A stretch of 64,000 nt of DNA from a virus, in the IMG/VR virus record IMGVR_UViG_3300033072_000139, positions 3,083 through 67,082 of that record, one strand, 5' to 3'. A program made the position numbers and the translations under genes. Below the pieces are notes generated by a model that was not told the origin of the DNA, did no database searches, and saw only the letters and a list, made by a program, of their open reading frames with translations. This document shows, piece after piece, positions 1 to 64,000 of this stretch. Position 1 is the stretch's first letter; the number at the start of each line of letters is the position of its first letter.

Positions 1-2
1 AT

Positions 3-239
3 ACTCCTGGGAGAGATTCATCAAAATTAATCGAGCGTTATACAGATGATGAGCTTGACTTATTCTTATCTAGTATTGATTTTGAATATAATAACGAGTA
101 TGAGGCACAAAGTCTATATGGATGTATATGGTTAACAAATGGGGCATGGCTACAGAGGGAGAAGTATAACATAGGCGAGGAGTGGAAGTTCTATAAGTGT
201 CCTACATTACCTAGTAAAAGAATAGTTAGTAACTTTTAA
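3..239 (+). CDS. 5'-truncated conserved phage hypothetical protein
   Basis: Open frame from the window edge (...FLSSIDFEYNNEYEAQSLYGCIWLTNGAWLQREKYNIGEEWKFYKCP...) to TAA at 237-239. Confidence 0.6.
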   Translation, partial: TPGRDSSKLIERYTDDELDLFLSSIDFEYNNEYEAQSLYGCIWLTNGAWLQREKYNIGEEWKFYKCPTLPSKRIVSNF

Positions 240-251
240 ACCCAAATAAAC

Positions 252-1871
252 ATGAAGAAAACAGCACTAGAATGGTTCAATGAATTGCCTGAGCCATACA
301 AATCACAAGCAATTGAAAATGCTACAAATTATAGTCATGGTGGCGACGTAGATAGCGACGTCAATCTATCTATGGAGCATTATTTTATGTCAGAAGCAAT
401 AACATCTTCGATTCATTGGGCAGCCACTCCGCAGGGTCATGATTATTGGAATAGGCTATATGAGCAATATCGTGCATCCGAGAGGCCAGAAAGAGATAGA
501 GTAAATGAGGAAAGGGAGCGGGAGTATCGAGAACAGAGGGAAAAGGAAATGAAAGAGCATGAGGAGAGAATGCAGAACTTAGTCACTATGAGCGAATCTA
601 TGAAACAAATGTTGCGATCATTAGAGGATAAAAGTAAAGTAGCTAGTGCATTGCTAACGCACTCTGACAAAAGATTATTCTGCAACTACATTACGATGCG
701 TGGAGCAATGACATCGTACCTGCCAAATGGGAAGCAGCATAAGGTAAATGACGAAGGAAGGTGGGCAAGAGATGGTCGCCAAGAGATGAAGCCTGCAAAG
801 TTAGCTAAGAGGATTCTACCAGAATCAATACCGCTACTTGAATCTCACTTCGAGCATTACAATAACCTAGTCAAATCTTACATAGGTTTGAATGGCGACG
901 AGGACGGAGACGGCAGAAACATATCTGTAAAAGTAGTATCGGGAGATGATATACGCAGATACTACTACGAAGGTAATTATAGCGAACACGCAGACAGCGG
1001 TAGCAACTTGTGGGGTTCGTGTATGAGGTATGCATCATGCGAAGATTACTTCGATATTTTTGTAGACAATGACAATATAAAAATGCTTGTAGCGTTAGAT
1101 TCAGATAGCAAAGTTGTAGGCAGAGCATTACTATGGGAGTGTACTAACGGAAGGAAGGCGATGGATACCATATATGCACCTGACTCTATCAGACCAATCT
1201 TCATAAGTTGGGCTGTTGACAACGACTACTATTACAAATCTCAGCAATCATGTCATCATAGCTTCTTCGACATGTATCGTGGTAGTAGAGTAGCTGATTG
1301 GTATGGCACTGTTAAAATAAAAAATGCGTACTATGACTACTATCCATACATGGATACCATGATGTATCTCGATACAGGATGTAAAACACTAACTAACGAC
1401 GATGGTGATGGGCACGATAAGACATTGAGGTGCACGGATGGTGGCTACGAGGAATGTGGCACCGTGTATGACGACTATAGCAATCGTGACATAGATGAAG
1501 ATGATGCAGTATATCTTGACTACCACGTTGGAGACGTAAATTGGTCAGGTTACACACACGTAGACAACACTGTCGAAACTATATTCGGGTATCGAATATT
1601 AGAAGACCATGCAGTAGAAGTAGGTAATGACTACTATCCAGAAGGGCATGATGATATTGTATATGTTGAAACACATGGATGTCATTATCACATAGATGAT
1701 ACCGTGTGTACCGAAGACGGCGACCATATACACGAAGAGGATGCAAGAGAGTGCGGGTTTGACGGGCTTATATACCACAAAGATAACATGACAAATTGCA
1801 ATGGGACGATGGTACACAACGATAACTTGGAATCTTATTATGAACGATTAAATCAAGAAGAAAATGTTTAA
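252..1871 (+). CDS. Phage hypothetical protein with SCM/GRALLW/MDTIY core and acidic Cys/His-rich C-terminal repeats
   Basis: 539-aa ORF; motifs GSCMRY, VGRALLW, MDTIY, YPYMDT; stop overlaps the peptidase start. Confidence 0.75.
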   Translation: MKKTALEWFNELPEPYKSQAIENATNYSHGGDVDSDVNLSMEHYFMSEAITSSIHWAATPQGHDYWNRLYEQYRASERPERDRVNEEREREYREQREKEMKEHEERMQNLVTMSESMKQMLRSLEDKSKVASALLTHSDKRLFCNYITMRGAMTSYLPNGKQHKVNDEGRWARDGRQEMKPAKLAKRILPESIPLLESHFEHYNNLVKSYIGLNGDEDGDGRNISVKVVSGDDIRRYYYEGNYSEHADSGSNLWGSCMRYASCEDYFDIFVDNDNIKMLVALDSDSKVVGRALLWECTNGRKAMDTIYAPDSIRPIFISWAVDNDYYYKSQQSCHHSFFDMYRGSRVADWYGTVKIKNAYYDYYPYMDTMMYLDTGCKTLTNDDGDGHDKTLRCTDGGYEECGTVYDDYSNRDIDEDDAVYLDYHVGDVNWSGYTHVDNTVETIFGYRILEDHAVEVGNDYYPEGHDDIVYVETHGCHYHIDDTVCTEDGDHIHEEDARECGFDGLIYHKDNMTNCNGTMVHNDNLESYYERLNQEENV

Positions 1872-2916
1872 CAAAAACTTATTACTAGAGATACTATCTA
1901 TTCAGTCAGAGACATACAACTCTGTTGACATGGAGAACTTTATCATGAAAAAGCTAGAGGAGATGGGTATTGATTATGTTGTCGACCATGGCAATATATA
2001 TGCAGCTAAAGGTAATGGACCTAGCTATCCATGTATAGTTTCTCATATGGATACCGTCCACAAGATTATACCACAGGATCATTTCGCAATCATGCACGAC
2101 GACTATTGTGCCATGGGTTTCGATAGAGGATTGAACATGCCAAGTGGCTGCGGTGGTGACGATAAGGTAGGTATATTCATCTGTCTTACTATGTTACAAT
2201 ATCTAGATGACGTAAAGGTGGTGTTCTTCAGAGACGAGGAGGTAGGATGTCTAGGTAGCGGTGAAGCATTCATGGGATTTTTTGACGATGCTAGGTTTGT
2301 GTTACAATGCGACCGCAAAGGCAATAAGGATTTTGTAAACAATATATTCGGACTCGATTTACAAAGCAAGACGTTTAGCAAAGACGTGTCAACTATCATC
2401 GAATATTACGGCTATGATTTCTCCGACGGCGGCATGACCGACGTATACCAGTTAGCTATGGACGGAGTGGGTGTGTCTGTTGCAAACATGAGCTGCGGTT
2501 ATCACAATCCACACAGCGATGACGAGATTGTGGTATTCGACGAGGTAGAGAATTGCATGAACATGGTATACGATATCATGACAACAATGACAGAGACATA
2601 CTTACACAAAGCAGAGAAGTCATATGGCTACGGCACAGGAGCATACGGAGGATATGGAGGGTATGGTAAATACAATGACAAGTATTCATGGGATACGTAT
2701 GACGATAGCTGGTTCGAAGGCCCTGCTGCAAAACAAAATGATGCAGAGGTAAATGATGTATTCTTATGTGAGGATTGTGGAAACGTAACGAATACAGAGG
2801 AGGCAGAATACATAGCAGATTTTAACGCAATAGTGTGTAAGCAATGTTTCAGGGTACACGAAAGAGATATATACACAGCAAAAAATTATACAACAAATAA
2901 AAAACTACTATTTTAA
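1864..2916 (+). CDS. M20/M28-clan zinc peptidase with C-terminal zinc ribbon
   Basis: SHMDTV, GGDDKVG, DEEVGC, GYHNPH metal-binding motifs; CEDC...CKQC at the C-terminus. Confidence 0.85.
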   Translation: MFNKNLLLEILSIQSETYNSVDMENFIMKKLEEMGIDYVVDHGNIYAAKGNGPSYPCIVSHMDTVHKIIPQDHFAIMHDDYCAMGFDRGLNMPSGCGGDDKVGIFICLTMLQYLDDVKVVFFRDEEVGCLGSGEAFMGFFDDARFVLQCDRKGNKDFVNNIFGLDLQSKTFSKDVSTIIEYYGYDFSDGGMTDVYQLAMDGVGVSVANMSCGYHNPHSDDEIVVFDEVENCMNMVYDIMTTMTETYLHKAEKSYGYGTGAYGGYGGYGKYNDKYSWDTYDDSWFEGPAAKQNDAEVNDVFLCEDCGNVTNTEEAEYIADFNAIVCKQCFRVHERDIYTAKNYTTNKKLLF

Positions 2917-3049
2917 TTATGAGCATTAAAGATTTACAAGAGCAATTACAAGAAGATATTATATCCATAATGGAAGGACAGGATCCGCAGCTAATAGATG
3001 CTGTTTGTCAAGTTATAGTAGACCAATTAAATAAATTAAACCAATAAAC

Positions 3050-3577
3050 ATGAACAATCTAACAGAAAATCAACAAAACATTATTAGTAAAATCGTTAAT
3101 GAATTCAAGAAGATTAATGATGACTACAAAGTGCATGAAGGTGGGCTTATTGACTTAAGTAGTATCGTAAAGGAATTAAATGATGATAAAATTAGAAGGA
3201 GTGAGATAGAGGTACAGAATAATATAAATAAAAATATATTCATAGAAAATGTAAGAAAAGATATTGAAAGAATCAATGAAGACTTAGTTAAATATGGTTT
3301 GATAGCATTCCAAAAATACGAATCTACAATAAGAATAGCAACTCAAAAAGAGTTTAATAAACTGGGTCATTCAAATGTACAATACTATCTTGATATAAGA
3401 TGTACTCAAAATGCAGAGACTATTTACTTTAATAGTAAAATAGATAACATATCAAAGAATGAATCATCATACTATTATCAAAATTGGAGTGGTGAATACA
3501 AATCACTAGAAGATTTGATTGGGACTTCCACTTTCACTGAAGATATGAGAAATCTTATTATGCTACAAAATAAATAA
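3050..3577 (+). CDS. Hypothetical protein
   Basis: 175-aa ORF with A-rich leader AACCAATAAAC. Confidence 0.65.
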   Translation: MNNLTENQQNIISKIVNEFKKINDDYKVHEGGLIDLSSIVKELNDDKIRRSEIEVQNNINKNIFIENVRKDIERINEDLVKYGLIAFQKYESTIRIATQKEFNKLGHSNVQYYLDIRCTQNAETIYFNSKIDNISKNESSYYYQNWSGEYKSLEDLIGTSTFTEDMRNLIMLQNK

Positions 3578-3580
3578 ACT

Positions 3581-3814
3581 ATGAAAAATCAAGTACAAGA
3601 ATGGAGCGATAAAGCTGCCAAAGTATTAGTAGGAAGGAAAATAGTAGACGCTAGGTACATGAATGATGAGGAGATGGAGATGATGGATTGGCACAGCAGA
3701 CCGCTATGCTTTATGCTAGATGACGGGACAAGCTGTATACTATCCATGGACGACGAGGGTAACGATGGCGGTGCATTGTTCTATGGGGAGCGTGGAGTAT
3801 TCCCAACATTATAA
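3581..3814 (+). CDS. Hypothetical phage protein
   Basis: 77-aa ORF, LVGRKIV...SMDDEGNDGGALF motif. Confidence 0.65.
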   Translation: MKNQVQEWSDKAAKVLVGRKIVDARYMNDEEMEMMDWHSRPLCFMLDDGTSCILSMDDEGNDGGALFYGERGVFPTL

Positions 3815-3861
3815 CACATTAAACAATTTCTATTTTATAATCAATTCAAAATCAAATCAAA

Positions 3862-4140
3862 ATGAGTACAAAAAACACAATCAAGACAATTAGCGGTAAA
3901 GAAGTAAATCAACTAACAAAAGTAGGTGACCTATACATAGGTATAGTAGACGGCAAGACATTCACCTGGGACACACGTGGTAGACTAAGTAATGGGGTAT
4001 ACAAATCTAAGAATGACCTCAACCTAAACACGAACTACTATGTAGCTATACGTAAGTGGGGTGCATCATTCAAATCTACTATTTACAATAAGGCTCCGAA
4101 GGGTAGAGGCATTGTAAAAGTATTAGAAGTTTCTATATAA
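3862..4140 (+). CDS. Hypothetical protein
   Basis: 92-aa ORF in the early gene run. Confidence 0.6.
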   Translation: MSTKNTIKTISGKEVNQLTKVGDLYIGIVDGKTFTWDTRGRLSNGVYKSKNDLNLNTNYYVAIRKWGASFKSTIYNKAPKGRGIVKVLEVSI

Positions 4141-4144
4141 TTAT

Positions 4145-4175
4145 TTTGCAAATCAGCAAAAGATTTATAAATTTG
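4145..4175 (+). promoter_or_regulatory. Bacteroidota sigma-A-type promoter (-33/-7)
   Basis: TTTG 4145-4148, 19-nt spacer, TAAATTTG 4168-4175. Confidence 0.75.
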
Positions 4176-4195
4176 TATAAACCAATAAAATTAAC

Positions 4196-4405
4196 ATGGA
4201 AAACCAATCTGTCTACGAAGACAAGGCTTTATTAGATGCCTTTGAGCAATTCGTTCTAGAGAACCAATCATCTGTACCTGCTATGATGGATATAGTTGGC
4301 AAGAATGCTATCTATCTAGTATTTGTAAGCGGGTACATGTCAGCGCTAAACTTTGTTAGCGGTAGTATTAATGATGAGTTTTCAAAAATCCAATCAGTAT
4401 TATGA
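4196..4405 (+). CDS. Hypothetical protein
   Basis: 69-aa ORF directly after the promoter. Confidence 0.6.
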   Translation: MENQSVYEDKALLDAFEQFVLENQSSVPAMMDIVGKNAIYLVFVSGYMSALNFVSGSINDEFSKIQSVL

Positions 4406-4656
4406 TTTATAAAGTATTTAGCGATATCAATTTTGATGATACGCATACGTCAGACACTCAATCTGTATCGACTCTAGATGAGGCGTTAGATTTATATAGA
4501 CAGATATTTGTAACAATGTCGGAGACAATCGTAGATTGCGGAGGATCATTGGTTACTATGCTGTACTCCATAAGTGATGACGATAAAATGGTAATCATTA
4601 AAAGAAATACATTAGACACAACAGTAAATATCATGTCAGATGTCCAACATCAATAA
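4402..4656 (+). CDS. Hypothetical protein
   Basis: 84-aa ORF, ATGA coupling to the previous gene. Confidence 0.6.
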   Translation: MIYKVFSDINFDDTHTSDTQSVSTLDEALDLYRQIFVTMSETIVDCGGSLVTMLYSISDDDKMVIIKRNTLDTTVNIMSDVQHQ

Positions 4657-4861
4657 CCTTCTTATTGCTGCAACCTTGGCTAAGGAAGTAGAGCGTTTGT
4701 CTAAATGCACTATGATTGGTCAGGTATTTTTTAAATCTATACCAGAGCATTACGTTTACGATAAAGAGTATGTAATACACAACTACAGGATTGGTATTTA
4801 CCATTCCGACGGCATATATCTACTAGACGTAAGGGGTGTAGGACTTTTCCAAGTCATGTAA
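4640..4861 (+). CDS. Hypothetical protein
   Basis: 73-aa ORF. Confidence 0.5.
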   Translation: MSNINNLLIAATLAKEVERLSKCTMIGQVFFKSIPEHYVYDKEYVIHNYRIGIYHSDGIYLLDVRGVGLFQVM

Positions 4862-4871
4862 AACTATCATC

Positions 4872-5264
4872 ATGAATAAGATGAATTTAATTAACCCATA
4901 TATTTACCCTGGCATTAGGGGTAAAGATTTGCCTAAAGGTTTCACTAGGCTAATCAGGTTATCGAGCGGTAAGGTAACTCACGATGATATCGTAGCTGCA
5001 ATCACAAACGTTACAAATATTACGTTTGATGAAATGAGAGCTACACGCAGAAAGCAAGATTTAGTTGATGCTAGGCGTATATATTGTTATAACGTAAAGG
5101 TTAGACTAGGGTGGACGTTAGTTGACATAGGTAAAAAATTGTCATCAAGAGACCACACGACTATTATACATAACATCACTACGTATTATGACTTATATAA
5201 GACTAACGATATTTTCAAAGAAAAGGCCGATTGGGTAACGGAAGAACTAGAATGGAAGCCTTAA
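4872..5264 (+). CDS. DnaA C-terminal (domain IV)-like HTH DNA-binding protein
   Basis: RRKQDLVDARRI...TLVDIGKKLSSRDHTTIIH matches the DnaA helix-turn-helix signature. Confidence 0.85.
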   Translation: MNKMNLINPYIYPGIRGKDLPKGFTRLIRLSSGKVTHDDIVAAITNVTNITFDEMRATRRKQDLVDARRIYCYNVKVRLGWTLVDIGKKLSSRDHTTIIHNITTYYDLYKTNDIFKEKADWVTEELEWKP

Positions 5265-5461
5265 ATTACTATTTAGAAAATGGCATGGTGGTATTCACGG
5301 AGCAATTCCTCCTAAACAGAGGGTTCTGTTGCGGTCGTGGATGCCGCCATTGTCCATATAAAGAAAAACAAAATGAACATATTAAAAAAGATATTCGAGA
5401 TACCGAAAGCGGAGAAACCCCCAATGAGTTACGACCACTCAATCCTGACAGCAGAGACTAG
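5252..5461 (+). CDS. Small Cys-rich protein (DUF5522-like)
   Basis: YYLENGMVVFTEQFLLNRGFCCGRGCRHCPY; ATG at 5252. Confidence 0.7.
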   Translation: MEALNYYLENGMVVFTEQFLLNRGFCCGRGCRHCPYKEKQNEHIKKDIRDTESGETPNELRPLNPDSRD

Positions 5462-5759
5462 AGATAAGATGCTAGAAGACCTGTTTAAACTACAAAAGGA
5501 AATACTATGTAAGAAGGGGTACGACTATGCGGGAGAAGATATCCTATCTAACTTCAGGCTAGCTGGTATGATTGTGAATCAATCATCAAACAATCCTGAT
5601 GCTGTTAATTGTTTGAATCTAATTGGCACTAAAGTGGCTAGGTTAGGTCAATTATTAAGCAGTAACAAAGAGGCGTACAACGAGTCAGTTCAAGACTCAG
5701 CAATTGATTTATGCAACTATGCTGCATTATTATATTTAATACTAAAAGTAAAACAATAA
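5373..5759 (+). CDS. Nucleotide-modification-associated alpha-helical protein (DUF1599/MazG-like)
   Basis: KKGYDYAG..NF...KVARL...ESVQDSAIDLCNYA; ATG at 5373. Confidence 0.7.
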   Translation: MNILKKIFEIPKAEKPPMSYDHSILTAETRDKMLEDLFKLQKEILCKKGYDYAGEDILSNFRLAGMIVNQSSNNPDAVNCLNLIGTKVARLGQLLSSNKEAYNESVQDSAIDLCNYAALLYLILKVKQ

Positions 5760-5760
5760 C

Positions 5761-6039
5761 ATGGCAAAGAACAAAGAAAGAAAAACAGAAGTAAGTGAAA
5801 TAGCTACAATGACAGGGGAAGATAAGTATGATGCTATCGTATCGCTAGTTACAATCAACAACTCTATTGAGATTATTGAAAAGATGTACCTAGATTTCTT
5901 ACTTAACAATGAGAATACTGATAAGATGAAGAAAGAGTATGATACCATTGCGGAAAACGATAAGATCCCGTTCGAGGCGTATTGTTTCTTGAGATACTCT
6001 AAAGCATTAACAGACTCACTTAAAAAATTAATCATTTAA
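5761..6039 (+). CDS. Hypothetical protein
   Basis: 92-aa ORF tightly packed between its neighbours. Confidence 0.6.
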   Translation: MAKNKERKTEVSEIATMTGEDKYDAIVSLVTINNSIEIIEKMYLDFLLNNENTDKMKKEYDTIAENDKIPFEAYCFLRYSKALTDSLKKLII

Positions 6040-6040
6040 A

Positions 6041-7042
6041 ATGAATCATGCTAGCTTATTCTCAGGGATTGGTGGGTTTGATTTAGCTGCACAATGGATG
6101 GGGTGGAATAATGTGTTTCATTGTGAGTGGAATCCATTCGGTCAGCGAGTATTAAAATATCATTTTCCAAATTCAATTTCATATAATGACATTACCGAAA
6201 CAGATTTCTCTATTCACAGAGGAACAGTTGATATCCTTACAGGAGGATTCCCATGCCAACCATACTCAGTCGCAGGAAAACGTCTTGGCAAGGCCGATGA
6301 AAGACACCTCTTTCCTGAAATGCTACGAGTTATTAAAGAGGTCCAACCTAGGTTCGTCGTGGGCGAAAACGTTCGTGGGCTTGTTAGTTGGAATGGAGGA
6401 ATGGTCTTCAATGAGGTGTGCTCTGACTTGGAAAGCCAAGGATATGAAGTACAGCCGTTTATTATTCCAGCTGCAAGCGTCAACGCCCCGCATAGAAGGG
6501 ACAGAGTGTGGTTTGTTGCTTACTCCAACGACGAGGGAAGAGGTAGTAGACCTACAAAAGTTCAAGGAGAGAATGGAGAAGTATCCAAATGGAACGACGA
6601 TGCCAAACTTAGCAACACAGGTAGCATCATTACTGCCGACACCTTCGGCATTCGATTGGAACACGGCGCGGAAGGAGGATACATTCATGGCAGCAAAGGC
6701 TCGTCACAAGTTAAAGGGAGTAAACTTACAGAACCCACTCAAACAGATGGCTGTATTAGGGATGTTACCGACACCGAAAGCGCAAGAATCGAGAGGCAAC
6801 GCATCGAGAGACAGAGGCAAATTCAATCTAACGGACGAGGTAGCGAGAATATACGAGCCAAGTTCCAAGAGTTCCCAACTAAACCCCCTATTTGTGGAGG
6901 AGATGATGGGCTTCCCAGAGAATTGGACTCTATTACCTTTTCTAAGTGGAGAATGGAATCAATAAAAGCTTATGGTAATGCGATAGTACCACAGGTTGCA
7001 TATAATATATTCAAAGCAATAGATTTATTTACCAAACAATAA
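6041..7042 (+). CDS. C5-cytosine DNA methyltransferase, alpha chain (motifs I-VIII and X)
   Basis: SLFSGIGG (I), GGFPCQ (IV), ENV (VI), HRRDRVW (VIII), YGNAIVP (X); motif IX is not in this frame. Confidence 0.9.
   Translation: MNHASLFSGIGGFDLAAQWMGWNNVFHCEWNPFGQRVLKYHFPNSISYNDITETDFSIHRGTVDILTGGFPCQPYSVAGKRLGKADERHLFPEMLRVIKEVQPRFVVGENVRGLVSWNGGMVFNEVCSDLESQGYEVQPFIIPAASVNAPHRRDRVWFVAYSNDEGRGSRPTKVQGENGEVSKWNDDAKLSNTGSIITADTFGIRLEHGAEGGYIHGSKGSSQVKGSKLTEPTQTDGCIRDVTDTESARIERQRIERQRQIQSNGRGSENIRAKFQEFPTKPPICGGDDGLPRELDSITFSKWRMESIKAYGNAIVPQVAYNIFKAIDLFTKQ
6186..6965 (+). CDS. C5 methyltransferase beta chain (motif IX), nested in the +1 frame
   Basis: 259-aa stop-free nested ORF ending QLNPLFVEEMMGFPENWT (motif IX-like) with three L(L/P)TP repeats; true start uncertain. 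Confidence 0.75.
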   Translation: MTLPKQISLFTEEQLISLQEDSHANHTQSQENVLARPMKDTSFLKCYELLKRSNLGSSWAKTFVGLLVGMEEWSSMRCALTWKAKDMKYSRLLFQLQASTPRIEGTECGLLLTPTTREEVVDLQKFKERMEKYPNGTTMPNLATQVASLLPTPSAFDWNTARKEDTFMAAKARHKLKGVNLQNPLKQMAVLGMLPTPKAQESRGNASRDRGKFNLTDEVARIYEPSSKSSQLNPLFVEEMMGFPENWTLLPFLSGEWNQ

Positions 7043-7047
7043 TACCA

Positions 7048-7314
7048 ATGAACACAGCAATTCAGTATGTCATAACAATGGAAGCTATGTTAAATCAAAA
7101 CGACTTCCATTCATGGCTGTTAGACAACAGAGCTAACCTACTAGAACTAGAAAAGAACCAATTATCAGATGCTATGATGTATGCATTTGATGAAGATGGA
7201 CATACAGGTACTTGGAAAAAAGCAGTTATAGATAAATACTACAATGACAAGTATAGTAATGAAAAGCTGTATAACATCCCAGGACATAATAATAATATAA
7301 AAGATATAATATAA
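7048..7314 (+). CDS. Hypothetical protein (EKxQIxxA..YY family)
   Basis: 88-aa ORF sharing motifs with the ORFs at 7320 and 9187. Confidence 0.6.
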   Translation: MNTAIQYVITMEAMLNQNDFHSWLLDNRANLLELEKNQLSDAMMYAFDEDGHTGTWKKAVIDKYYNDKYSNEKLYNIPGHNNNIKDII

Positions 7315-7319
7315 ACACC

Positions 7320-7559
7320 ATGACAGCAATAGACTATTTAATAAAAGAAATGAATGCTCTTTACGACAATAAAGACATTAGTGATGACGATAGAAATGAT
7401 TTAATTGAAGAGTTAAAAAAGGCAGCTAAGTTTAAGGAAAGGTTTCAGATAGAAGACGCCTATAGATTTGGCAAGTTAAACTGCTACCAAGTAAGTAATG
7501 GGGAGACTAGCAACATAACAGCCACTGATTACTACGAAGACAAGTACGTAGATGTCTAG
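7320..7559 (+). CDS. Hypothetical protein (EKxQIxxA..YY family)
   Basis: MTAIDYL...KERFQIEDAY...DYYEDKY. Confidence 0.6.
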   Translation: MTAIDYLIKEMNALYDNKDISDDDRNDLIEELKKAAKFKERFQIEDAYRFGKLNCYQVSNGETSNITATDYYEDKYVDV

Positions 7560-7584
7560 TTTTTGATATAAAAAACAGGACAAA

Positions 7585-7632
7585 GTACCTTATATAGCAC
7601 TTCTTTATACAATATTGTCCCTTATAAGACAC
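7585..7632. repeat. Two imperfect palindromic 16-mers
   Basis: GTACCTTATATAGCAC (7585-7600) and GTCCCTTATAAGACAC (7617-7632). Confidence 0.5.
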
Positions 7633-7650
7633 ATTATAAACAAATAACCT

Positions 7651-7845
7651 ATGAAAATCTTTAAAAACAATGTAGAGTTTGTATTTGATAGCCCTTTAAT
7701 GTATGGGCACGACGGATCTATCTTATTGGGATTCAGTCTAACAGAAGGTATTTATGAGTGCTGTGGCGCGCCCGTGCTAGCATTTCAATTAGGATTTTTA
7801 TTCTTCACACTGACAATTACTATATCAGAATACCATAAACATTAA
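7651..7845 (+). CDS. Small hypothetical protein
   Basis: 64-aa ORF with a hydrophobic C-terminus. Confidence 0.55.
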   Translation: MKIFKNNVEFVFDSPLMYGHDGSILLGFSLTEGIYECCGAPVLAFQLGFLFFTLTITISEYHKH

Positions 7846-7852
7846 AAAAATA

Positions 7853-7883
7853 TTTGGCAGTATTAAAAACATTTGTATTTTTG
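7853..7883 (+). promoter_or_regulatory. Bacteroidota sigma-A-type promoter heading the non-coding region
   Basis: TTTG 7853-7856, 19-nt spacer, TATTTTTG 7876-7883. Confidence 0.75.
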
Positions 7884-7893
7884 TACTGCAAAT

Positions 7894-7992
7894 CCGATAA
7901 GGTAGTAGAGATACGTTATCGGGTGTGCTTTTAGAAGGCTAACACCTTTTTGAATCATGCCCATCAAATCTCTACTTTGGTGGGCTTTTTCT
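7894..7992 (+). ncRNA. Putative kissing-loop structured RNA ending in an intrinsic terminator
   Basis: Hairpin CCGATAA/TTATCGG, middle hairpin GGTGT/ACACC, hairpin GCCCATCAAA/TTTGGTGGGC plus U-tract; loops are complementary (AGTAGAGAT/ATCTCTACT). Confidence 0.6.
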
Positions 7993-8484
7993 TTTCTACC
8001 CCCTTCGGTTAGGTTTTAACACGTTTTAGCCTAGTCCTATACAACGATAGTTCAAATAAAAGTTTGCTGTTCTTTACACTTAACTCGTGTGTTTTTCGTA
8101 GCGTCTATGACGCTTAACTTTTTGCACACGTGGAGAAATACATATCAGTACAAAGTGGTAGCCATGTCTTACAGGTTGACAACTGCCGACAAGTAAATTA
8201 AAGTTAAAAACTGATGTGCCGTTAGATATGCGGACGTGTAGTAGGGCTATGAATCCATGAGTTGAAATAAAGTGGAGGATTGTTCAGGTAACTTTTTACT
8301 TGGATATAGAACCTGATATATACATACACTATGGTTAAAGATAAAAAAGAAAGGACGCTGATATTTATATTCTCATTCTTCATACCTTATTTAGTATGGA
8401 TATGGGGATTGATATACTCAGGAGTCATATACGATATAATAGCAGAATTCAAGAAATTATTTAGGATATTGTTTAAATAGTTTG

Positions 8485-8492
8485 TAGTTTTG
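8485..8492 (+). promoter_or_regulatory. -7 promoter element upstream of the structured RNA and tRNA-like gene
   Basis: TAGTTTTG matches TAnnTTTG. Confidence 0.55.
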
Positions 8493-8653
8493 CAAGAAGT
8501 AATAAATGCTACTATAGTTTAGAAAGCCCTTGTACCGATGCCTTGCGGTTGGGTTAGACATAGTTTTCTTGCCAAGTGTGTTATAGTAGCAGCATTTGTT
8601 CATACGCATAAAGAAAACAAAGGGGTTTAAGGTTGTACCAGAACAACCTACAT

Positions 8654-8735
8654 AGTCAGGTGGCGGAGTGGTAGACGCAAGCCAAGGTTAAAAACTTGGT
8701 CTGCTTGATTGCAGGTTCGATTCCTGCCCTGACTA
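8654..8735 (+). tRNA. Atypical tRNA (Leu-like, probable TAA anticodon)
   Basis: Acceptor AGTCAGG/CCTGACT, D region TGGCGGAGTGGTAGACGC, T-arm GCAGG-TTCGATT-CCTGC; anticodon arm CCAAG-GTTAAAAA-CTTGG has an 8-nt loop. Confidence 0.65.
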
Positions 8736-8751
8736 CTAAAATAAATAACTT

Positions 8752-8934
8752 ATGATACCTAAAGAAAAAGCACAAGAATTAGTAGATAAAATGTATGGAG
8801 TAACAGATTATCAAGCTAAACAAAGTGCATTAATAGCAGTAGATGAGATATTGAATGAATTAATAGGACACGATTTTAGTAGAAATGCAATTCTATTTTG
8901 GACATCTGTTAAAAAAGAAATAGAGGCACTATAG
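8752..8934 (+). CDS. Hypothetical phage protein
   Basis: MIPKEKAQELV...AKQSALIAVDEIL...FWTSVKKEIEAL. Confidence 0.65.
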   Translation: MIPKEKAQELVDKMYGVTDYQAKQSALIAVDEILNELIGHDFSRNAILFWTSVKKEIEAL

Positions 8935-8947
8935 CAAAATAAATAAC

Positions 8948-9184
8948 ATGAAAGAATTAAATATGGCTTTGATTTTATCGAAGATGAATGTTAAAGATAA
9001 AACGTATTACTACAATTACTTTGATAGAGGTCTGTATAATAAAGTATTCAGGATATACATGAAGAAGTATCATAGGAAGAGTCACATCATTGATATGATG
9101 AAATCTGATGAAGACTTAGGGCTATACAACCTAGCAGAAATTAAATGCAATGATAAAAATATTAAACTACTTTACACCATTTAA
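8948..9184 (+). CDS. Hypothetical protein
   Basis: 78-aa ORF. Confidence 0.5.
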   Translation: MKELNMALILSKMNVKDKTYYYNYFDRGLYNKVFRIYMKKYHRKSHIIDMMKSDEDLGLYNLAEIKCNDKNIKLLYTI

Positions 9185-9186
9185 CT

Positions 9187-9375
9187 ATGAACAATATGAA
9201 AACAGCAATGCAAGAATTAATTGAATACTTAGATGATACAATTTCGGTATCAATAAAACAAAAGTTTCTTGAAAAAGAAAAAGAGCAGATAATAGAAGCA
9301 GTAGGTTTCGGGTTAGGTAATAAAAAAGAAACTGAATTAGGAGAATCTTACTATAATAAAACATACAACCTATGA
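9187..9375 (+). CDS. Hypothetical protein (EKxQIxxA..YY family)
   Basis: KTAMQELI...LEKEKEQIIEA...YYNKTY. Confidence 0.6.
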   Translation: MNNMKTAMQELIEYLDDTISVSIKQKFLEKEKEQIIEAVGFGLGNKKETELGESYYNKTYNL

Positions 9376-9557
9376 TTATAGTAACATTTCTACTAGGTGT
9401 AATATCTGTAATAGGTGCTATATCTATTTATAAACAAACAAAAGATAAGTAATGTACATACAATTAGAACCATTCATAATATCATTTATTATAACTATAC
9501 CTATCGTTGTTGGATGGGTTTATTTAATAGACCAAAGTAAAAAAATATTAGAGCAAG

Positions 9558-9956
9558 ATGAAAAAGAAAAAGAAACCAATCCATAAGTTTAATGGAGGGC
9601 TTGGTGCTACCTTATGCCATCATTGTAGCGTTATAATAAGCACAGGACTAACAGATGACATATACTGTAAAGACTGTGCAGATAATAAAGTAACATACCA
9701 TAATAGGTATAGAGATAAAATAATCTTTGAGCATAATGGAGATGAGGTTACCATGACAGGAGGTAAATGGATAAGATACTCATGGGACGATGACGGGAAT
9801 ACAACCATGGTTGATCCTTCGGGTGGCCCATATATTAGCCTAGGCGATAACCTTAAAGCTTTTTGGCGACAAGCTAAATACCAAGACCTTATCATAGAAT
9901 CAATAAAGTTTGATACAAAAAACGAAGAACCAATAGTAAAATTTAAAATTAAGTAA
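9558..9956 (+). CDS. Hypothetical protein with N-terminal zinc finger
   Basis: KFNGGLGATLCHHCSVII...YCKDC. Confidence 0.65.
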   Translation: MKKKKKPIHKFNGGLGATLCHHCSVIISTGLTDDIYCKDCADNKVTYHNRYRDKIIFEHNGDEVTMTGGKWIRYSWDDDGNTTMVDPSGGPYISLGDNLKAFWRQAKYQDLIIESIKFDTKNEEPIVKFKIK

Positions 9957-9957
9957 C

Positions 9958-10503
9958 ATGAAAAACCTTTTGAAAGCATTGGCATCATTTCAATTTCAAT
10001 GCCCTGCCATTACGAAGTCATCTAACAATCCGTTCTTTAAATCAAAGTATGCTCAATTAGATGCTATTCAGCATCATATTAAACCCTTACTAGATAGGAA
10101 CGGGCTAGTGGTATCACAGCCAACAACTGTAATAGACGGAATACCTTATGTTCAAACTTACGTATACCATGTAGAGTCAGGAGAAGTTATTTCTTCATGC
10201 TTTCCTATCGTAGTTCAAAAGCAGACTGCACAGGATTACGGCAGTGCTGTTACATACGCAAAGAGATATAGCCTATCAGGTGTACTTAACTTGATAATCG
10301 AAGATGAAGATGATGACGGAGAGAAGGCTATGTCAAGAGACGCTGCACCTCCTCAAAAAGAATGGCTAACTGATAAACATAAAGATTGGGCAGCAGTAGT
10401 CAAGAGAGCTGAATCTGGTAGCTTAGAAATCTCAAAGCTTAGACAATTCTACAACATATCAAAAGCTGTTGAGGCGCAATTATCACAAATAAAAGCATCA
10501 TAG
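9958..10503 (+). CDS. erf: ERF-family ssDNA annealing protein
   Basis: KSSNNPFFKSKYA...QDYGSAVTYAKRYSLSGVLNLIIEDEDDDG is the ERF signature. Confidence 0.9.
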   Translation: MKNLLKALASFQFQCPAITKSSNNPFFKSKYAQLDAIQHHIKPLLDRNGLVVSQPTTVIDGIPYVQTYVYHVESGEVISSCFPIVVQKQTAQDYGSAVTYAKRYSLSGVLNLIIEDEDDDGEKAMSRDAAPPQKEWLTDKHKDWAAVVKRAESGSLEISKLRQFYNISKAVEAQLSQIKAS

Positions 10504-10504
10504 T

Positions 10505-10777
10505 ATGGATAAGCAAAAAGTACTTATTGCCATATGTTTATTCTTAACATGGGCAGTGGTATATCAATCAAACAAATGCTCTACAATAGAGGAAGAGTCA
10601 TTAGGATTAAAGATGTCATTTGATTCCCTTAGAATTAAGTATGAGGTACTAAACTCTGAATTAAATGCAGAGAAAATGATGAACATGAGATACGAGTATG
10701 CACTAGATATACTTGAGACAAGTGACCCTGTAGCTGCATACAAGTACAAGGTTGTATTAATTGACAAAACAGAATAA
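10505..10777 (+). CDS. Membrane-anchored coiled-coil protein
   Basis: N-terminal hydrophobic helix. Confidence 0.55.
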   Translation: MDKQKVLIAICLFLTWAVVYQSNKCSTIEEESLGLKMSFDSLRIKYEVLNSELNAEKMMNMRYEYALDILETSDPVAAYKYKVVLIDKTE

Positions 10778-10778
10778 A

Positions 10779-11537
10779 ATGATAACACTAGAAACACTAC
10801 AACAAAGACCCTTAAGCTATTCTTCTTTAAAAGAATTTGCAAAGAGTCCTGCGCATTACATTGCGTACATTAATGGAGATAAAACTCCTAGTAAAGAAAT
10901 GATATTCGGTAGTGTGCTGCACTGCCTACTATTAAATAAACAAGACTTCGATTCTCAGTTTGCTGTAATGCCAAATGTAGATAGAAGAACTACGAAAGGT
11001 AAGGAAACCTATGAAGAGTTCTTAAGAACATCGGAAGGTAAGGAGATTGTTCAGGAATCTGAATTAGAAGATGCTACTAGGTTAGCTGAAAAGATATTGT
11101 CTCAGGATCATTTTGGTAAAATAGTTTCTGATTGCCAAACATTTGAACAAGAGTTCAGGGCGGAAATCAGTGGCTTACCCTTTAGGGGATTTATAGATGG
11201 CGAAGCTCCTTCGTATGTACTAGAAGTAAAGACAGCCTCAGACGCAAGTCCTAAAACTATCATCAACAATTTTTACGACAGGGGCTATCACATACAGGCG
11301 GCTCTATATAATATGATAACAAATAAACCTATCAAATATCTTATTGTAGAAACCAAATCTCCATACAATATTATAGTTGCTGATGCGAGTCAGGAGTATA
11401 TTGATTTAGGTAAAAAAGTGGTATCAGATTTAATAGGAAAGTTTAATAGTTGCATGGAAAATAACCTTTGGGATATGGGATATGAGTTCCATTTAGGAGG
11501 AGATTTTGAAATTTCTTTGCCAAGTTGGGTAAAATAA
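10779..11537 (+). CDS. PD-(D/E)XK exonuclease (RecE/exonuclease VIII, DUF3799-like)
   Basis: LSYSSLK..KSPAHY, FGSVLH, RGFID..EVKT, YHIQAALY; adjacent to ERF. Confidence 0.85.
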   Translation: MITLETLQQRPLSYSSLKEFAKSPAHYIAYINGDKTPSKEMIFGSVLHCLLLNKQDFDSQFAVMPNVDRRTTKGKETYEEFLRTSEGKEIVQESELEDATRLAEKILSQDHFGKIVSDCQTFEQEFRAEISGLPFRGFIDGEAPSYVLEVKTASDASPKTIINNFYDRGYHIQAALYNMITNKPIKYLIVETKSPYNIIVADASQEYIDLGKKVVSDLIGKFNSCMENNLWDMGYEFHLGGDFEISLPSWVK

Positions 11538-11591
11538 TTTTGTTTTGTAAAAAATATTGTATATTCGCAATACACTATTTGTAAAAAGCCT

Positions 11592-11957
11592 ATGTCGAGC
11601 AGATACGACACACTAAGAATAGACTTGAAGTTCCTTCCTATTGAGGATGAGCAAGAACTTGAAGACCTTAAAGACCTTGAGTTTCAAACTAAGAGTCTTG
11701 ATTGCCAGTTCCTAGATTACCATGTTGGTATGGACGGGTACTTATACTTTGAAGACTTCGAGTATGAGTTAGTATCTAAAGAGAATAAAGACGGGCTGTT
11801 TTCGGCTGAGATGCGAAAGATTAACCAAGTAACTAAGAAAAGCTATTATAATGGAGATGTTTTATTCTACGGAAAGCCTTATGAAGTATTCTATACGTTT
11901 ATGGCGTACTTCAATGATGGTGAACTAGAATCTGTCGTCCTTATTTCCAAACAATAA
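11592..11957 (+). CDS. Hypothetical phage protein
   Basis: FQTKSLDC...Y...DG.L motif. Confidence 0.65.
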   Translation: MSSRYDTLRIDLKFLPIEDEQELEDLKDLEFQTKSLDCQFLDYHVGMDGYLYFEDFEYELVSKENKDGLFSAEMRKINQVTKKSYYNGDVLFYGKPYEVFYTFMAYFNDGELESVVLISKQ

Positions 11958-11961
11958 AACC

Positions 11962-12234
11962 ATGAACGCGAAGGGCATAACCAAGACCAAATTAACCAAA
12001 ACCTACCCTCAAATCGCCAAAATCCTAGATGAAATTTATCTAAAAGATAAGTCCAAGAACTATTGGTTCTTTGTAAACTATTCTGGGAGGTATATGGATA
12101 AGGAGGGGAAGCCAAGAACTGTATCCATGGGGGCTGTCATTGACATCCTCTCTGAATACGGCTTTGATGTAGCTATTACAGCTACCAAGAACCCCAAGAA
12201 GAAACTTCTATGGGGAAAGCTTGAAAATATTTAA
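11962..12234 (+). CDS. Hypothetical protein
   Basis: 90-aa ORF. Confidence 0.55.
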   Translation: MNAKGITKTKLTKTYPQIAKILDEIYLKDKSKNYWFFVNYSGRYMDKEGKPRTVSMGAVIDILSEYGFDVAITATKNPKKKLLWGKLENI

Positions 12235-12255
12235 TTTTGCATAAAAATTACTGAA

Positions 12256-12621
12256 ATGGCATTATCAACAAGGACACCTCAACAAACGCTAATTGAGGCA
12301 TTTTATGAGCTAGAAGTAGCAGCTCATTTAGCACACGTAAACACTCGTTCTTACTCAGAGCATATTGCATTTGGGGATTTCTACGACAAAGTTGGAGACT
12401 TTAAAGACTTCCTAGTAGAATACCACATGGGCGAGGGGAAATTAACCAAGCTATCAATCTCCGTACTAGACCCTGGTGGTGCTGTACCTGCGTTAGCTGA
12501 TTCTCTATCAGAGAAGTTCTGCTCTTACGCTAAGAATCTAGGAGATGAAGCATTAATCAACAAAGCAGGAGAGTTCGAAGAAGTAGTGGCTCACTTGAAG
12601 TACATGTTGATGTTAAAATAG
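12256..12621 (+). CDS. Ferritin/Dps-like four-helix protein
   Basis: AHLAHVNTRSYSEHIAFGDFYD...D.LVEY...LKYMLMLK. Confidence 0.7.
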   Translation: MALSTRTPQQTLIEAFYELEVAAHLAHVNTRSYSEHIAFGDFYDKVGDFKDFLVEYHMGEGKLTKLSISVLDPGGAVPALADSLSEKFCSYAKNLGDEALINKAGEFEEVVAHLKYMLMLK

Positions 12622-12646
12622 GGAACACTTTTCATACATACAAGGA

Positions 12647-12678
12647 TCCCCTGGTGTTTCTACATCGGGGGTTTTTTT
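12647..12678 (+). terminator. Intrinsic terminator with TGTTTCTACA apex
   Basis: CCCCTGGTGT-TTCT-ACATCGGGGG followed by T7. Confidence 0.8.
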
Positions 12679-12708
12679 ACCGAATTTTTAACCAATAAAC
12701 CATATAAA

Positions 12709-12978
12709 ATGTCAGACACAATTTACATTAATGCATTACGATGCAAGAAAAGTCAGTATGGTACTAAGATTAGTATCAATGTAGACAAGTTCATTGAAGA
12801 ACTGAATACTCATAAGAATGAGAGAGGATACGTAAATATTGAAGTAAAAGAAAGAAAGGCACCTGACCAATACGGATACAATGCATACGCTGTTTTGGAT
12901 ACATGGAAGCCTAATAAGGATGCGGTACAACCTGCAGCACCTAAGCCTGTTGGGAAGACTGACGACTTACCATTCTAA
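12709..12978 (+). CDS. Single-stranded DNA-binding protein-like
   Basis: Small beta-rich protein with acidic C-terminal DDLPF tail, in the replication module. Confidence 0.7.
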   Translation: MSDTIYINALRCKKSQYGTKISINVDKFIEELNTHKNERGYVNIEVKERKAPDQYGYNAYAVLDTWKPNKDAVQPAAPKPVGKTDDLPF

Positions 12979-13070
12979 ATTATTGAAGTTAAGTTGGAGT
13001 AAATAATCTAAATTAAAATTAATTATTAATCACGACTTATTTAATGGGAACTCCAATTGTACTTCAGGAC

Positions 13071-13137
13071 ACCTTGTTAGTGTTTAATGGTTAGCACGTC
13101 TATATGAAAGAGCTAGTTCGAATCTAGCACAAGGCCA
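13071..13137 (+). ncRNA. tRNA-like element with shrunken anticodon arm
   Basis: CCTTGT/ACAAGG acceptor followed by CCA, D-arm GTGT-TTAATGGTTA-GCAC, T-arm GCTAG-TTCGAAT-CTAGC; only TCT-ATATGAA-AGA lies between the arms. Confidence 0.55.
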
Positions 13138-13149
13138 AAATCAATATGT

Positions 13150-14967
13150 ATGCATAAAGTAACCTTATTTAGAAACATTACTACTATACACGAGCCTCAC
13201 TTTGTTGAATTGGGTCTTGTATTAAAAGGTATAGAGACGGGCAAATACAAAGATAAAGTTAGCGAGATACGTCAGTGCAATGATGAGAATAAGATTAGAG
13301 AATTGAAATCTGCATTGCCATGCGTACTTTTTTCAGGAGAATTTAATAAGCCTATTACTAAAGTTAGAGACAATGGAACGGAATACGTATCATACAGAGA
13401 TGACAAGTCTTTAACAAAGCATAGCGGGTTCGTACCTATTGATATAGATGATATTGATGATGTAAACGAGATGAAACAGGAGTTGATTAACAACCCTTTC
13501 ATATATGCATTATGGACATCATCTAGTGGTAAAGGACTCCACGGATTAGTGAAGATAGGAGACGGAAACAAACACACGCAGCATTATAAAGCACTATTAG
13601 AAAAGATACCAGGATTAGACCCAACAGCTAAAAACATAGCTAGGGTCCTGTATGTTTCTTATGATCCTGAGATATACGTTAACACATCATCAAGTGTGTT
13701 CTTCGATATCGTACAGGAAGAAGAAATAAAGCCATCTTCTGTTAAAATGGGAGACGGATTTACAGACTATAAGAAGATAGATGTAGCATCAAGAATGATT
13801 AGGCTAGCGCCTGATGGGCAAAAGCACTACACATTACTTAGAGCAGCTACACTATTAGGAGGATATGTTGCAACCAAGTATATCGAGTATGATATTGCTT
13901 ACGATATTCTTTCTCATGAAATATCTAAGAAAGATGTAGACGACATCCAACTAGCCAAGAAAACCATCGAAGATGGATTGCGTCATGGTATGACCAGGCC
14001 TATACATGAAGTAGAGTCTGAGTATAGAGAAGTTGTTCGTGAAATAGGAGTCATGGAGGAAGATTTGTCCTTTCTTTCTTCACGTACTAGAGACGACGAT
14101 TTCATCTACAAGTTTAGGTCTGGTCTTATACCTATGGGTATGCCTTTTGGATATACTCATCTAGATGAACATCTTAGGCTGAAGGAAGGCGAATTTTATG
14201 CGTCCCTAGCACATAGTCACATTGGTAAAACAACCGTCAATTTGTGGCTTATTTTCTTATCTGCTGTGCATTACGATTGGAATTGGATGCTGTATACAGG
14301 AGAGAATCAATCAGCATCAGTAAAGATGAAACTCATGGAGTTTTTTATAGGTAAGAAAATTACCAATATGAATGACCTAGAGCATGAAGTATCATTAAAA
14401 TTTGTCGAAGAGCACTTCTTTATACTTTCTACTGATAACATGTATACATACGGAGAGATACTAGACCACTCTAAAGTGCTTATGAATTATAAGTCATTGA
14501 AGGGGCTGTTCATTGACCCGTATAACTCTTTGAAAATGGAGTTGACCGCAGCTAAGAATAAATACATATACGACTACGAGGCATACAGCGAGATGCTAAA
14601 CTATACCAAGAAGTATAATACTTCTATATTCCTATCAGTACACAGTACAACAAACTCACAACGGGAGAGAGACAAAGATGGAAATCAAAAAATGCCTCAC
14701 GCATCTGATACCGAAGGGGGTGCTGCACTTTACAATAGGGTTGATAACTTTGTGACTTATCACAGGAAAATCAAAGACCAATATGAGTGGATGATTACAG
14801 AGATTTCTGTTGATAAGATAAGAAATAAAGAAACGGGAGGCAAACCGACGACACAAGGGAATCCATGTATACTAAGAATGAATAATGGAGTTGAATTTGT
14901 TGACGAAAATGGAATGCTACCTTTTAATAGAGATTATTTATTATTAAAGCATAAATGTAGATTTTAA
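13150..14967 (+). CDS. Primase (BT4734/VirE-N-like)-SF4 helicase fusion
   Basis: N-terminal LPCVLFSG, HSGFVPIDID, SSSGKGLH, SYDP; C-terminal AHSHIGKT (Walker A variant), LFIDPYN (Walker B), VDKIR. Confidence 0.85.
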   Translation: MHKVTLFRNITTIHEPHFVELGLVLKGIETGKYKDKVSEIRQCNDENKIRELKSALPCVLFSGEFNKPITKVRDNGTEYVSYRDDKSLTKHSGFVPIDIDDIDDVNEMKQELINNPFIYALWTSSSGKGLHGLVKIGDGNKHTQHYKALLEKIPGLDPTAKNIARVLYVSYDPEIYVNTSSSVFFDIVQEEEIKPSSVKMGDGFTDYKKIDVASRMIRLAPDGQKHYTLLRAATLLGGYVATKYIEYDIAYDILSHEISKKDVDDIQLAKKTIEDGLRHGMTRPIHEVESEYREVVREIGVMEEDLSFLSSRTRDDDFIYKFRSGLIPMGMPFGYTHLDEHLRLKEGEFYASLAHSHIGKTTVNLWLIFLSAVHYDWNWMLYTGENQSASVKMKLMEFFIGKKITNMNDLEHEVSLKFVEEHFFILSTDNMYTYGEILDHSKVLMNYKSLKGLFIDPYNSLKMELTAAKNKYIYDYEAYSEMLNYTKKYNTSIFLSVHSTTNSQRERDKDGNQKMPHASDTEGGAALYNRVDNFVTYHRKIKDQYEWMITEISVDKIRNKETGGKPTTQGNPCILRMNNGVEFVDENGMLPFNRDYLLLKHKCRF

Positions 14968-14968
14968 C

Positions 14969-15205
14969 ATGGGGTACGAGTTTATTGATGAATCAAGAGT
15001 TACAATTTTAGCTTATGACTTATCTATAGAAGATTTGCAAGAGCGTAGAGAAAAAGCCATTGAGTTCAAGACATTGAAATTGGCGCAACAAAAGTTAATC
15101 ATTGGGCAAAATGTTATCAAGAACGCTATAAGGCAGAAAAAACGAGTCTATTCAAAAGAATTAGACAAAGAATTTGCATTACGAATCAAACCAATAAAAA
15201 AATAA
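14969..15205 (+). CDS. Small DNA-binding protein (NUMOD1-like)
   Basis: EFKTLKLAQQKL...IKNAI pattern. Confidence 0.5.
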   Translation: MGYEFIDESRVTILAYDLSIEDLQERREKAIEFKTLKLAQQKLIIGQNVIKNAIRQKKRVYSKELDKEFALRIKPIKK

Positions 15206-15209
15206 AACA

Positions 15210-15611
15210 ATGGCGAAGCAAGTATTTACTGACCAATCACTACAAACAGCATTTGAAAAATCAATAGAGATGTACGAAGCATATAGGTCTATTGTAGCTA
15301 AAAAAATAGATTGTAGTGACCCTAGAGCTATTGTAGACCACCTATCAGAGATAACATCAATAATGGGTACAGGTGTTACAGCAAAAGCTCAGTTTCAATT
15401 TCTTACAGAGAAGTTATCGTTCTCTAAGTTAATTACATTAAACAATGACGACAGGTCTGCAACTGAAAAGAAAATGCTAGTAGCATACGAGATAGGAGAT
15501 TGTAGCTACTACAATAATATTATGGAATTGTTGATAAAAGAATGCCATTATAAGATAGAAATACTGCGTTCTTCATTGTCATATAGCAAAAGTGAATTAA
15601 ATTTGATATAA
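15210..15611 (+). CDS. Hypothetical helical protein
   Basis: 133-aa ORF ending LRSSLSYSKSEL. Confidence 0.6.
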   Translation: MAKQVFTDQSLQTAFEKSIEMYEAYRSIVAKKIDCSDPRAIVDHLSEITSIMGTGVTAKAQFQFLTEKLSFSKLITLNNDDRSATEKKMLVAYEIGDCSYYNNIMELLIKECHYKIEILRSSLSYSKSELNLI

Positions 15612-15715
15612 TTTTTTATGGAAGACAATAAAAAACAAGAGAAGCCCGTTTTAGTTTTGCTTCTCATATATTTAATAATGATGGGGCTATTGCTCACATG
15701 TACATTATCTGATTT

Positions 15716-16084
15716 ATGACGCAAATAAAGAAGGTACAGAAGTATGGTTTAAAGTTTGACTCTAGATTAGAGTTATTCTTCTATGAACTATTGAAAAGCG
15801 ATAAAATTGATTTTGATTTTCAAGTCCCATACCTTCTTCACCCAACATTTAGATACCAGGGTAAGTCCGTTAGGGCAATGACACTAACTGTTGATTTTGA
15901 TTTAACAGATAAAGGGAAGTCTGTAATAGTTGATACCAAAGGGTTTCAGAGGAATGACAATAAGTTGAAGTGGAAGCTCTTAAAGTACAGACTTTATAGT
16001 GAGTTCGGGCAACAGCCGCATATATTTTTACCAAAAAACCAAAAAGAGTGCAGAGAAGTTGTTGAGTTTATTAAAAAGTTGTAG
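15716..16084 (+). CDS. DUF1064-like PD-(D/E)XK endonuclease
   Basis: GLKFDSRLE, FQVPY, VDF...VDTKGF. Confidence 0.8.
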   Translation: MTQIKKVQKYGLKFDSRLELFFYELLKSDKIDFDFQVPYLLHPTFRYQGKSVRAMTLTVDFDLTDKGKSVIVDTKGFQRNDNKLKWKLLKYRLYSEFGQQPHIFLPKNQKECREVVEFIKKL

Positions 16085-16110
16085 TTTAGTAAAACCTAAC
16101 CCATAAATAC

Positions 16111-17151
16111 ATGAAAAAAGAAATCAGACCTCGCATTACTGAGGAAGAATTTGATATCCTAAAAGATATCAGGTCTCAGCATGAAGCACTATCTGAAGAA
16201 TGCCAAAAACAAGGCATCCCTGTCCAAGATGTAAAACATTATTGGTTCAAAGGGGAACACTTCTCAATCAATGTAAAGGGCGCTCAAGTAAGCTATAATG
16301 ACATTAAAGATGTTATTATACAAGAGATGAAAGAGTATGCTCCTGAATACATTGAAATTCAAAGAGAACCATTCAAGAAACCAGAAGATGCTCATCTATT
16401 AGTAATCGACCCTGCCGATATCCATATCGGTAAACTATGCTCTGCATTTGAAACAAATGACGAGTATAACAACAAAATAGCTGTTGATAGAGTGATGCAA
16501 GGTGTGTATGGAATACTCGAGAAGGCATCAGCCTTTAATGTAGACCAAATACTATATGTTATCGGCAACGATATCCTGCATGTTGACACTCCTAAAAGAC
16601 AGACTACATCAGGAACTCCACAGGATACAGATGGCATGTGGTACGATAACTTTTTGATTGCCAAAAGACTGCACGTTGAGATTATTGAAACACTCAGAGA
16701 GGTTTCTAACGTATACGTTCAGTATGACCCATCTAACCACGACTACACGAACGGATTCTTCTTAGCTGATACAATCCAATCTTGGTTTAGTAGAGACAAT
16801 AATGTTCAATTTAATTGCTCTATCAACCACAGAAAATACTACAGATACTATAATAACCTTATAGGTACTACACACGGAGACGGAGCGAAAGAAAATGATT
16901 TGCCATTACTTATGGCTCATGAATCTGGAAGCGATTGGTCTTCTTGTAAGCATAAATACTTCTACATTCATCATATCCATCACAAGCGTTCTAAAGATAT
17001 CATGGGCGTTACTATTGAGGCCTTAAGAAGCCCATCAGGAGCTGACTCTTGGCATCACAGAAACGGATATGTACACGCTCCAAAAGCTGTAGAAGGATTC
17101 TTGCATCATAAACTGCATGGTCAGATTGCAAGATTCAGTCACATATTTTAA
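16111..17151 (+). CDS. Calcineurin-like metallophosphoesterase
   Basis: DIHIG, GNDILH, SNHD, THGD, HHIHH motifs. Confidence 0.85.
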   Translation: MKKEIRPRITEEEFDILKDIRSQHEALSEECQKQGIPVQDVKHYWFKGEHFSINVKGAQVSYNDIKDVIIQEMKEYAPEYIEIQREPFKKPEDAHLLVIDPADIHIGKLCSAFETNDEYNNKIAVDRVMQGVYGILEKASAFNVDQILYVIGNDILHVDTPKRQTTSGTPQDTDGMWYDNFLIAKRLHVEIIETLREVSNVYVQYDPSNHDYTNGFFLADTIQSWFSRDNNVQFNCSINHRKYYRYYNNLIGTTHGDGAKENDLPLLMAHESGSDWSSCKHKYFYIHHIHHKRSKDIMGVTIEALRSPSGADSWHHRNGYVHAPKAVEGFLHHKLHGQIARFSHIF

Positions 17152-17358
17152 TTGGTGTAGATAAATGACAATAAGAAGGGGTCGTCAATCCCCCCAACGA
17201 CTCCTTCATCGTCAGATATAAAATCATTTATATATGAAGTATTAAGTAAATCAATAGGATCTCTCTTAGTACACAGATATATCACTTGAAATTGTATATT
17301 TGAGTCCGTTTCTTCAATTGGATGCACTGAAATAATCATAACATAATAATTAGATACT

Positions 17359-17526
17359 ATGAAGATAATCAAAATGAACGAGTCTATTAACGATTCAAAA
17401 GACTTAGAGACTTTAATGGCAGAAAAGAAGAAGGTGGAAGATTATCTTCAGTTGTTACAGAACAAGATTAGGGCTATTGTATATAAGTACGACGTAGGTA
17501 AGGTAGACTACACAAAGAAAGGCTAG
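17359..17526 (+). CDS. Small coiled-coil hypothetical protein (last + strand gene)
   Basis: Manually translated 55 aa MKIIKMNESINDSKDLETLMAEKKKVEDYLQLLQNKIRAIVYKYDVGKVDYTKKG. Confidence 0.45.
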   Translation: MKIIKMNESINDSKDLETLMAEKKKVEDYLQLLQNKIRAIVYKYDVGKVDYTKKG

Positions 17527-17738
17527 GAAGGGTTAGATTTTCCCTTCTTAACCTTCTTTAACTCTCTATACTTGATAGAGATGTTAATTAACAGGTATGT
17601 TATTGACAATAATGAAATAATTAAAGTCAATATCATATTAATGTTGGATAAATTGAGCATCTGCATGATATTTAAAGTTATTGCCCCTAGCGTACTTGGT
17701 ATACCTACCGAATCCGAAATCTTTAAAGGATGCTCCAT
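17523..17738 (-). CDS. Holin-like small membrane protein
   Basis: MEHPLKI..., hydrophobic segments and basic tail; TATATTTG element at 17756-17763 upstream. Confidence 0.6.
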   Translation of the reverse strand: MEHPLKISDSVGIPSTLGAITLNIMQMLNLSNINMILTLIISLLSITYLLINISIKYRELKKVKKGKSNPS

Positions 17739-17763
17739 TAATCTGTTAATTTTTGCAAATATA

Positions 17764-18045
17764 TTACTTCTTGGTTGATTTGCCGTTCTGACCATTCCTA
17801 GCTCTATTAGAGCTTTGATGTTCCATTTTAAGTGCACCCGATTTGGTATGACTCATGTCTTTACCATCTCCATTACCATATGTGCCAGCCTTCCTATTCG
17901 CTCTGTTTAATTCAGCACGATACTTCTTCTGTTTTTCAGAAGAGCTGTACTTTTTATCGTACTCTCGCTTTCTTTTTATTGAGCTTGGGCTCCACTTGAG
18001 ACGGAGATAGCTCGGATGCTTTCCAGCGTTACTGTTTCTAGGCAT
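17764..18045 (-). CDS. Basic HNH-like protein
   Basis: RAELNRANR...GDGKDMSH...SSNRARN resembles a reduced HNH fold. Confidence 0.6.
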   Translation of the reverse strand: MPRNSNAGKHPSYLRLKWSPSSIKRKREYDKKYSSSEKQKKYRAELNRANRKAGTYGNGDGKDMSHTKSGALKMEHQSSNRARNGQNGKSTKK

Positions 18046-18073
18046 ATGTTACTAGGTTGTTCGGGTTTATTAC

Positions 18074-18220
18074 TTACCATTTTTTATATAATTCAAGCTC
18101 TGATTTAAGAGCTTCTATTTCTTTCTTCTGTCTAACTACTTTTCTATCTGAAATCATCAAAGATATAAAAAGGAATAAAATTAGTAGTACCATAGTTACA
18201 AATATTAATCGAGGTATCAT
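18074..18220 (-). CDS. Small TM + coiled-coil protein (spanin-like)
   Basis: Manually translated MIPRLIFVTMVLLILFLFISLMISDRKVVRQKKEIEALKSELELYKKW; ATGA overlap with the endolysin stop. Confidence 0.5.
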   Translation of the reverse strand: MIPRLIFVTMVLLILFLFISLMISDRKVVRQKKEIEALKSELELYKKW

Positions 18221-18813
18221 GATAACAAATTATGATATTCTTTAAAGTGTTTAATTCTATCAGGTAGACCTATAACACCACCATTCACTCTCTTTGTAAT
18301 CTTTGTTACTACGTCTTCTGATGGACCTTGGTCAGATATTGTATTCAAACCATTCTTAGACCAAAACCAAGCAGCAGAAAGCAAAGGGTACTTAGTAGAA
18401 ACCAAATCAGGATTAGCTAGGATATCATCTTCAACAGTCTTATTAAAAGCTGTGTAGTTGTCCTTACCTGTTAATTGTATATAACCTCTCCCTCTGAATT
18501 TAAAACCATCTCCACTAGCTTGATTCCCGTTACCCATTCTATTTGCGTAAACGATATTAGCAATCTTCTCAGGCTTACGTTCAAATTCTTTAGCACTTAA
18601 CGGAGTAAAATACTTCTTGAAGATATTTGATAGCCCCTTCGCGCTATAATTTAAGTTTTCTGCTGTTGCCCTAAACCCACCTGACTCGTGACCTGTTTGT
18701 GCTAAAAAATGAGCCAAACGTAACGGAGTATTTACTGCGAATTTCTCAGCAACCAATGGAATCTGAGATATAACGGAATCTGGGATATGCCCCTTTAGCT
18801 TGTCTAAATTCAT
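18217..18813 (-). CDS. Endolysin, glycoside hydrolase family 19
   Basis: LAHFLAQTGHESGGF, ENLNYS, FRGRGYIQLTGKDNY, SAAWFW, TKRVNGG. Confidence 0.92.
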   Translation of the reverse strand: MNLDKLKGHIPDSVISQIPLVAEKFAVNTPLRLAHFLAQTGHESGGFRATAENLNYSAKGLSNIFKKYFTPLSAKEFERKPEKIANIVYANRMGNGNQASGDGFKFRGRGYIQLTGKDNYTAFNKTVEDDILANPDLVSTKYPLLSAAWFWSKNGLNTISDQGPSEDVVTKITKRVNGGVIGLPDRIKHFKEYHNLLS

Positions 18814-18815
18814 AC

Positions 18816-19061
18816 CTATTTATCTTTTAAATTCTTGTTACCAAATACAGCTTCTACTCCCGTGATGCCACACATAGTCATTGCGGTATACATAAGACCA
18901 TTAAAGACAATAGGCTCAATTACAAACGTGATACCCATAACACCTGTTACGATATCAGCAAGTGCATAAAGTACCATTAAAACAAACGATACTAAACCTA
19001 AGACAGCCTTTTGATTGATGTCAGACTTATCGCTGAACATTCTAAGTAAAAACTCTTTCAT
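18816..19061 (-). CDS. Holin (2 TM)
   Basis: Two hydrophobic helices, immediately upstream of the endolysin. Confidence 0.65.
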   Translation of the reverse strand: MKEFLLRMFSDKSDINQKAVLGLVSFVLMVLYALADIVTGVMGITFVIEPIVFNGLMYTAMTMCGITGVEAVFGNKNLKDK

Positions 19062-19063
19062 AT

Positions 19064-19675
19064 CTATTTAATTTTCCAATAAATAGACGCATTTACAAAT
19101 GGAATTTTATTGATATCCACACCTGCACCTACGCCATAAACTTTATCACACTTCGTTTTTATGAGAAAATTGGTCTGTACGTTATTCACAAAGTTAACCT
19201 TATCAAACGAAGCACCCAAACCCCAGAATATTTGCGTCTTAGGTAGCTCTTTAACAATAGTTGTCTCTCTGATTGTGCGCTCTTTAACTTTAGCGTTATA
19301 TAATCTACTTACGATAGCGTTCTTGCTAATAGTATCTGTAATAGTTACATAACCTAAAGAATCATTTAGTCGTAAGGTATCCTTATATACATTCTTAGCG
19401 TAGTACGCCATAAGAATTGCCATAGTATCAATAGGTTTATCCACAGGGATTGTTACATAGATTGTGGTATCATGGTAGATGTCCTCCCCTTTTACCTTTT
19501 TGATTGTTACTTTATCCACATAAGTGGTATCAATCTCATGTTTGATAACCTCATAAGGTTTACCATTAACGTACTTAATTGTTGGAGAGAATGGGTTATG
19601 AACGCCATTAAGTTTGAAGTATAGAGCCAAAGCAACTATCATCAATAAGCCAACTACCTGTAATGTTTTCTTCAT
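19064..19675 (-). CDS. Lysis-associated spanin-like protein
   Basis: N-terminal TM, DT-rich stalk, amphipathic beta C-terminus ending YWKIK; lies in the lysis cassette. Confidence 0.55.
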   Translation of the reverse strand: MKKTLQVVGLLMIVALALYFKLNGVHNPFSPTIKYVNGKPYEVIKHEIDTTYVDKVTIKKVKGEDIYHDTTIYVTIPVDKPIDTMAILMAYYAKNVYKDTLRLNDSLGYVTITDTISKNAIVSRLYNAKVKERTIRETTIVKELPKTQIFWGLGASFDKVNFVNNVQTNFLIKTKCDKVYGVGAGVDINKIPFVNASIYWKIK

Positions 19676-19696
19676 ATTTTATAATTTAATGCAAAT

Positions 19697-20926
19697 TTAC
19701 AAATTAAATCTAGAGCCTACTAATAGGCCTATCGTCTTACTAGGCCCACCCATATACTTTAGATTGGCACTTATCCTAAACTTCTTAGATAGAGCCATGT
19801 CGAATGTATTCCCAAATATATATGATATCTGCTTATTGACATTTAAGTCCCTGGATCCCATGGCATAAGACAATGGAGACCCCATCAAGAAGAACTCAGG
19901 TATTATTGTAATCCTTTTGTTTATCTGCACAGCCCTCATTCCAAACAGCGTAACAGAGCTCATTGTAAATATCTGTTTAGCTGTCTCTGATGGTATTTTC
20001 ATACCTATAACGGCTAGATTATATCCTAGAATGTAGGATTTTACCATCGTTACATAAGAATAAGCCCCTATATGTGTGAAACTTCCATCATTATAAGCTG
20101 TTGTGTAAGAGTATGTAGATATACCACACAATTGATTATCCCTAAACTGCATTTTAGAATACCTGCTAGATAGGGCAAATTGCTTCAAATTTGACCATAT
20201 AATTGCGGTAGCCCCGTAAGATACGTCTCCTGCTAAAGACGACCTAGAAAGGCCTAAATTAGCCATTAAATTAAAGTCTCCGTTTATTACTTGTACGGAG
20301 CTTAAATCAGAAGAAAATACAATAGGCGTCATTGCTGCCTTATTGCCACCTTTTTTCTTCTCGTCTTTCTTCTCCTCCTTCTTCTCTTCCTTCTTTTCCT
20401 CCTTACTCTCCTCTTTTTTCTCCTCCTTAGACTCCGATTTTGACTCCTCCTTGCTTTCGCTTTTTGATGAACTCTCCTCACTCTTTGATGAACTACTTTC
20501 GCTTTTTGCTGAACTGCCCTCACTTTGTGACGAAGATGATGAAGAACTACCCCCACTTTGTGTAGCAGGGGCTGGCGGTGGTGGAGGCGGTGGAGCGGCA
20601 GCTGCTGTAACGCTAGCTGCAACTGCACTAGCAACTGTTTGTGTTGTTACCTGTGTTGCGACTTGAGCCACAGGGCATGGAGCAGAATACTCTGCATATA
20701 CTTGATTTATCCAAGCCATTAGAGCCCCGCTACTTACATCTGCTGAGGTAAAGTATTTTGATTTACCCATAAACACAATAGTAGTACCCTGCAACGGGAC
20801 TACAAATGTGGTTACCTTCTTAGTACATGGGTCTACGAAAGTGTTCGTAAGTATTTGAGAATACGACAATATCGGTAGTAATGCTACTGATATGTAAAGT
20901 AAAATAAACTTATTTCGTAAATACAT
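19697..20926 (-). CDS. Secreted outer-membrane beta-barrel-like protein with Pro/Ser/Glu-Lys linker
   Basis: Signal peptide ending SYSQ, N-terminal Cys pair, poly-P/S/EK linker, amphipathic beta strands ending GSRFNL. Confidence 0.6.
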   Translation of the reverse strand: MYLRNKFILLYISVALLPILSYSQILTNTFVDPCTKKVTTFVVPLQGTTIVFMGKSKYFTSADVSSGALMAWINQVYAEYSAPCPVAQVATQVTTQTVASAVAASVTAAAAPPPPPPPAPATQSGGSSSSSSSQSEGSSAKSESSSSKSEESSSKSESKEESKSESKEEKKEESKEEKKEEKKEEKKDEKKKGGNKAAMTPIVFSSDLSSVQVINGDFNLMANLGLSRSSLAGDVSYGATAIIWSNLKQFALSSRYSKMQFRDNQLCGISTYSYTTAYNDGSFTHIGAYSYVTMVKSYILGYNLAVIGMKIPSETAKQIFTMSSVTLFGMRAVQINKRITIIPEFFLMGSPLSYAMGSRDLNVNKQISYIFGNTFDMALSKKFRISANLKYMGGPSKTIGLLVGSRFNL

Positions 20927-21623
20927 TCTTTTTAACCATTCTACTTAGGATGCGAGCGCACGCAATATCTAACGCTTTTTTAGTTGCTGTTCCTATGGTA
21001 GATTGATTAAATTTAACTTCTGATAGATTAGCGTCATTTAGTAAACTAGCTTCTCTAGTAGTCTTTGCTTCGCCTAACCCAGATGCTGCAATAATCTCTC
21101 CTGTTTCTGCGTTAGTAAATCTAACTTGCAGACCTATACGAGTCACTACAGTCTCCTTTATTCCGTCTTTTACTTTGATTTCCTCGTCTTCAGATATGCT
21201 GTAATCGTAGCACTCTATTTCAACAAAATAGTGAGCTAGTCTAATCTTTCCTCGTCCGTCCAACTTATCTTGAGTGATTCCTGACTGGCTAGCTTGGAAC
21301 TGCTTAACCATTCTATTCTTAATCTCTGTCTTGTCTTCTGTAAACGTGAATCTATTGAGGTTTTCAAGATATTCCAACGTGATATTAGCAACCCCGAGAC
21401 CAACTCTTTTCTCTTTGAGCTCAGGGTATTGTTCGTACATTTCATCTGATATTCCGCATTTAAGGATTTGTATTGGTATAGTAGGTCCATCATAATCTAA
21501 GAACTGACTAATATCAATCTTAGTCTCAAAGCTAGCCTTGTATTGCTCTGTAGAGGTTTTGGCAACCTGAGCTTGTAACAAATTTGTATATAAAAATGTT
21601 ACGAGTATTAGTATCTTTTTCAT
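20910..21623 (-). CDS. CsgG/HfaB-like secreted protein
   Basis: Signal peptide; RVGLGVANITLEYLENLNRF...GRGKIRLAHY...IGLQVRFTNAETGEIIAASGLGEA...TKKAL follows the CsgG pattern. Confidence 0.7.
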   Translation of the reverse strand: MKKILILVTFLYTNLLQAQVAKTSTEQYKASFETKIDISQFLDYDGPTIPIQILKCGISDEMYEQYPELKEKRVGLGVANITLEYLENLNRFTFTEDKTEIKNRMVKQFQASQSGITQDKLDGRGKIRLAHYFVEIECYDYSISEDEEIKVKDGIKETVVTRIGLQVRFTNAETGEIIAASGLGEAKTTREASLLNDANLSEVKFNQSTIGTATKKALDIACARILSRMVKKNVFTK

Positions 21624-21856
21624 TAACGTCTTCTTTGGTGGATTACAGGACCCCTAGGTATATTATATATAATTCTTGGTTGAGCCCAATAGTTTTGGAA
21701 TCCCCAAAAAGGGTCGAAATTATGCATATAAAAATCTTCATATATGATTCTCTTCCTAACCTCAACAAGCTTAGTTGTATCTTTTGGGTCTATGTAAACA
21801 TATTTCACAGGAGCGCATCCTACTAATAGTAGGGCTAGTACTATTATATTTTTCAT
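21623..21856 (-). CDS. Small lipoprotein
   Basis: Lipobox LLLVG-C; aromatic/Pro-rich tail. Confidence 0.65.
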   Translation of the reverse strand: MKNIIVLALLLVGCAPVKYVYIDPKDTTKLVEVRKRIIYEDFYMHNFDPFWGFQNYWAQPRIIYNIPRGPVIHQRRR

Positions 21857-22455
21857 TATGCTTTATCTTTTAAAAGTCCACAAATTTGACATTCTAATTC
21901 TCCATCATTATCCGCATCTCCCCACTGATGTTGGCATTGTCTATGTGCATGAAATTCAAACTCTAGTTTTTCCATTTCTTGCTCATGCTCTTGCTTGTCT
22001 ACTTCCATAGCTTGTCTATGCTCTTGCTCATCTTTGCTTAAGTCATACTTCTGCTTATTTTCAACAACAGCCAAATCTCTAGCAGCTTGAGCTCCTGCAA
22101 CAAATGCATCTGGAATAGCAGGTCCAGCTGGCTTGTTAGTCTCCTTCATATCATTTGCATGAGATAGAGACACACCATCTTCTTCGTCCATTTTTTGAAC
22201 GAGTAGCTTATCCTTATCTGCATCAGAATAATAGTAGTCTATAATCTTGTTATAGCTACCGCTAAAAACTCCGACTAATAACAATAATATTTCCCTTAAT
22301 CCCGCAGGAATCTCTATACCAATTGCAACTGCTACAAATAGCCCTAGCAATATAAGTACAAATATTCCCAATACGATGGCTGTTACATACCATCTTTTTT
22401 GCATTAAATTATTTAACAGGTCTTTGAATCCTGAAGCTTGTTGATTGTTGTCCAT
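21856..22455 (-). CDS. Two-TM membrane protein with C-terminal coiled coil and Cys motif
   Basis: Two hydrophobic helices; CQH...CQIC at the C-terminus. Confidence 0.7.
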   Translation of the reverse strand: MDNNQQASGFKDLLNNLMQKRWYVTAIVLGIFVLILLGLFVAVAIGIEIPAGLREILLLLVGVFSGSYNKIIDYYYSDADKDKLLVQKMDEEDGVSLSHANDMKETNKPAGPAIPDAFVAGAQAARDLAVVENKQKYDLSKDEQEHRQAMEVDKQEHEQEMEKLEFEFHAHRQCQHQWGDADNDGELECQICGLLKDKA

Positions 22456-22556
22456 GCGTTACTTATTACTTGTTGATTATGCTTTATGATTGCCGAAGTC
22501 TTTAATCCTGACTTCCTGCTTCTCATTGGTTTCTTTTTCTTCTGTGCGTTTGCCAT
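22413..22556 (-). CDS. Small basic protein
   Basis: Manually translated MANAQKKKKPMRSRKSGLKTSAIIKHNQQVISNAWTTINKLQDSKTC. Confidence 0.4.
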   Translation of the reverse strand: MANAQKKKKPMRSRKSGLKTSAIIKHNQQVISNAWTTINKLQDSKTC

Positions 22557-22559
22557 ATA

Positions 22560-22874
22560 TTACCATTTAGGAGCTTCTTCCTTAAACTCATCACCTTCCT
22601 TCTTCTTGACTTTAGGTTCAGCAACTGGTTTAGCAACAACTTCTTTTTCTTTAATAATTACTGTCTTACCCCCACCACTAGCTTGTTGAGCCTGTTGGTT
22701 TGAGTTAGTAATGTTGATTACGGGTGCAGGTGCGGGAGTTGCCTTATCGTCGCTTCCACCACCAAATAATGTTGATCCTAACCAAGCACCACCTGCTGTT
22801 ACAACTGTAGCCAAAGTACCTACAACGGTTTTTTTTAGACTAGACATTGTGCCTTCTTGTTGTTCTTCTGACAT
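22560..22874 (-). CDS. Single-TM membrane protein
   Basis: VVGTLATVVTAGGAWLG helix followed by a low-complexity tail. Confidence 0.65.
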   Translation of the reverse strand: MSEEQQEGTMSSLKKTVVGTLATVVTAGGAWLGSTLFGGGSDDKATPAPAPVINITNSNQQAQQASGGGKTVIIKEKEVVAKPVAEPKVKKKEGDEFKEEAPKW

Positions 22875-22879
22875 AAAAT

Positions 22880-23242
22880 TTATTTTATAATTATAGGGTA
22901 TTTAACTTCTTTCCCATCAATATCTATAAAAATAAGGTCATAATCTTTCTTATCCAAATTTGATAGGTCTAATACTTTTGTCGTTACATCACTATTCGCT
23001 GTAAAGCCCTCTTTTCTTACAGGTTGGTCTGAGCCAAAAGGAACTATCTGCAAAGAATATTTTGACCCCACAGTAGTGCTAAATTCAGCCGTAATTACGT
23101 TACCCGATTCGCGAATTGACTTTATACCTGTTGAGGTAGATTTAACGCCTAAATCAATTACTTCTGGCACAACTAAATCAATCTTAGTACAAGCCATCAT
23201 GATAAACGTTACAATGCAAACTAAAACGAACTTTCTTTTCAT
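22880..23242 (-). CDS. Lipoprotein with T9SS-CTD-like Ig domain
   Basis: Lipobox IMMA-C; C-terminus LDLSNLDKKDYDLIFIDIDGKEVKYPIIIK resembles the type IX secretion sorting domain. Confidence 0.55.
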   Translation of the reverse strand: MKRKFVLVCIVTFIMMACTKIDLVVPEVIDLGVKSTSTGIKSIRESGNVITAEFSTTVGSKYSLQIVPFGSDQPVRKEGFTANSDVTTKVLDLSNLDKKDYDLIFIDIDGKEVKYPIIIK

Positions 23243-23243
23243 A

Positions 23244-25319
23244 TTAAAAATTTTTATAACCTGTTAGTTTAATTTGAGTTGAGTTTAAGTTAATGCCTAA
23301 TTGATTACCCTTATCGTCGCTAGCGTCCATTACCTGAGAAACTCTGATAGAAGTTACCATATCAACACCACTTTCTTTTGCAGAGAATTTAAGCTTAAAT
23401 GGAACGCTTGCTCCTTTGATTGGAAGAGATTTCGTTTGGTCTAAAGAGCCAAATTTAACCCTTCCATTCTTACTATCTGCAAAGATATACCAAGAATTAG
23501 GAACACTAGCGACAAGTTCTTCGAATTTCAATTTAGATTCATCAAAAACAAACTCAAACTGAAGACCGCTCATGTTAGCTCCATTTGTATTTATAGCAAC
23601 AGGAACCTCTATGCTGTTAGATGTAATGGTCATGTTAGATAATGTTACATCTATAGCCAAAACATCATTAGGTGTATTTATATATCCTCCTGTAGAGTTT
23701 ACCTGAACAACAGGACTTCCATTGTCTGATACGATAACCTTAGATGAATGCGACCTATTAACATCTCCCCATAACAAATACTTTAAGTCTAAAAACTGAT
23801 TTGTGCCAATAGCTCCCGTTTTTAAGTACAACTTAGGCATGGTAATTGTTTTCCAATTCGCTGATGTAATAGACCCCCAAGAGTTATTAGGGTTTACATT
23901 AAAATCAAACTCAGCCTGTAAAGCATAGTCGGTATTCGTATTATTAATATTTCTAATATTCCCAAGATATAAAGAAGTACCATCTGCAACCTTTGACATG
24001 CTAGACGGAACTTTAAAGAAAGCCCAAGAACCATCTTCGCTTATGTACTCTACAGGTCCAGAATAAATATCAAATATCTGTAAGCTCTTTATCTGACTAG
24101 GAGAAACACCTGTACCTGAGAACTCACGCATGTCTATATACAACCTACTAACGCCTTGACCATAGCTGTTAGGATTGATTATACACCACTCTGTTTGACC
24201 TGCATAGCTTGATGCGTCTGTAGCTTTCCATGTAGGTATGCTCATATATCCACCACTACCCCTTACATATTGACTAGGTAGAGCAACTAGAGTATCCAAC
24301 CCTGCAATCTGAGCAAGTAGTCTAGGCAAATCACCGCCATCAATCTTTTGGTTTCTATTGATATCGGCAGCATATAATGACTGACCCGTCTTTAGATTTT
24401 GACCATTAGATCCATCTAGACCCATGCTAGTAAATTCACTTTGAGCTGTTGTGAAATCTGATATAGTTATTGCATTATTGTAGATATCGTATAACTTATC
24501 CATTTCATACATAACAGAAACATCATACACCTTATTAGGAGCTAGTGAAGATTGGCTAATGTCTACATCTCCTGTTGATGTAACATTGAATAACTGCCCC
24601 TGATTTGTGGCCGTATCTCTAAAAGATACTTTTATAGAAGAAAGGCTATATAATGCAGAACTTAAATCAACTTTAGCTGTAACATACTTACCATAGTTTT
24701 GGTTCATGTAAACAGATGTTGATGTTGGAGTTTCCATAATAGTAGGAGTCTCTACACCTGTGCTTGTCCAACCTGCAACAAAGTTTAACTTAATTGGATT
24801 AAACGTATAAGCAGTACTCGTTGTTTTCAATCTGAATTTAATAACAATAAGTCTATCATATCCAGTGTAAGGCATCGTAGAAGTGGTAGCCCATGTTAAT
24901 GTAGCTCTGATAATTGCATTATCTCCATTAGTACCATTGTATGTATAGTTCTGATTTTGGTAGTTTGTAGTACCATTAGAAGTGCTATTCTGTGCATTGG
25001 AATTCCATGTATAGTTAGGGTAATTTGTCCAAGATAGCTGTATTGTAGAACCTTGTGGTAATATACCACCATTACCACCCGTACCTGTATGATTTATTGA
25101 CACTATCTCAAAGTTCTTTTGGTCATACATTACATCAAATAGCAATTGCTTAGTAGTACTATTGCTGTTGCCGTTAGCCTGTATGATATACTCGAATTCT
25201 GTACCTCTGTTTAGGTATGTGCCACCCACTGAAGACAATGCTCTAAACTTAATTTGAGCATCAGAAGATGTCACAAATATTTGAAAAATTGTGACAAGAA
25301 ATAATAGTTTTTTAATCAT
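23244..25319 (-). CDS. Secreted cohesin-dockerin-cohesin-like protein
   Basis: Signal peptide; cohesin-like LLFDVMYD..FEIVSI and IEVPVAI...SGLQFEFVFDESKLKF; dockerin/EF-hand-like ITISDF...AADINRNQKIDGGDL and GDVNRS. Confidence 0.65.
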   Translation of the reverse strand: MIKKLLFLVTIFQIFVTSSDAQIKFRALSSVGGTYLNRGTEFEYIIQANGNSNSTTKQLLFDVMYDQKNFEIVSINHTGTGGNGGILPQGSTIQLSWTNYPNYTWNSNAQNSTSNGTTNYQNQNYTYNGTNGDNAIIRATLTWATTSTMPYTGYDRLIVIKFRLKTTSTAYTFNPIKLNFVAGWTSTGVETPTIMETPTSTSVYMNQNYGKYVTAKVDLSSALYSLSSIKVSFRDTATNQGQLFNVTSTGDVDISQSSLAPNKVYDVSVMYEMDKLYDIYNNAITISDFTTAQSEFTSMGLDGSNGQNLKTGQSLYAADINRNQKIDGGDLPRLLAQIAGLDTLVALPSQYVRGSGGYMSIPTWKATDASSYAGQTEWCIINPNSYGQGVSRLYIDMREFSGTGVSPSQIKSLQIFDIYSGPVEYISEDGSWAFFKVPSSMSKVADGTSLYLGNIRNINNTNTDYALQAEFDFNVNPNNSWGSITSANWKTITMPKLYLKTGAIGTNQFLDLKYLLWGDVNRSHSSKVIVSDNGSPVVQVNSTGGYINTPNDVLAIDVTLSNMTITSNSIEVPVAINTNGANMSGLQFEFVFDESKLKFEELVASVPNSWYIFADSKNGRVKFGSLDQTKSLPIKGASVPFKLKFSAKESGVDMVTSIRVSQVMDASDDKGNQLGINLNSTQIKLTGYKNF

Positions 25320-25804
25320 AATAGCTTATTAACCAATGAATTACAAGACTTTTTAATTGCCGTGCTTAGATTCTGTTGGTTAAACTTGCCATCGTTGCTA
25401 ATGATGAGTGTTGATGTTGATACTTCTGTTGCTTGTTCTTCTACGATACACTCTTTAGATTTTTTACCATCTTTAATTATGTATCCTTTCATTCTAATAA
25501 CAACAGCGTTATCATCCTTATGGAATATGGATAAGTTGCTCTTCGTGCTTAACACATCCATATAAATAAGTTCTGCAAATATCTGATTTTTTGAGCTAGG
25601 AGACAAACTATACCCGCTCTCTTGCAAATACTCTTCTAGTATATTCTTTACGCCAAACTCTAGCTTTCTGTTGCCAGCTAGAGGGCCTAGTTTTATTGAG
25701 TTCTTTACTTCCGCAACAACAATATCTTGTGAATACGCAAGTACGCAAAATAAGAAAGCCCCCAATGTTAGGAGGCTTTTCTTATATGACTTAAATAGTA
25801 ACAT
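25316..25804 (-). CDS. Secreted CsgG-related alpha/beta protein
   Basis: Signal peptide ending AYSQ; LEFGVKNILEEYL and KFNQQNLSTAIKKS parallel the 20910 protein (KFNQSTIGTATKKA). Confidence 0.55.
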   Translation of the reverse strand: MLLFKSYKKSLLTLGAFLFCVLAYSQDIVVAEVKNSIKLGPLAGNRKLEFGVKNILEEYLQESGYSLSPSSKNQIFAELIYMDVLSTKSNLSIFHKDDNAVVIRMKGYIIKDGKKSKECIVEEQATEVSTSTLIISNDGKFNQQNLSTAIKKSCNSLVNKLL

Positions 25805-25805
25805 A

Positions 25806-26246
25806 TTAAATTTCTACAACTTGTGCTACTTCATCTTCGTCTTCTTCTTTAAGTTCAGGGAACTCAAGACCTTCAACAAATCCTTCTAAAAATGCATACA
25901 TTTCGATGCCTTCTGTAGAGAATGTAAACTGATAAAACTCAAATTCTTCAGTTAATAAGGTCTTAACCTTCTTGTTAAGTTCTTTTAATTTGTCTTTTGT
26001 AAACTTGTAACCTCCATTCTCATCTAATAACAAAGAACCATCTTTGTCTGTATTAGCGCAATCTAGACGGATGTCCTCTAGTTTCTCATTGTAGGTATCT
26101 AAATGAGATTTTAATTTTTCACCAATTTTTTGTAATTTTTTAACGCCTTTTGTATTTGCGTCAGCGTGCTCTTTGTTATTTACAAGCACATTTACTGCTC
26201 GAACTACATTAAGTAGATCTTGGTAGGTTTTTTTAACTTTTGCCAT
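25806..26246 (-). CDS. Acidic helical protein (possible tail chaperone)
   Basis: ATG at 26246 after the TATATTTG element at 26265-26272. Confidence 0.6.
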   Translation of the reverse strand: MAKVKKTYQDLLNVVRAVNVLVNNKEHADANTKGVKKLQKIGEKLKSHLDTYNEKLEDIRLDCANTDKDGSLLLDENGGYKFTKDKLKELNKKVKTLLTEEFEFYQFTFSTEGIEMYAFLEGFVEGLEFPELKEEDEDEVAQVVEI

Positions 26247-26310
26247 GTTTTTAGGTTTGTCGTACAAATATATATTAACTAGTACTTATAAGCAAATATT
26301 TTGCCAACAA

Positions 26311-26526
26311 TTAAAACCTGCCATCTGGACAAGGATTTTCTCTAGGACTGAATACTTTACCCTTTAAAAGACAACCGCATATGCCACACCTTTCAACGAG
26401 CAATTCTTTAGTAATGTGCTCACAAGAATGACATATGCTGAGTCTATTTGCAGCCAATTCACGCTGCTCATCTGTAGGGGTGAATGAAATAGCCCAAGAT
26501 TTAATAATCTCTTCTATTTGATTCAT
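26311..26526 (-). CDS. Small Cys-rich metal-binding protein
   Basis: RLSICHSC...RCGICGCLLKGK...CPDGRF. Confidence 0.7.
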   Translation of the reverse strand: MNQIEEIIKSWAISFTPTDEQRELAANRLSICHSCEHITKELLVERCGICGCLLKGKVFSPRENPCPDGRF

Positions 26527-26541
26527 ATTAATTTTATCGAA

Positions 26542-26838
26542 TTAAGGAGCTTCTGGAGCTGATAGAATTGTTTCAGTTTGATTTTCAGACTTAGTTAATC
26601 CTAATTGGTCAAGAACATCCGCTTCTACTGCTGCCCAATTAACACCTGTTGCAGTGATACCTTCGGTAACTACAAGAGATTTGTTAGCAAAGCTAGTTGA
26701 ACTTGACATCATATTTACCCATACATTAACTTGTGTTGCGAACAATTCGCAGCTTCCGCTAATGCTTACTTTTGTAACCGTTCCGATAGATGAGCCATTG
26801 ATTTCAATGCTTGCTGGTTCTACATAAATTGTTTTCAT
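26542..26838 (-). CDS. Hypothetical tail-associated protein
   Basis: 98-aa ORF downstream of the tail fibre genes. Confidence 0.6.
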   Translation of the reverse strand: MKTIYVEPASIEINGSSIGTVTKVSISGSCELFATQVNVWVNMMSSSTSFANKSLVVTEGITATGVNWAAVEADVLDQLGLTKSENQTETILSAPEAP

Positions 26839-27063
26839 TTTTATTATTTTAATTTACAAATATACTTATTATATCCTGACAATTCATATTTTATGACGCC
26901 TGTAATCAAAATAATTACAATAAAGCTCATTAATAACATGCTATTTTCAATACTTGAAAAGTTCTGAACAGGCTTGATTACGAATTCAAAATTATTTAAA
27001 TTATACGATGTATCTGCTATTTCTTCCATTTTATTTTATTATTTTACAAAGGTAATTATTATA

Positions 27064-27909
27064 TTAACTTGCTGTGTCTTGCGAGTATAAGGTAGATACC
27101 TCTGAGCCTGAAAGAGCCCTAGAGTAAAGCCTTACGACCTCTATATACCCTGTATAGAATTCTGCTGTATTCGTGCCAAACCCTGCATTATACTGAGCAC
27201 CAATAAGAAATAACCCAGGAGCTGCATAGTTCATTGTAACAGATATAGAAGATGAGCTTACTAGAGAGCCGTTTACATATAATCTTGCTGTAGAGCCATC
27301 GTACGTTAAAACAGCGTGAATCCATGTATTCAAAGAAAATGAATAGCTAGTATCTACATAGGTGGTTCCGCCCCCAGAAATTCTCCCGTATAGGGTTGTA
27401 CCATATGTCCATAGCTGGTAACCTTGATATGTAGGAGTTTCGCCATTAAAGTTATTACCTGCTAAAATCATAGGGTAAGATGACTCTGTTGGGTAGAAAT
27501 ACACATCAAGAGTTACTCTATTTTGACTATTTACTCTTCCAAATTGGTAGTTAGGGAAACTTACATATCCGCCATACTGATAACTTGAGTAAGCATTAGA
27601 ACCTTGAAAATAAAACCCAGAACCAGTCCAACTAGGATTAGATGCATACTTATTAGTCAGCGTTCCGTTATTACCTTTCCCGCTAATATCGTACCAAGTA
27701 GACCCACTTCCAGGATATGATGATGGGCTGCTTGACCTTAGATGCAACAAGAAATCAGGGTCTGAAGCACTATAGCCATAAAACTCACTGATGGAATCAG
27801 GAGTACTAAACCCAGCTAAAGAGCTGAGTGTTCTTAGGCTACCTGAGCTACTGCCTAGTTCTGTACGTATAGCCCCGATTCCTAAAGGCCCGCTACTTGG
27901 TAATGCCAT
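27064..27909 (-). CDS. LamG/concanavalin A-like domain tail protein
   Basis: SYPGSGSTWYDISG, WIHAVLTYDG...LYVNG, VRLYSRALSGSEV. Confidence 0.85.
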   Translation of the reverse strand: MALPSSGPLGIGAIRTELGSSSGSLRTLSSLAGFSTPDSISEFYGYSASDPDFLLHLRSSSPSSYPGSGSTWYDISGKGNNGTLTNKYASNPSWTGSGFYFQGSNAYSSYQYGGYVSFPNYQFGRVNSQNRVTLDVYFYPTESSYPMILAGNNFNGETPTYQGYQLWTYGTTLYGRISGGGTTYVDTSYSFSLNTWIHAVLTYDGSTARLYVNGSLVSSSSISVTMNYAAPGLFLIGAQYNAGFGTNTAEFYTGYIEVVRLYSRALSGSEVSTLYSQDTAS

Positions 27910-30900
27910 TTAATTGTCCTTTAAGATCTTCAATTTGTTTCTGTTGTTCTTTTATAGCCTCTACAAGCAATGCAGTCATATTTTGATATTTAACACTCTT
28001 AAGGCTATCTTTTCCTGTAACAACTAATTCTGGAACGGTTGTTTCAAGCTCTTGAGCAATGAATCCAATATTGTCTTTTGTGCCAGAGTCTATTCTATCA
28101 TATAAAACACCTCTTGAAGAAAGAACTCTTTCTAATGGGTTATCTATTGAGCGAATATTTTCTTTCACAGATGCGTCTGAATATGCTGTAATATCATTAC
28201 CTGCATATATATATCCTGTTGTGTTAAAACCAGTGTATTGTGGACCTATATTATTTAACCCAGGAGATAGAGTGTATACTGAGCCAGGGTCTGTTGTTTG
28301 CTGCCAACTAGTACCTACGCTACCGCTCCCTCTCTTGATCATGTATCTGTAATCAACACCAGCATAAACTCTCATGTAAAACCAATACCCTCCACCTGCC
28401 AAGTCTCTTGACCCTGCGTGAGTTATCCATCCACTTCCAGGAACACTTCCGTGTTCACCATATAAAATTAAAGCTCCTTGCTGGCCCCCGTGCCACTCTC
28501 TACAATAAGCAGTAACATCCATCGAAGGTCCACCATATGGGCTTGAGCCATTCCAAAAAATTGCTCTTGAGATACTGAATCTTACAAAATCACCACCTGC
28601 ATTAAACTCTCCCATAGGTATCCTTAGCCATACATAACCAGACCCATCAGGAGATGACGGAGCAGTAAATACACCATCATATTGGTACTCTAGATTAGGT
28701 TTTGAAGACACATTATTCCAAGAAACAGAATTTGCAGAGCCAGCGGTATTAGCATAGTTTACCGATTGAGAACCAATATTACCAGAATGAATAACAGTAT
28801 AATCAGAGCCTCCTCCATAAGTGCCACTTGAAATATACATATTGCCACTGCTCCATCTAAACTGCCATCCATAATCATTGTGATGGAAGCCTGATGTTGT
28901 AGCATTTGACATGAGATTAGTATTATAATCCGTAAATCTAATACCAGCCCAACCATTCTTACTATTTGTCATTTGAAGAGCTCCATAAGAGCCTGCATTT
29001 GGTTGAATATGTCCTGCATTGCTAAAATACAATGAACCTACATAGTCTACTGAAGCTCCACCCATATGCAAGCTTTTACCATTATAAGATTCTATATAAC
29101 TAGAACCTGTCATTCTCCACCCGCCACCATAAGATTCAAAGTATAAACCAGAAGACCCAGCTACTCTAATCCAATCAGACGAGTATAAACTACCATAAAC
29201 TTGAAGCTGATATCCATTGTCGGAATCAGAACCAAAAGAAGTTCTTCCGCTTGCATGCATGGCTGCAGCAAAAGTTCCATTGATTGAACTAAAATCAGAT
29301 GTATTGTTTGTATAAAAATATAGTTTACCTCCAGGATTAGTCCTTCCTGCTACAATGTAGTTGCCTCCGTTATTACCAAGTTGAAGACCGTACCAGTTTA
29401 AAGATGCATGATATACATCTGAACCAGCTGTATAACGTGCTCTAAAATGATAACTACTATTATATGTTCTAATATCAGCAGTATCATTGATAGAGTTTAC
29501 GTTAAGATACATTGTACCATATAACCAGTTGGTTCCTGTACTATATATACCAGCAGGATGATAAGTAGCTTGACCTGTTCCTCCAACATTTGCATTACCT
29601 CTAAAAGCAGCTGCATAAACTGTTTGGCTAGTATTAACATTACCACTTGTATCAAGTGATAGCGCAAGAGTACCACCCATTCCACTATATATATAGCCTG
29701 ACGTACTACCATTTACATAAAATCTTTGATCAGTACTTGATGTAAATGAAGTGTGTCCATCCCCAGTAGACCAACCGGCAGTGCCTCCATCAGACTCTTT
29801 CATTCTAATAGAAACTACATCATTAGCTTCAAATATAACAGTATCATATGCGTAGTCTGGAGTACCACTGTCCCAACCTTTAGAAACTCTTAATGCAGGA
29901 CCTGCTTCACTGTTTCCTGAACTATGTTGAATAAATACTTTCCTTAAACGAGATGTACTATTAGGATCTACGTAATAAGATGTATCATTAGAATCGTAAA
30001 ATATAGGAGCACGCATAGAAGCGTTAGCCTGCCAAACGCCATTATTTAATATCCATCCTGATGTATATGCTGCACTAAAATCAGTTCCGCCAACTCCTCT
30101 TCTAAACACCCAACCTCTACCATCGGTATCCATTGTGAGATAAGTATTGTAGCCATCCCCGAATCCCGTTGGATTACCAAACGCTCCACCATTAGCTTTA
30201 AAGCCTATAGCAGATGTTGTACTATTCCCTGCGCCCCAGAAGAATATCTGATTATCTGTACCATAACTATTATTATCTCCTCTAATTGCAATACCGTACA
30301 TTCTACTTATACTAGCAAAGTCGCCATAATATCCTGTATCATTAGAATCATAAAATATTGGGGCTCTAAAAGACTCTACTGCTATTGCAGTATTTCTTAC
30401 ATTAATAACATTCGATTCCCCTAGATACATATCTTGAGTACTGCTATGAGCATACCAATGCTGAGATTGCAATACATAGAATGATGTATCCCACCTTGGA
30501 CCTGTAATACTTGTATATTGTGAGTGTATATAGTTTACATTTATTTGATACATCCTAGATGTACTATCAAAGTCTCCGTAATATGAAGTGTTAGCAGAAT
30601 CATAGAATACAGGAGCCCTCCACGAACCAGTAGCCGTACCTACGCCATTATCTGCATCTAAAAATACTTTTGCTGAACCTTGACCAGCTACTACGTATAA
30701 ACCCCATGCCGTTGAAGCACCTAATCCAGCAACTCCTCCATAGGTATACCCAATACCATACATGTTATTTAACGAGGAAGATGTTGGAACATAGCTTCCA
30801 CCAATTGAATATATGGCACCTGAAGTTGCTGTACTTTCGGCTGTTCCGTAGTTTCCGCTTAACCAACCTTGACCTGCACCTTGTCTTACAAGTGCAGAAT

Positions 30901-33574
30901 TTATATATACTAAACCTGATTGTTGTTGCAAATATAAATTTGACCCTGATACATATAAAGGTTGATAAGCGCTTGTAATTCTATTATAAGATATTACATT
31001 ACCATTTCCTCCACTAAACCCTACTTCTACGGCAGCCCCAGTATAACCTGTCCCTGTATACCACCCACCAAATCTTCCTTGACCACTTTCCGTAGTTACA
31101 TCATTAACAGCCCTTACGGAATATAAATAAGATGTGCTATTTGGATTTAAGTAGTACGTTGAGTCACTGGCATCATAAAATATAGTTCCATAAATTCTAC
31201 CATCTGTATGTAGATACAGGTTACCATTCCACTCATTTAGTTTAAGTAAACCTGACGCATGATAACCATCAACCGTATCTGCGTTACCTGTAATTGATAT
31301 ACCCCAAGTACCACTTGCACCAGAACCTGTTAGAGATGGAGAGTAAGAATTGTAGTTACCTGCGTGAAGAACCCTGTTTGTTCCTAAATCTAATTGAACA
31401 TCTGAAGCAGAAGCAAATGCCTGTTGCCCACTTAATGAATTTACTTGGTCAATTCTTATAGTATGTGTACCATTAGACCCCATACCCCAATAACCTGAAC
31501 CAGCCCAGTTTCCTAAGATGTGTGCAATGTTATAAGATGATGTAGATAAAGCATATCCATTATAGGTTATATTACCTAGTATTGTTCCTCCCCCTATTGG
31601 TAGCGAATATGAACCTACATTACCTGCGTGAATAACAACTCTATCTGTACCATTACTTTCTGTAATATATAAAGTTCTTCCTCTAAAGTAATATCCTCCT
31701 GTATCAGAAGGTTCTCCCCAATAAACATTTTTACCAGTTTCGTAGTTATATACTCCACTATTAACCGAATGTGCACTTTTATAAACAACTCTCCAATATC
31801 CAGATGCTACATCTACTTTATATGCAGGTGTGGTTATTCCAGTGTAATCTCCACCAGGATTACCATAAACAGATGTAAATACTGGTGTTCCTGTCATTGT
31901 ACCACCAGATAAAGGAAGAGCATATGAACTATAGTTTCCTGCATGAAGTATAGTGTTACTACTAATTGTTAATGGAACATTAAAGTTAGCGCCAGCCTCA
32001 TCTATAGTCAATCCTGTTGTCCAAGTAACTGTACCGCCAGAAGGGGATGTTCTAAATTCATGTCTGCCATTACCTAAATGCTGAATGTAAGCCATTGACT
32101 TTTTAGTAGAGTCATCTTGTGACCATCCAGAATTCCAAAGAGCATTAGAGGTGAAATTTAAACCATTCGCATCAGAACCTTGTCTTGCTGGAGCTGTAAC
32201 GCCTGTTGTTACAAGTTTCCATTTTTCCCATGTTGAGGTTGAAACAATATTACCTCCAGTGTTTAAGGTAATAGCTGTTGATGTGGATGCCCCCCGAGCA
32301 GTCACACTAGCTAATGTATCAGTTTCTGTATAAGAAGTTAAAAATGCAGGAGCTCCTGTTATCTTGCTCCAAGCTAAAGATGCAACCCAAGATGGATTGC
32401 TATATGACCCAGAAAAACTTACGTATGTTAAAGCTGCACTTGACTGGCTTAAATATGTAGAAGAAGCGTTACTAATAGATAAGTATGTGCTAGCCGCAGA
32501 TGATTGTGACAAGTAAGTACTAGCAGCATCTGTTTTATTCAGGTATATTGTATTAGCACTAGACTGGCTTAAGTATGTACTAGCAGCATCTGTCTTATTT
32601 AAATAAATAGTGTTAGCACTAGATTGACTTAAATAAGTACTTGATGCGTTTGAAATAGTTAAATATGTACTAGCAGCACTAGATGCTGTAAGGTATCCCG
32701 CAGAAGCATGGTTACCCCATGAATATGCTGTATTCCAGTTAGAGGAATTATCTGTTATACTTGTTCCCCATGAAGAACCTGTAGATACAGCAATCCCTGC
32801 TCCAGGGTATACCATAGGTGCAATACTCCATGACCTGTCCGCAGATAAATCATAAGAAGTTCCATTTATCGTTAATGTACGAGTCGAATTTGCAGGAGTA
32901 TATCCGAGCAAAGTAGAGATAGGCTTCATCTTATATAAAGATGTAGAAGTCTCATACGACAAAACAGAATTATCAGACGGAGTAGATGATATTTGAACGT
33001 TATGAAGCTCATTTATCTCAAATCCATTCTGAACCTTAACAAAAATCTCTCCGTTATTTTGTTGAGCTCTTGTTACTATACCAATAAAAACTAAATGTTC
33101 TGGAGCATATGGCTTATTTAATAATCCATATATTAAGTTTCCATCAGTACCCAACCATACAGGATCTCCTGCAGCAGCCGTAGAAGTATCTAGTCCCGCA
33201 AGCAATCCTTCTGTAATAACAAATCCTTGACCATTTAATGCCAAGTCTTGAGCTATAAGACCCAATGTCTTACTAGAAGTAGCTTCAGAAGCATTAGATG
33301 CCTTACCTACAATCATGTTAGTCCCATCAGCACTTGTAACATAAACAGCTTGACCTTTTGTTAAGGCTACACCTGCTTTTACTGTATGCTGTAAAACTGA
33401 TGTATAGGCAGCAGCTCCACCAGCTCCGATATCATTATATAACTCAGCTCCCGTCCTATACTTTACTATGCCATTAGAGTCTATGACAAGAAACTTGTCA
33501 GTATCAGTATTAGCATCCGCAACTGAATTTAACCCTAATGTTCCGTAAAGAGATAAATTAGATAATATTTGCAT
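27893..33574 (-). CDS. Long tail fibre with C-terminal intramolecular chaperone (peptidase S74)
   Basis: Gly/Ser/Thr/Tyr-rich with internal repeats; SDASVKENI...IGFIAQELE...LLVEAIKEQQKQI at the C-terminus. Confidence 0.9.
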   Translation of the reverse strand: MQILSNLSLYGTLGLNSVADANTDTDKFLVIDSNGIVKYRTGAELYNDIGAGGAAAYTSVLQHTVKAGVALTKGQAVYVTSADGTNMIVGKASNASEATSSKTLGLIAQDLALNGQGFVITEGLLAGLDTSTAAAGDPVWLGTDGNLIYGLLNKPYAPEHLVFIGIVTRAQQNNGEIFVKVQNGFEINELHNVQISSTPSDNSVLSYETSTSLYKMKPISTLLGYTPANSTRTLTINGTSYDLSADRSWSIAPMVYPGAGIAVSTGSSWGTSITDNSSNWNTAYSWGNHASAGYLTASSAASTYLTISNASSTYLSQSSANTIYLNKTDAASTYLSQSSANTIYLNKTDAASTYLSQSSAASTYLSISNASSTYLSQSSAALTYVSFSGSYSNPSWVASLAWSKITGAPAFLTSYTETDTLASVTARGASTSTAITLNTGGNIVSTSTWEKWKLVTTGVTAPARQGSDANGLNFTSNALWNSGWSQDDSTKKSMAYIQHLGNGRHEFRTSPSGGTVTWTTGLTIDEAGANFNVPLTISSNTILHAGNYSSYALPLSGGTMTGTPVFTSVYGNPGGDYTGITTPAYKVDVASGYWRVVYKSAHSVNSGVYNYETGKNVYWGEPSDTGGYYFRGRTLYITESNGTDRVVIHAGNVGSYSLPIGGGTILGNITYNGYALSTSSYNIAHILGNWAGSGYWGMGSNGTHTIRIDQVNSLSGQQAFASASDVQLDLGTNRVLHAGNYNSYSPSLTGSGASGTWGISITGNADTVDGYHASGLLKLNEWNGNLYLHTDGRIYGTIFYDASDSTYYLNPNSTSYLYSVRAVNDVTTESGQGRFGGWYTGTGYTGAAVEVGFSGGNGNVISYNRITSAYQPLYVSGSNLYLQQQSGLVYINSALVRQGAGQGWLSGNYGTAESTATSGAIYSIGGSYVPTSSSLNNMYGIGYTYGGVAGLGASTAWGLYVVAGQGSAKVFLDADNGVGTATGSWRAPVFYDSANTSYYGDFDSTSRMYQINVNYIHSQYTSITGPRWDTSFYVLQSQHWYAHSSTQDMYLGESNVINVRNTAIAVESFRAPIFYDSNDTGYYGDFASISRMYGIAIRGDNNSYGTDNQIFFWGAGNSTTSAIGFKANGGAFGNPTGFGDGYNTYLTMDTDGRGWVFRRGVGGTDFSAAYTSGWILNNGVWQANASMRAPIFYDSNDTSYYVDPNSTSRLRKVFIQHSSGNSEAGPALRVSKGWDSGTPDYAYDTVIFEANDVVSIRMKESDGGTAGWSTGDGHTSFTSSTDQRFYVNGSTSGYIYSGMGGTLALSLDTSGNVNTSQTVYAAAFRGNANVGGTGQATYHPAGIYSTGTNWLYGTMYLNVNSINDTADIRTYNSSYHFRARYTAGSDVYHASLNWYGLQLGNNGGNYIVAGRTNPGGKLYFYTNNTSDFSSINGTFAAAMHASGRTSFGSDSDNGYQLQVYGSLYSSDWIRVAGSSGLYFESYGGGWRMTGSSYIESYNGKSLHMGGASVDYVGSLYFSNAGHIQPNAGSYGALQMTNSKNGWAGIRFTDYNTNLMSNATTSGFHHNDYGWQFRWSSGNMYISSGTYGGGSDYTVIHSGNIGSQSVNYANTAGSANSVSWNNVSSKPNLEYQYDGVFTAPSSPDGSGYVWLRIPMGEFNAGGDFVRFSISRAIFWNGSSPYGGPSMDVTAYCREWHGGQQGALILYGEHGSVPGSGWITHAGSRDLAGGGYWFYMRVYAGVDYRYMIKRGSGSVGTSWQQTTDPGSVYTLSPGLNNIGPQYTGFNTTGYIYAGNDITAYSDASVKENIRSIDNPLERVLSSRGVLYDRIDSGTKDNIGFIAQELETTVPELVVTGKDSLKSVKYQNMTALLVEAIKEQQKQIEDLKGQLNGITK
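32431..32690 (-). repeat. In-frame 30-bp/60-bp tandem repeats in the tail fibre
   Basis: About eight 10-aa units YL(S/T/N)xxxA(A/S/N)xx, including YLSQSSANTIYLNKTDAAST twice. Confidence 0.8.
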
Positions 33575-33580
33575 TTATTT

Positions 33581-34669
33581 CTATTTCTTTATAATAACTC
33601 TATAAGCATTTGACGCAGGTGCTACTGCGAAACTAACTGTAACTGTGTTTGCGTCTGTGATAACTACGTCAGCAAAAACTTGTGCTAAAGTACTATTATC
33701 TTTCAACATAACATTCACGTCAATTGTCCCCAATCCGTGCGAAACAGCGAATGATGTAGCTGAACCATTACCAATGTTTGCAGCATATCCACCTGTTCTA
33801 TTATCTATAAATGTTTTTAATTTTAAAGGAGTAACGATTCTTTGGTCGTCAGTTCCTGTATTTACCTCTGTTTGAGTAGCAATCTCTGCTAAACCTAAAA
33901 CGGTCTCTGTTGCTTGATCTCTATTAACTTCTAACTGAATCCAATCAGAAGCAGAGCTAGTAGATGCGCCATTTACCTTAGCAACGATTACATCGCCAAC
34001 ATTGAATGCTACACCACCAACTGTGCCTGCAACACTTACATACCAATAGTCTCCCGCTTTAGTACCTGCGACAGGAGAAGTGCCTACAGGGAATGAACCA
34101 CCTGAAGCGTCCCATGCACCTTCTAGGTTTCCAAGGTTACCTACGTTAGTATCAATATAAGATTTGATTGCAGCAGATGTTGCAAGTGTTGTAGAACTAG
34201 CGCTCGCCAAGTCGGTAACTATCACTACTTCAGAAGGAGTAGCTGAACCACCTGACGTATTACCAATCACTGTGTTGTTAGCAATCTGGGCAAGTTTAGC
34301 TAGTGTTACTTGATTTGCACCAATCTTAACAGTAGTTACAGCACCATCATTTAATTTAGCTGTAGTAATGCCTAGGTCTTTAACTCGAACCGTATCAGCG
34401 TTGATTTCGATTGTAGCGTTATCTACGTTTACATCTAAAGTAACAGCGCCACCTGTGCCGCCACCTGTAAGACCTAATCCAGCCACAACCTCGGTAATGT
34501 CGCCCGATATATTTACCCATTGGATAGTGTCCCAAAAGTAAATAGCTTTATCTACTGTGTTGTAATAAACTTGACCTGCAACAGGAGAGCCTGGAGGTGA
34601 AGATAAGTTCTGCAACGCTACGTTGAGAATCTGATTTTTAGTTAAGTCAATGTTGGTAAGAAACTGCAT
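33581..34669 (-). CDS. Tail fibre/baseplate-proximal protein
   Basis: GQVYYNT, ITTAKLNDGAVT, ATETVLGLAEIAT...IVTPLKL fibre motifs. Confidence 0.75.
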   Translation of the reverse strand: MQFLTNIDLTKNQILNVALQNLSSPPGSPVAGQVYYNTVDKAIYFWDTIQWVNISGDITEVVAGLGLTGGGTGGAVTLDVNVDNATIEINADTVRVKDLGITTAKLNDGAVTTVKIGANQVTLAKLAQIANNTVIGNTSGGSATPSEVVIVTDLASASSTTLATSAAIKSYIDTNVGNLGNLEGAWDASGGSFPVGTSPVAGTKAGDYWYVSVAGTVGGVAFNVGDVIVAKVNGASTSSASDWIQLEVNRDQATETVLGLAEIATQTEVNTGTDDQRIVTPLKLKTFIDNRTGGYAANIGNGSATSFAVSHGLGTIDVNVMLKDNSTLAQVFADVVITDANTVTVSFAVAPASNAYRVIIKK

Positions 34670-34676
34670 CTTAATT

Positions 34677-35291
34677 TTAATTTATATAAGCTTTACCGCT
34701 TATTGATGATGTAAATGTTATTGTGATTTGATTTAATGAATTGTAAGTTATATCCCCTATTATAGCTTGATTAGCTGTATTTACTATGTTAACTGCAGGA
34801 AATTTATTTAACTCGTGGATAACTACCCATGAATTAGATGCTACCTGTTGGTCGTGAACATAGTTCTCTCTAACTTGAGACTGAACATAGTCGTAATCAA
34901 TAGATATATTAACAGCCTCTTGAGTGAAATCAGTAGACCCTAGTAACCCCATTCCTAAAGCAAGTGATGTAGATTTAAGTACATACGGACTAACAGTGCT
35001 GATTGCATTCTGTGTTACTAAGTCGGAATATATAGGAGTAAGCTTTCCGTAGTCATATATATTAACTTTTGCTGATAACCTCTCAATAACACTGTCTAAT
35101 CTAATATTATCTACGTAAAAATCATCAGCCCATTCTACACATTTCTTATATATGAATATGATATCTCTTTCATAGTCAAGAGACTCGCTATCTTCAGCAA
35201 ACATATCATCATAGGCAATAGCGCCTAATCTGTATAAGGTCTTGTCAGCTTTTAATAGTATCTCTGATATTTGAGGGACAGTAAAAGACAT
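34677..35291 (-). CDS. Virion structural protein
   Basis: C-terminal WVVIHELNKFPAV...ITITF...GKAYIN domain. Confidence 0.65.
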   Translation of the reverse strand: MSFTVPQISEILLKADKTLYRLGAIAYDDMFAEDSESLDYERDIIFIYKKCVEWADDFYVDNIRLDSVIERLSAKVNIYDYGKLTPIYSDLVTQNAISTVSPYVLKSTSLALGMGLLGSTDFTQEAVNISIDYDYVQSQVRENYVHDQQVASNSWVVIHELNKFPAVNIVNTANQAIIGDITYNSLNQITITFTSSISGKAYIN

Positions 35292-35845
35292 TAATATCCT
35301 ATTTTAAGTGCATCTGAAATTTGTTTAGCTCTATCTAAGCATCCTTGAGCAGCTCCGATATCCCCGTCAGAACCAGCCTTTTTAGCTGACTCTTGCTCTA
35401 GAAATAAACGCATAACATCTTTTACAAACTTATAGTCTTTCTCTAGTCCATTGTCAATAGACATTTTGTATGTGTTAGAGAAGAAAGCACTCATTGTGTA
35501 ACACACAAATACAGGTAATTCTGCTTTTGTATATACAGACCCAACTTGAGGGCTAGTAGATGTTAATGCCAATGTTATAGCTAAAGCATAATCTGTAGCT
35601 AAATAAGGAATATTCTTATCGTCAACTCCTGATATAACTATGCTATTGCCGTCGGCAAAAGGCCAAACGTATTGATTATATGTTCTAGTACCTATCTTAA
35701 GGTAAGAACCATCTGATTTTTGTATTGTAAGCTTTCTAGAAGAAAACGTGCCTGTCCCCTCAACATTATATGTTGAACTATCTGTAATGGTGAACTGGCT
35801 ACAGTCTGCCCCTTGAGTGATACTTACTGAGGTTGTAAAAGGCAT
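35291..35845 (-). CDS. Virion structural protein
   Basis: ATG at 35845 after TATATTTG at 35861-35868. Confidence 0.6.
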   Translation of the reverse strand: MPFTTSVSITQGADCSQFTITDSSTYNVEGTGTFSSRKLTIQKSDGSYLKIGTRTYNQYVWPFADGNSIVISGVDDKNIPYLATDYALAITLALTSTSPQVGSVYTKAELPVFVCYTMSAFFSNTYKMSIDNGLEKDYKFVKDVMRLFLEQESAKKAGSDGDIGAAQGCLDRAKQISDALKIGY

Positions 35846-35893
35846 ATTTGTTTGTTTATGCAAATATACCTAAAAAGCTTTATTTCAATGATA

Positions 35894-38800
35894 CTATTGT
35901 TCTAGCCCGCCAGCTTCTCTCATAGCTTTTTGCTGTTCTTCAAGTCTTGCAGCTTCCTCTTCGGCAATTCTAGCCTCTTCTTCTTTATTACTAAACTCAG
36001 TGTATATTTTAATGAACTTATCAAGTTCTTTTCTATCCAACTTATCAGCAAAAAGTTTAATACCCTCGTCATTAAGCATCTTAAGGTCTAGAATACTACG
36101 CACCTTCTTAAAGAATCTATCAGAACCTATCTCCTGCTTTGTTCTCATTAAAGACTCTACCTTCTCTGCAGGCTTAGTTAAAGAGAATGCTCTGTATACT
36201 TTTAGGGCATCTTGGTCATTGTTAGACATAGCCACCATGAAAGCAACCGTGCCGCCATCAATAACACCTAATTTAGGGTCAGATATCTGGTCAATCTCTT
36301 TAGACCAAACATCAGTTCCATACTTATTCTTAAGGTCTAATAGGTATTTAGCTCTAGATTCAGGGTCTTTAAACTTAACAGCCTCAGCAGCAGCTTGACT
36401 AATCGTTTTATTGTCAACTATTGTTGGCTTTTGCTCCTCAAGAGGAACTGCGCCAATAGCCTCGTTAACTAAAGCTTTTTCTTCTGACATGCCCCTAGCG
36501 CTTATATTCTTGATAATCTTATTTGAAATATTAGCCACATCTGAAAATCCTAGGGTACGACCTACTATTGTAAGAGGCATCCAAGACATAGCAATTTTCT
36601 TATCATCTCCTGTAAGTTTTTTAACCTGCTCTTCTCCAAATGGGTCTTCTGTCTTAACTTCTCCACTAACAGCTATATCATTATACTTAGAAGCATCCAT
36701 TATATTTTTAAGTAATATACCGCCTACTCCATAGTTCTTAGCCCATGCATCCTGGCCTCCGCCATCATATAACCTAACCTCAAATGCTTTTGGTGTATTA
36801 GGGTCTATTTTTTCTAGCCCAAAATTAATTAACTTATCTAGCCCATCATTCACAATAGGGTGTGGAGATATTAAGTCATTAGTCAAGTTTGTAAGAGTTG
36901 TCTTTTGAGAAGATAAAGCCCTTCTTCTTTTCTCCTCTTGAGAAGGAGTGGTGTTTGACATCTTATCTGCAATACCCCATTGTATATTATTAGCCATCTG
37001 CCATATAGCATTATATACAAACATCTCTGCAGCAGTTCCTGCTAAAGACTTCATAGCTAATCCTCTATCTTCTGCAGAAACTCCCTTCCCTGTAGCAACT
37101 CTAATATTACCGCCAACTTTTGCCTTTTGGTTCATTGTGTAGTTCGCTAGAGTCATTACTGTATTCTTAAACAATTTATGATAAGGGTCTTGGGATCCAA
37201 TGAATGTTCCTTGTAAATCTGTATCAGATACGTTTTGGCTAACGTTTGTCATATGTTCAGCGTAATCTGCTGCATCTTTATTTACTTCATGAGTATTCCA
37301 ATCGAGATTAGACACATCTTCTCCTTGCTGCCTTAATTTTTGTTTATAATAAGATAGCCAAGATAACCTAGCCGTAAATATATCAGAATACCCAACAGCT
37401 ATTCTTAATTTAGCTTCTTGTATCTTACCTAATCCGGTTATGCCTCTCATTAAAACGTTATTATCCGCCTTTCTTAACATTGACGATACGCTTTCCATAT
37501 TAAATTGAGACCCAATACCTCTATTAGATATGCCATATCCTATTTTATTCAACCAATCATGAGCATCGGCATTAAGAGCATCACTTATTTCTAATTTTCC
37601 ATTATTGGCTATAAAAGTATGAGCTATTGGAGCCAATTGCTTAAATGGCTGCGCAAAAGAAGATAGTGCAGTAGATACAGCTGTTGTTGCTGCTGCAGAT
37701 AAAGACCTTCCAACTTGACTAAGTTCTCTCGATTCAGCTATATCCCTATTCTGTATTCTCTTAGCATAAGTGCTAATCTTGCCTTTAAAAACATCTCCAT
37801 CTTCTTTATTAAATATTTTATCAAAAAATGGAGAATCTCTAAATGCCTTAACTTGTCTTAAGTCTTTAGCTGTATGTATATTTGTTAACGCTGTCTTGAG
37901 AGCTCTATTACTATTATAGTCAAAATCTAAATCAATGAACTTACCATTAGGCAATATCTCAGGGTCAGTTGTCTTCATCAATGTTCCACTCTTTGCGTCA
38001 GGTATGTAATCATAACTAGAGAAATATGGATTTTCAGACAATGGGTCCATAGATTCGGGTATCTCATTTTTATCGAATTTACCATAAGTATCTTGAGTGT
38101 AGTTATTATGGAATCCTAAATCCTGATTATATATATTTAGATTAACATCTCTCATTTTTTCATAATGCTTGCCCCATTGATTAGTCCACCAATTAACTGC
38201 TTCTAAGTTTATTGCATCTGCCTTAGATTCTACATCTAATGAATTATTTGAATCCTTTACAAGTTTATCAAAAGCTGTTTGATACAAATCAGCCATCTTA
38301 GCATAATCTCCACCCTTACCTCTTAAAGCCACAATACTCTCTTCTAATAAAGTTTTTCTTCTATTAAACTCTTTAGAGATAGCGGCTTCATCTCCACCCC
38401 TATTCCTTCTCATAAAGGCTAGCATACCCCTTTCGTATATGTTCTCTTTTGAATCAAATCTTAATCCATTTGGATTAGTTTTAGATTTTAAAACTCCACC
38501 ATATTTTCCAATAAACTTATCTGTATATTCCTTAGATGCTTCTTGATAAATCTTCTCTGCAATATTTTTATTTCTCATCAAAGATGAAATACCCATTGCT
38601 TTCTGGACCTCTAATGACCTGTTAGCCCCAAATGCCTTATCAAATAATACAGGTAAGCTAGTCATGTCTGCAGCAAACCATCTAGCTGCTCTTTTGCCGA
38701 AAATGCCTTTTATTGTCAATGATTTTACTCCTTTAGATTGAAGGGCTTCACCACCTTGATAAGCCTCCCCCAACGCAATTACAGAATCAAGGTTAGACAC

Positions 38801-41800
38801 TTTACCATTTGTTGCAAAGTTTCCTAAAGCTTCGATAACCGTATAAGCGTCTTTTAATGGAAGGTTATTTAAGCCCATCTTCATTATCTTACCTAATCTT
38901 TCTCTATCTGCAGCAGATATATCTGACAATGGCTCATTAGTGAATGGGTCTACATTATTTTTTAACATAGAATTCACCATAGATGATAATGAATCGAATC
39001 TCTTATTAACATAAGACCTTATGTATCTAGCCTTATCTCTAATACCAGGGATACCACTTTCCTTACCTTCTTCTATTGCCGATATAATCTGATCTATTTC
39101 ATCAAAAGTCATATCCTTTGATATAACACCAGATTCAACTAGGTCATTATAATCTTCTAGTTTAGATTGTTTTTTAGCCTCTTCTATCTTACCTAATTGC
39201 TCATTAACATATCCTAAAATATCTGTATCCTTAAATGCTTGAGAGAAAGAAGCCTCTGTCCCTTTAGATTTAGAAGACCTAATTCCATTTAATACATTAC
39301 TTGCATTAGATATATATTCATCTATATTTTCTATATCTGAAGGGTTAATATTCAAAAACTCTTTTGCAGCAGAAATTAAATTAGCTTGCTTCCCCTTACC
39401 CTTAGATGCTGTCTTAATTAAGTTTTTAAATCTAGTTGCTGTTGTTAACTTATCGTTATAATTAGCATCATTAACAATCTTAGTAACATATGAAGCAAAG
39501 TTGTCTATAGCATCTTTATTTGCCATATCTAATGAATCATACTTCTTAAGTATTGATAAAAATTGAGATGTCTTAATAACGCCCTTCTTCTTTAATTCGT
39601 TAAGACCATTGCTGATAGACTTTCTAGTACCCTTAATCCACATGGCAGCATCCTTAGCAGCTTTTGCCTGCAACTTTAACTGAGTCTTTAATGCAGACAT
39701 GTTATTAACAACGGTCTTAGCGTCATTAGCTATACCTAAAAGTCTTTGAACTTTTGGTGATGGAGGAACCTTCCCTTCAAAGAATTTAGTAGCAGCTACT
39801 ACATATTTCTCTCTCTCATTCTTATCTAGACCTTTGTAGAAAGCAGAATTCTTTAATGTAGCTAACGCTTTTCTAGAAGCTCCAGAAAAATCATCTACTT
39901 TTTTAGAAAGATACTCTTCAGCAGCTTTCTTCATCTTACCGAATACTGTAGCAGTTTCGTTGTTATTAAACTCTTTTGGAGTTTCTTTTACAGGCTCTAC
40001 TTCTAATACAGGAGGTTCTACTTTTGGTTTCGCTTTGCCGCCGATATTGCTATCGCCAACATCTGCTTGAGTGGTCTCTTGTGCTTTGACGCCTTCAGTT
40101 CCCGCAGGTTCGCTGATATCGCCTGTTGTACCGATTTCTTTTGTTGGTTCTTGGCTGATTGGAGTGGCATTTTCTTTAGATTTATCTTGTTCTTTAATAG
40201 GTGTAGTTTCTTCTGTCTTTACCTCAATAGGCTTTGCCTCTGGGGCCGTAACGATAGTAGATTCTTTAGGAGTTTCTTTAGGTTCAAAAGTAGCATCTAC
40301 TTCTAATGGATTATCAGATTCAAGTACCTTTACAGCTTTTTCGTCAAGCTGGTCCTTCATTTTATTTATCCTATCTAATAGAGGGCTAACTTTACCTAGG
40401 CTTTTAGCCATCTCATTAAGCTTATTTATCTTAACTTGTATTCCTCTAATGATATCTCTCTTTTCTTTTGGGATATCCGTAGGAACCTGAGAATCTGTTT
40501 CGTCGTATAATTCTTTATCTGTCTTGTACTTCTCCAACGTGCCTTGCTCAAAAACTCCTTGGGTTTGACCATCTTGTATTAATGCTTCTACTTCTCCTTG
40601 AGGTAATTCATAAGCAATATTTTTAGCTTGTTGCTTAACAGCTGGATGAATGTCTCTTACTGCACCCGTAACGATACCAAGTGCGTATTTAATATTTTGT
40701 GCATTAACATCTCTTACAAATGGTATAGTCTCAGCTACAACTCTAGCGCTTTTAGCAGCAGCAGGTAGACCTCCAAAAGCAAATACCATTTCAGCACCAG
40801 ACTTAAATCTTTGTATGCTTTCTTTCATGGTATCTTCTGCCGAAATATCAGCACCTGCAATATTAGAAACAACATCAGTAATCACTGGAGTAGTAGCAGA
40901 TATAGCACCTATTTTAGAAGCCTCTTTTGTAACAGGAGCAAAAGCAGATAGTGCTTTTTCTATAGTGCCCTTTTTTACAGTACTAGCCATTGATTCTAAC
41001 AATGGTGCTGTATTTATTTTACTAGCAGCTGCTGCTATTCCTGGATATGGAGCTAATTTATTAAAAGCGCCACCCATTAAAGATGCCTCTAATGTACCTG
41101 TAACGGCACCCGTAATGCCTCCAATTGCTTCAGCCTCCCTCATTACTTGAATAGGGTCTGCTTTTGGATTTGCTTTTAATTTAGCATTATAATATTTTTT
41201 TATAGCTGCAGATTGGTTCCCTTCAGTCATGTCTCCAATCCAAGATATAGTATTACCTAACTTATTTAGATTAGCTAAAGCCTCTGCTCCATACGCTTCT
41301 CCCAAAGCAGGATTAATACGCCCAATAGTAGCAGCGCCAATACCTAAAGCAGTTGCTTTGAATAATGGCAATGACACGCTTCCTACAAAATTAGTTACTG
41401 AAGAAAATCCTTGTGGCTTATTAGGAAGATAACTTGGACCATAAGCATTCTCATATTTTACACGCTTTACCTTCTCTGCTGTAGATAATGAAAGGAATCC
41501 CCTAGTGTCAACAGTGTTAATTGCGCTTTTTTCAACGGCTGTTGTAAAAGCTTTTAATGGAGAATCGTATTTAGAAAATAATATAGGAAGTCCTGTTAAC
41601 TCGTCTTTATCTATTTCGAATTGACCAGTTTTTAATCCATACTCTAACTCTTTTCTCTTTTCAATTATAGCAGGATGATTATACGGGTCAATATCTTCAA
41701 ACTTCTTCGTAGCAGGATTGAATGTAGTTGAGTAGTTTTGACCAAACTTTGACTCTTGTTTTAAATACGCATTAAGGGTATTGTTAATTGCATCATATTC

Positions 41801-42103
41801 ATCAACAACTTTTAAAGCTGCAGCTTTATCTGCATTATCCTTCCATTTTTGTTCAATAGATTCCCTAGTGTTCGTAATGGTATCAGGAGCTATAGGTCTT
41901 GTGAATTTCTGATTTATTAAATCTCTATCGTATTTTGTATTTCTAGTAGCATATTCACCTAGGGCATTAAACTCAGTATCAAGAGCTTGTTGACGGCTCT
42001 GAATCTTTTTCATAAGAGAAACTACATTCGAAGGCAACTTTTGTGGAGCTGGCTTTGGAGTACTCTTTGGGTCTGGTGTCTGAGGGTTGTTAATATCAGC
42101 CAT
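35894..42103 (-). CDS. Large internal virion/ejection protein
   Basis: 2069 aa, helical with hydrophobic Gly/Ala stretches; third of three genes after the tail stabilization gene. Confidence 0.7.
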   Translation of the reverse strand: MADINNPQTPDPKSTPKPAPQKLPSNVVSLMKKIQSRQQALDTEFNALGEYATRNTKYDRDLINQKFTRPIAPDTITNTRESIEQKWKDNADKAAALKVVDEYDAINNTLNAYLKQESKFGQNYSTTFNPATKKFEDIDPYNHPAIIEKRKELEYGLKTGQFEIDKDELTGLPILFSKYDSPLKAFTTAVEKSAINTVDTRGFLSLSTAEKVKRVKYENAYGPSYLPNKPQGFSSVTNFVGSVSLPLFKATALGIGAATIGRINPALGEAYGAEALANLNKLGNTISWIGDMTEGNQSAAIKKYYNAKLKANPKADPIQVMREAEAIGGITGAVTGTLEASLMGGAFNKLAPYPGIAAAASKINTAPLLESMASTVKKGTIEKALSAFAPVTKEASKIGAISATTPVITDVVSNIAGADISAEDTMKESIQRFKSGAEMVFAFGGLPAAAKSARVVAETIPFVRDVNAQNIKYALGIVTGAVRDIHPAVKQQAKNIAYELPQGEVEALIQDGQTQGVFEQGTLEKYKTDKELYDETDSQVPTDIPKEKRDIIRGIQVKINKLNEMAKSLGKVSPLLDRINKMKDQLDEKAVKVLESDNPLEVDATFEPKETPKESTIVTAPEAKPIEVKTEETTPIKEQDKSKENATPISQEPTKEIGTTGDISEPAGTEGVKAQETTQADVGDSNIGGKAKPKVEPPVLEVEPVKETPKEFNNNETATVFGKMKKAAEEYLSKKVDDFSGASRKALATLKNSAFYKGLDKNEREKYVVAATKFFEGKVPPSPKVQRLLGIANDAKTVVNNMSALKTQLKLQAKAAKDAAMWIKGTRKSISNGLNELKKKGVIKTSQFLSILKKYDSLDMANKDAIDNFASYVTKIVNDANYNDKLTTATRFKNLIKTASKGKGKQANLISAAKEFLNINPSDIENIDEYISNASNVLNGIRSSKSKGTEASFSQAFKDTDILGYVNEQLGKIEEAKKQSKLEDYNDLVESGVISKDMTFDEIDQIISAIEEGKESGIPGIRDKARYIRSYVNKRFDSLSSMVNSMLKNNVDPFTNEPLSDISAADRERLGKIMKMGLNNLPLKDAYTVIEALGNFATNGKVSNLDSVIALGEAYQGGEALQSKGVKSLTIKGIFGKRAARWFAADMTSLPVLFDKAFGANRSLEVQKAMGISSLMRNKNIAEKIYQEASKEYTDKFIGKYGGVLKSKTNPNGLRFDSKENIYERGMLAFMRRNRGGDEAAISKEFNRRKTLLEESIVALRGKGGDYAKMADLYQTAFDKLVKDSNNSLDVESKADAINLEAVNWWTNQWGKHYEKMRDVNLNIYNQDLGFHNNYTQDTYGKFDKNEIPESMDPLSENPYFSSYDYIPDAKSGTLMKTTDPEILPNGKFIDLDFDYNSNRALKTALTNIHTAKDLRQVKAFRDSPFFDKIFNKEDGDVFKGKISTYAKRIQNRDIAESRELSQVGRSLSAAATTAVSTALSSFAQPFKQLAPIAHTFIANNGKLEISDALNADAHDWLNKIGYGISNRGIGSQFNMESVSSMLRKADNNVLMRGITGLGKIQEAKLRIAVGYSDIFTARLSWLSYYKQKLRQQGEDVSNLDWNTHEVNKDAADYAEHMTNVSQNVSDTDLQGTFIGSQDPYHKLFKNTVMTLANYTMNQKAKVGGNIRVATGKGVSAEDRGLAMKSLAGTAAEMFVYNAIWQMANNIQWGIADKMSNTTPSQEEKRRRALSSQKTTLTNLTNDLISPHPIVNDGLDKLINFGLEKIDPNTPKAFEVRLYDGGGQDAWAKNYGVGGILLKNIMDASKYNDIAVSGEVKTEDPFGEEQVKKLTGDDKKIAMSWMPLTIVGRTLGFSDVANISNKIIKNISARGMSEEKALVNEAIGAVPLEEQKPTIVDNKTISQAAAEAVKFKDPESRAKYLLDLKNKYGTDVWSKEIDQISDPKLGVIDGGTVAFMVAMSNNDQDALKVYRAFSLTKPAEKVESLMRTKQEIGSDRFFKKVRSILDLKMLNDEGIKLFADKLDRKELDKFIKIYTEFSNKEEEARIAEEEAARLEEQQKAMREAGGLEQ

Positions 42104-42142
42104 TTGGTATATTTATAATACGCAAATCTAACGAATTTTACG

Positions 42143-43450
42143 CTATTGGCTACCTTTACCCCCCTTAATAGTGTTTAAGTAGTCTAGGACAGAGTTGGTC
42201 TTTTTACCTCCACTTAGCTTATTTTTATTTATAATACCAAGATTAGTAGGGTCTAAAGTAATGCCCATCTTTTTTAATTGGTCAATAACATCAGGAGCAA
42301 TAGTTGTACCTCCACCAAGTGCAAATCTCAAAAGACCCATTGTAGCTGTGTTGGCTGCGTTATTAGCTTGCAATGCTGCATTTTGCATCTGTAATGCGAA
42401 TGCCTGACTCCTCATATCCATTCCAAAATCAGAAGCTATTTTATTAAAATTCAACTTAAACTCCCTATCGTCATAATAGAATCCTTTCACCTTACCAGCT
42501 AACAGGCCTCTATCAATAGCGTAAATTTGAGAAGGTAATATATCTTTAACTTCTTTTACATTAGGGAATGATGCTTTTATTTGGCCTAGTTTTGCTTCAG
42601 CCATTCTCTTTTCTGAAACCTGAGCAGGTGTAGTATTTGGATTATTTTCATCAATAGATATTGCTTGTGCTAATTTGTTAATCTGACTAGATGCATAGTT
42701 TTTTACTTTTTCTCCATCAGGAAGATTAAACATTGAATCAATAGCAGAAGTTACATATAATGGGTCTCTTTTTTCTTTCTTAGATATCCATGGAATATTA
42801 TATGTCATTCCTTCTGGTTTACCAGGGCTAGGAACTGATATCTTAAAAGATACAGGATTACCACTTGCGTCAACAACCTTCTCATCGCTTTCGCTCATTG
42901 GTACATTCTTTAGAATCCTGTCGTCGATAACTTTAAGGTCATCAGCATTAATCATTGTCTTAAATCCAAATGGATCAACATCAATATCATCATCTGGTAT
43001 TAATTCTAAAGGAGTTTTGCTAAGTTTAATAACAGCATTTTTGAATTCACCTACAGGCTCTATTCCATTTTTAAACATTGATTGGCTAGCTGTATTAAAT
43101 AACTTTAATTTTTCAAAAACTCTAGAAGACTTTGAAAATACTTGTTCCATTGCATTTCTAGAATCCTCAACAGCCTGAGATGCCATGTATATTTGATCCG
43201 CACTAGCATTACTATTATTAACTTTAGTATAATTCATTAAAGCTCCCTTATGTGCTTCGAATGCATTTAAAAACAATGGAACGTCACTTGTTCTCATTTT
43301 TTTTGTATCATAAGATTTCCTTAAGTCAATCATAGAGTCAGAAAACAACTTGTCCTGTTTCATTCTGTATTCTATGGCTTTATTAATGCCTGCTGTTATA
43401 CCAGAAACATACCCAGTTGTGTCTACGAAAGAAGGTTGATACATCGCCAT
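42143..43450 (-). CDS. Internal virion/ejection protein
   Basis: 435 aa; position in the ejection protein trio. Confidence 0.6.
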   Translation of the reverse strand: MAMYQPSFVDTTGYVSGITAGINKAIEYRMKQDKLFSDSMIDLRKSYDTKKMRTSDVPLFLNAFEAHKGALMNYTKVNNSNASADQIYMASQAVEDSRNAMEQVFSKSSRVFEKLKLFNTASQSMFKNGIEPVGEFKNAVIKLSKTPLELIPDDDIDVDPFGFKTMINADDLKVIDDRILKNVPMSESDEKVVDASGNPVSFKISVPSPGKPEGMTYNIPWISKKEKRDPLYVTSAIDSMFNLPDGEKVKNYASSQINKLAQAISIDENNPNTTPAQVSEKRMAEAKLGQIKASFPNVKEVKDILPSQIYAIDRGLLAGKVKGFYYDDREFKLNFNKIASDFGMDMRSQAFALQMQNAALQANNAANTATMGLLRFALGGGTTIAPDVIDQLKKMGITLDPTNLGIINKNKLSGGKKTNSVLDYLNTIKGGKGSQ

Positions 43451-43472
43451 TTTATAGGTTATTTATGTTTTA

Positions 43473-44204
43473 TTATTTCGAACTTTTATTCTTAAAATAT
43501 TGAGAAACAGTAAGCGGAATAGTAGACGCTGCACTTGGGAATCTAGGTGCATAATTATCTTCAGTAGCAAATGCATCAGTAAAGCTATAAGGGTTACTCT
43601 TAGGAGCAGACGCTGCGTAGTACGATTGAGAACCAACTGCTTGACCAATTCCCGCCAAGTTCCTAGATACAGCTTGATTAGATTCAGCCTTTCTCATTCC
43701 CCAAAATTCTCTAGCCTCTTGCTCTTTTCTTAATCTATCTTGAGTTCTTATTGCTCCCATTTTATATGCAGCATCAGCGGCAGCAAGTTTATTTTGTCTT
43801 AATAGGTTTTCATTCATCTCTCCTTGCCTTTTAATAAATTGCTCTCCTGCATCAGCAAGTTGACCTAATCCACCTAATAAAGACCTTTTAGAACGTAATG
43901 CACCCATCATAGCTCCTTGTTGTCTTCCGAAAGACTCATTCATCAATCCTCTAGTAGAACCACTAAGGCCCATATTACCCATTGATTGCATTCTATTATA
44001 CCAATCAGTATATCCTGAATCAATTGGTGCAGCTTGAGACTTCTCAAAATTGCTCATTAATTTTTGACTAGCCTGTCTTGCTTTACCGCTAAAAAGACTG
44101 TTTTCGCCAAACAAAAGGCCTGCCACTGAAGGAAGTGCCTGAAGTGCTAAAGCTCCTGGGTTAATACTGCTTCCCATTTTAAGTAAATCACTAAATCCAC
44201 TCAT
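43473..44204 (-). CDS. Pilot/ejection protein
   Basis: Gly/Ala/Gln-rich with a hydrophobic N-terminus. Confidence 0.6.
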   Translation of the reverse strand: MSGFSDLLKMGSSINPGALALQALPSVAGLLFGENSLFSGKARQASQKLMSNFEKSQAAPIDSGYTDWYNRMQSMGNMGLSGSTRGLMNESFGRQQGAMMGALRSKRSLLGGLGQLADAGEQFIKRQGEMNENLLRQNKLAAADAAYKMGAIRTQDRLRKEQEAREFWGMRKAESNQAVSRNLAGIGQAVGSQSYYAASAPKSNPYSFTDAFATEDNYAPRFPSAASTIPLTVSQYFKNKSSK

Positions 44205-44205
44205 A

Positions 44206-47200
44206 TTATCTATTATTAAAAGGTTCTAAGATTGATAAATCTATATAGTACAAATTTACTAAGTTTTGTGGACTTAAAGCTTTTAAATTTATTTCAAGCC
44301 AAGACCCGTGAAGAGTTCTACCATTATACAGCCCGCCTACACTCAACATATCTCTTTTGAATGCTGCATGGTACTTATCATCTTTTACTCTATAGTCAGA
44401 CTGAATAAGCTTAGACTCATTACCCATGTTTGTTAATATATCTCCTTGATTCTCGGATAGCCAATAATCATTAGCTAGTAAAGATATAGAATTAAAGTGC
44501 TTTTTAACAATAGCTGTCTCGTTAAATATTAATTTAATAGAACATGTGTATTGTGTATTGTAAAAGTTAGCTCTGCTAGTCTCATTGTCGTGGGTCCATA
44601 GTTTACCATTTCTCCAACTAATTATAAGGTTACCTGCAGAGCAAATCCACTCAGGATAATAGTCGTAGAAAGCTGTATATGCGTTTCTAGTCTCAGAGAA
44701 TCCAAACGTAGTTGCAGGCATATTATCTCCTGAATTAGCCGACGCTTGCATACATGTGATAAACTCCTCCTCAAATACATCATATACTCCAAGTATCTTA
44801 GCTTTACCATTGTTGAAAGAATTAGTTACCTCTTTCTGATACTTGTTTATCTTATTTGTAAAGTAGAAGTGCCCCTTATACAACTCTGTTATTGAAGTCA
44901 ATCCATCATTAGCCACCCTAACCTGACACCCTCTAATTGGGTCAGAGAAGTAGTCAGCGCTTGCTGAAGAAGCTAAAGAGCAATATTGATTACCTATGCC
45001 GAATTCTCCGCTATAATATTGAATCTTATTTACTATATCTACGCTTTGACTTACAACGTTTTCACCAGAAGCAGTTTGCATGATATTTTGATAGATTGGA
45101 ACAACGCCACATGCTCTACTTTGGAACACCCTTAATTGACGACCCCTAACCTTAAATCTTTGTATATCCCCTTTCTGTCTGTCGTACTCATCCATGTTTG
45201 CAGCATAGAACCTATTAGTCATATTAATATTCGTACCTTGTTGATAATCAAGCGAATATCTATGTAATGTAGGGTAATATGTTTCTTTTGCAAACTCATC
45301 TATAGCAAATACTCTTCCTGTCCCTGCAACCTTAGAGTCAAACTTATCAGATATAGACCTATCGAAAATCCATATATTATCTCTTTCTCTTAAGTACACA
45401 TCTCCACGGAAGAAGTTGTAAACAGCAGCCTGAGCTCCTGCCCCAATAATTTGATTTTGCTGCTGACCTAAATGTATTCTATTATTATTTACATCAGTTC
45501 CTATTGCATACGTTTCACCAAACTCATAAAATAACTGAGAAGAAGTATCAGCATTTTTACCAGGAGTGTATACCTCTATGTAAAGCTCCCCGTATAATAA
45601 AGCAGGGTTTGTAGGCCACGCAGACATTGTAGAACTATCATATTCTAACTTCAAAAAGAATCCAACACTAGCATCACCCGTAACGGTTGAGTTAGGATGC
45701 TTGTTTAACATATCTAGTATAGGATAGTCTTTTACAGCAGTAAGTGTTCCATTATTTGTTCCATATATGCGAACCCTATCTCCTTTTGTGAAGTCGTAAG
45801 AAGGATAACCTGAAGTATTCGTATTATAATTTTTAATATTTATATACCCATACTTTGCATCTCTATAAGTTCCATAAGATAAGTCTGATATAATAAATTT
45901 AAAATCACTATATGTTAAGTTAGATGTCCTTACAAATGAAAAGTACTTAGCCCATGAAGGTGGCGCATGGTTGATAGAAAATTGGATATTAGGTACAACA
46001 AATTGGTCAGTACCCAAAGCGCTAGATATAGCCTCCCTAGTATTAACCACCATAGTATCATTTGTTACAACGCCATTTGTTACACCATACTCATCGAAAT
46101 AAACCATTCCAAATCTATAAGTAGAGTTTGGCTTAAATACTGCTGTATTTACGTCTAATGGGTTTGTATTAGGAGAGTATGTTATTGTATATGTACCTGT
46201 AATTATTTTACTAACTCCTCCGTCAATAGTAAAACCTTGCCCACTAGCGTATGATACATCTGATGTTGTTAGTCCTGGGTATGCATTTACTAGAGCCTTT
46301 AGTGCTGTATTTACAGTAGCTAATGTGTCTCCATTTACAACTGTGTAACTGAATATATGGAAATAGCTTGTTCCATTACCTTCATCAATAGTAACCTTTA
46401 AGTCTACAATATCTCCTGGAATTGGAGAGTTAAAAAGAACGTATGTCCATTTTCTAGAGCTAGCATAACTAGATATTGTTAATGGATATGCGTTCTGAAA
46501 GTACGTTAAATTCTTACTTACATTTAATGTTGTGTCAAATGTAACACCTTCTGTTATGCCTCCATATGATAAAATATTACCATTTAAAAGCTCTTGAGTA
46601 TTAGCCTTCTTTGGAACGTAGTCAAATAAACTAAGTCCTTCGGCTTTATCAGCATATTCGTAAGTGCTATCATTATAAAACTTATATGTATATAATGTAT
46701 CATCACCTACAGCAAGTTTTTTCTTATTCAAAGTATACACTATAAATCTATCGCTATAAGCTCCTGATAATACGCCCCTAGCAGAAAACTCTATATAAAG
46801 AGCATCTTTAGGACCTGTATTAACCATTACAGATATATAGTTATTGATAGAAGGATTTGTCTCAATTGACAATGTATCTATCTTGTAAGGGGCAAATGAT
46901 TTACTCCATGGACTCCATGTAGATTTTGTATTGTCTTTATATACCCATCTGTAACTGAATTGGAATAGGTTACTTTTTAGGTTATTTATAGTTTTTGTAA
47001 GATCATCTGCATATGCGCAAACAGGAGCTATTAAAGGCATCTTTCTAGCAACAGTTAGATAGTCTTTCTTCCAATCTGAAGCGTACACGGTATCTAATGC
47101 GTCTTTTATATTTAATTTCATCGGTCTCTGATTTCTATCAGTCCAATGAAGTATATCTCCCTCCTCCTCTGTTCTGTATAAAATATTTACACTTGCGATA

Positions 47201-47391
47201 GGATAGTCTGGGCTAAAATTTAATATATCTGTTGTGCTGTGAATCAATGAAACAAGTAATGGCTTAATGGTCTTAGTCTTTATATCATACATATAAATGC
47301 CATTATATCCATCTGAGTTCCAGTTAAAATAGAACACACGATGCTTTAACTCGTCATAACAAGAACCTATACATTGATTTACTGAAGCCAT
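44206..47391 (-). CDS. Tail stabilization (muzzle) protein, lacking the usual N-terminal segment
   Basis: CIGSCYDE..VFYFNWNS, LHWTDRNQRPMKLNI, YRFGMVYFDEYG, YYSGEFGIG, FYDYYPE motifs typical of crAss-related phages. Confidence 0.75.
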   Translation of the reverse strand: MASVNQCIGSCYDELKHRVFYFNWNSDGYNGIYMYDIKTKTIKPLLVSLIHSTTDILNFSPDYPIASVNILYRTEEEGDILHWTDRNQRPMKLNIKDALDTVYASDWKKDYLTVARKMPLIAPVCAYADDLTKTINNLKSNLFQFSYRWVYKDNTKSTWSPWSKSFAPYKIDTLSIETNPSINNYISVMVNTGPKDALYIEFSARGVLSGAYSDRFIVYTLNKKKLAVGDDTLYTYKFYNDSTYEYADKAEGLSLFDYVPKKANTQELLNGNILSYGGITEGVTFDTTLNVSKNLTYFQNAYPLTISSYASSRKWTYVLFNSPIPGDIVDLKVTIDEGNGTSYFHIFSYTVVNGDTLATVNTALKALVNAYPGLTTSDVSYASGQGFTIDGGVSKIITGTYTITYSPNTNPLDVNTAVFKPNSTYRFGMVYFDEYGVTNGVVTNDTMVVNTREAISSALGTDQFVVPNIQFSINHAPPSWAKYFSFVRTSNLTYSDFKFIISDLSYGTYRDAKYGYINIKNYNTNTSGYPSYDFTKGDRVRIYGTNNGTLTAVKDYPILDMLNKHPNSTVTGDASVGFFLKLEYDSSTMSAWPTNPALLYGELYIEVYTPGKNADTSSQLFYEFGETYAIGTDVNNNRIHLGQQQNQIIGAGAQAAVYNFFRGDVYLRERDNIWIFDRSISDKFDSKVAGTGRVFAIDEFAKETYYPTLHRYSLDYQQGTNINMTNRFYAANMDEYDRQKGDIQRFKVRGRQLRVFQSRACGVVPIYQNIMQTASGENVVSQSVDIVNKIQYYSGEFGIGNQYCSLASSASADYFSDPIRGCQVRVANDGLTSITELYKGHFYFTNKINKYQKEVTNSFNNGKAKILGVYDVFEEEFITCMQASANSGDNMPATTFGFSETRNAYTAFYDYYPEWICSAGNLIISWRNGKLWTHDNETSRANFYNTQYTCSIKLIFNETAIVKKHFNSISLLANDYWLSENQGDILTNMGNESKLIQSDYRVKDDKYHAAFKRDMLSVGGLYNGRTLHGSWLEINLKALSPQNLVNLYYIDLSILEPFNNR

Positions 47392-47394
47392 CTA

Positions 47395-47643
47395 TTACGC
47401 AGTTAAAAAAACCATTGTTAATGAATTCGTACAAGATGCTGTGTTTGACTCAACCTTAAGCTTATACGCAGTATCTGGAACGTCGGCAAACCTTTTAGCA
47501 ACATTCTGAATAAATGTTTGAGCTGTTTTAGGCCATACCCCTGAAACAACAATCTCAACATCAGCACTCGTAAGTGCTCTAACTGTGAAATTGCCCGTAT
47601 CTGCTCCTATAGCTGTTAAAGTTACGTCTACTACCTGGGCCAT
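47395..47643 (-). CDS. Small beta-rich structural protein
   Basis: VTLTAIGADTGNF...VPD...KVES...CTNS; TATCTTTG element at 47663-47670. Confidence 0.6.
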   Translation of the reverse strand: MAQVVDVTLTAIGADTGNFTVRALTSADVEIVVSGVWPKTAQTFIQNVAKRFADVPDTAYKLKVESNTASCTNSLTMVFLTA

Positions 47644-47683
47644 ATTAATTAATTTTTATTGTCAAAGATACAATTTTATTGGT

Positions 47684-48316
47684 CTAGCATGCAAAAGTTG
47701 ATATGTCTATTGCAGAGTTACTGCAGCTTACAATACAAGTTGAACATATATCAAATGGGAATGGTATATAAGCTCCTTGAGTACACATATCTAAATCAGC
47801 ATTGTTATTGCCTGTTTGTACAACCAATGTAAAGTTTGCATAATAGTAGTTATCTACAGTGCAAGCATTACCATGATATACATATTTAACCTCTATCTCA
47901 AATGTTGTATTTGCAAGTACTATATTGTTTAGCGCAATATAAGCAGACATATAATCGTTACCTGTTCCTCCTATACAAGATCCAGCATATCCAGAAACTC
48001 CTATAACTGCTATATTAGGGTCTATAACCGTAGGCTTTACTGCGTTTCCAAGTAGCGTACATTCTGGAACAATTTTAAGAGCTGTTCCTGTAAATCCACA
48101 CTCTATTCTCCTAGCAATACCTCTTATAGCACAATTATTAGTTATAAGCTCCCTGTTTGCAGACTCTTGGTTGCCTCTAATCGTCTCGTACCTATTATAC
48201 GTACCATTGCCTCTAAAGACGCCATTTTTAGCCTCCCTATGATGACTAGGAGGGAACACTTCCCTTGGGTCATCTAGATTCATTATGCCCGATAAAGTCT
48301 TCCTTTCTGTTTTCAT
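47684..48316 (-). CDS. Stabilization-protein N-terminal segment fused to a Cys-rich domain
   Basis: GIMNLDDP...HHREAKN...ETIRGN followed by CxxxGxA repeats and a Cys-rich beta domain. Confidence 0.6.
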   Translation of the reverse strand: MKTERKTLSGIMNLDDPREVFPPSHHREAKNGVFRGNGTYNRYETIRGNQESANRELITNNCAIRGIARRIECGFTGTALKIVPECTLLGNAVKPTVIDPNIAVIGVSGYAGSCIGGTGNDYMSAYIALNNIVLANTTFEIEVKYVYHGNACTVDNYYYANFTLVVQTGNNNADLDMCTQGAYIPFPFDICSTCIVSCSNSAIDISTFAC

Positions 48317-48317
48317 A

Positions 48318-49088
48318 TTATATCTTAACTGCTAGTTTAGCACCCATTCTGATAACTTCATTTGCATCCCAAAGGAACATAGGTGTTTCTCTTAGGTTAG
48401 CGTTTCTCTTTTGGTTGTAGTACTCTTTACGTCTTAATTGCTTATCTCCAAGACTAGCCTTTCTACCTAATGGAAGATGCTCTATATCTTTCCAAGCAAT
48501 AAAAGCTAAAACAGCCTCTCTTATCTGAATAGGTATCTTATAATCAGGATCATTAGCCGGAGAAGACATGTACTCTAAAACTACATAGCTAAAATCAAAA
48601 TCATTTCCTAAGTATATCAAACCCTCTTCCTCATCTATATCAAACTCTCCTGCATTATTCAAAACAGAACCAACTCCAAAGATGTTTACATATCTAGCTC
48701 CATCAAAATAGTTGACATAAGCTAAGTCTTGAAGTCTGTACGTGTTACCTGTAGTATTATCTGTATTGCTGGTAAGTCTATCTGATTGAAGTATTTTATA
48801 AGAACTAAGGCCTATGTTTCTTCTTAATGAAGCAACTTCTCCTTTAGCATTAAAAACTCCTACTTTAGAAAAACCTATATAATCTGATGGAAGATTAACT
48901 GTCTTGTTTGGGTTAATAGGGAGTTTCACAGTTCTAGGAGTAGAATATACATCTAGCCCCATTTCTTCAACACCTCTGATTCCTATAGTCCATAGTCTTC
49001 TATAGTCTGCATTAGACATTCTAGCCTGGTCTATGTACTGATAGACAATCTCAGATAACGGAACCCATTTTGCTGTATTTTTTGCCAT
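48318..49088 (-). CDS. Tail ring/tubular protein
   Basis: LPSDYIGFSKV, YVVLEYMS, EAVLAFIAW; position in the tail module. Confidence 0.7.
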   Translation of the reverse strand: MAKNTAKWVPLSEIVYQYIDQARMSNADYRRLWTIGIRGVEEMGLDVYSTPRTVKLPINPNKTVNLPSDYIGFSKVGVFNAKGEVASLRRNIGLSSYKILQSDRLTSNTDNTTGNTYRLQDLAYVNYFDGARYVNIFGVGSVLNNAGEFDIDEEEGLIYLGNDFDFSYVVLEYMSSPANDPDYKIPIQIREAVLAFIAWKDIEHLPLGRKASLGDKQLRRKEYYNQKRNANLRETPMFLWDANEVIRMGAKLAVKI

Positions 49089-49093
49089 ATTAT

Positions 49094-49717
49094 TTAAGCT
49101 TTATCTACACCATCGTTAACATTATCTTCTGGTGTTCCTTTTCTAATTTTTAATTGATTCAGTACTAAGTTAATCATATCTGAGATATATTCTTGAGGAA
49201 CATTAATCTCAGCAGTTAAGTCGTCATTTTCAGAACTTACCATTCTAACGATTGGTGCCTTACCCACTAAGTTTGTATAGCTCTTGAACCAAAGTTTTTT
49301 ACCTTCTGCCCAATAAAATATCTTACTAGGAGGATTCTTTAAGTTATCCATATAATCCAACTCTCTTACAGATATTGGTATTGGTGCTTTTGCTAAACCT
49401 GTAGACGTTGGGAATGTAACAGTTGATATGCCATAGCCTCTAGATAATCCTAATGGTACTTGAGGTAGTTCTGTATAATAGTATCCTGTATCTGTATCTA
49501 ATGTTACTGTTAAGTTTTTAAACGTAGCATAAAACGAATCTGCTACAGTTTCTATGCCATCTAACTTAATGGCATCTGTATAGTTGATTTTAGCCATATA
49601 AGCTATGGCTTGATTCAAGTATACATTTATTTCTTTCTCAGAAATACTTGCATCATCATTTGGCACACCGCCATACAAGATACGTCTTATCTGTTCTATT
49701 AATACTTTTCTAGTCAT
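49094..49717 (-). CDS. Tail ring/adaptor protein
   Basis: 207 aa, translationally coupled within the tail module. Confidence 0.6.
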   Translation of the reverse strand: MTRKVLIEQIRRILYGGVPNDDASISEKEINVYLNQAIAYMAKINYTDAIKLDGIETVADSFYATFKNLTVTLDTDTGYYYTELPQVPLGLSRGYGISTVTFPTSTGLAKAPIPISVRELDYMDNLKNPPSKIFYWAEGKKLWFKSYTNLVGKAPIVRMVSSENDDLTAEINVPQEYISDMINLVLNQLKIRKGTPEDNVNDGVDKA

Positions 49718-50379
49718 TATTGACCATCATTTTTAACTGTTAAAGATGCTCTTACTAAATCTCCATCTTTTAAATTGATTCCTATAATACCTATTGTTCT
49801 ATAGATAATGTCATTCAAATCATTTTCAGGCCATTCTAATTGAACGCTAGCGCCCGCATCATAAGTTAAAGTGCCTGTTACGGGAACCCATGCTGCATCT
49901 GCTGGCTTTCTAAAATAAACAATTTTAGCAGATGTTAATGTATTTGGGAAGAATTTAAAATTATTTCCTATCTCCGTGTACACAGGTTCTGTAAGAGTAG
50001 GTGCGTCTATTGCATTATTTACATAAGCAAATATCTTATCAGCCCCCACGCGTCTTATTGAAAAGTCATCATTGGTAGTTCTCATTGCTGATATCTTATA
50101 GAAGTCAGTTGGTTGAGCAGCTAATTGACTAGCTATTGTCAATGTCCCTTCTTTTAAGAAGACAGATAAAGAACCTCCAATAGTAACATTCTCTTGCATA
50201 CCAGAATATCTTCCAGGTCTTCGAGTTGCAGTTGCTTCCTGAGTTTCACCTGTAAGAAAGTTTAAGTATTGTCTCTGCGCTGTATTTACAGCCATGTTGA
50301 AATCATCTGGAGACAAATATGTTCCTTGGTACTTATCTACCAGATATGATACAACTTTGTATATATCGTTAATATTCAT
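49717..50379 (-). CDS. Tail ring/head-tail connector protein
   Basis: YLSPDDFN..AQ, YFRKP, LEWPE; ATG at 50379 sits 4 nt after TATATTTG. Confidence 0.65.
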   Translation of the reverse strand: MNINDIYKVVSYLVDKYQGTYLSPDDFNMAVNTAQRQYLNFLTGETQEATATRRPGRYSGMQENVTIGGSLSVFLKEGTLTIASQLAAQPTDFYKISAMRTTNDDFSIRRVGADKIFAYVNNAIDAPTLTEPVYTEIGNNFKFFPNTLTSAKIVYFRKPADAAWVPVTGTLTYDAGASVQLEWPENDLNDIIYRTIGIIGINLKDGDLVRASLTVKNDGQ

Positions 50380-50394
50380 ATTGCAAATATAAAT

Positions 50395-50423
50395 AAAAAA
50401 AGCCCCCTGTAGAAACAAGGGGC
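50395..50423 (-). terminator. Intrinsic terminator with TGTTTCTACA apex
   Basis: GCCCCTTGT-TTCT-ACAGGGGGC followed by T7 on the minus strand. Confidence 0.8.
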
Positions 50424-50456
50424 CCTAACCAATAAAACCATAAAACACGAAGCGTC

Positions 50457-51377
50457 TTAGGAATTAACCATATGTTTAATCTGAGAATAGAATTCCTTTC
50501 CTTTTTCAGTTAAGCAGAACTCTGATAGAAACTCCACAGGGATTTTACCATCAGGAATCTGAGCAATAAACGATTTACTATCGCCCCATATTGCCTGACC
50601 CTTAACTGAGCTTGTGTCTACTAACCCTGAAGCCATAGCCTTCTGTACTATATACTGAATCTTAACTAATGGGTTATTATAGGTTTTAATAAACATATCA
50701 GGCTTCTTATCGGCTACATCTAAGTAATCGAACCTGATAGCTTTGTCTCCTCTTTCTACATTTTGGCTATTAGTAAACTTAATACCAAGATATTTAGCAT
50801 GAGGAATCATCATATCTAATGGAGCTTCCATAGCAATCTTCATAGCCTGCATTCTAGTTTCAGCTTTCTCTAAGTTCTTTTCTTCTTCTGCTTGGAAATC
50901 AAGTAGTTTGTATAAAGACTTAGTTCCTGCCATTCTATTCTTGTTGCTTTCATTCATGTTGCTCTTCATCAAGAACTCAAGTAAAGATGGCTTATTAGCT
51001 GGCACTCTCAAATACCCATTTACGAATCTAATATCTGGTCTAGAGCGTTTTTTTTGCTCAGATAAGTGTTCTTGCTCATCTTCCCAAATTGTGCTTACGC
51101 CCTCTAAGTATCTAATATTTCTTTCTGTTCCTGTTTCTTCATCATAAATGATGTCAGCATTCTTAACAAGCCAATTTTCAGGATAAGGCAACTTACCTGG
51201 ACTTGTTACATAGAATTTCTGTGTTAATTGGAAAACGTAGAACTCTGGCTTTTTAGCCTGTCTTTTAGGAGCCTCTACCTTAATATCGGCTACCTCTTCA
51301 ATTTGATTTGGAGTATCTATGATATCAACGATATCTCCGTTTGCGTCAATAGTCTGTTTTTTCGTGGTTTTTGACAT
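50457..51377 (-). CDS. Conserved protein downstream of the major capsid gene
   Basis: RNIRYLEG..IWEDEQ, IRFVNGYLRVP; typical position in crAss-related head modules. Confidence 0.7.
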   Translation of the reverse strand: MSKTTKKQTIDANGDIVDIIDTPNQIEEVADIKVEAPKRQAKKPEFYVFQLTQKFYVTSPGKLPYPENWLVKNADIIYDEETGTERNIRYLEGVSTIWEDEQEHLSEQKKRSRPDIRFVNGYLRVPANKPSLLEFLMKSNMNESNKNRMAGTKSLYKLLDFQAEEEKNLEKAETRMQAMKIAMEAPLDMMIPHAKYLGIKFTNSQNVERGDKAIRFDYLDVADKKPDMFIKTYNNPLVKIQYIVQKAMASGLVDTSSVKGQAIWGDSKSFIAQIPDGKIPVEFLSEFCLTEKGKEFYSQIKHMVNS

Positions 51378-51405
51378 AATGGTTTGTTTTATGTTACAAA
51401 TATAA

Positions 51406-51440
51406 TAAAAAAAGAAAACCCCACCGCAAAGGATGGGGTC
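51406..51440 (-). terminator. Intrinsic terminator after the major capsid gene
   Basis: GACCCCATCC-TTTGC-GGTGGGGTT followed by a T-tract on the minus strand. Confidence 0.75.
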
Positions 51441-51460
51441 TCTTTATAATCAAGTTAAAA

Positions 51461-52801
51461 TTAGCTCTTAACGCTGATGTATTGATTTGCAGCAAACACT
51501 TGGATACCGCAGTATGCCATGTGGTGTACATTCAATTCCATCTTGTCAGAAGTAGGAACTTTAGCTAAAGCACCAGTTTCCCAAACCTTGATTTCTTTAC
51601 CAGCTTCAACTTCATTGTAAACGATACGTAATGAAGGAATCTTGTCGCCAGTCTGAGCATCTCTACCGTCTTTAACAGGGATTAAGATACCGCTATTCTT
51701 GTAGTACTCTGTAGAAGGAGCAACACCATAAACAGCTTCAGCATTGAAAGGTAAGTATTTCTTTAAGTGGAAAGTAGTACCATCAATCTTTAATGAATCG
51801 AAACCGTATTTGATTGCAACTTCGTTAGAACCACCAACTGAAGCCCATTGAATAGCGCCGTTAGTGTACTTGTTGAATAATGCATCGTCAACAACAGTTC
51901 TTAAGTAAGAATCCATTAAGAAATGGTATTCGCTAGAACCACCATTGAAGTCAGCAAGACGAGCAAGAGCGTGGAAATCGTCGATAGTGAAACCGCTAGA
52001 AGAAGCGTTCCATTGGTAAGTTTGACCACCAGCCTCGATTTGAGGAACAAGACCTGTAGTACCTACAGTTCCGCTAATGTTATCAGAAGGCTTACCGAAC
52101 ATTAATTTGAATTCTTTATTGTTCATGAAACGACGTACAGCTTCATCAAGACCTTTGTAGGTATAGTAAGCTTGACCGTTTACTTCGAAATAAAGTTCTT
52201 CAATTTTAGCCCTATCAGTGATAGAGAAATCTTCACGGATTTCAGTTGTGTAGAAAGTCTTTCTTTCTGTAAGACCTGTTAAGCTATTGAACTTGCTAGA
52301 TGCTTCACCAGCTTCTGTAAGACCACGGAATAACAAGTGTGCAGTTGAGTTAGCACCTAAATCTGTGTTTGCGTCGATTGTAGAATCTAACGGCTTGATT
52401 GTGCAAGCAGTTGCAGAAGCTACCGCAGTGATTTTGTACTGAACGCCAGTTGCAGCATTCTCTACTACTTCACCTACACGTAATGGGCTTTTACCGCCAC
52501 TAACGAAAGCAGAACTGATAGCAACGTCTACTGGAGCACCAGCAGCTACGTTAGCTAAAGCACCACCATCCAACTGAACCGCTGAATGTAATTTACCTTT
52601 TGTCTCAAAGTGGAAGAATTCGCGAGAAGGAACTGTAGCCTTCATGCCTAAAGCTTCTAATAATTGAGTGTAGTTCTGAGAACCATACTTCTCAATGAAT
52701 TTGTCATAGTACTGTGGTTTTAAGATAGATAAGTCAGAAACGAACTGACGGGCTACCTGACCACCTGTAGGCTGTACACTGCCTGGTTGTAAAACTGCCA
52801 T
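51461..52801 (-). CDS. Major capsid protein
   Basis: 446 aa following portal and scaffold; EKYGSQ, YGFDSLKIDGTTFHLK, C-terminal CGIQVFAANQY; followed by a terminator. Confidence 0.85.
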   Translation of the reverse strand: MAVLQPGSVQPTGGQVARQFVSDLSILKPQYYDKFIEKYGSQNYTQLLEALGMKATVPSREFFHFETKGKLHSAVQLDGGALANVAAGAPVDVAISSAFVSGGKSPLRVGEVVENAATGVQYKITAVASATACTIKPLDSTIDANTDLGANSTAHLLFRGLTEAGEASSKFNSLTGLTERKTFYTTEIREDFSITDRAKIEELYFEVNGQAYYTYKGLDEAVRRFMNNKEFKLMFGKPSDNISGTVGTTGLVPQIEAGGQTYQWNASSSGFTIDDFHALARLADFNGGSSEYHFLMDSYLRTVVDDALFNKYTNGAIQWASVGGSNEVAIKYGFDSLKIDGTTFHLKKYLPFNAEAVYGVAPSTEYYKNSGILIPVKDGRDAQTGDKIPSLRIVYNEVEAGKEIKVWETGALAKVPTSDKMELNVHHMAYCGIQVFAANQYISVKS

Positions 52802-52824
52802 TTTAAATTATTTTAATTTGTTTT

Positions 52825-53961
52825 TTAAATATTAAACATTGCATCCACCATCTTATCGTAGTCATTGGAGCTTATAGCTGCCGATTGTCTTGGAGAATTG
52901 CTATAATCAATATTCTTCATGCTCTTCAACAAATCTGCTTTTGCTTTGCTAACGGCTTGCGTTACCATAGAATTCACAACTTTGTCTCTGTTTTGTAAGA
53001 AGTAGATGTCTTCTGCAAGTTGCTTGGTATCGTACTTACCTTCCTTGTAGTAGCGATTACCGTAGAAAGACTCTAAATCGAAAGCTTTCATGGTGTCTTG
53101 AAGCTGGGCTTTCTCTTCTTGCGTTAGAGAAAACTTTCCGTCAAACTGAACATCCTCGTCCTTGTAATTGACGTTAAATCCATCAAAACTCCTCAAACCA
53201 TCTTCAACGCTTTTCTCAAACATCTCCCTGGCTTGTTGATATGCTTTCGCTTGCTCTTCTTGTTGAGCTGTCAAATACTGATTCACATACTCTTCAGGAT
53301 TCACATTTTGCTGTGGCGCCTGTTGAACTTGACTCAGAATATCTGGAAAACTAATGTCCTGTTTTAGCGATTGCAAGTAATCCTTAGCCTCTCTCACGTC
53401 TTTCTTAATCTCTCTTGCAATAGCTTTTTGCTGCTTCTCGATTTGTTTTCTCTTTGAAGCAATTTCTTCATCAGTAAGAAGTGATTCGTCAAAGTCTGAA
53501 TCTACAGAATACTTTGAGTTAAACTCCTCCTGAATCTCGTCTGGAGTCCAATCAGGATAGTCGTATGCCATCTTAAGCATAAGAACCTCATTTTCATCCA
53601 TTTTATCAAGTTCTGAAAGAACTTTCTGCTCATACATGATATCTGCTATCTGAGATATATCTCCGCTAACAAGGCTATCATATATTTGTTTAGCCATTTC
53701 GTTATTCCACTCAAAATTGAATGGCGTTGGGTCTTGGCTTTGAGCCTTACTATCATCAACCTGCGTATTTGTAGCAGCCTGATTATCATCCTGCGTATCC
53801 GCTTTTGGTGGTTCTGCAGGTTCGTTTTCTTCTTTTTTAGGTTCAGGGTCCTGTGGAGGTAACTCTGTTCCTGGTTGTGCTTCTTCTGTTTTCTTTTCTA
53901 TTTGCGTATCCTGTGTCGAATAACTAGATACGTCAAACGGGTTAATGTTCTCTTCGGTCAT
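52825..53961 (-). CDS. Capsid scaffolding-like acidic protein
   Basis: Highly acidic and coiled-coil, between portal and major capsid gene. Confidence 0.7.
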   Translation of the reverse strand: MTEENINPFDVSSYSTQDTQIEKKTEEAQPGTELPPQDPEPKKEENEPAEPPKADTQDDNQAATNTQVDDSKAQSQDPTPFNFEWNNEMAKQIYDSLVSGDISQIADIMYEQKVLSELDKMDENEVLMLKMAYDYPDWTPDEIQEEFNSKYSVDSDFDESLLTDEEIASKRKQIEKQQKAIAREIKKDVREAKDYLQSLKQDISFPDILSQVQQAPQQNVNPEEYVNQYLTAQQEEQAKAYQQAREMFEKSVEDGLRSFDGFNVNYKDEDVQFDGKFSLTQEEKAQLQDTMKAFDLESFYGNRYYKEGKYDTKQLAEDIYFLQNRDKVVNSMVTQAVSKAKADLLKSMKNIDYSNSPRQSAAISSNDYDKMVDAMFNI

Positions 53962-54008
53962 ATTGTTTGGTTTTATGTTGCAAATATATAAATATTATCA
54001 ATCATTTT

Positions 54009-56441
54009 TTATTCAGTCTCAGGCTGTTGCATCTGCTCTTCGTTAATTACCTCTTCTTCAGTAGCTGAAGGACCGCTTGATTGGGCTTCTTCTTTAGCAA
54101 TCTCATTAGACTCTTCGTCTACTTTTTGATTAACTGCATCACTCATTGCCTGTTCTTGTTGCGCTTGAGGGTCTTGTTGCTGTTGAGCCTGCATCTGCTG
54201 CATCATAGCTTCCTGTATCATCTCTTGCTGTTTTTTAGCAAAATAAGATCCAACAATCTGCTCTAGCTGAGGGCTTAATGGTCTACTTAACTCGAAAGAC
54301 TTAAGGAGACTTAATTGAACAAACTCCTGCTCTAACAAGTCTTTCTTCATTGTCATCTCAGCATTAACAATAGCTAATTTTCCTTGGCTTTGTATTTGCT
54401 CTAATTGAGCATCCATTTGAGCTTTCATTTGGATAGACTGCTGTTGAGATTGAGCATTCATCTCAGAATTCATTTGAGCCTTCTGAGCCTCATCTTTCTG
54501 CTTCTTCTTCTTAGCCTTAGTTAGATACATTTCAGCCAACTTGGTATTTTTAATACTTCTAATTCTGAAAGCATCTTCAAATTCAATTATACCTGCAGAT
54601 AACGCTGTTTGAATCATCTGCTCCATAAACATTCTTTCCTTATCGTCTGGAAGAACTTCAATTTTAATATCGAAAGATTTACCTTCTACATTATTAGGAT
54701 TCAAATAGTTTCTATATTGCTCTCCACCATACAATACTGAATCGTATAATAAAAGAGAAATCTTAAATGCTGTTTGTTGGTATATGTTTAAGTATGCATC
54801 ATATAAGAAATCGGTAGCGTTGTTAGATGCCTGTATTTGAGCCTGCTGAACACCAAGACCTAATTTAGGGTTAACACCAGCACCCTCTCTATATTCGTTT
54901 ACTCCAATTTCATCACGGAGCCTTTCTAGGTAATGGTTATAAACAGTAATTAACTCTTGAATCTGTCCTATACTTCCGCTATTTGGAGCTTCCTGTATTG
55001 GCAATCCATTTGTACCTTCTCCGTCTTCTGTGCGTCTCTTATAGTATATGTTACCTGTTTGGTCGTAAACCTTTTGAAGCTCTAATGGATTAAGTGCTTT
55101 ACCCTGACCAATATTGATATCAGACAATGAGTCTATATCTATAATTAAACCAGATGGTCTAAGCTTTGCAATTAATTGCTGAATCTTTAAGTGAGCCAAT
55201 GTCATCTGCCTGATAGATGTCTCCATTCTTTCAGGGATAGCCATGTTCTCCAAATCTAGATTCTCAAACATATATAAGCTGTAACTGAAATAAGCATCAG
55301 CCATTTCTTTTGCTACAGACGGCTTAATCATATTCTTAGCAACTCCCCACTCTAGCATTATGTCTGTATTAAGAACATAAACGCCACGATATATAACATA
55401 CATATCTCTAGTGAATAATTCTTTATTGTCCCCTAGTCTTTGAGGTGCTTTTTCTTTCTTCTCTACAATAAGGTTACCATACTTATTAGTCTTGAATTGA
55501 TACATCATGGTATCAATAGTCTTGATTTCGTAATCAATAACGTCTACAGTCCAATCATCATATGGTCTATCAATAGAATATCTAAATCTATCTTCCCACT
55601 TAACAGTCTGTGTGTGCTGCTTAGAATGCTTAGATAGTTCGTATATCTTTTCTTCAGTCATATTAGGGTAGTTATTCCTAATATCTACAATCTTCATAGA
55701 TACTATTTCACCTATAAATGAAACGTCTCTAAAATCGTCATACTGAGAGAATCCATAAAATAGGTTCTCAGGAACAACTCTTCTTATGTTTATTTTACCT
55801 GTATTAGCTACACTAACTTTTGTAGCTCCTACTCCAGTTTCAGATATATCTTCTAAAAGCTTTCTTTTGATTACAGGCCATCCATTCTCATGGAATACGT
55901 AATCGCATCCTTTTTCAAATAAAATTTCTTCAGGTAATTGATATTCTAGCCCAAAATACAATTCAAGCTCCTCATAGTCTTCTGGAACAAACCCTCCGTC
56001 TGGCATTAATTTAATTCCAACTTGCTCCTCTATTTGTCTTACAGAATCTCCATGATTCATTCTGAACTCCGCATTCTCTTTATCGTAAACCTTTCTATCT
56101 ACAGATATAGGGTCTACAGCAGAAGCTCTAACCTTTTCTTCTCTCTTCATGAATCCGCCTATAATAACCTGCATGAATTTAGGAGCGATTGCAGGTGCTT
56201 TCATATCTAGGTTTACGAACGCTTCTTTACCATCAACATTCAATAAGTCTAGGAATTCAGCCATTGGCTGTCTACCTCTAGAGAACTTTCTATTCTTCTC
56301 GAACTTCTTGTTTCTCCTGCTGAAATATCCACTATTATATGCCTGTTGCAAAAACTTAGATATCTTTAGGCCTTCTTTTTCATCTCTCTTCAGCTTGGAA
56401 TTACCAAGGTGAAAATTAAGTATTTGTTTATTCTCGCTCAT
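54009..56441 (-). CDS. Portal protein
   Basis: 810 aa directly after terL; APKFMQVI, LTHLKIQQ-like LAHLKIQQ, YDQTG, IGVNEYREG, Gln-rich C-terminus. Confidence 0.85.
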   Translation of the reverse strand: MSENKQILNFHLGNSKLKRDEKEGLKISKFLQQAYNSGYFSRRNKKFEKNRKFSRGRQPMAEFLDLLNVDGKEAFVNLDMKAPAIAPKFMQVIIGGFMKREEKVRASAVDPISVDRKVYDKENAEFRMNHGDSVRQIEEQVGIKLMPDGGFVPEDYEELELYFGLEYQLPEEILFEKGCDYVFHENGWPVIKRKLLEDISETGVGATKVSVANTGKINIRRVVPENLFYGFSQYDDFRDVSFIGEIVSMKIVDIRNNYPNMTEEKIYELSKHSKQHTQTVKWEDRFRYSIDRPYDDWTVDVIDYEIKTIDTMMYQFKTNKYGNLIVEKKEKAPQRLGDNKELFTRDMYVIYRGVYVLNTDIMLEWGVAKNMIKPSVAKEMADAYFSYSLYMFENLDLENMAIPERMETSIRQMTLAHLKIQQLIAKLRPSGLIIDIDSLSDINIGQGKALNPLELQKVYDQTGNIYYKRRTEDGEGTNGLPIQEAPNSGSIGQIQELITVYNHYLERLRDEIGVNEYREGAGVNPKLGLGVQQAQIQASNNATDFLYDAYLNIYQQTAFKISLLLYDSVLYGGEQYRNYLNPNNVEGKSFDIKIEVLPDDKERMFMEQMIQTALSAGIIEFEDAFRIRSIKNTKLAEMYLTKAKKKKQKDEAQKAQMNSEMNAQSQQQSIQMKAQMDAQLEQIQSQGKLAIVNAEMTMKKDLLEQEFVQLSLLKSFELSRPLSPQLEQIVGSYFAKKQQEMIQEAMMQQMQAQQQQDPQAQQEQAMSDAVNQKVDEESNEIAKEEAQSSGPSATEEEVINEEQMQQPETE

Positions 56442-56462
56442 AATTATAGCAAAAGTACAAAA

Positions 56463-58490
56463 TTAGATTACATCTAACTTGTAGGTTCTTACAGGCAATG
56501 TCGCCAATTTAACTTCTGTTTTGTTGTTTTCCAAAGATACACCAGAAAGTAGACTAATCATAAATGAAACCGTTCTATCGAACGGGGTTCTATGTTCATG
56601 GTCATACTTCAATAATTCCTCTAATAAATCAGGGAAATATATCTTCTCACAATGGTTTTCTATGTATGTAATACATGTATCCAATTGCCTAGCCAAGGCA
56701 AAAGCATCAGATGACGCAACCCCATATTTTACAGGCCCCTGCCTTCTCTTAAACCTATCTACTGCGGATTCTGGAGTTTTCATCAAGTATCCCTTATATC
56801 CTTTGTTTGAGAAATAATCAACAAAGTCATCACCTACGTCATTTTCATAACAAGCTTTGTATCCCCAAAATATAGCAGCTTTTAACATCTCTTCGTGAAA
56901 CAGACTCTTAAGCCTAGGTCTATCTACGTATTCTGCTATAGGCATGCATGTGTTATTTGGGTCTTTTATGTTCAACCTTTCAAATACATAGCAAGCTCCC
57001 ATAGACCCCTTCCCGCTAATAACGGAAGACTTGAATGGGTCAATACCGCTACTATAAATCTCTTTGTTAGCGGGAGTTCTCATGCCATTAATCTCTACCC
57101 ATTTATTCTGCATATCCTTTTCAGGGAACTTGTAGACTAGCCATGATCCATTAGGGTCATCTGCCCAATCTATTGTCTTATCGTCTTTCCAGAAAAGCCT
57201 TACCTTTCTAAGTTTAACCCTTTCTTCTTTCAGGAAATCTAGTTGGTCATATATCTTGTCTGCATTGAAGTAGCACTTCTTGGCATCAATCATAAACGCC
57301 TCTTCTTCCGTAAATGGATTCATACGTATCTCTTCTGATAAAGCCTTCTTGTCTGTAATGATTCTTCTTTGATTCAATAGATAGTCTTTACTTCCTATGT
57401 CTATCTTTAAACCATATCTCTCAAATATGTACTTCTTCTGCCTCTCAGTAGGAGCATCTATTATAGACATTCCATATTCATCAATAAAACCTTCGTACCC
57501 ATCATATGCAGGGCAGAAATACCTATACAATCCTGTTGCTGTGACAGACTCTTCAAATTGATTACTTCCGTCAAATAACTCCTTGTATGGCTCACCACCA
57601 GACTTTGCGTCATTCGCTGTTGATGGTATAAGGCAGAACCCTACCTTGATAGCTCCCCTACCTAAAGTCTTTTTAACGATAGGCCAATATTGGTTTACGG
57701 GGACTTCTTTGGGCCACTTACCTGCCTCGTCCATTAATAGAGCGCTAACACGACCAGAATCGTACGAGTTAAGCGCAGTATTCTTAAAGTTAATTTTAGA
57801 TTCTAATCCTATATCATCATTAAATACTTTACCCTTCTCTCTAGCCTTTGTCTTTCTTTTATCTTTCTTCTTCTTGAATACAAGCTCTGTCTTAGTCTCT
57901 TCGTCTTCTGCTCTAGGTTTAAAGAATATAGGTAAGTTTCTGTATCCGTTCATTACCATGTATACGAATGCGTCACTAGCGTCTTTACCCGTCTTTGATA
58001 TGATGCCACAAAAGGACTTTCTTTTAGTTATCGACTTCCATACTAAATAGCATGTAGCCTGAGACGTGGCACCCTCACGACGCTTCTTGATACGTATAAT
58101 ACCAAAGCATTGTGGGATAGATTCACAATAATCCTGGAAGTAATAATATCTCCTATCTACATCCCTGTAGTCAGGTGTATTACCGTCCTCTAGTGTCCAA
58201 TATGTTAAATAGAAATAATGTAATCCTGTTATGTATGTAGGCGTTCCGTTGTTATAGAACCAATATCCATTGTTTATCTTGTTCCATTCTTTTATTACAA
58301 AGTCACGTTGCTCATCAGAATATAGAGCGTTTTCATCTTCATCAAATTCAAGGTCTTCAAATATATCAGGAAGCTCTAGTTTATAAAACTTTTGGTCTTC
58401 CTCATCCATATACCAATTATCTATATCTTCCTTATTTGGAATATTAGGAGTCTTATATTTTATACCATATACCTCTTCTTCTTTATACAT
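56463..58490 (-). CDS. terL: Terminase large subunit
   Basis: YITGLHYFYL, KKRREGAT (Walker A variant), LLMDEAGKW (Walker B), GIDPF nuclease, YENDV, C-terminal FDRTVS. Confidence 0.92.
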   Translation of the reverse strand: MYKEEEVYGIKYKTPNIPNKEDIDNWYMDEEDQKFYKLELPDIFEDLEFDEDENALYSDEQRDFVIKEWNKINNGYWFYNNGTPTYITGLHYFYLTYWTLEDGNTPDYRDVDRRYYYFQDYCESIPQCFGIIRIKKRREGATSQATCYLVWKSITKRKSFCGIISKTGKDASDAFVYMVMNGYRNLPIFFKPRAEDEETKTELVFKKKKDKRKTKAREKGKVFNDDIGLESKINFKNTALNSYDSGRVSALLMDEAGKWPKEVPVNQYWPIVKKTLGRGAIKVGFCLIPSTANDAKSGGEPYKELFDGSNQFEESVTATGLYRYFCPAYDGYEGFIDEYGMSIIDAPTERQKKYIFERYGLKIDIGSKDYLLNQRRIITDKKALSEEIRMNPFTEEEAFMIDAKKCYFNADKIYDQLDFLKEERVKLRKVRLFWKDDKTIDWADDPNGSWLVYKFPEKDMQNKWVEINGMRTPANKEIYSSGIDPFKSSVISGKGSMGACYVFERLNIKDPNNTCMPIAEYVDRPRLKSLFHEEMLKAAIFWGYKACYENDVGDDFVDYFSNKGYKGYLMKTPESAVDRFKRRQGPVKYGVASSDAFALARQLDTCITYIENHCEKIYFPDLLEELLKYDHEHRTPFDRTVSFMISLLSGVSLENNKTEVKLATLPVRTYKLDVI

Positions 58491-59106
58491 CTACCTTAAA
58501 GTGCTTTTTAGTAAACCTATCAACTTTGTTAAATACATCTAAACCTAGCGCAGTCAATGCATACCTTTTAATAGTATTATCGCTAGATACAGATATTATA
58601 AAGTTATTCTTTTTGCCGTACCCAATGAAATTTGTAAAGCTATAACTTTCCCCTTCAAAGTCTTTTCTAAAGTCATCTCTTGTGAAAAACGTATATCTTC
58701 CAGCCCATAGGAAGAACGCACACTTGTCTAGTGGCATCTCTAGTATCTTAGATACTTTTTCTATCTGAAGAAGAAAAGAGTACATCTTGATAATAGCATA
58801 GTCTTTTGTCCTAATCTTACCCTTCCCTTCTTCTATACCTAGTTTCTTGTATTTGTATTTGGCATTAGCAGCAAATCTTTGAACATTCTGAAGGTGCTTA
58901 TTTAATCCGTAGTTTAATTGGTAAGACTTGAATAACTTATAGCCAAGCTCTCTAATCTTTTGGTTTTTCTGTTTCCTGACAGCAGATACCTTATCTGCAT
59001 TCTTTTTATTCAAATGCTTTTGAGCTTTAAGTAGCTTCTGAGTCTTTATGTACGCATCATAAATCTCTTCTTTGGTAGAATCTTTGGTTATATACGCTAC
59101 GTTCAT
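58483..59106 (-). CDS. Winged-HTH-like protein
   Basis: C-terminal RYALTALGLDV wHTH-like pattern; N-terminal coiled coil. Confidence 0.55.
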   Translation of the reverse strand: MNVAYITKDSTKEEIYDAYIKTQKLLKAQKHLNKKNADKVSAVRKQKNQKIRELGYKLFKSYQLNYGLNKHLQNVQRFAANAKYKYKKLGIEEGKGKIRTKDYAIIKMYSFLLQIEKVSKILEMPLDKCAFFLWAGRYTFFTRDDFRKDFEGESYSFTNFIGYGKKNNFIISVSSDNTIKRYALTALGLDVFNKVDRFTKKHFKVDV

Positions 59107-59396
59107 TTTACTAACTCTTCGATTAGTGGTTTACGTTTTGCCCTATCTTTATCTTCATCTCCTGTTAAAGCATTATCTATCTTTAACTTCTTCATGACAT
59201 CATTGATATCTCCAACGCTATTAAAGAATTTCATAACTCTCTCTAGAGTGCCATCGTCTTTATTTGACATGTCAACTTGAGTTAAGTCATTGTTATTCAA
59301 CAATATAGTTATCTCATTAAGCTTTCTATTGAGTGCATAATAAGCTCCTAAAATACCATCATCTTCGTAAAGCTTTATCTTGTCTTTGTCTGTCAT
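59103..59396 (-). CDS. Hypothetical protein (possible terminase small subunit)
   Basis: 97-aa helical ORF near terL. Confidence 0.45.
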   Translation of the reverse strand: MTDKDKIKLYEDDGILGAYYALNRKLNEITILLNNNDLTQVDMSNKDDGTLERVMKFFNSVGDINDVMKKLKIDNALTGDEDKDRAKRKPLIEELVK

Positions 59397-59397
59397 G

Positions 59398-60003
59398 TTA
59401 AATTTCTTTTGCTAGGCAGTCTGTATATTTTAATCGAATAAGTTTCTTTATTTTGCCACCCACATTATGCGTCATCTCATAGTCAGAATACTTGTATACT
59501 ACAGCTACATCATTAATATCATAGTCAGTTATAGAGTCTGGCTTTCCAATTATTTTAAGCTTGTTAGGTATCTGCTTTGGTTCGCTCGTAAATATTAAAC
59601 CCGACTTAGATTCGGGTATTGGCTCATATATCCTTTCTGCTAACATATAGCCATCTATACATATAATATTTTCTCCATCTATACCAAAGTATACAAAGTT
59701 TTCGTCGACTGCGAAGATTTTTGAAGTGTGTGGGATACCTGGGTAATCCAATTCGCATTCGTCAGACATACTATTGTGGTGTACCAATACATAGTCTCCT
59801 GCTTTTAAGTTTTTATAATCTGTTAATAGAACTCCTTGTGTGAAGTTTGTAATACGGCTATCCCATGAGTAATCATTGGCGATATACAAATCAACTGATT
59901 TGCCGTCTTCTAATTCTATTTTGTGTAAGTCTTTTTCTTGGGTATCTACGTATACGATAACCCTTTTGCCAACAGGCTTGATTTTGTTAAATAAGTGCTT
60001 CAT
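59398..60003 (-). CDS. GroES-like co-chaperonin (tandem domains)
   Basis: IKPVGKRVIV, LKAGDYVLVHHN, second repeat ESKSGLIF...DVAVV. Confidence 0.65.
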   Translation of the reverse strand: MKHLFNKIKPVGKRVIVYVDTQEKDLHKIELEDGKSVDLYIANDYSWDSRITNFTQGVLLTDYKNLKAGDYVLVHHNSMSDECELDYPGIPHTSKIFAVDENFVYFGIDGENIICIDGYMLAERIYEPIPESKSGLIFTSEPKQIPNKLKIIGKPDSITDYDINDVAVVYKYSDYEMTHNVGGKIKKLIRLKYTDCLAKEI

Positions 60004-60033
60004 TCTTATCGGTTATACGCAAATATACGTAAC

Positions 60034-60339
60034 CTACTTGAATCTCTCTCCTTTACCTGAACTTTTTCCTGAGCGGTATACTTGAGAACTTTTTGACCAT
60101 AGGTGATGATAAGCCCACCAGCCAGCAGTTAATTTTGAAGAGTTAGCTTCTTTGGCATGACGCTTTCTATATTGCTCTCTAGCTTGAGGGCTATAATTAG
60201 ATGAGTATCCTTTAGCTCCAAATCGAACTAGGCGAATATTATCTCCTTGCTTTGCAAGAACTACTTTCTTGTGAACGCCATCTGATGCGTCTTTTGGCTT
60301 ATTGTAGCCACTAAATTTTTCACCGCGATACTCTATCAT
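60034..60339 (-). CDS. Small basic conserved phage protein
   Basis: GEKFSGYNKPK...KKVVLAK...LVRFG...RKRHA...TAGWW. Confidence 0.7.
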   Translation of the reverse strand: MIEYRGEKFSGYNKPKDASDGVHKKVVLAKQGDNIRLVRFGAKGYSSNYSPQAREQYRKRHAKEANSSKLTAGWWAYHHLWSKSSQVYRSGKSSGKGERFK

Positions 60340-60349
60340 AAATTTATTT

Positions 60350-61165
60350 TTACGCTTGATTAGAAGACTTTGAGTCAACTTTAGCTATTGTATTATTTAA
60401 TTCTACAATATCTTTATCGCTAAAGTTTTTTCTCATTCTTTTAAAGAATTTATTATTCTGTATATCCTTATTCTGTATAGCCTTCTTAAGTATATCTTCT
60501 GTTATATCCTGACCATACTTTTTAGTTAACCCTGCCTTGTTAAGCAAGTATCTTACAGCATCTAAATCCCCCTTAGCCTCAAATGCTCCAATGTCATGAA
60601 CATCAAATTTTCCTCCAAGAGTAAATCCAGATGGGTCAGTAATAAAATTGCCATATTTAACATTTGACATATAGTTATCAGATATTTGTTTTTTTTGAGC
60701 TGGCGTTATGTTTTTATTCTTCACAACAAACTGCCAAGCTTCTGCAGGAGATTGAAACATAGCTCCTCCTTGTGTAGGACTCTTTGATAACAAACCAAGA
60801 CCAGAAGTTACATGCCCAATTTCGTGCGCCAATACAGAATCATCAGCATCTGAAGCTAATTCTATTTTAGGCGTATCTTCTCCCCATTTTGTTGTACTAG
60901 AAGACCCTGGACCTATTGAAAAGTATTCTGCATTTCTAAGAGCATCTGCTCTTTGTTTTATCAAATCTAAGATGCCTTTATTGCCCTGCATAGCAAGTCT
61001 TCTCTTATACTCGTCTGACTGAAGATATCCTAGCTTTTTAGCTATTTGTGGTTCAGCTCTATTTCTAACATCTATATCAGATTGTCCTGGCATCCATCCA
61101 GTATTAACAACCGACCACCCTTTATTATACTTAGATGGGTTAATTTTTCTAGGTTTCTTATCCAT
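60350..61165 (-). CDS. Zincin-like metalloprotease domain protein
   Basis: LAHEIGH with downstream HD...E.KGD. Confidence 0.6.
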   Translation of the reverse strand: MDKKPRKINPSKYNKGWSVVNTGWMPGQSDIDVRNRAEPQIAKKLGYLQSDEYKRRLAMQGNKGILDLIKQRADALRNAEYFSIGPGSSSTTKWGEDTPKIELASDADDSVLAHEIGHVTSGLGLLSKSPTQGGAMFQSPAEAWQFVVKNKNITPAQKKQISDNYMSNVKYGNFITDPSGFTLGGKFDVHDIGAFEAKGDLDAVRYLLNKAGLTKKYGQDITEDILKKAIQNKDIQNNKFFKRMRKNFSDKDIVELNNTIAKVDSKSSNQA

Positions 61166-61167
61166 AT

Positions 61168-61290
61168 CTATCTACCTTGTCCCCTATACTTTTTAGGTCT
61201 AGGAGTATGCTTATTAAATGCTTTTTGAGCTGACCCTAACTTTCTTTTACCAAAGCTAATCTTCCTGCTATCTGCTTTTACCTTTGCCAT
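61168..61290 (-). CDS. Tiny basic protein (KKYRGQGR terminus)
   Basis: Manually translated MAKVKADSRKISFGKRKLGSAQKAFNKHTPRPKKYRGQGR. Confidence 0.55.
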   Translation of the reverse strand: MAKVKADSRKISFGKRKLGSAQKAFNKHTPRPKKYRGQGR

Positions 61291-61291
61291 T

Positions 61292-61441
61292 TTATTTTTT
61301 GCCCTTTGCTTTTATTTTCTTCTCTTGTTTTAGCATTGCCGAAGTTGGCTTCTTTCCACTTCCTTTGTTGGCACGGATGTTGTCCCACAATCCACGTTGT
61401 GAGACAGAACCATCCTTGCGCTTAATCATTTCCTTAGCCAT
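61292..61441 (-). CDS. Tiny basic protein
   Basis: Manually translated MAKEMIKRKDGSVSQRGLWDNIRANKGSGKKPTSAMLKQEKKIKAKGKK. Confidence 0.55.
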   Translation of the reverse strand: MAKEMIKRKDGSVSQRGLWDNIRANKGSGKKPTSAMLKQEKKIKAKGKK

Positions 61442-61442
61442 A

Positions 61443-61646
61443 TTACTTAATCTTCATATTGCTAGCCTTAGCCTTTGCAGTCATTGGCAAAGAAACAGGC
61501 TTTTTAAGACTAGGAGTTGGAGCTGCTTTAGCTTGATTCTCTGGACGAGACTTCCATTGCTTTTGCATAGCTGCTTCAAACTTTCCTTTTAAACTTGGTT
61601 TACCCATTTCGCCTTTTGCGGCAGGCACTACTTTTTTCATTGCCAT
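61443..61646 (-). CDS. Small Lys/Ala-rich protein
   Basis: ATG at 61646, MAMKKVVPAAKG... Confidence 0.55.
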   Translation of the reverse strand: MAMKKVVPAAKGEMGKPSLKGKFEAAMQKQWKSRPENQAKAAPTPSLKKPVSLPMTAKAKASNMKIK

Positions 61647-61647
61647 T

Positions 61648-61953
61648 TTATTTATTTTTAGTTCTAAGTTGTTTAAAATTAATACCGCTAGATTTGTATT
61701 TATAAACAGTATCACCTTTTGGAGTTATATTCTTACTTATCCCCTTTTTTGCTAACTGCTCCTTACTCATACCTGAGGCAGCATTAAAAACAACACCGCT
61801 ATACTTAGTAGATGAGTCTGTTAATGGAGAAACTTTTTTACCGAAATCTTTTCTAGTAAAATCTTTTTTAGCAAAAGCGCCCGACTTTGATTTTGCTACA
61901 TCTACGCTATCTTTAACAGGAGCTTGCGATGCTTTTTTTATAGGTTGTGGCAT
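61648..61953 (-). CDS. Small Lys-rich protein
   Basis: MPQPIKK..., packed head-to-tail. Confidence 0.6.
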   Translation of the reverse strand: MPQPIKKASQAPVKDSVDVAKSKSGAFAKKDFTRKDFGKKVSPLTDSSTKYSGVVFNAASGMSKEQLAKKGISKNITPKGDTVYKYKSSGINFKQLRTKNK

Positions 61954-61957
61954 ATTA

Positions 61958-62215
61958 TTATTTTTTCTTTTTATTACTAATTGCTTTTAATGCTAAAGCC
62001 TTATATCTTTCAGCATTTTTTTTATTTCTTTCCGCTTCATCAATTCTAGCAAAAGCAGCTTGATACGCCCTTGCAGAATCAGCAGGAGTTGATTTTTTAT
62101 TTAAAGTAGATAATGGAGAACCTACACCCGCTAACCCACTTTCTTTTCTTAAAGAATCTGATACTTGCATTACTCTCTTAGGAGTCAGCAATGTCTTTTT
62201 AGGTGGTTGTGGCAT
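61958..62215 (-). CDS. Small Lys-rich protein, paralog A
   Basis: MPQPPKKTLLTPKRVMQVSDSL...NAERYKALALKAISNK. Confidence 0.65.
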   Translation of the reverse strand: MPQPPKKTLLTPKRVMQVSDSLRKESGLAGVGSPLSTLNKKSTPADSARAYQAAFARIDEAERNKKNAERYKALALKAISNKKKK

Positions 62216-62217
62216 AA

Positions 62218-62511
62218 TTACTTTTGTTTTTTAGATTTATTACTCATTGCTTTTATTGCTAAAGCCTTATATCTTTTAGCGTTATTGTCAAGAATATCAG
62301 CTTTGTTAATGTGTCTAATAGTAGCTTCCGAATTTTCTTTATTATTTCTACCCATGTAATCTGTTTTTTTTCCAGCTTTGTTTGCGGCAATCATTGAAGA
62401 ACCAATCAAATCAGCAGTCTGTCTTTCAAAAGTAGCTCTTTTTTGCAGAGAGTCAGCTACTTCCATTGTTCTTTTGGGAGTCAATAATGTTTTCTTAGGA
62501 GGTTGTGCCAT
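62218..62511 (-). CDS. Small Lys-rich protein, paralog B
   Basis: MAQPPKKTLLTPKRTMEVADSL...NAKRYKALAIKAMSNK. Confidence 0.65.
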   Translation of the reverse strand: MAQPPKKTLLTPKRTMEVADSLQKRATFERQTADLIGSSMIAANKAGKKTDYMGRNNKENSEATIRHINKADILDNNAKRYKALAIKAMSNKSKKQK

Positions 62512-62513
62512 GA

Positions 62514-62747
62514 TTACTTTTTCTTTTTAGTTTGTTCTTTCTTTTCTACTTTCTTTGTTTCTTTCTTTTCGTGTTTAGCTTTAGCAGCCTTAGAAGGATA
62601 TACTTCTTTGCCGCCGTACTCTTTGATTTGTTTTTTCACTCTTTTGGGTTTTTTAGTTTTAAATAATTCCATATCGTCAATCTCTTGTACGATTGGTGCT
62701 TCTTCCTTTTTGAAAAGGGATTTTACGAATTCTATTAGTTTTTTCAT
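62514..62747 (-). CDS. Small Lys-rich protein
   Basis: EYGGKEVYPSKAAKAKHEKKE; TATTTTTG lies 5 nt upstream of the ATG. Confidence 0.6.
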   Translation of the reverse strand: MKKLIEFVKSLFKKEEAPIVQEIDDMELFKTKKPKRVKKQIKEYGGKEVYPSKAAKAKHEKKETKKVEKKEQTKKKK

Positions 62748-62762
62748 AGGTACAAAAATAAG

Positions 62763-63383
62763 TTACTTTTGTGAATAAAAGCGGACCATGTGTTCTGCTA
62801 TATCTTCAGGTACTTTCTTGTAGTTTTTCTTGAATGTTGTAGATGCCATAGCTACTAGCTTATTATCTGAATATATATCCGTAGGGAACTTCTTTAGCTT
62901 ATGCATCATGCCATAGCTGTATAAATAGATATTAGCCCTTTGGATATACTTACCAACGTTTATTGGTAGGCCCCACTTTTTAATCTTCTCTACAGCCCTC
63001 ATCTCACAATCTCTCTCTAGCTCAATCATATCGTCTAGCATCTTCGACACCTGGGTGCGGTTCATAATCTTCTCTCCTGATAGCCATGCCCACATGTTAC
63101 TACAAGACACGCCCCACTTATCCCACCTGTCGTCACTCTTCCACTGATCCATATGTGATGACTCATGTACAAGTATCTCTACCCACTTCTCAAATGGCTT
63201 ACCACAGGCAACTACTAAGTCCCTGTTATCACCATCAAAATACCCGCCACACTCTGTTTCAAAGTCATCTGTCACTACAACCTTCCTTGAAGGAGACAAT
63301 ACGAGGTCAACCTTGTAATCCCTGCATTGTCTTTTTACGCTATTTACGAAAGGTTTAAACTCTTTAGGGATATCGTACTTCAT
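62763..63383 (-). CDS. HExxH metallopeptidase-like protein
   Basis: GGYF, ILVHESSHMDQW, ELERDCEMRA. Confidence 0.7.
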   Translation of the reverse strand: MKYDIPKEFKPFVNSVKRQCRDYKVDLVLSPSRKVVVTDDFETECGGYFDGDNRDLVVACGKPFEKWVEILVHESSHMDQWKSDDRWDKWGVSCSNMWAWLSGEKIMNRTQVSKMLDDMIELERDCEMRAVEKIKKWGLPINVGKYIQRANIYLYSYGMMHKLKKFPTDIYSDNKLVAMASTTFKKNYKKVPEDIAEHMVRFYSQK

Positions 63384-63391
63384 ATGCAAAT

Positions 63392-63898
63392 TTATCTATT
63401 ATTCATGTATGTTTTAATAGTTGCAACATTGTTGCATTTATCAAATTCCTTATACTTCTCGAACCAGGCAGACCTGGAACCTTTATACACATAGTCAGGG
63501 TTGATATAGTAGATATCTGACCCTACACCCTTAGCTATTACCTTCTTGTTCATAAGCTCTATGATACCCTTATAAACAGTATTCCTACTTCCTATGTTCA
63601 GTTCACTAGCTATCTGTTGTACATTGAGTAGTACAGAGTCCCCATTCTTAGGCATCTGTTTAAAGATATTGGCAAGTATCATTACCCCTGCAGGACTCAT
63701 GGTAAATAGTAAATCATACATATCCTCGTATATACGGACATGGCTCTGCAAATCGGCTACCTTATACTCCTTCTCGTCCCTGAGTACCTCCCCCGTGTCG
63801 GAAACGACTTTCTCCTTCTGAGTGGGTATGTTTCTGAAATAATCTCCGTTGACCCTAAAAGGGTTGTAATTGTAGACAGGATAATCCTTTAGTTTCAT
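63392..63898 (-). CDS. RepL-like winged-HTH replication/regulatory protein
   Basis: SRNTVYKGIIELMNKKVIAK...YYINPDYVYKGSR. Confidence 0.7.
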   Translation of the reverse strand: MKLKDYPVYNYNPFRVNGDYFRNIPTQKEKVVSDTGEVLRDEKEYKVADLQSHVRIYEDMYDLLFTMSPAGVMILANIFKQMPKNGDSVLLNVQQIASELNIGSRNTVYKGIIELMNKKVIAKGVGSDIYYINPDYVYKGSRSAWFEKYKEFDKCNNVATIKTYMNNR

Positions 63899-63926
63899 AG
63901 CTCTGTTTTATGGTTTTATTGGTCGT

Positions 63927-63995
63927 GCAAGATACCAATGTTCATTTTATTGAACAAATTTATTTTACTGCAAAAGTTCATTTTAGTGAACAAAT
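63927..63995 (-). promoter_or_regulatory. repL-like promoter overlapped by palindromic operator-like repeats
   Basis: Minus-strand TTTG (63958-63955), 20 nt, TATCTTGC (63934-63927); GTTCATTTTA(T/G)TGAACAAAT at 63940-63959 and 63976-63995. Confidence 0.6.
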
Positions 63996-64000
63996 AGGGT

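Follow-up and report, generated by a model that had tools for sequence, protein, structure and literature searches.

A conserved cassette of exported CsgG-like, cohesin and beta-barrel proteins beside the lysis genes of a probable Bacteroidota phage

The nine-gene cassette and its setting

The window, a 64,000-nucleotide stretch of viral DNA, holds nine tightly packed minus-strand genes at positions 19697-25804 (Table 1), with overlaps of 1 to 43 nt or intergenic spaces of 1 to 5 nt between adjoining genes. An earlier sequence-only reading had described this region as eight packed or overlapping genes plus one tiny basic ORF, and all nine ORFs were recovered on the minus strand. It had also given every one of the eight a signal peptide, lipobox or membrane segment, and hydropathy and visual inspection, by which export signals were called, found such a feature in eight of the nine products: cleavable-type signals in the 162-aa, 691-aa, 237-aa and 409-aa proteins, a lipobox Cys in the 120-aa and 77-aa proteins, one weak Gly/Thr-rich hydrophobic segment in the 104-aa protein, two hydrophobic segments in the 199-aa protein, and no export signal in the 47-aa protein. 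The one-TM protein, two-TM protein and small lipoprotein of that reading correspond to the 104-aa (with its weak segment), 199-aa and 77-aa proteins, respectively.

The cassette had been placed between the tail fibre and the lysis genes. On the lysis side, the genes 3' of it code for a membrane-anchored protein of 203 aa, a two-segment holin-like protein of 81 aa, a GH19 endolysin and a membrane protein of 48 aa. On the other side it does not directly adjoin the tail fibre (27893-33574), from which a LamG-type protein and four small genes (25806-27909) separate it. The cassette sits at the distal end of the structural gene strand in the window, and its nine products matched no structural PHROG except for a low-complexity match of the 409-aa linker. 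A promoter-like motif precedes a 153-aa gene which is itself ahead of the cassette, and a tight co-directional gene run extends from this site at 26296 to the endolysin; the motif might drive the cassette and the lysis genes as one unit; the promoter pattern had 7 matches in comparison to 2.79 expected, and 7 were reached in 2 of 100 shuffles. The host is probably a member of the Bacteroidota of the Flavobacterium type.

Table 1. Positions in the window of the cassette genes, the adjacent lysis genes and candidate signals
Feature	Position	Strand	Basis
Terminator-like hairpin, just upstream of the promoter-like motif	26317-26333		
Promoter-like motif, Bacteroidota-type (TTTG, spacer, TAnnTTTG)	26265..26296	-	pattern search
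162-aa exported protein, shortened CsgG-like (LptE/YajG-type fold) paralogue	25316-25804	-	signal peptide, intermediates
691-aa secreted multidomain protein with signal peptide: weakly cohesin-like N-domain; dockerin-like Ca loop ~280-352; insert ~373-476; C-terminal cohesin 569-675	23244-25319	-	Pfam, profile
120-aa lipoprotein, one T9SS-sorting-domain-like beta-sandwich	22880-23242	-	lipobox, family HMM
104-aa protein	22560-22874	-	alignment
47-aa basic protein, conserved small gene of variable position	22413-22556	-	tblastn
199-aa membrane protein	21856-22455	-	alignment, PHROG
77-aa small lipoprotein, accessory member	21623-21856	-	lipobox
237-aa CsgG homologue, signal-peptidase-I type signal, no lipobox	20910-21623	-	profile, Pfam, fold
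409-aa predicted outer-membrane protein with signal peptide: small Cys-containing N-domain ~25-80; disordered Pro/Ser/Glu/Lys linker ~108-196; 12-stranded beta-barrel ~200-409	19697-20926	-	AF2 model, Foldseek, VIA
203-aa protein, N-terminal membrane anchor, travels with lysis genes	19064-19675	-	hydropathy
81-aa holin-like protein, two to three hydrophobic segments, charged C-terminus	18816-19061	-	alignment
GH19-type endolysin	18217-18813	-	Pfam Glyco_hydro_19 E 1.6e-10; PHROG 181 endolysin E 2.1e-69
48-aa single-pass membrane protein overlapping endolysin stop	18074-18220	-	hydropathy

Proteins of the cassette

CsgG of E. coli is the curli (type VIII) secretion channel (PDB 3x2r, 4uv2, 4uv3, 6l7a), and a CsgG-like protein had been proposed at 20910. 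This 237-aa protein is the best conserved one of the cassette, and the proposal was borne out by profile, by Pfam on family members and by fold: its family profile matched E. coli CsgG (E 1.5e-5) and 18 of 38 family members matched Pfam CsgG. The window protein itself matched no Pfam model, so the assignment rests on the family profiles and on the AF2 model (pLDDT 84.2). The best Foldseek matches of that model were CsgG (about E 1e-6), and its best structural match in BFVD was CsgG of an uncultured phage (E 6.2e-7). By VIA the model shared the CsgG fold over residues 34-237 (Z 10.9-12.2, 156-176 residues aligned, rmsd 3.3-4.4), in comparison to Z 10.1 for PelC and about 9 for LptE. Unlike E. 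coli CsgG, it has no lipobox, the tip of its first hairpin is charged, the second hairpin is not predicted in the AF2 model, and among the pore-narrowing loop residues only Tyr-Pro is kept. The protein is a true but atypical CsgG homologue, to which the secretion-channel role is not transferable given the missing lipid anchor and hairpins that do not seem to cross a membrane; unlike the curli system, the window gave no Pfam match to CsgE, CsgF, CsgA or CsgB. Databases held 5191 relatives of the 237-aa protein, and the close ones came from 557 viral loci in comparison to 1 short contig among 185,579 species genomes.

For the 162-aa protein, also called CsgG-related, the claim held through intermediate sequences, while direct comparison was weak: it matched Pfam Lipoprotein_16 only at E 0.0073, and hhalign of the 162-aa and 237-aa families gave 64% probability over 25 columns. 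Intermediates of 170 aa from the P0137 clade matched both HMMs, with E values of 1.7e-15 to 5.5e-12 and 3.1e-14 to 8.4e-11, and the 162-aa protein is a shortened CsgG-like paralogue linked only by way of these intermediates.

The expected beta-barrel with a long P/S/EK linker at 19697 was recovered by AF2, Foldseek and VIA as a 12-stranded barrel behind a disordered linker, with pLDDT of 77-91 over most 10-residue blocks of the barrel. FapF is the functional-amyloid exporter of Pseudomonas, and EspP and NalP carry type Va autotransporter beta-domains. The best Foldseek matches were FapF (E 3e-7), and VIA gave Z scores of 22.2 for EspP, 21.9 for NalP, 17.5-18.1 for FapF and 17.0 for KdgM; as the autotransporter barrels outscore FapF, the modelled C-terminus is of FapF/autotransporter type at the level of fold class only, and the sequence matched neither FapF nor autotransporter families. 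The 12 strands are as in FapF, EspP and NalP, and the order of N-terminal domain, long disordered linker and C-terminal barrel is as given for FapF in the accessible part of PMC5557850. Unlike either group, the N-domain is a small Cys-containing alpha/beta domain rather than a coiled coil or a large passenger, and unlike the FapF system, the cassette has no Fap partners.

The 691-aa protein had been read as cohesin-dockerin-cohesin. Its C-terminal cohesin (28.2 bits against Pfam Cohesin, cut-off 24.1) and its dockerin-like loop (profile of residues 280-352 against ScaH dockerin 8ajy_B, E 9.5e-8) stood, the latter with a degenerate first dockerin repeat and with no match to Pfam Dockerin_1; the N-domain, which bears an Asn/Tyr/Thr-rich insert, is weakly supported as a further cohesin (Pfam Cohesin E 0.21; PDB cohesins E 0.23-0.77). 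The Pfam cohesin and the dockerin-type calcium loop with its helix resemble known cohesin-dockerin pairs (ScaH dockerin 8ajy, C. cellulolyticum cohesin 2vn5). Unlike cellulosomal and non-cellulosomal pairs, both modules are in one phage protein with no enzymes attached, the first dockerin repeat is degenerate, and the setting is a diderm envelope with a type IX secretion system (T9SS). The dockerin-like profile of the window clade matched in only 1 of 80 sister-clade loci, and the pairing may therefore not be the conserved contact. In relatives, PA14 and C-type lectin domains are found on the cohesin-ended proteins, with glycosyltransferases nearby.

The suggestion that the lipoprotein at 22880 resembles a free-standing T9SS sorting domain was substantiated on its family, since 11 of 33 members matched Pfam Por_Secre_tail (best 6.7e-6) and the family HMM aligned with the CTD at the C-terminus of fused sister-clade proteins; the window protein itself matched neither Por_Secre_tail nor any other Pfam model. 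The lipobox Cys is invariant across the 120-aa family. All 57 distinct cohesin proteins of the P0132 sister clade have Por_Secre_tail immediately after the cohesin and none of its 88 loci holds a free 120-like ORF, while the window-clade cohesin proteins, the 691-aa one included, have no fused sorting domain. By these comparisons the 120-aa lipoprotein is the split-off counterpart of the sister-clade CTD, separated through gene fission. Counts of cohesin-ended proteins and free CTD-like lipoproteins agreed in 40 of 50 loci (one of each in 23, two of each in 17), which together with the fission/fusion relation argues for partnership rather than unrelated genes.

Among the smaller products, the 104-aa protein has an acidic N-terminus, its Gly/Thr-rich membrane segment, a Pro/Ala/Gln/Lys-rich linker, a Gln/Asn-rich stretch and an invariant short C-terminal motif ending in Trp. 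The 199-aa protein has a near-invariant N-terminal core (two hydrophobic segments and an acidic tail) followed by a His/Cys motif with a DxDxDG loop, and matched PHROG 38564 of unknown function (E 3.3e-7); a shorter form of the core has about 110-120 aa (about 120 aa in the P0132 clade). The 47-aa gene was found by tblastn in 24 of 50 full-flank loci, sometimes downstream of the 237 gene, and the 77-aa protein had homologues in 5 of 50, while 9 of 75 loci (two uncertain) have a small lipoprotein ORF in its place.

Conservation and linkage to lysis genes

Hundreds of viral contigs, three deep clades and a cultured Flavobacterium phage, immuto, share the cassette with its gene order. The anticipated co-conservation was strong in the search of viral contigs, with the order kept in 40 of the 41 loci holding 162, 691, 104, 237 and 409, and because homologues recur in the same order in related contigs the cassette is not a chance assembly. 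For the 50 full-flank loci, the 162 gene was present in 47, a cohesin-ended protein in 50, 104 in 50, 199 in 35 and 409 in 43. In the P0132 clade (80 loci) the barrel was present in 74, 104 in 79, 199 in 67, the 81-aa gene in 60 and the cohesin in 75, and the P0137 clade keeps the CsgG-like proteins, barrel and cohesin and has no 104, 199 or 81-aa genes. The core order spans clades whose CsgG-like proteins are only 37-43% identical, on contigs from about 46 kb to over 280 kb, and most flanking genes are not shared, the tail fibre being found in 11 of 50 loci and LamG in 5. Accessory variation concerns the 77-aa and 47-aa genes, a TonB-dependent-receptor-like gene (L026), as well as glycosyltransferase and phosphoesterase genes that interrupt the block (L035 and L043).

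Flavobacterium phage vB_FspM_immuto (NC_055915, 160 kb) carries a related block, gp013-gp019, in which gp015 is a cohesin, gp016 resembles the 104-aa protein (58% over 48 aa), gp017 the 237-aa protein (51% identity), gp018 the 409-aa N-terminus and gp019 the 162-aa protein. The block is annotated as hypothetical or cohesin domain-containing only, and the papers naming immuto, as listed, do not appear to treat its genes. Unlike in the window, the neighbours of the block are replication and nucleotide genes, the endolysin is about 6 kb away and the 162-like gene stands last.

Wherever a locus held a homologue of the GH19 endolysin (26 loci), that gene was no more than 1.8 kb from the cassette, in at least five arrangements. 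In 23 loci the cassette encloses the 81-aa gene and in 20 the gene lies outside; it is directly upstream of the endolysin both in the window and in locus L142, where the order is 162-like, 81-like and endolysin (PG_binding_1 + GH19). The 203-aa gene was found in 19 of 50 full-flank loci, adjoining the 81-aa gene and endolysin, and a 48-aa homologue in 4 of 80 loci. None of 25 members of the 81-aa family matched a PHROG, and neither the 81-aa nor the 199-aa family matched a named holin family. In large phages the cassette is surrounded by glycosyltransferase, nuclease and thioredoxin genes, and its 8-kb flanks hold no homologue of the endolysin. The sequence-only reading had drawn a link neither to the host T9SS nor to recurrent lysis-gene interleaving.

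Related systems and interpretation

The literature searched gave no account of the cassette, in agreement with the earlier statement that no system of this composition was described, and partial precedents exist in phage csgG/csgF clusters and in phage-encoded T9SS cargo. As described in the accessible parts of PMC7029224 and PMC9004378, "curli-like" csgG/csgF clusters occur in pelagimyophages (HTVC008M group) and in OM43 phage Melnitz, with proposed roles in lysis control, uptake or host aggregation. The window cassette is similar in that a phage-borne CsgG homologue shares a small operon with other exported proteins and no genes for curli subunits accompany it; it differs in lacking a CsgF match, in its non-lipidated CsgG-like protein, in adding the 12-stranded barrel, cohesin/dockerin proteins, T9SS sorting domain and inner-membrane proteins, and in its probable Bacteroidota host in comparison to SAR11 or OM43. 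The "Cryophage" T9SS cargo, which includes a PA14 protein and varies between phage variants (Bellas et al. 2020, PMC7468147, accessible part), recalls the PA14/lectin domains of cassette relatives and the true sorting domains of the sister clade. Unlike the single cargo genes given there, the window has a conserved cassette with CsgG-like proteins, barrel and cohesin, and its sorting domain is a separate lipoprotein.

We favour, at a probability of roughly 0.4, a Sec-exported, non-virion cassette which is most likely expressed late with the lysis genes and targets the envelope of the infected Bacteroidota host. The 691-aa protein would reach the outer membrane, or be retained there, aided by the type IX secretion sorting domain, which is fused behind the cohesin in sister phages and supplied here, on our assumption, by the 120-aa lipoprotein of the next gene as a substitute. 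PelC-PelB and LptE-LptD each pair an outer-membrane barrel with a small lipoprotein that shares the fold class of CsgG. By analogy only, the 409-aa barrel, the 237-aa protein (whose model matches PelC and LptE and whose gene overlaps that of the barrel) and its 162-aa paralogue could form an outer-membrane or periplasmic platform; unlike in those pairs, the barrel is 12-stranded and the 237-aa protein is not a lipoprotein, and its want of a lipobox or clearly membrane-like hairpins makes its seating at the outer membrane less certain. The 104-aa, 199-aa and 81-aa proteins, presumably in the inner membrane, may anchor the assembly there and couple it to the timing of lysis. The dying cell and its debris would then carry a coated or altered surface, with exchangeable lectin domains in relatives, and such a coat could mask receptors or glycans against superinfection and loss of progeny. 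Folds, homologies, gene fission, co-conservation and lysis-gene linkage rest on observation; where the proteins sit, which of them touch, when they are made and how the phage gains are inferred, as is the self-assembling trans-envelope or surface complex of the earlier reading.

Given the tight linkage to holin-like and endolysin genes, a lysis role fits equally well, and the cassette may instead be an egress device that breaches the outer membrane or times lysis in place of spanins in Bacteroidota phages, a possibility we take seriously while judging it rather unlikely. The 199-aa, 81-aa and 104-aa proteins would then serve as holin, antiholin or tether, and the 237-aa, 409-aa and 162-aa proteins and lipoproteins as the outer-membrane end. 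Such a role agrees with lysis genes adjoining or interleaving the cassette in several independent arrangements, with the single packed run to the endolysin, with the two-segment, acidic-tailed 199-aa core and its short form, with the resemblance of the 104-aa protein to a periplasm-spanning tether, and with the absence of a recognised canonical spanin pair in the window by Pfam and PHROG; Buchholz et al. suggested a lysis-related role for phage CsgG/CsgF (PMC9004378, accessible part). It gives no obvious part to large secreted cohesin/lectin/PA14 proteins with T9SS sorting domains, and sits poorly with a small lipoprotein at the spanin-like position in so few loci, with the reduced gene set of the P0137 clade, and with two candidate holin families that match no named one.

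It seems improbable that the CsgG homologue and the FapF-like barrel export an unfolded, amyloid-type substrate for adhesive fibres, aggregation or "sibling capture". The closest structural relatives are both functional-amyloid exporters (for FapF, PMC5557850, accessible part), sibling capture was proposed earlier for pelagimyophage curli genes (PMC7029224, accessible part), and the Asn/Tyr/Thr-rich insert and the Gln/Asn-rich stretch would suit it; the missing lipid anchor, the charged hairpin tip with no predicted second hairpin, the loss of pore-narrowing residues and the closer autotransporter barrels argue against it, and neither a repeat-type amyloid subunit gene was seen nor FapA-E matched, like the Csg partners, in the Pfam search. 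We give equally little credence to a mere hotspot, at the late operon's end, where unrelated accessory genes directed at the envelope (morons) collect: accessory content does differ by locus, but the core order persists across divergent clades and contig sizes, and the fission/fusion relation with matched cohesin/CTD-like numbers favours partnership. Ordinary tail or decoration components encoded behind the tail fibre are very improbable, even with the cassette at the distal end of the structural strand and with cohesin, lectin and LamG-type domains also known on phage fibres (compare the neighbouring 281-aa protein). Tailed virions assemble in the cytoplasm, out of which Sec signals, lipoboxes, an outer-membrane barrel and T9SS sorting domains direct these products; besides the PHROG result, the genes around the block in immuto and other large phages belong to replication, nucleotide and sugar metabolism rather than to virion structure.

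Genome setting and distribution of the cassette

The window takes up bases 3083-67082 of a 67,082-base IMG/VR record estimated to be 57% complete. The early genes (primase/helicase, Erf-type annealing protein, exonucleases and methyltransferase) occupy the plus strand as far as about 17.1 kb, and the minus strand runs from about 63.9 kb down to 18.07 kb through terminase, portal, structural proteins, a 2069-aa protein, a 1893-aa tail fibre, the nine-gene cassette and the lysis genes, an order that makes the cassette the far end of the late strand. The ORF listing confirmed the positions which the sequence-only reading had assigned to the nine ORFs, named here by the length of their products (162, 691, 120, 104, 47, 199, 77, 237 and 409 aa), but the cassette is not directly next to the tail fibre, a LamG-type protein and four small genes lying in between. 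Based on inspection of hydropathy and motifs, cleavable-type signals were assigned to the 162-, 691-, 237- and 409-aa proteins and lipobox cysteines to the 120- and 77-aa proteins; the 104-aa protein has a single weak Gly/Thr-rich segment, the 199-aa protein has two hydrophobic segments and the 47-aa protein has no export signal or membrane segment.

A pattern search for Bacteroidota-type promoters gave 7 matches in comparison to 2.79 expected, a number reached in 2 of 100 shuffles, and one of the matches is located shortly before the cassette, with a terminator-like hairpin next to it. From this promoter-like motif to the endolysin, neighbouring genes either overlap or are separated by no more than 21 nt, and because of this layout the cassette and the lysis genes are probably co-transcribed. 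The listed TTG start of the intervening 153-aa gene overlaps the motif, so that its true start may be a later ATG. The sigma-70 pattern, which is uninformative for Bacteroidota, gave 32 matches, below the shuffle expectation of 39.7. A megablast comparison of the region with 50,697 phage records returned no match.

Coordinates of features in the window and in two other viral loci (L026 and L142)
Feature	Position	Strand	Remark
203-aa protein	19064-19675	-	N-terminal anchor, strand-rich C-terminal half; accompanies 81-aa gene and endolysin in 19/50 loci
Cassette	19697-25804	-	Nine genes
199-aa protein, C-terminal 40 residues	21856-22455	-	Conserved His/Cys motif enclosing DxDxDG loop
Low-complexity insert, 691-aa protein	24900-25100	-	About 40 residues rich in Asn/Tyr/Thr/Gln, interrupting the weakly cohesin-like N-terminal domain
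153-aa protein	25806-26267	-	Coiled-coil-like, without export signal; PHROG 1401 (unknown function); between promoter-like site and cassette; common to only 5/50 loci
Promoter-like motif	26265-26296	-	Pattern search; Bacteroidota type; in the gap just ahead of the 153-aa gene preceding the cassette
Terminator-like hairpin	26317-26333	-	Just upstream of the promoter-like motif
1893-aa tail fibre	27893-33574	-	Runs of short Ser/Ala/Thr/Tyr-rich repeats
2069-aa late protein	35894-42103	-	No PHROG match at E <= 1e-5
Promoter-motif match	47663-47695	-	Gap between late genes
Promoter-motif match	51397-51430	-	Gap between late genes
TonB-dependent-receptor-like gene	L026:4431-6710		Plug and outer-membrane barrel; inside cassette
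FeoA-domain ORF	L026:8839-9075		After CsgG-like gene
401-aa exported protein	L142:10050-11255		Of no known family; between barrel gene and 162-like gene (sister clade); no window counterpart

The window proteins were compared by tblastn with 80 loci that had been fetched via the 237-aa protein; these are the best of 557 confirmed IMG/VR loci, and the sample is thus biased toward close relatives of that protein. Conservation was counted in the 50 loci with full flanks.

Occurrence of window genes among the 50 loci with full flanks
Gene or protein	Loci
Cohesin protein	50/50
104-aa	50/50
162-aa	47/50
409-aa	43/50
199-aa	35/50
81-aa	30/50
47-aa	24/50
120-aa	22/50
Endolysin	21/50
203-aa	19/50
Tail fibre	11/50
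77-aa	5/50
LamG	5/50

The contigs that carry the cassette range from about 46 kb to 287 kb. In the sister clade (P0132), whose CsgG-like protein is about 42-43% identical to the 237-aa protein, family HMMs found the barrel in 74, the 104-aa family in 79, the 199-aa family in 67, the 81-aa family in 60, the cohesin protein in 75 and the 162-aa family in 27 of the 80 loci. In the eight loci of the deeper P0137 clade, the family HMMs found the barrel in six, a 162-like protein in six and the cohesin protein in five, and none of the three inner-membrane proteins. Among cultured phages, Flavobacterium phage vB_FspM_immuto has consecutive genes for cohesin, 104-like, 237-like (51% identity), 409-like and 162-like proteins, surrounded by genes of replication and nucleotide metabolism. 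A scan of 185,579 species genomes returned the close 237-aa family on a single 2.7-kb contig, and the family therefore looks phage-specific.

In six annotated large-phage loci the neighbours, in place of lysis genes, were glycosyltransferases, metallophosphoesterase, thioredoxin, nucleases and Fe-S genes, and the cohesin-ended paralogues of large-phage loci bear PA14 or C-type lectin domains. In the large-phage loci L035, L043, L066 and L026, the genes beside or inside the cassette include GT2 and GT4 glycosyltransferases, an NAD-dependent epimerase and also a metallophosphoesterase, which suggests a wider island for the modification of surface sugars.

CsgG-type proteins and the outer-membrane barrel

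The 237-aa protein alone matched no Pfam and no PHROG family. A word-indexed search of public metagenomes gave 5191 relatives at E <= 0.001, and an exhaustive search gave 223 related cluster representatives. The profile of 38 full-length family members (20-90% identity to the window protein) matched E. coli CsgG in the PDB with an E value of 1.5e-5, and 18 of the 38 members matched Pfam CsgG (PF03783), the best at 3.7e-23. The AlphaFold2 model (pLDDT 84.2, pTM 0.76) led to the same family: the top ten Foldseek matches were all CsgG (E 9e-7 to 5e-6, TM 0.39-0.48), as were the eight best rows of VIA (Z 10.9-12.2, 156-176 residues aligned), followed there by Cj1090c, PelC, LptE, FlgT and TraT. 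The best BFVD match was a phage CsgG, and a language-model atlas likewise indicated CsgG. The 237-aa protein is a CsgG homologue. For ten distant CsgG-like relatives, cluster look-up gave 'hypothetical protein' as the sole name; among five distant relatives (P0201, P0221, P0227, P0252 and P0264) the CsgG-like domain is fused to a caspase (Peptidase_C14) in three and to a Ser/Thr protein kinase in two.

The homologue differs from CsgG in its lipobox, its pore-narrowing loop and, as modelled, its hairpins. By eye, no canonical lipobox was seen in the window protein and its close relatives in the 80 loci, where the signal is of the signal-peptidase-I type and ends in an Ala/Ser/Gly-Gln type site before a conserved mature start, whereas a lipobox-like Cys is kept in 28 of the 31 more distant family members, from P0132 onward. 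In CsgG, two amphipathic hairpins form a 36-stranded transmembrane barrel; the model of the 237-aa protein has one long hairpin (residues 132-171) with a tip rich in Glu/Asp/Lys, and at the position of the second hairpin, which is not formed, a single strand followed by a low-confidence loop. Of the pore-narrowing residues of CsgG (Tyr, Asn and Phe), Tyr-Pro alone is kept in the profile alignment, the Asn being aligned with a non-polar or charged column and the Phe being an insertion in CsgG. There is no ground for naming the 237-aa protein a channel.

The direct signals for the 162-aa protein are weak and the transitive signal is good. The protein itself matched Pfam Lipoprotein_16 weakly (E 0.0073; three homologues 2.3e-5 to 2.2e-4), hhalign of its family against the 237-aa family gave 64% probability (E 6.4e-5) over 25 columns at the loop-helix motif, the 237-family HMM reached just 4 of 55 homologues (E 0.04-0.09), and the 162-family profile found nothing useful in the PDB; the atlas gave DUF4410 (0.90) and a CsgG/LptE cluster (0.89) as leads only. 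The 170-aa proteins of the P0137 clade, however, matched both the 237-family HMM (E 1.7e-15 to 5.5e-12, in two stretches) and the 162-family HMM (E 3.1e-14 to 8.4e-11), and the 162-aa protein is therefore a shortened CsgG-like paralogue of the 237-aa protein.

For the 409-aa protein, a structure model was calculated from an alignment of 46 sequences. It consists of an N-terminal domain with four strands and two helices (pLDDT 66-86), a linker at residues 108-196 that is disordered (pLDDT < 50), and a well-predicted C-terminal barrel (pLDDT 77-91 in most 10-residue blocks), preceded by helices of low confidence. Foldseek ranked FapF first (E 3e-7 to 1e-6, TM normalized to the target 0.50-0.57), with autotransporter beta-domains, NanC/KdgM and PelB below it, and VIA ranked EspP (Z 22.2) and NalP (21.9) first, followed by FapF (17.5-18.1) and KdgM (17.0); the EspP, NalP, FapF and KdgM matches are all 12-stranded barrels. 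FapF is described in PMC5557850 as having its N-terminal domain in the periplasm, followed by a disordered linker, a plug and then the 12-stranded barrel, and to that extent the 409-aa protein shares its layout of N-terminal domain, disordered linker and 12-stranded barrel. The two differ in that FapF has a coiled coil where the N-terminal domain of the model has its strands and helices. No sequence homology to FapF or to autotransporter families was found, the Pfam and PDB matches of the protein being low-complexity only; no Pfam autotransporter match was obtained at E <= 0.1, and the family profile found nothing useful in the PDB. A type Va autotransporter combines a 12-stranded beta-domain, a linker helix in its pore and an N-terminal passenger; by comparison, the 'passenger' here would be only about 60-70 residues long. 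The N-terminal domain may face the periplasm, as that of FapF does, or the outside, like such a passenger.

Cohesin, sorting-domain-like and inner-membrane proteins

The 691-aa protein ends in a cohesin (residues 569-675) that matched Pfam PF00963 with 28.2 bits (E 2.4e-6) against a curated cut-off of 24.1. The signals for a second cohesin in its N-terminal domain (residues 22-215) are weak but collinear and mutually consistent: Pfam Cohesin at E 0.21 (12.2 bits), PDB cohesins at E 0.23-0.77, and 12% probability in hhalign of the N-terminal against the C-terminal domain. Between them, a segment of about residues 280-352 is conserved, with Asp/Asn loop positions that are the same in all of 21 homologues, and the profile of this segment (22 homologues) matched the ScaH dockerin 8ajy_B at E 9.5e-8, with two dockerin stretches aligned to one query stretch; the matches to other dockerins were weaker (E 0.19-1), and Pfam Dockerin_1 did not match the protein. 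In dockerins a calcium-binding loop-helix (F-hand) motif is duplicated; here the first repeat is degenerate and without the loop pattern. The middle segment (residues 373-476) was found again in otherwise different proteins of other loci.

Every member of the 120-aa family has the lipobox Cys. Among 33 family members and positional relatives, 11 matched the Pfam type IX sorting domain Por_Secre_tail (PF18962) at E <= 0.05, the best at 6.7e-6; the window protein itself did not match PF18962, and the family profile found nothing useful in the PDB. The domain is C-terminal as in sorting domains, but the protein is a lipoprotein without a cargo part. In the P0132 clade, all 57 distinct cohesin proteins have a true sorting domain directly behind the cohesin (best 8.2e-14), and the 120-family HMM aligned to the sorting domain of such fused proteins (7 ORFs at E <= 1e-3). 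A free 120-like ORF was found in none of the 88 loci of the two deeper clades, and fused proteins were found in none of the loci of the window's clade. In 40 of 50 loci there are as many cohesin-ended proteins as free small ORFs resembling the sorting domain (one of each in 23 loci, two of each in 17); in the remaining ten the ratios are 1:2 (five), 1:0 (four) and 0:1 (one). The arrangement of the 691- and 120-aa genes is a gene fission of a cohesin-sorting domain protein, which ties the two proteins to each other and the cassette to the host's system for type IX secretion (T9SS). From the fission and the immuto match we infer that the host belongs to the Bacteroidota.

The 104-aa family has an acidic N-terminus, the Gly/Thr-rich segment, a Pro/Ala/Gln/Lys-rich linker and an invariant short C-terminal motif ending in Trp, and the protein resembles a tether that carries a docking peptide. 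In the 199-aa family, two hydrophobic segments and an acidic tail make up a near-invariant core; forms consisting of the core are about 110-120 aa long, and longer forms add the His/Cys motif, ahead of which some homologues have two extra acidic DGDG-type loops. The possibility that this C-terminus is a dockerin was dropped, as the DxDxDG loop is inside a motif that looks more like a metal-binding knuckle, and is absent from the short forms. The 199- and 77-aa proteins were also considered as a two-component spanin, in which a single-pass inner-membrane protein (i-spanin) and a small outer-membrane lipoprotein (o-spanin) are encoded together; this was rejected because the small lipoprotein is rare, an ORF of this kind between the 199-aa or 104-aa gene and the 237-aa gene being present in just 9 of 75 loci.

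On the lysis side, the 81-aa protein is a candidate holin: by inspection its family has two to three hydrophobic segments and a charged C-terminal end, but it matched no Pfam or PHROG family (PHROG 0 of 25 members) and no named holin family. Its gene is directly ahead of the endolysin in the window and again in the P0132-clade locus L142, where the endolysin has a PG_binding_1 + GH19 architecture, so the gene adjoins endolysins of two architectures. The 203-aa protein may be a further lysis or envelope component.

Candidate roles in the host envelope

The findings are consistent with a conserved group of exported proteins acting on the host envelope and genetically coupled to lysis. One arm of such a set would be directed to the cell surface and the route of type IX secretion, and a second, outer-membrane or periplasmic arm would be built from the CsgG-fold proteins and the 12-stranded barrel. 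Our main reading, which we put at a probability of about 40%, is a late remodelling of the surface or envelope with display of cohesin/dockerin proteins, and in relatives also of lectin proteins; the likely benefit would be that receptors or glycans are masked at about the time when the cell lyses. For 'Cryophage', PMC7468147 describes phage-encoded T9SS cargo that is variable and includes a PA14 protein.

The main rival, which we consider rather unlikely, is that the cassette itself is part of the lysis or egress machinery. A GH19 endolysin homologue was found in 26 of the 80 loci, always at most 1.8 kb from the cassette, and the 81-aa gene is found within the cassette at 23 loci and next to it at 20; the endolysin is located downstream, upstream or inside, in at least five arrangements. 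For the csgG/csgF clusters of pelagimyophages and phage Melnitz, PMC7029224 and PMC9004378 give the function as unknown and propose a role in lysis. Less likely explanations are a secretion of amyloid type, a mere hotspot of morons, and parts of the virion. Secretion of amyloid would recall the csg and Fap systems, and in a Pfam search of the proteins of 18074-27909 no csgE, csgF, csgA or csgB match was obtained at E <= 0.1 among 18 proteins, nor were any Fap operon genes found. As to a hotspot, the cassette matches are all on one strand and the gene order is kept in 40 of 41 loci; as to virion parts, a signal peptide, lipobox or membrane segment is carried by eight of the nine proteins.

A more far-reaching version of the remodelling reading, which we regard as speculative and unlikely, is a portable outer-membrane export and display apparatus of Bacteroidota phages, in which a CsgG-type ring without lipidation, a 12-stranded barrel of FapF/autotransporter type and tethers in the inner membrane would use or hijack the host T9SS and set up on the infected cell a cohesin-dockerin scaffold that links to itself and has exchangeable lectin heads, turned on together with lysis. 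If true, it would add a new class to the virus-encoded systems of secretion and surface assembly. In the literature searched, no paper describing this gene combination was found.

The 5191 metagenome relatives and the 557 IMG/VR loci, in phage genomes of very different sizes, make this a major function of environmental Bacteroidota phages that is so far unexplained. Should the cassette remodel the host surface or control egress, it would be relevant to how cells that have gliding-type surfaces and type IX secretion are lysed, and also to competitor exclusion, progeny protection and the use of host secretion systems by phages. As natural experiments, the CsgG homologue without lipidation and the sorting domain on a gene of its own also bear on the working of those modules. 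The core genes of the cassette are carried by a cultured phage-host pair, immuto and Flavobacterium sp. LMO8, which makes the question directly testable.
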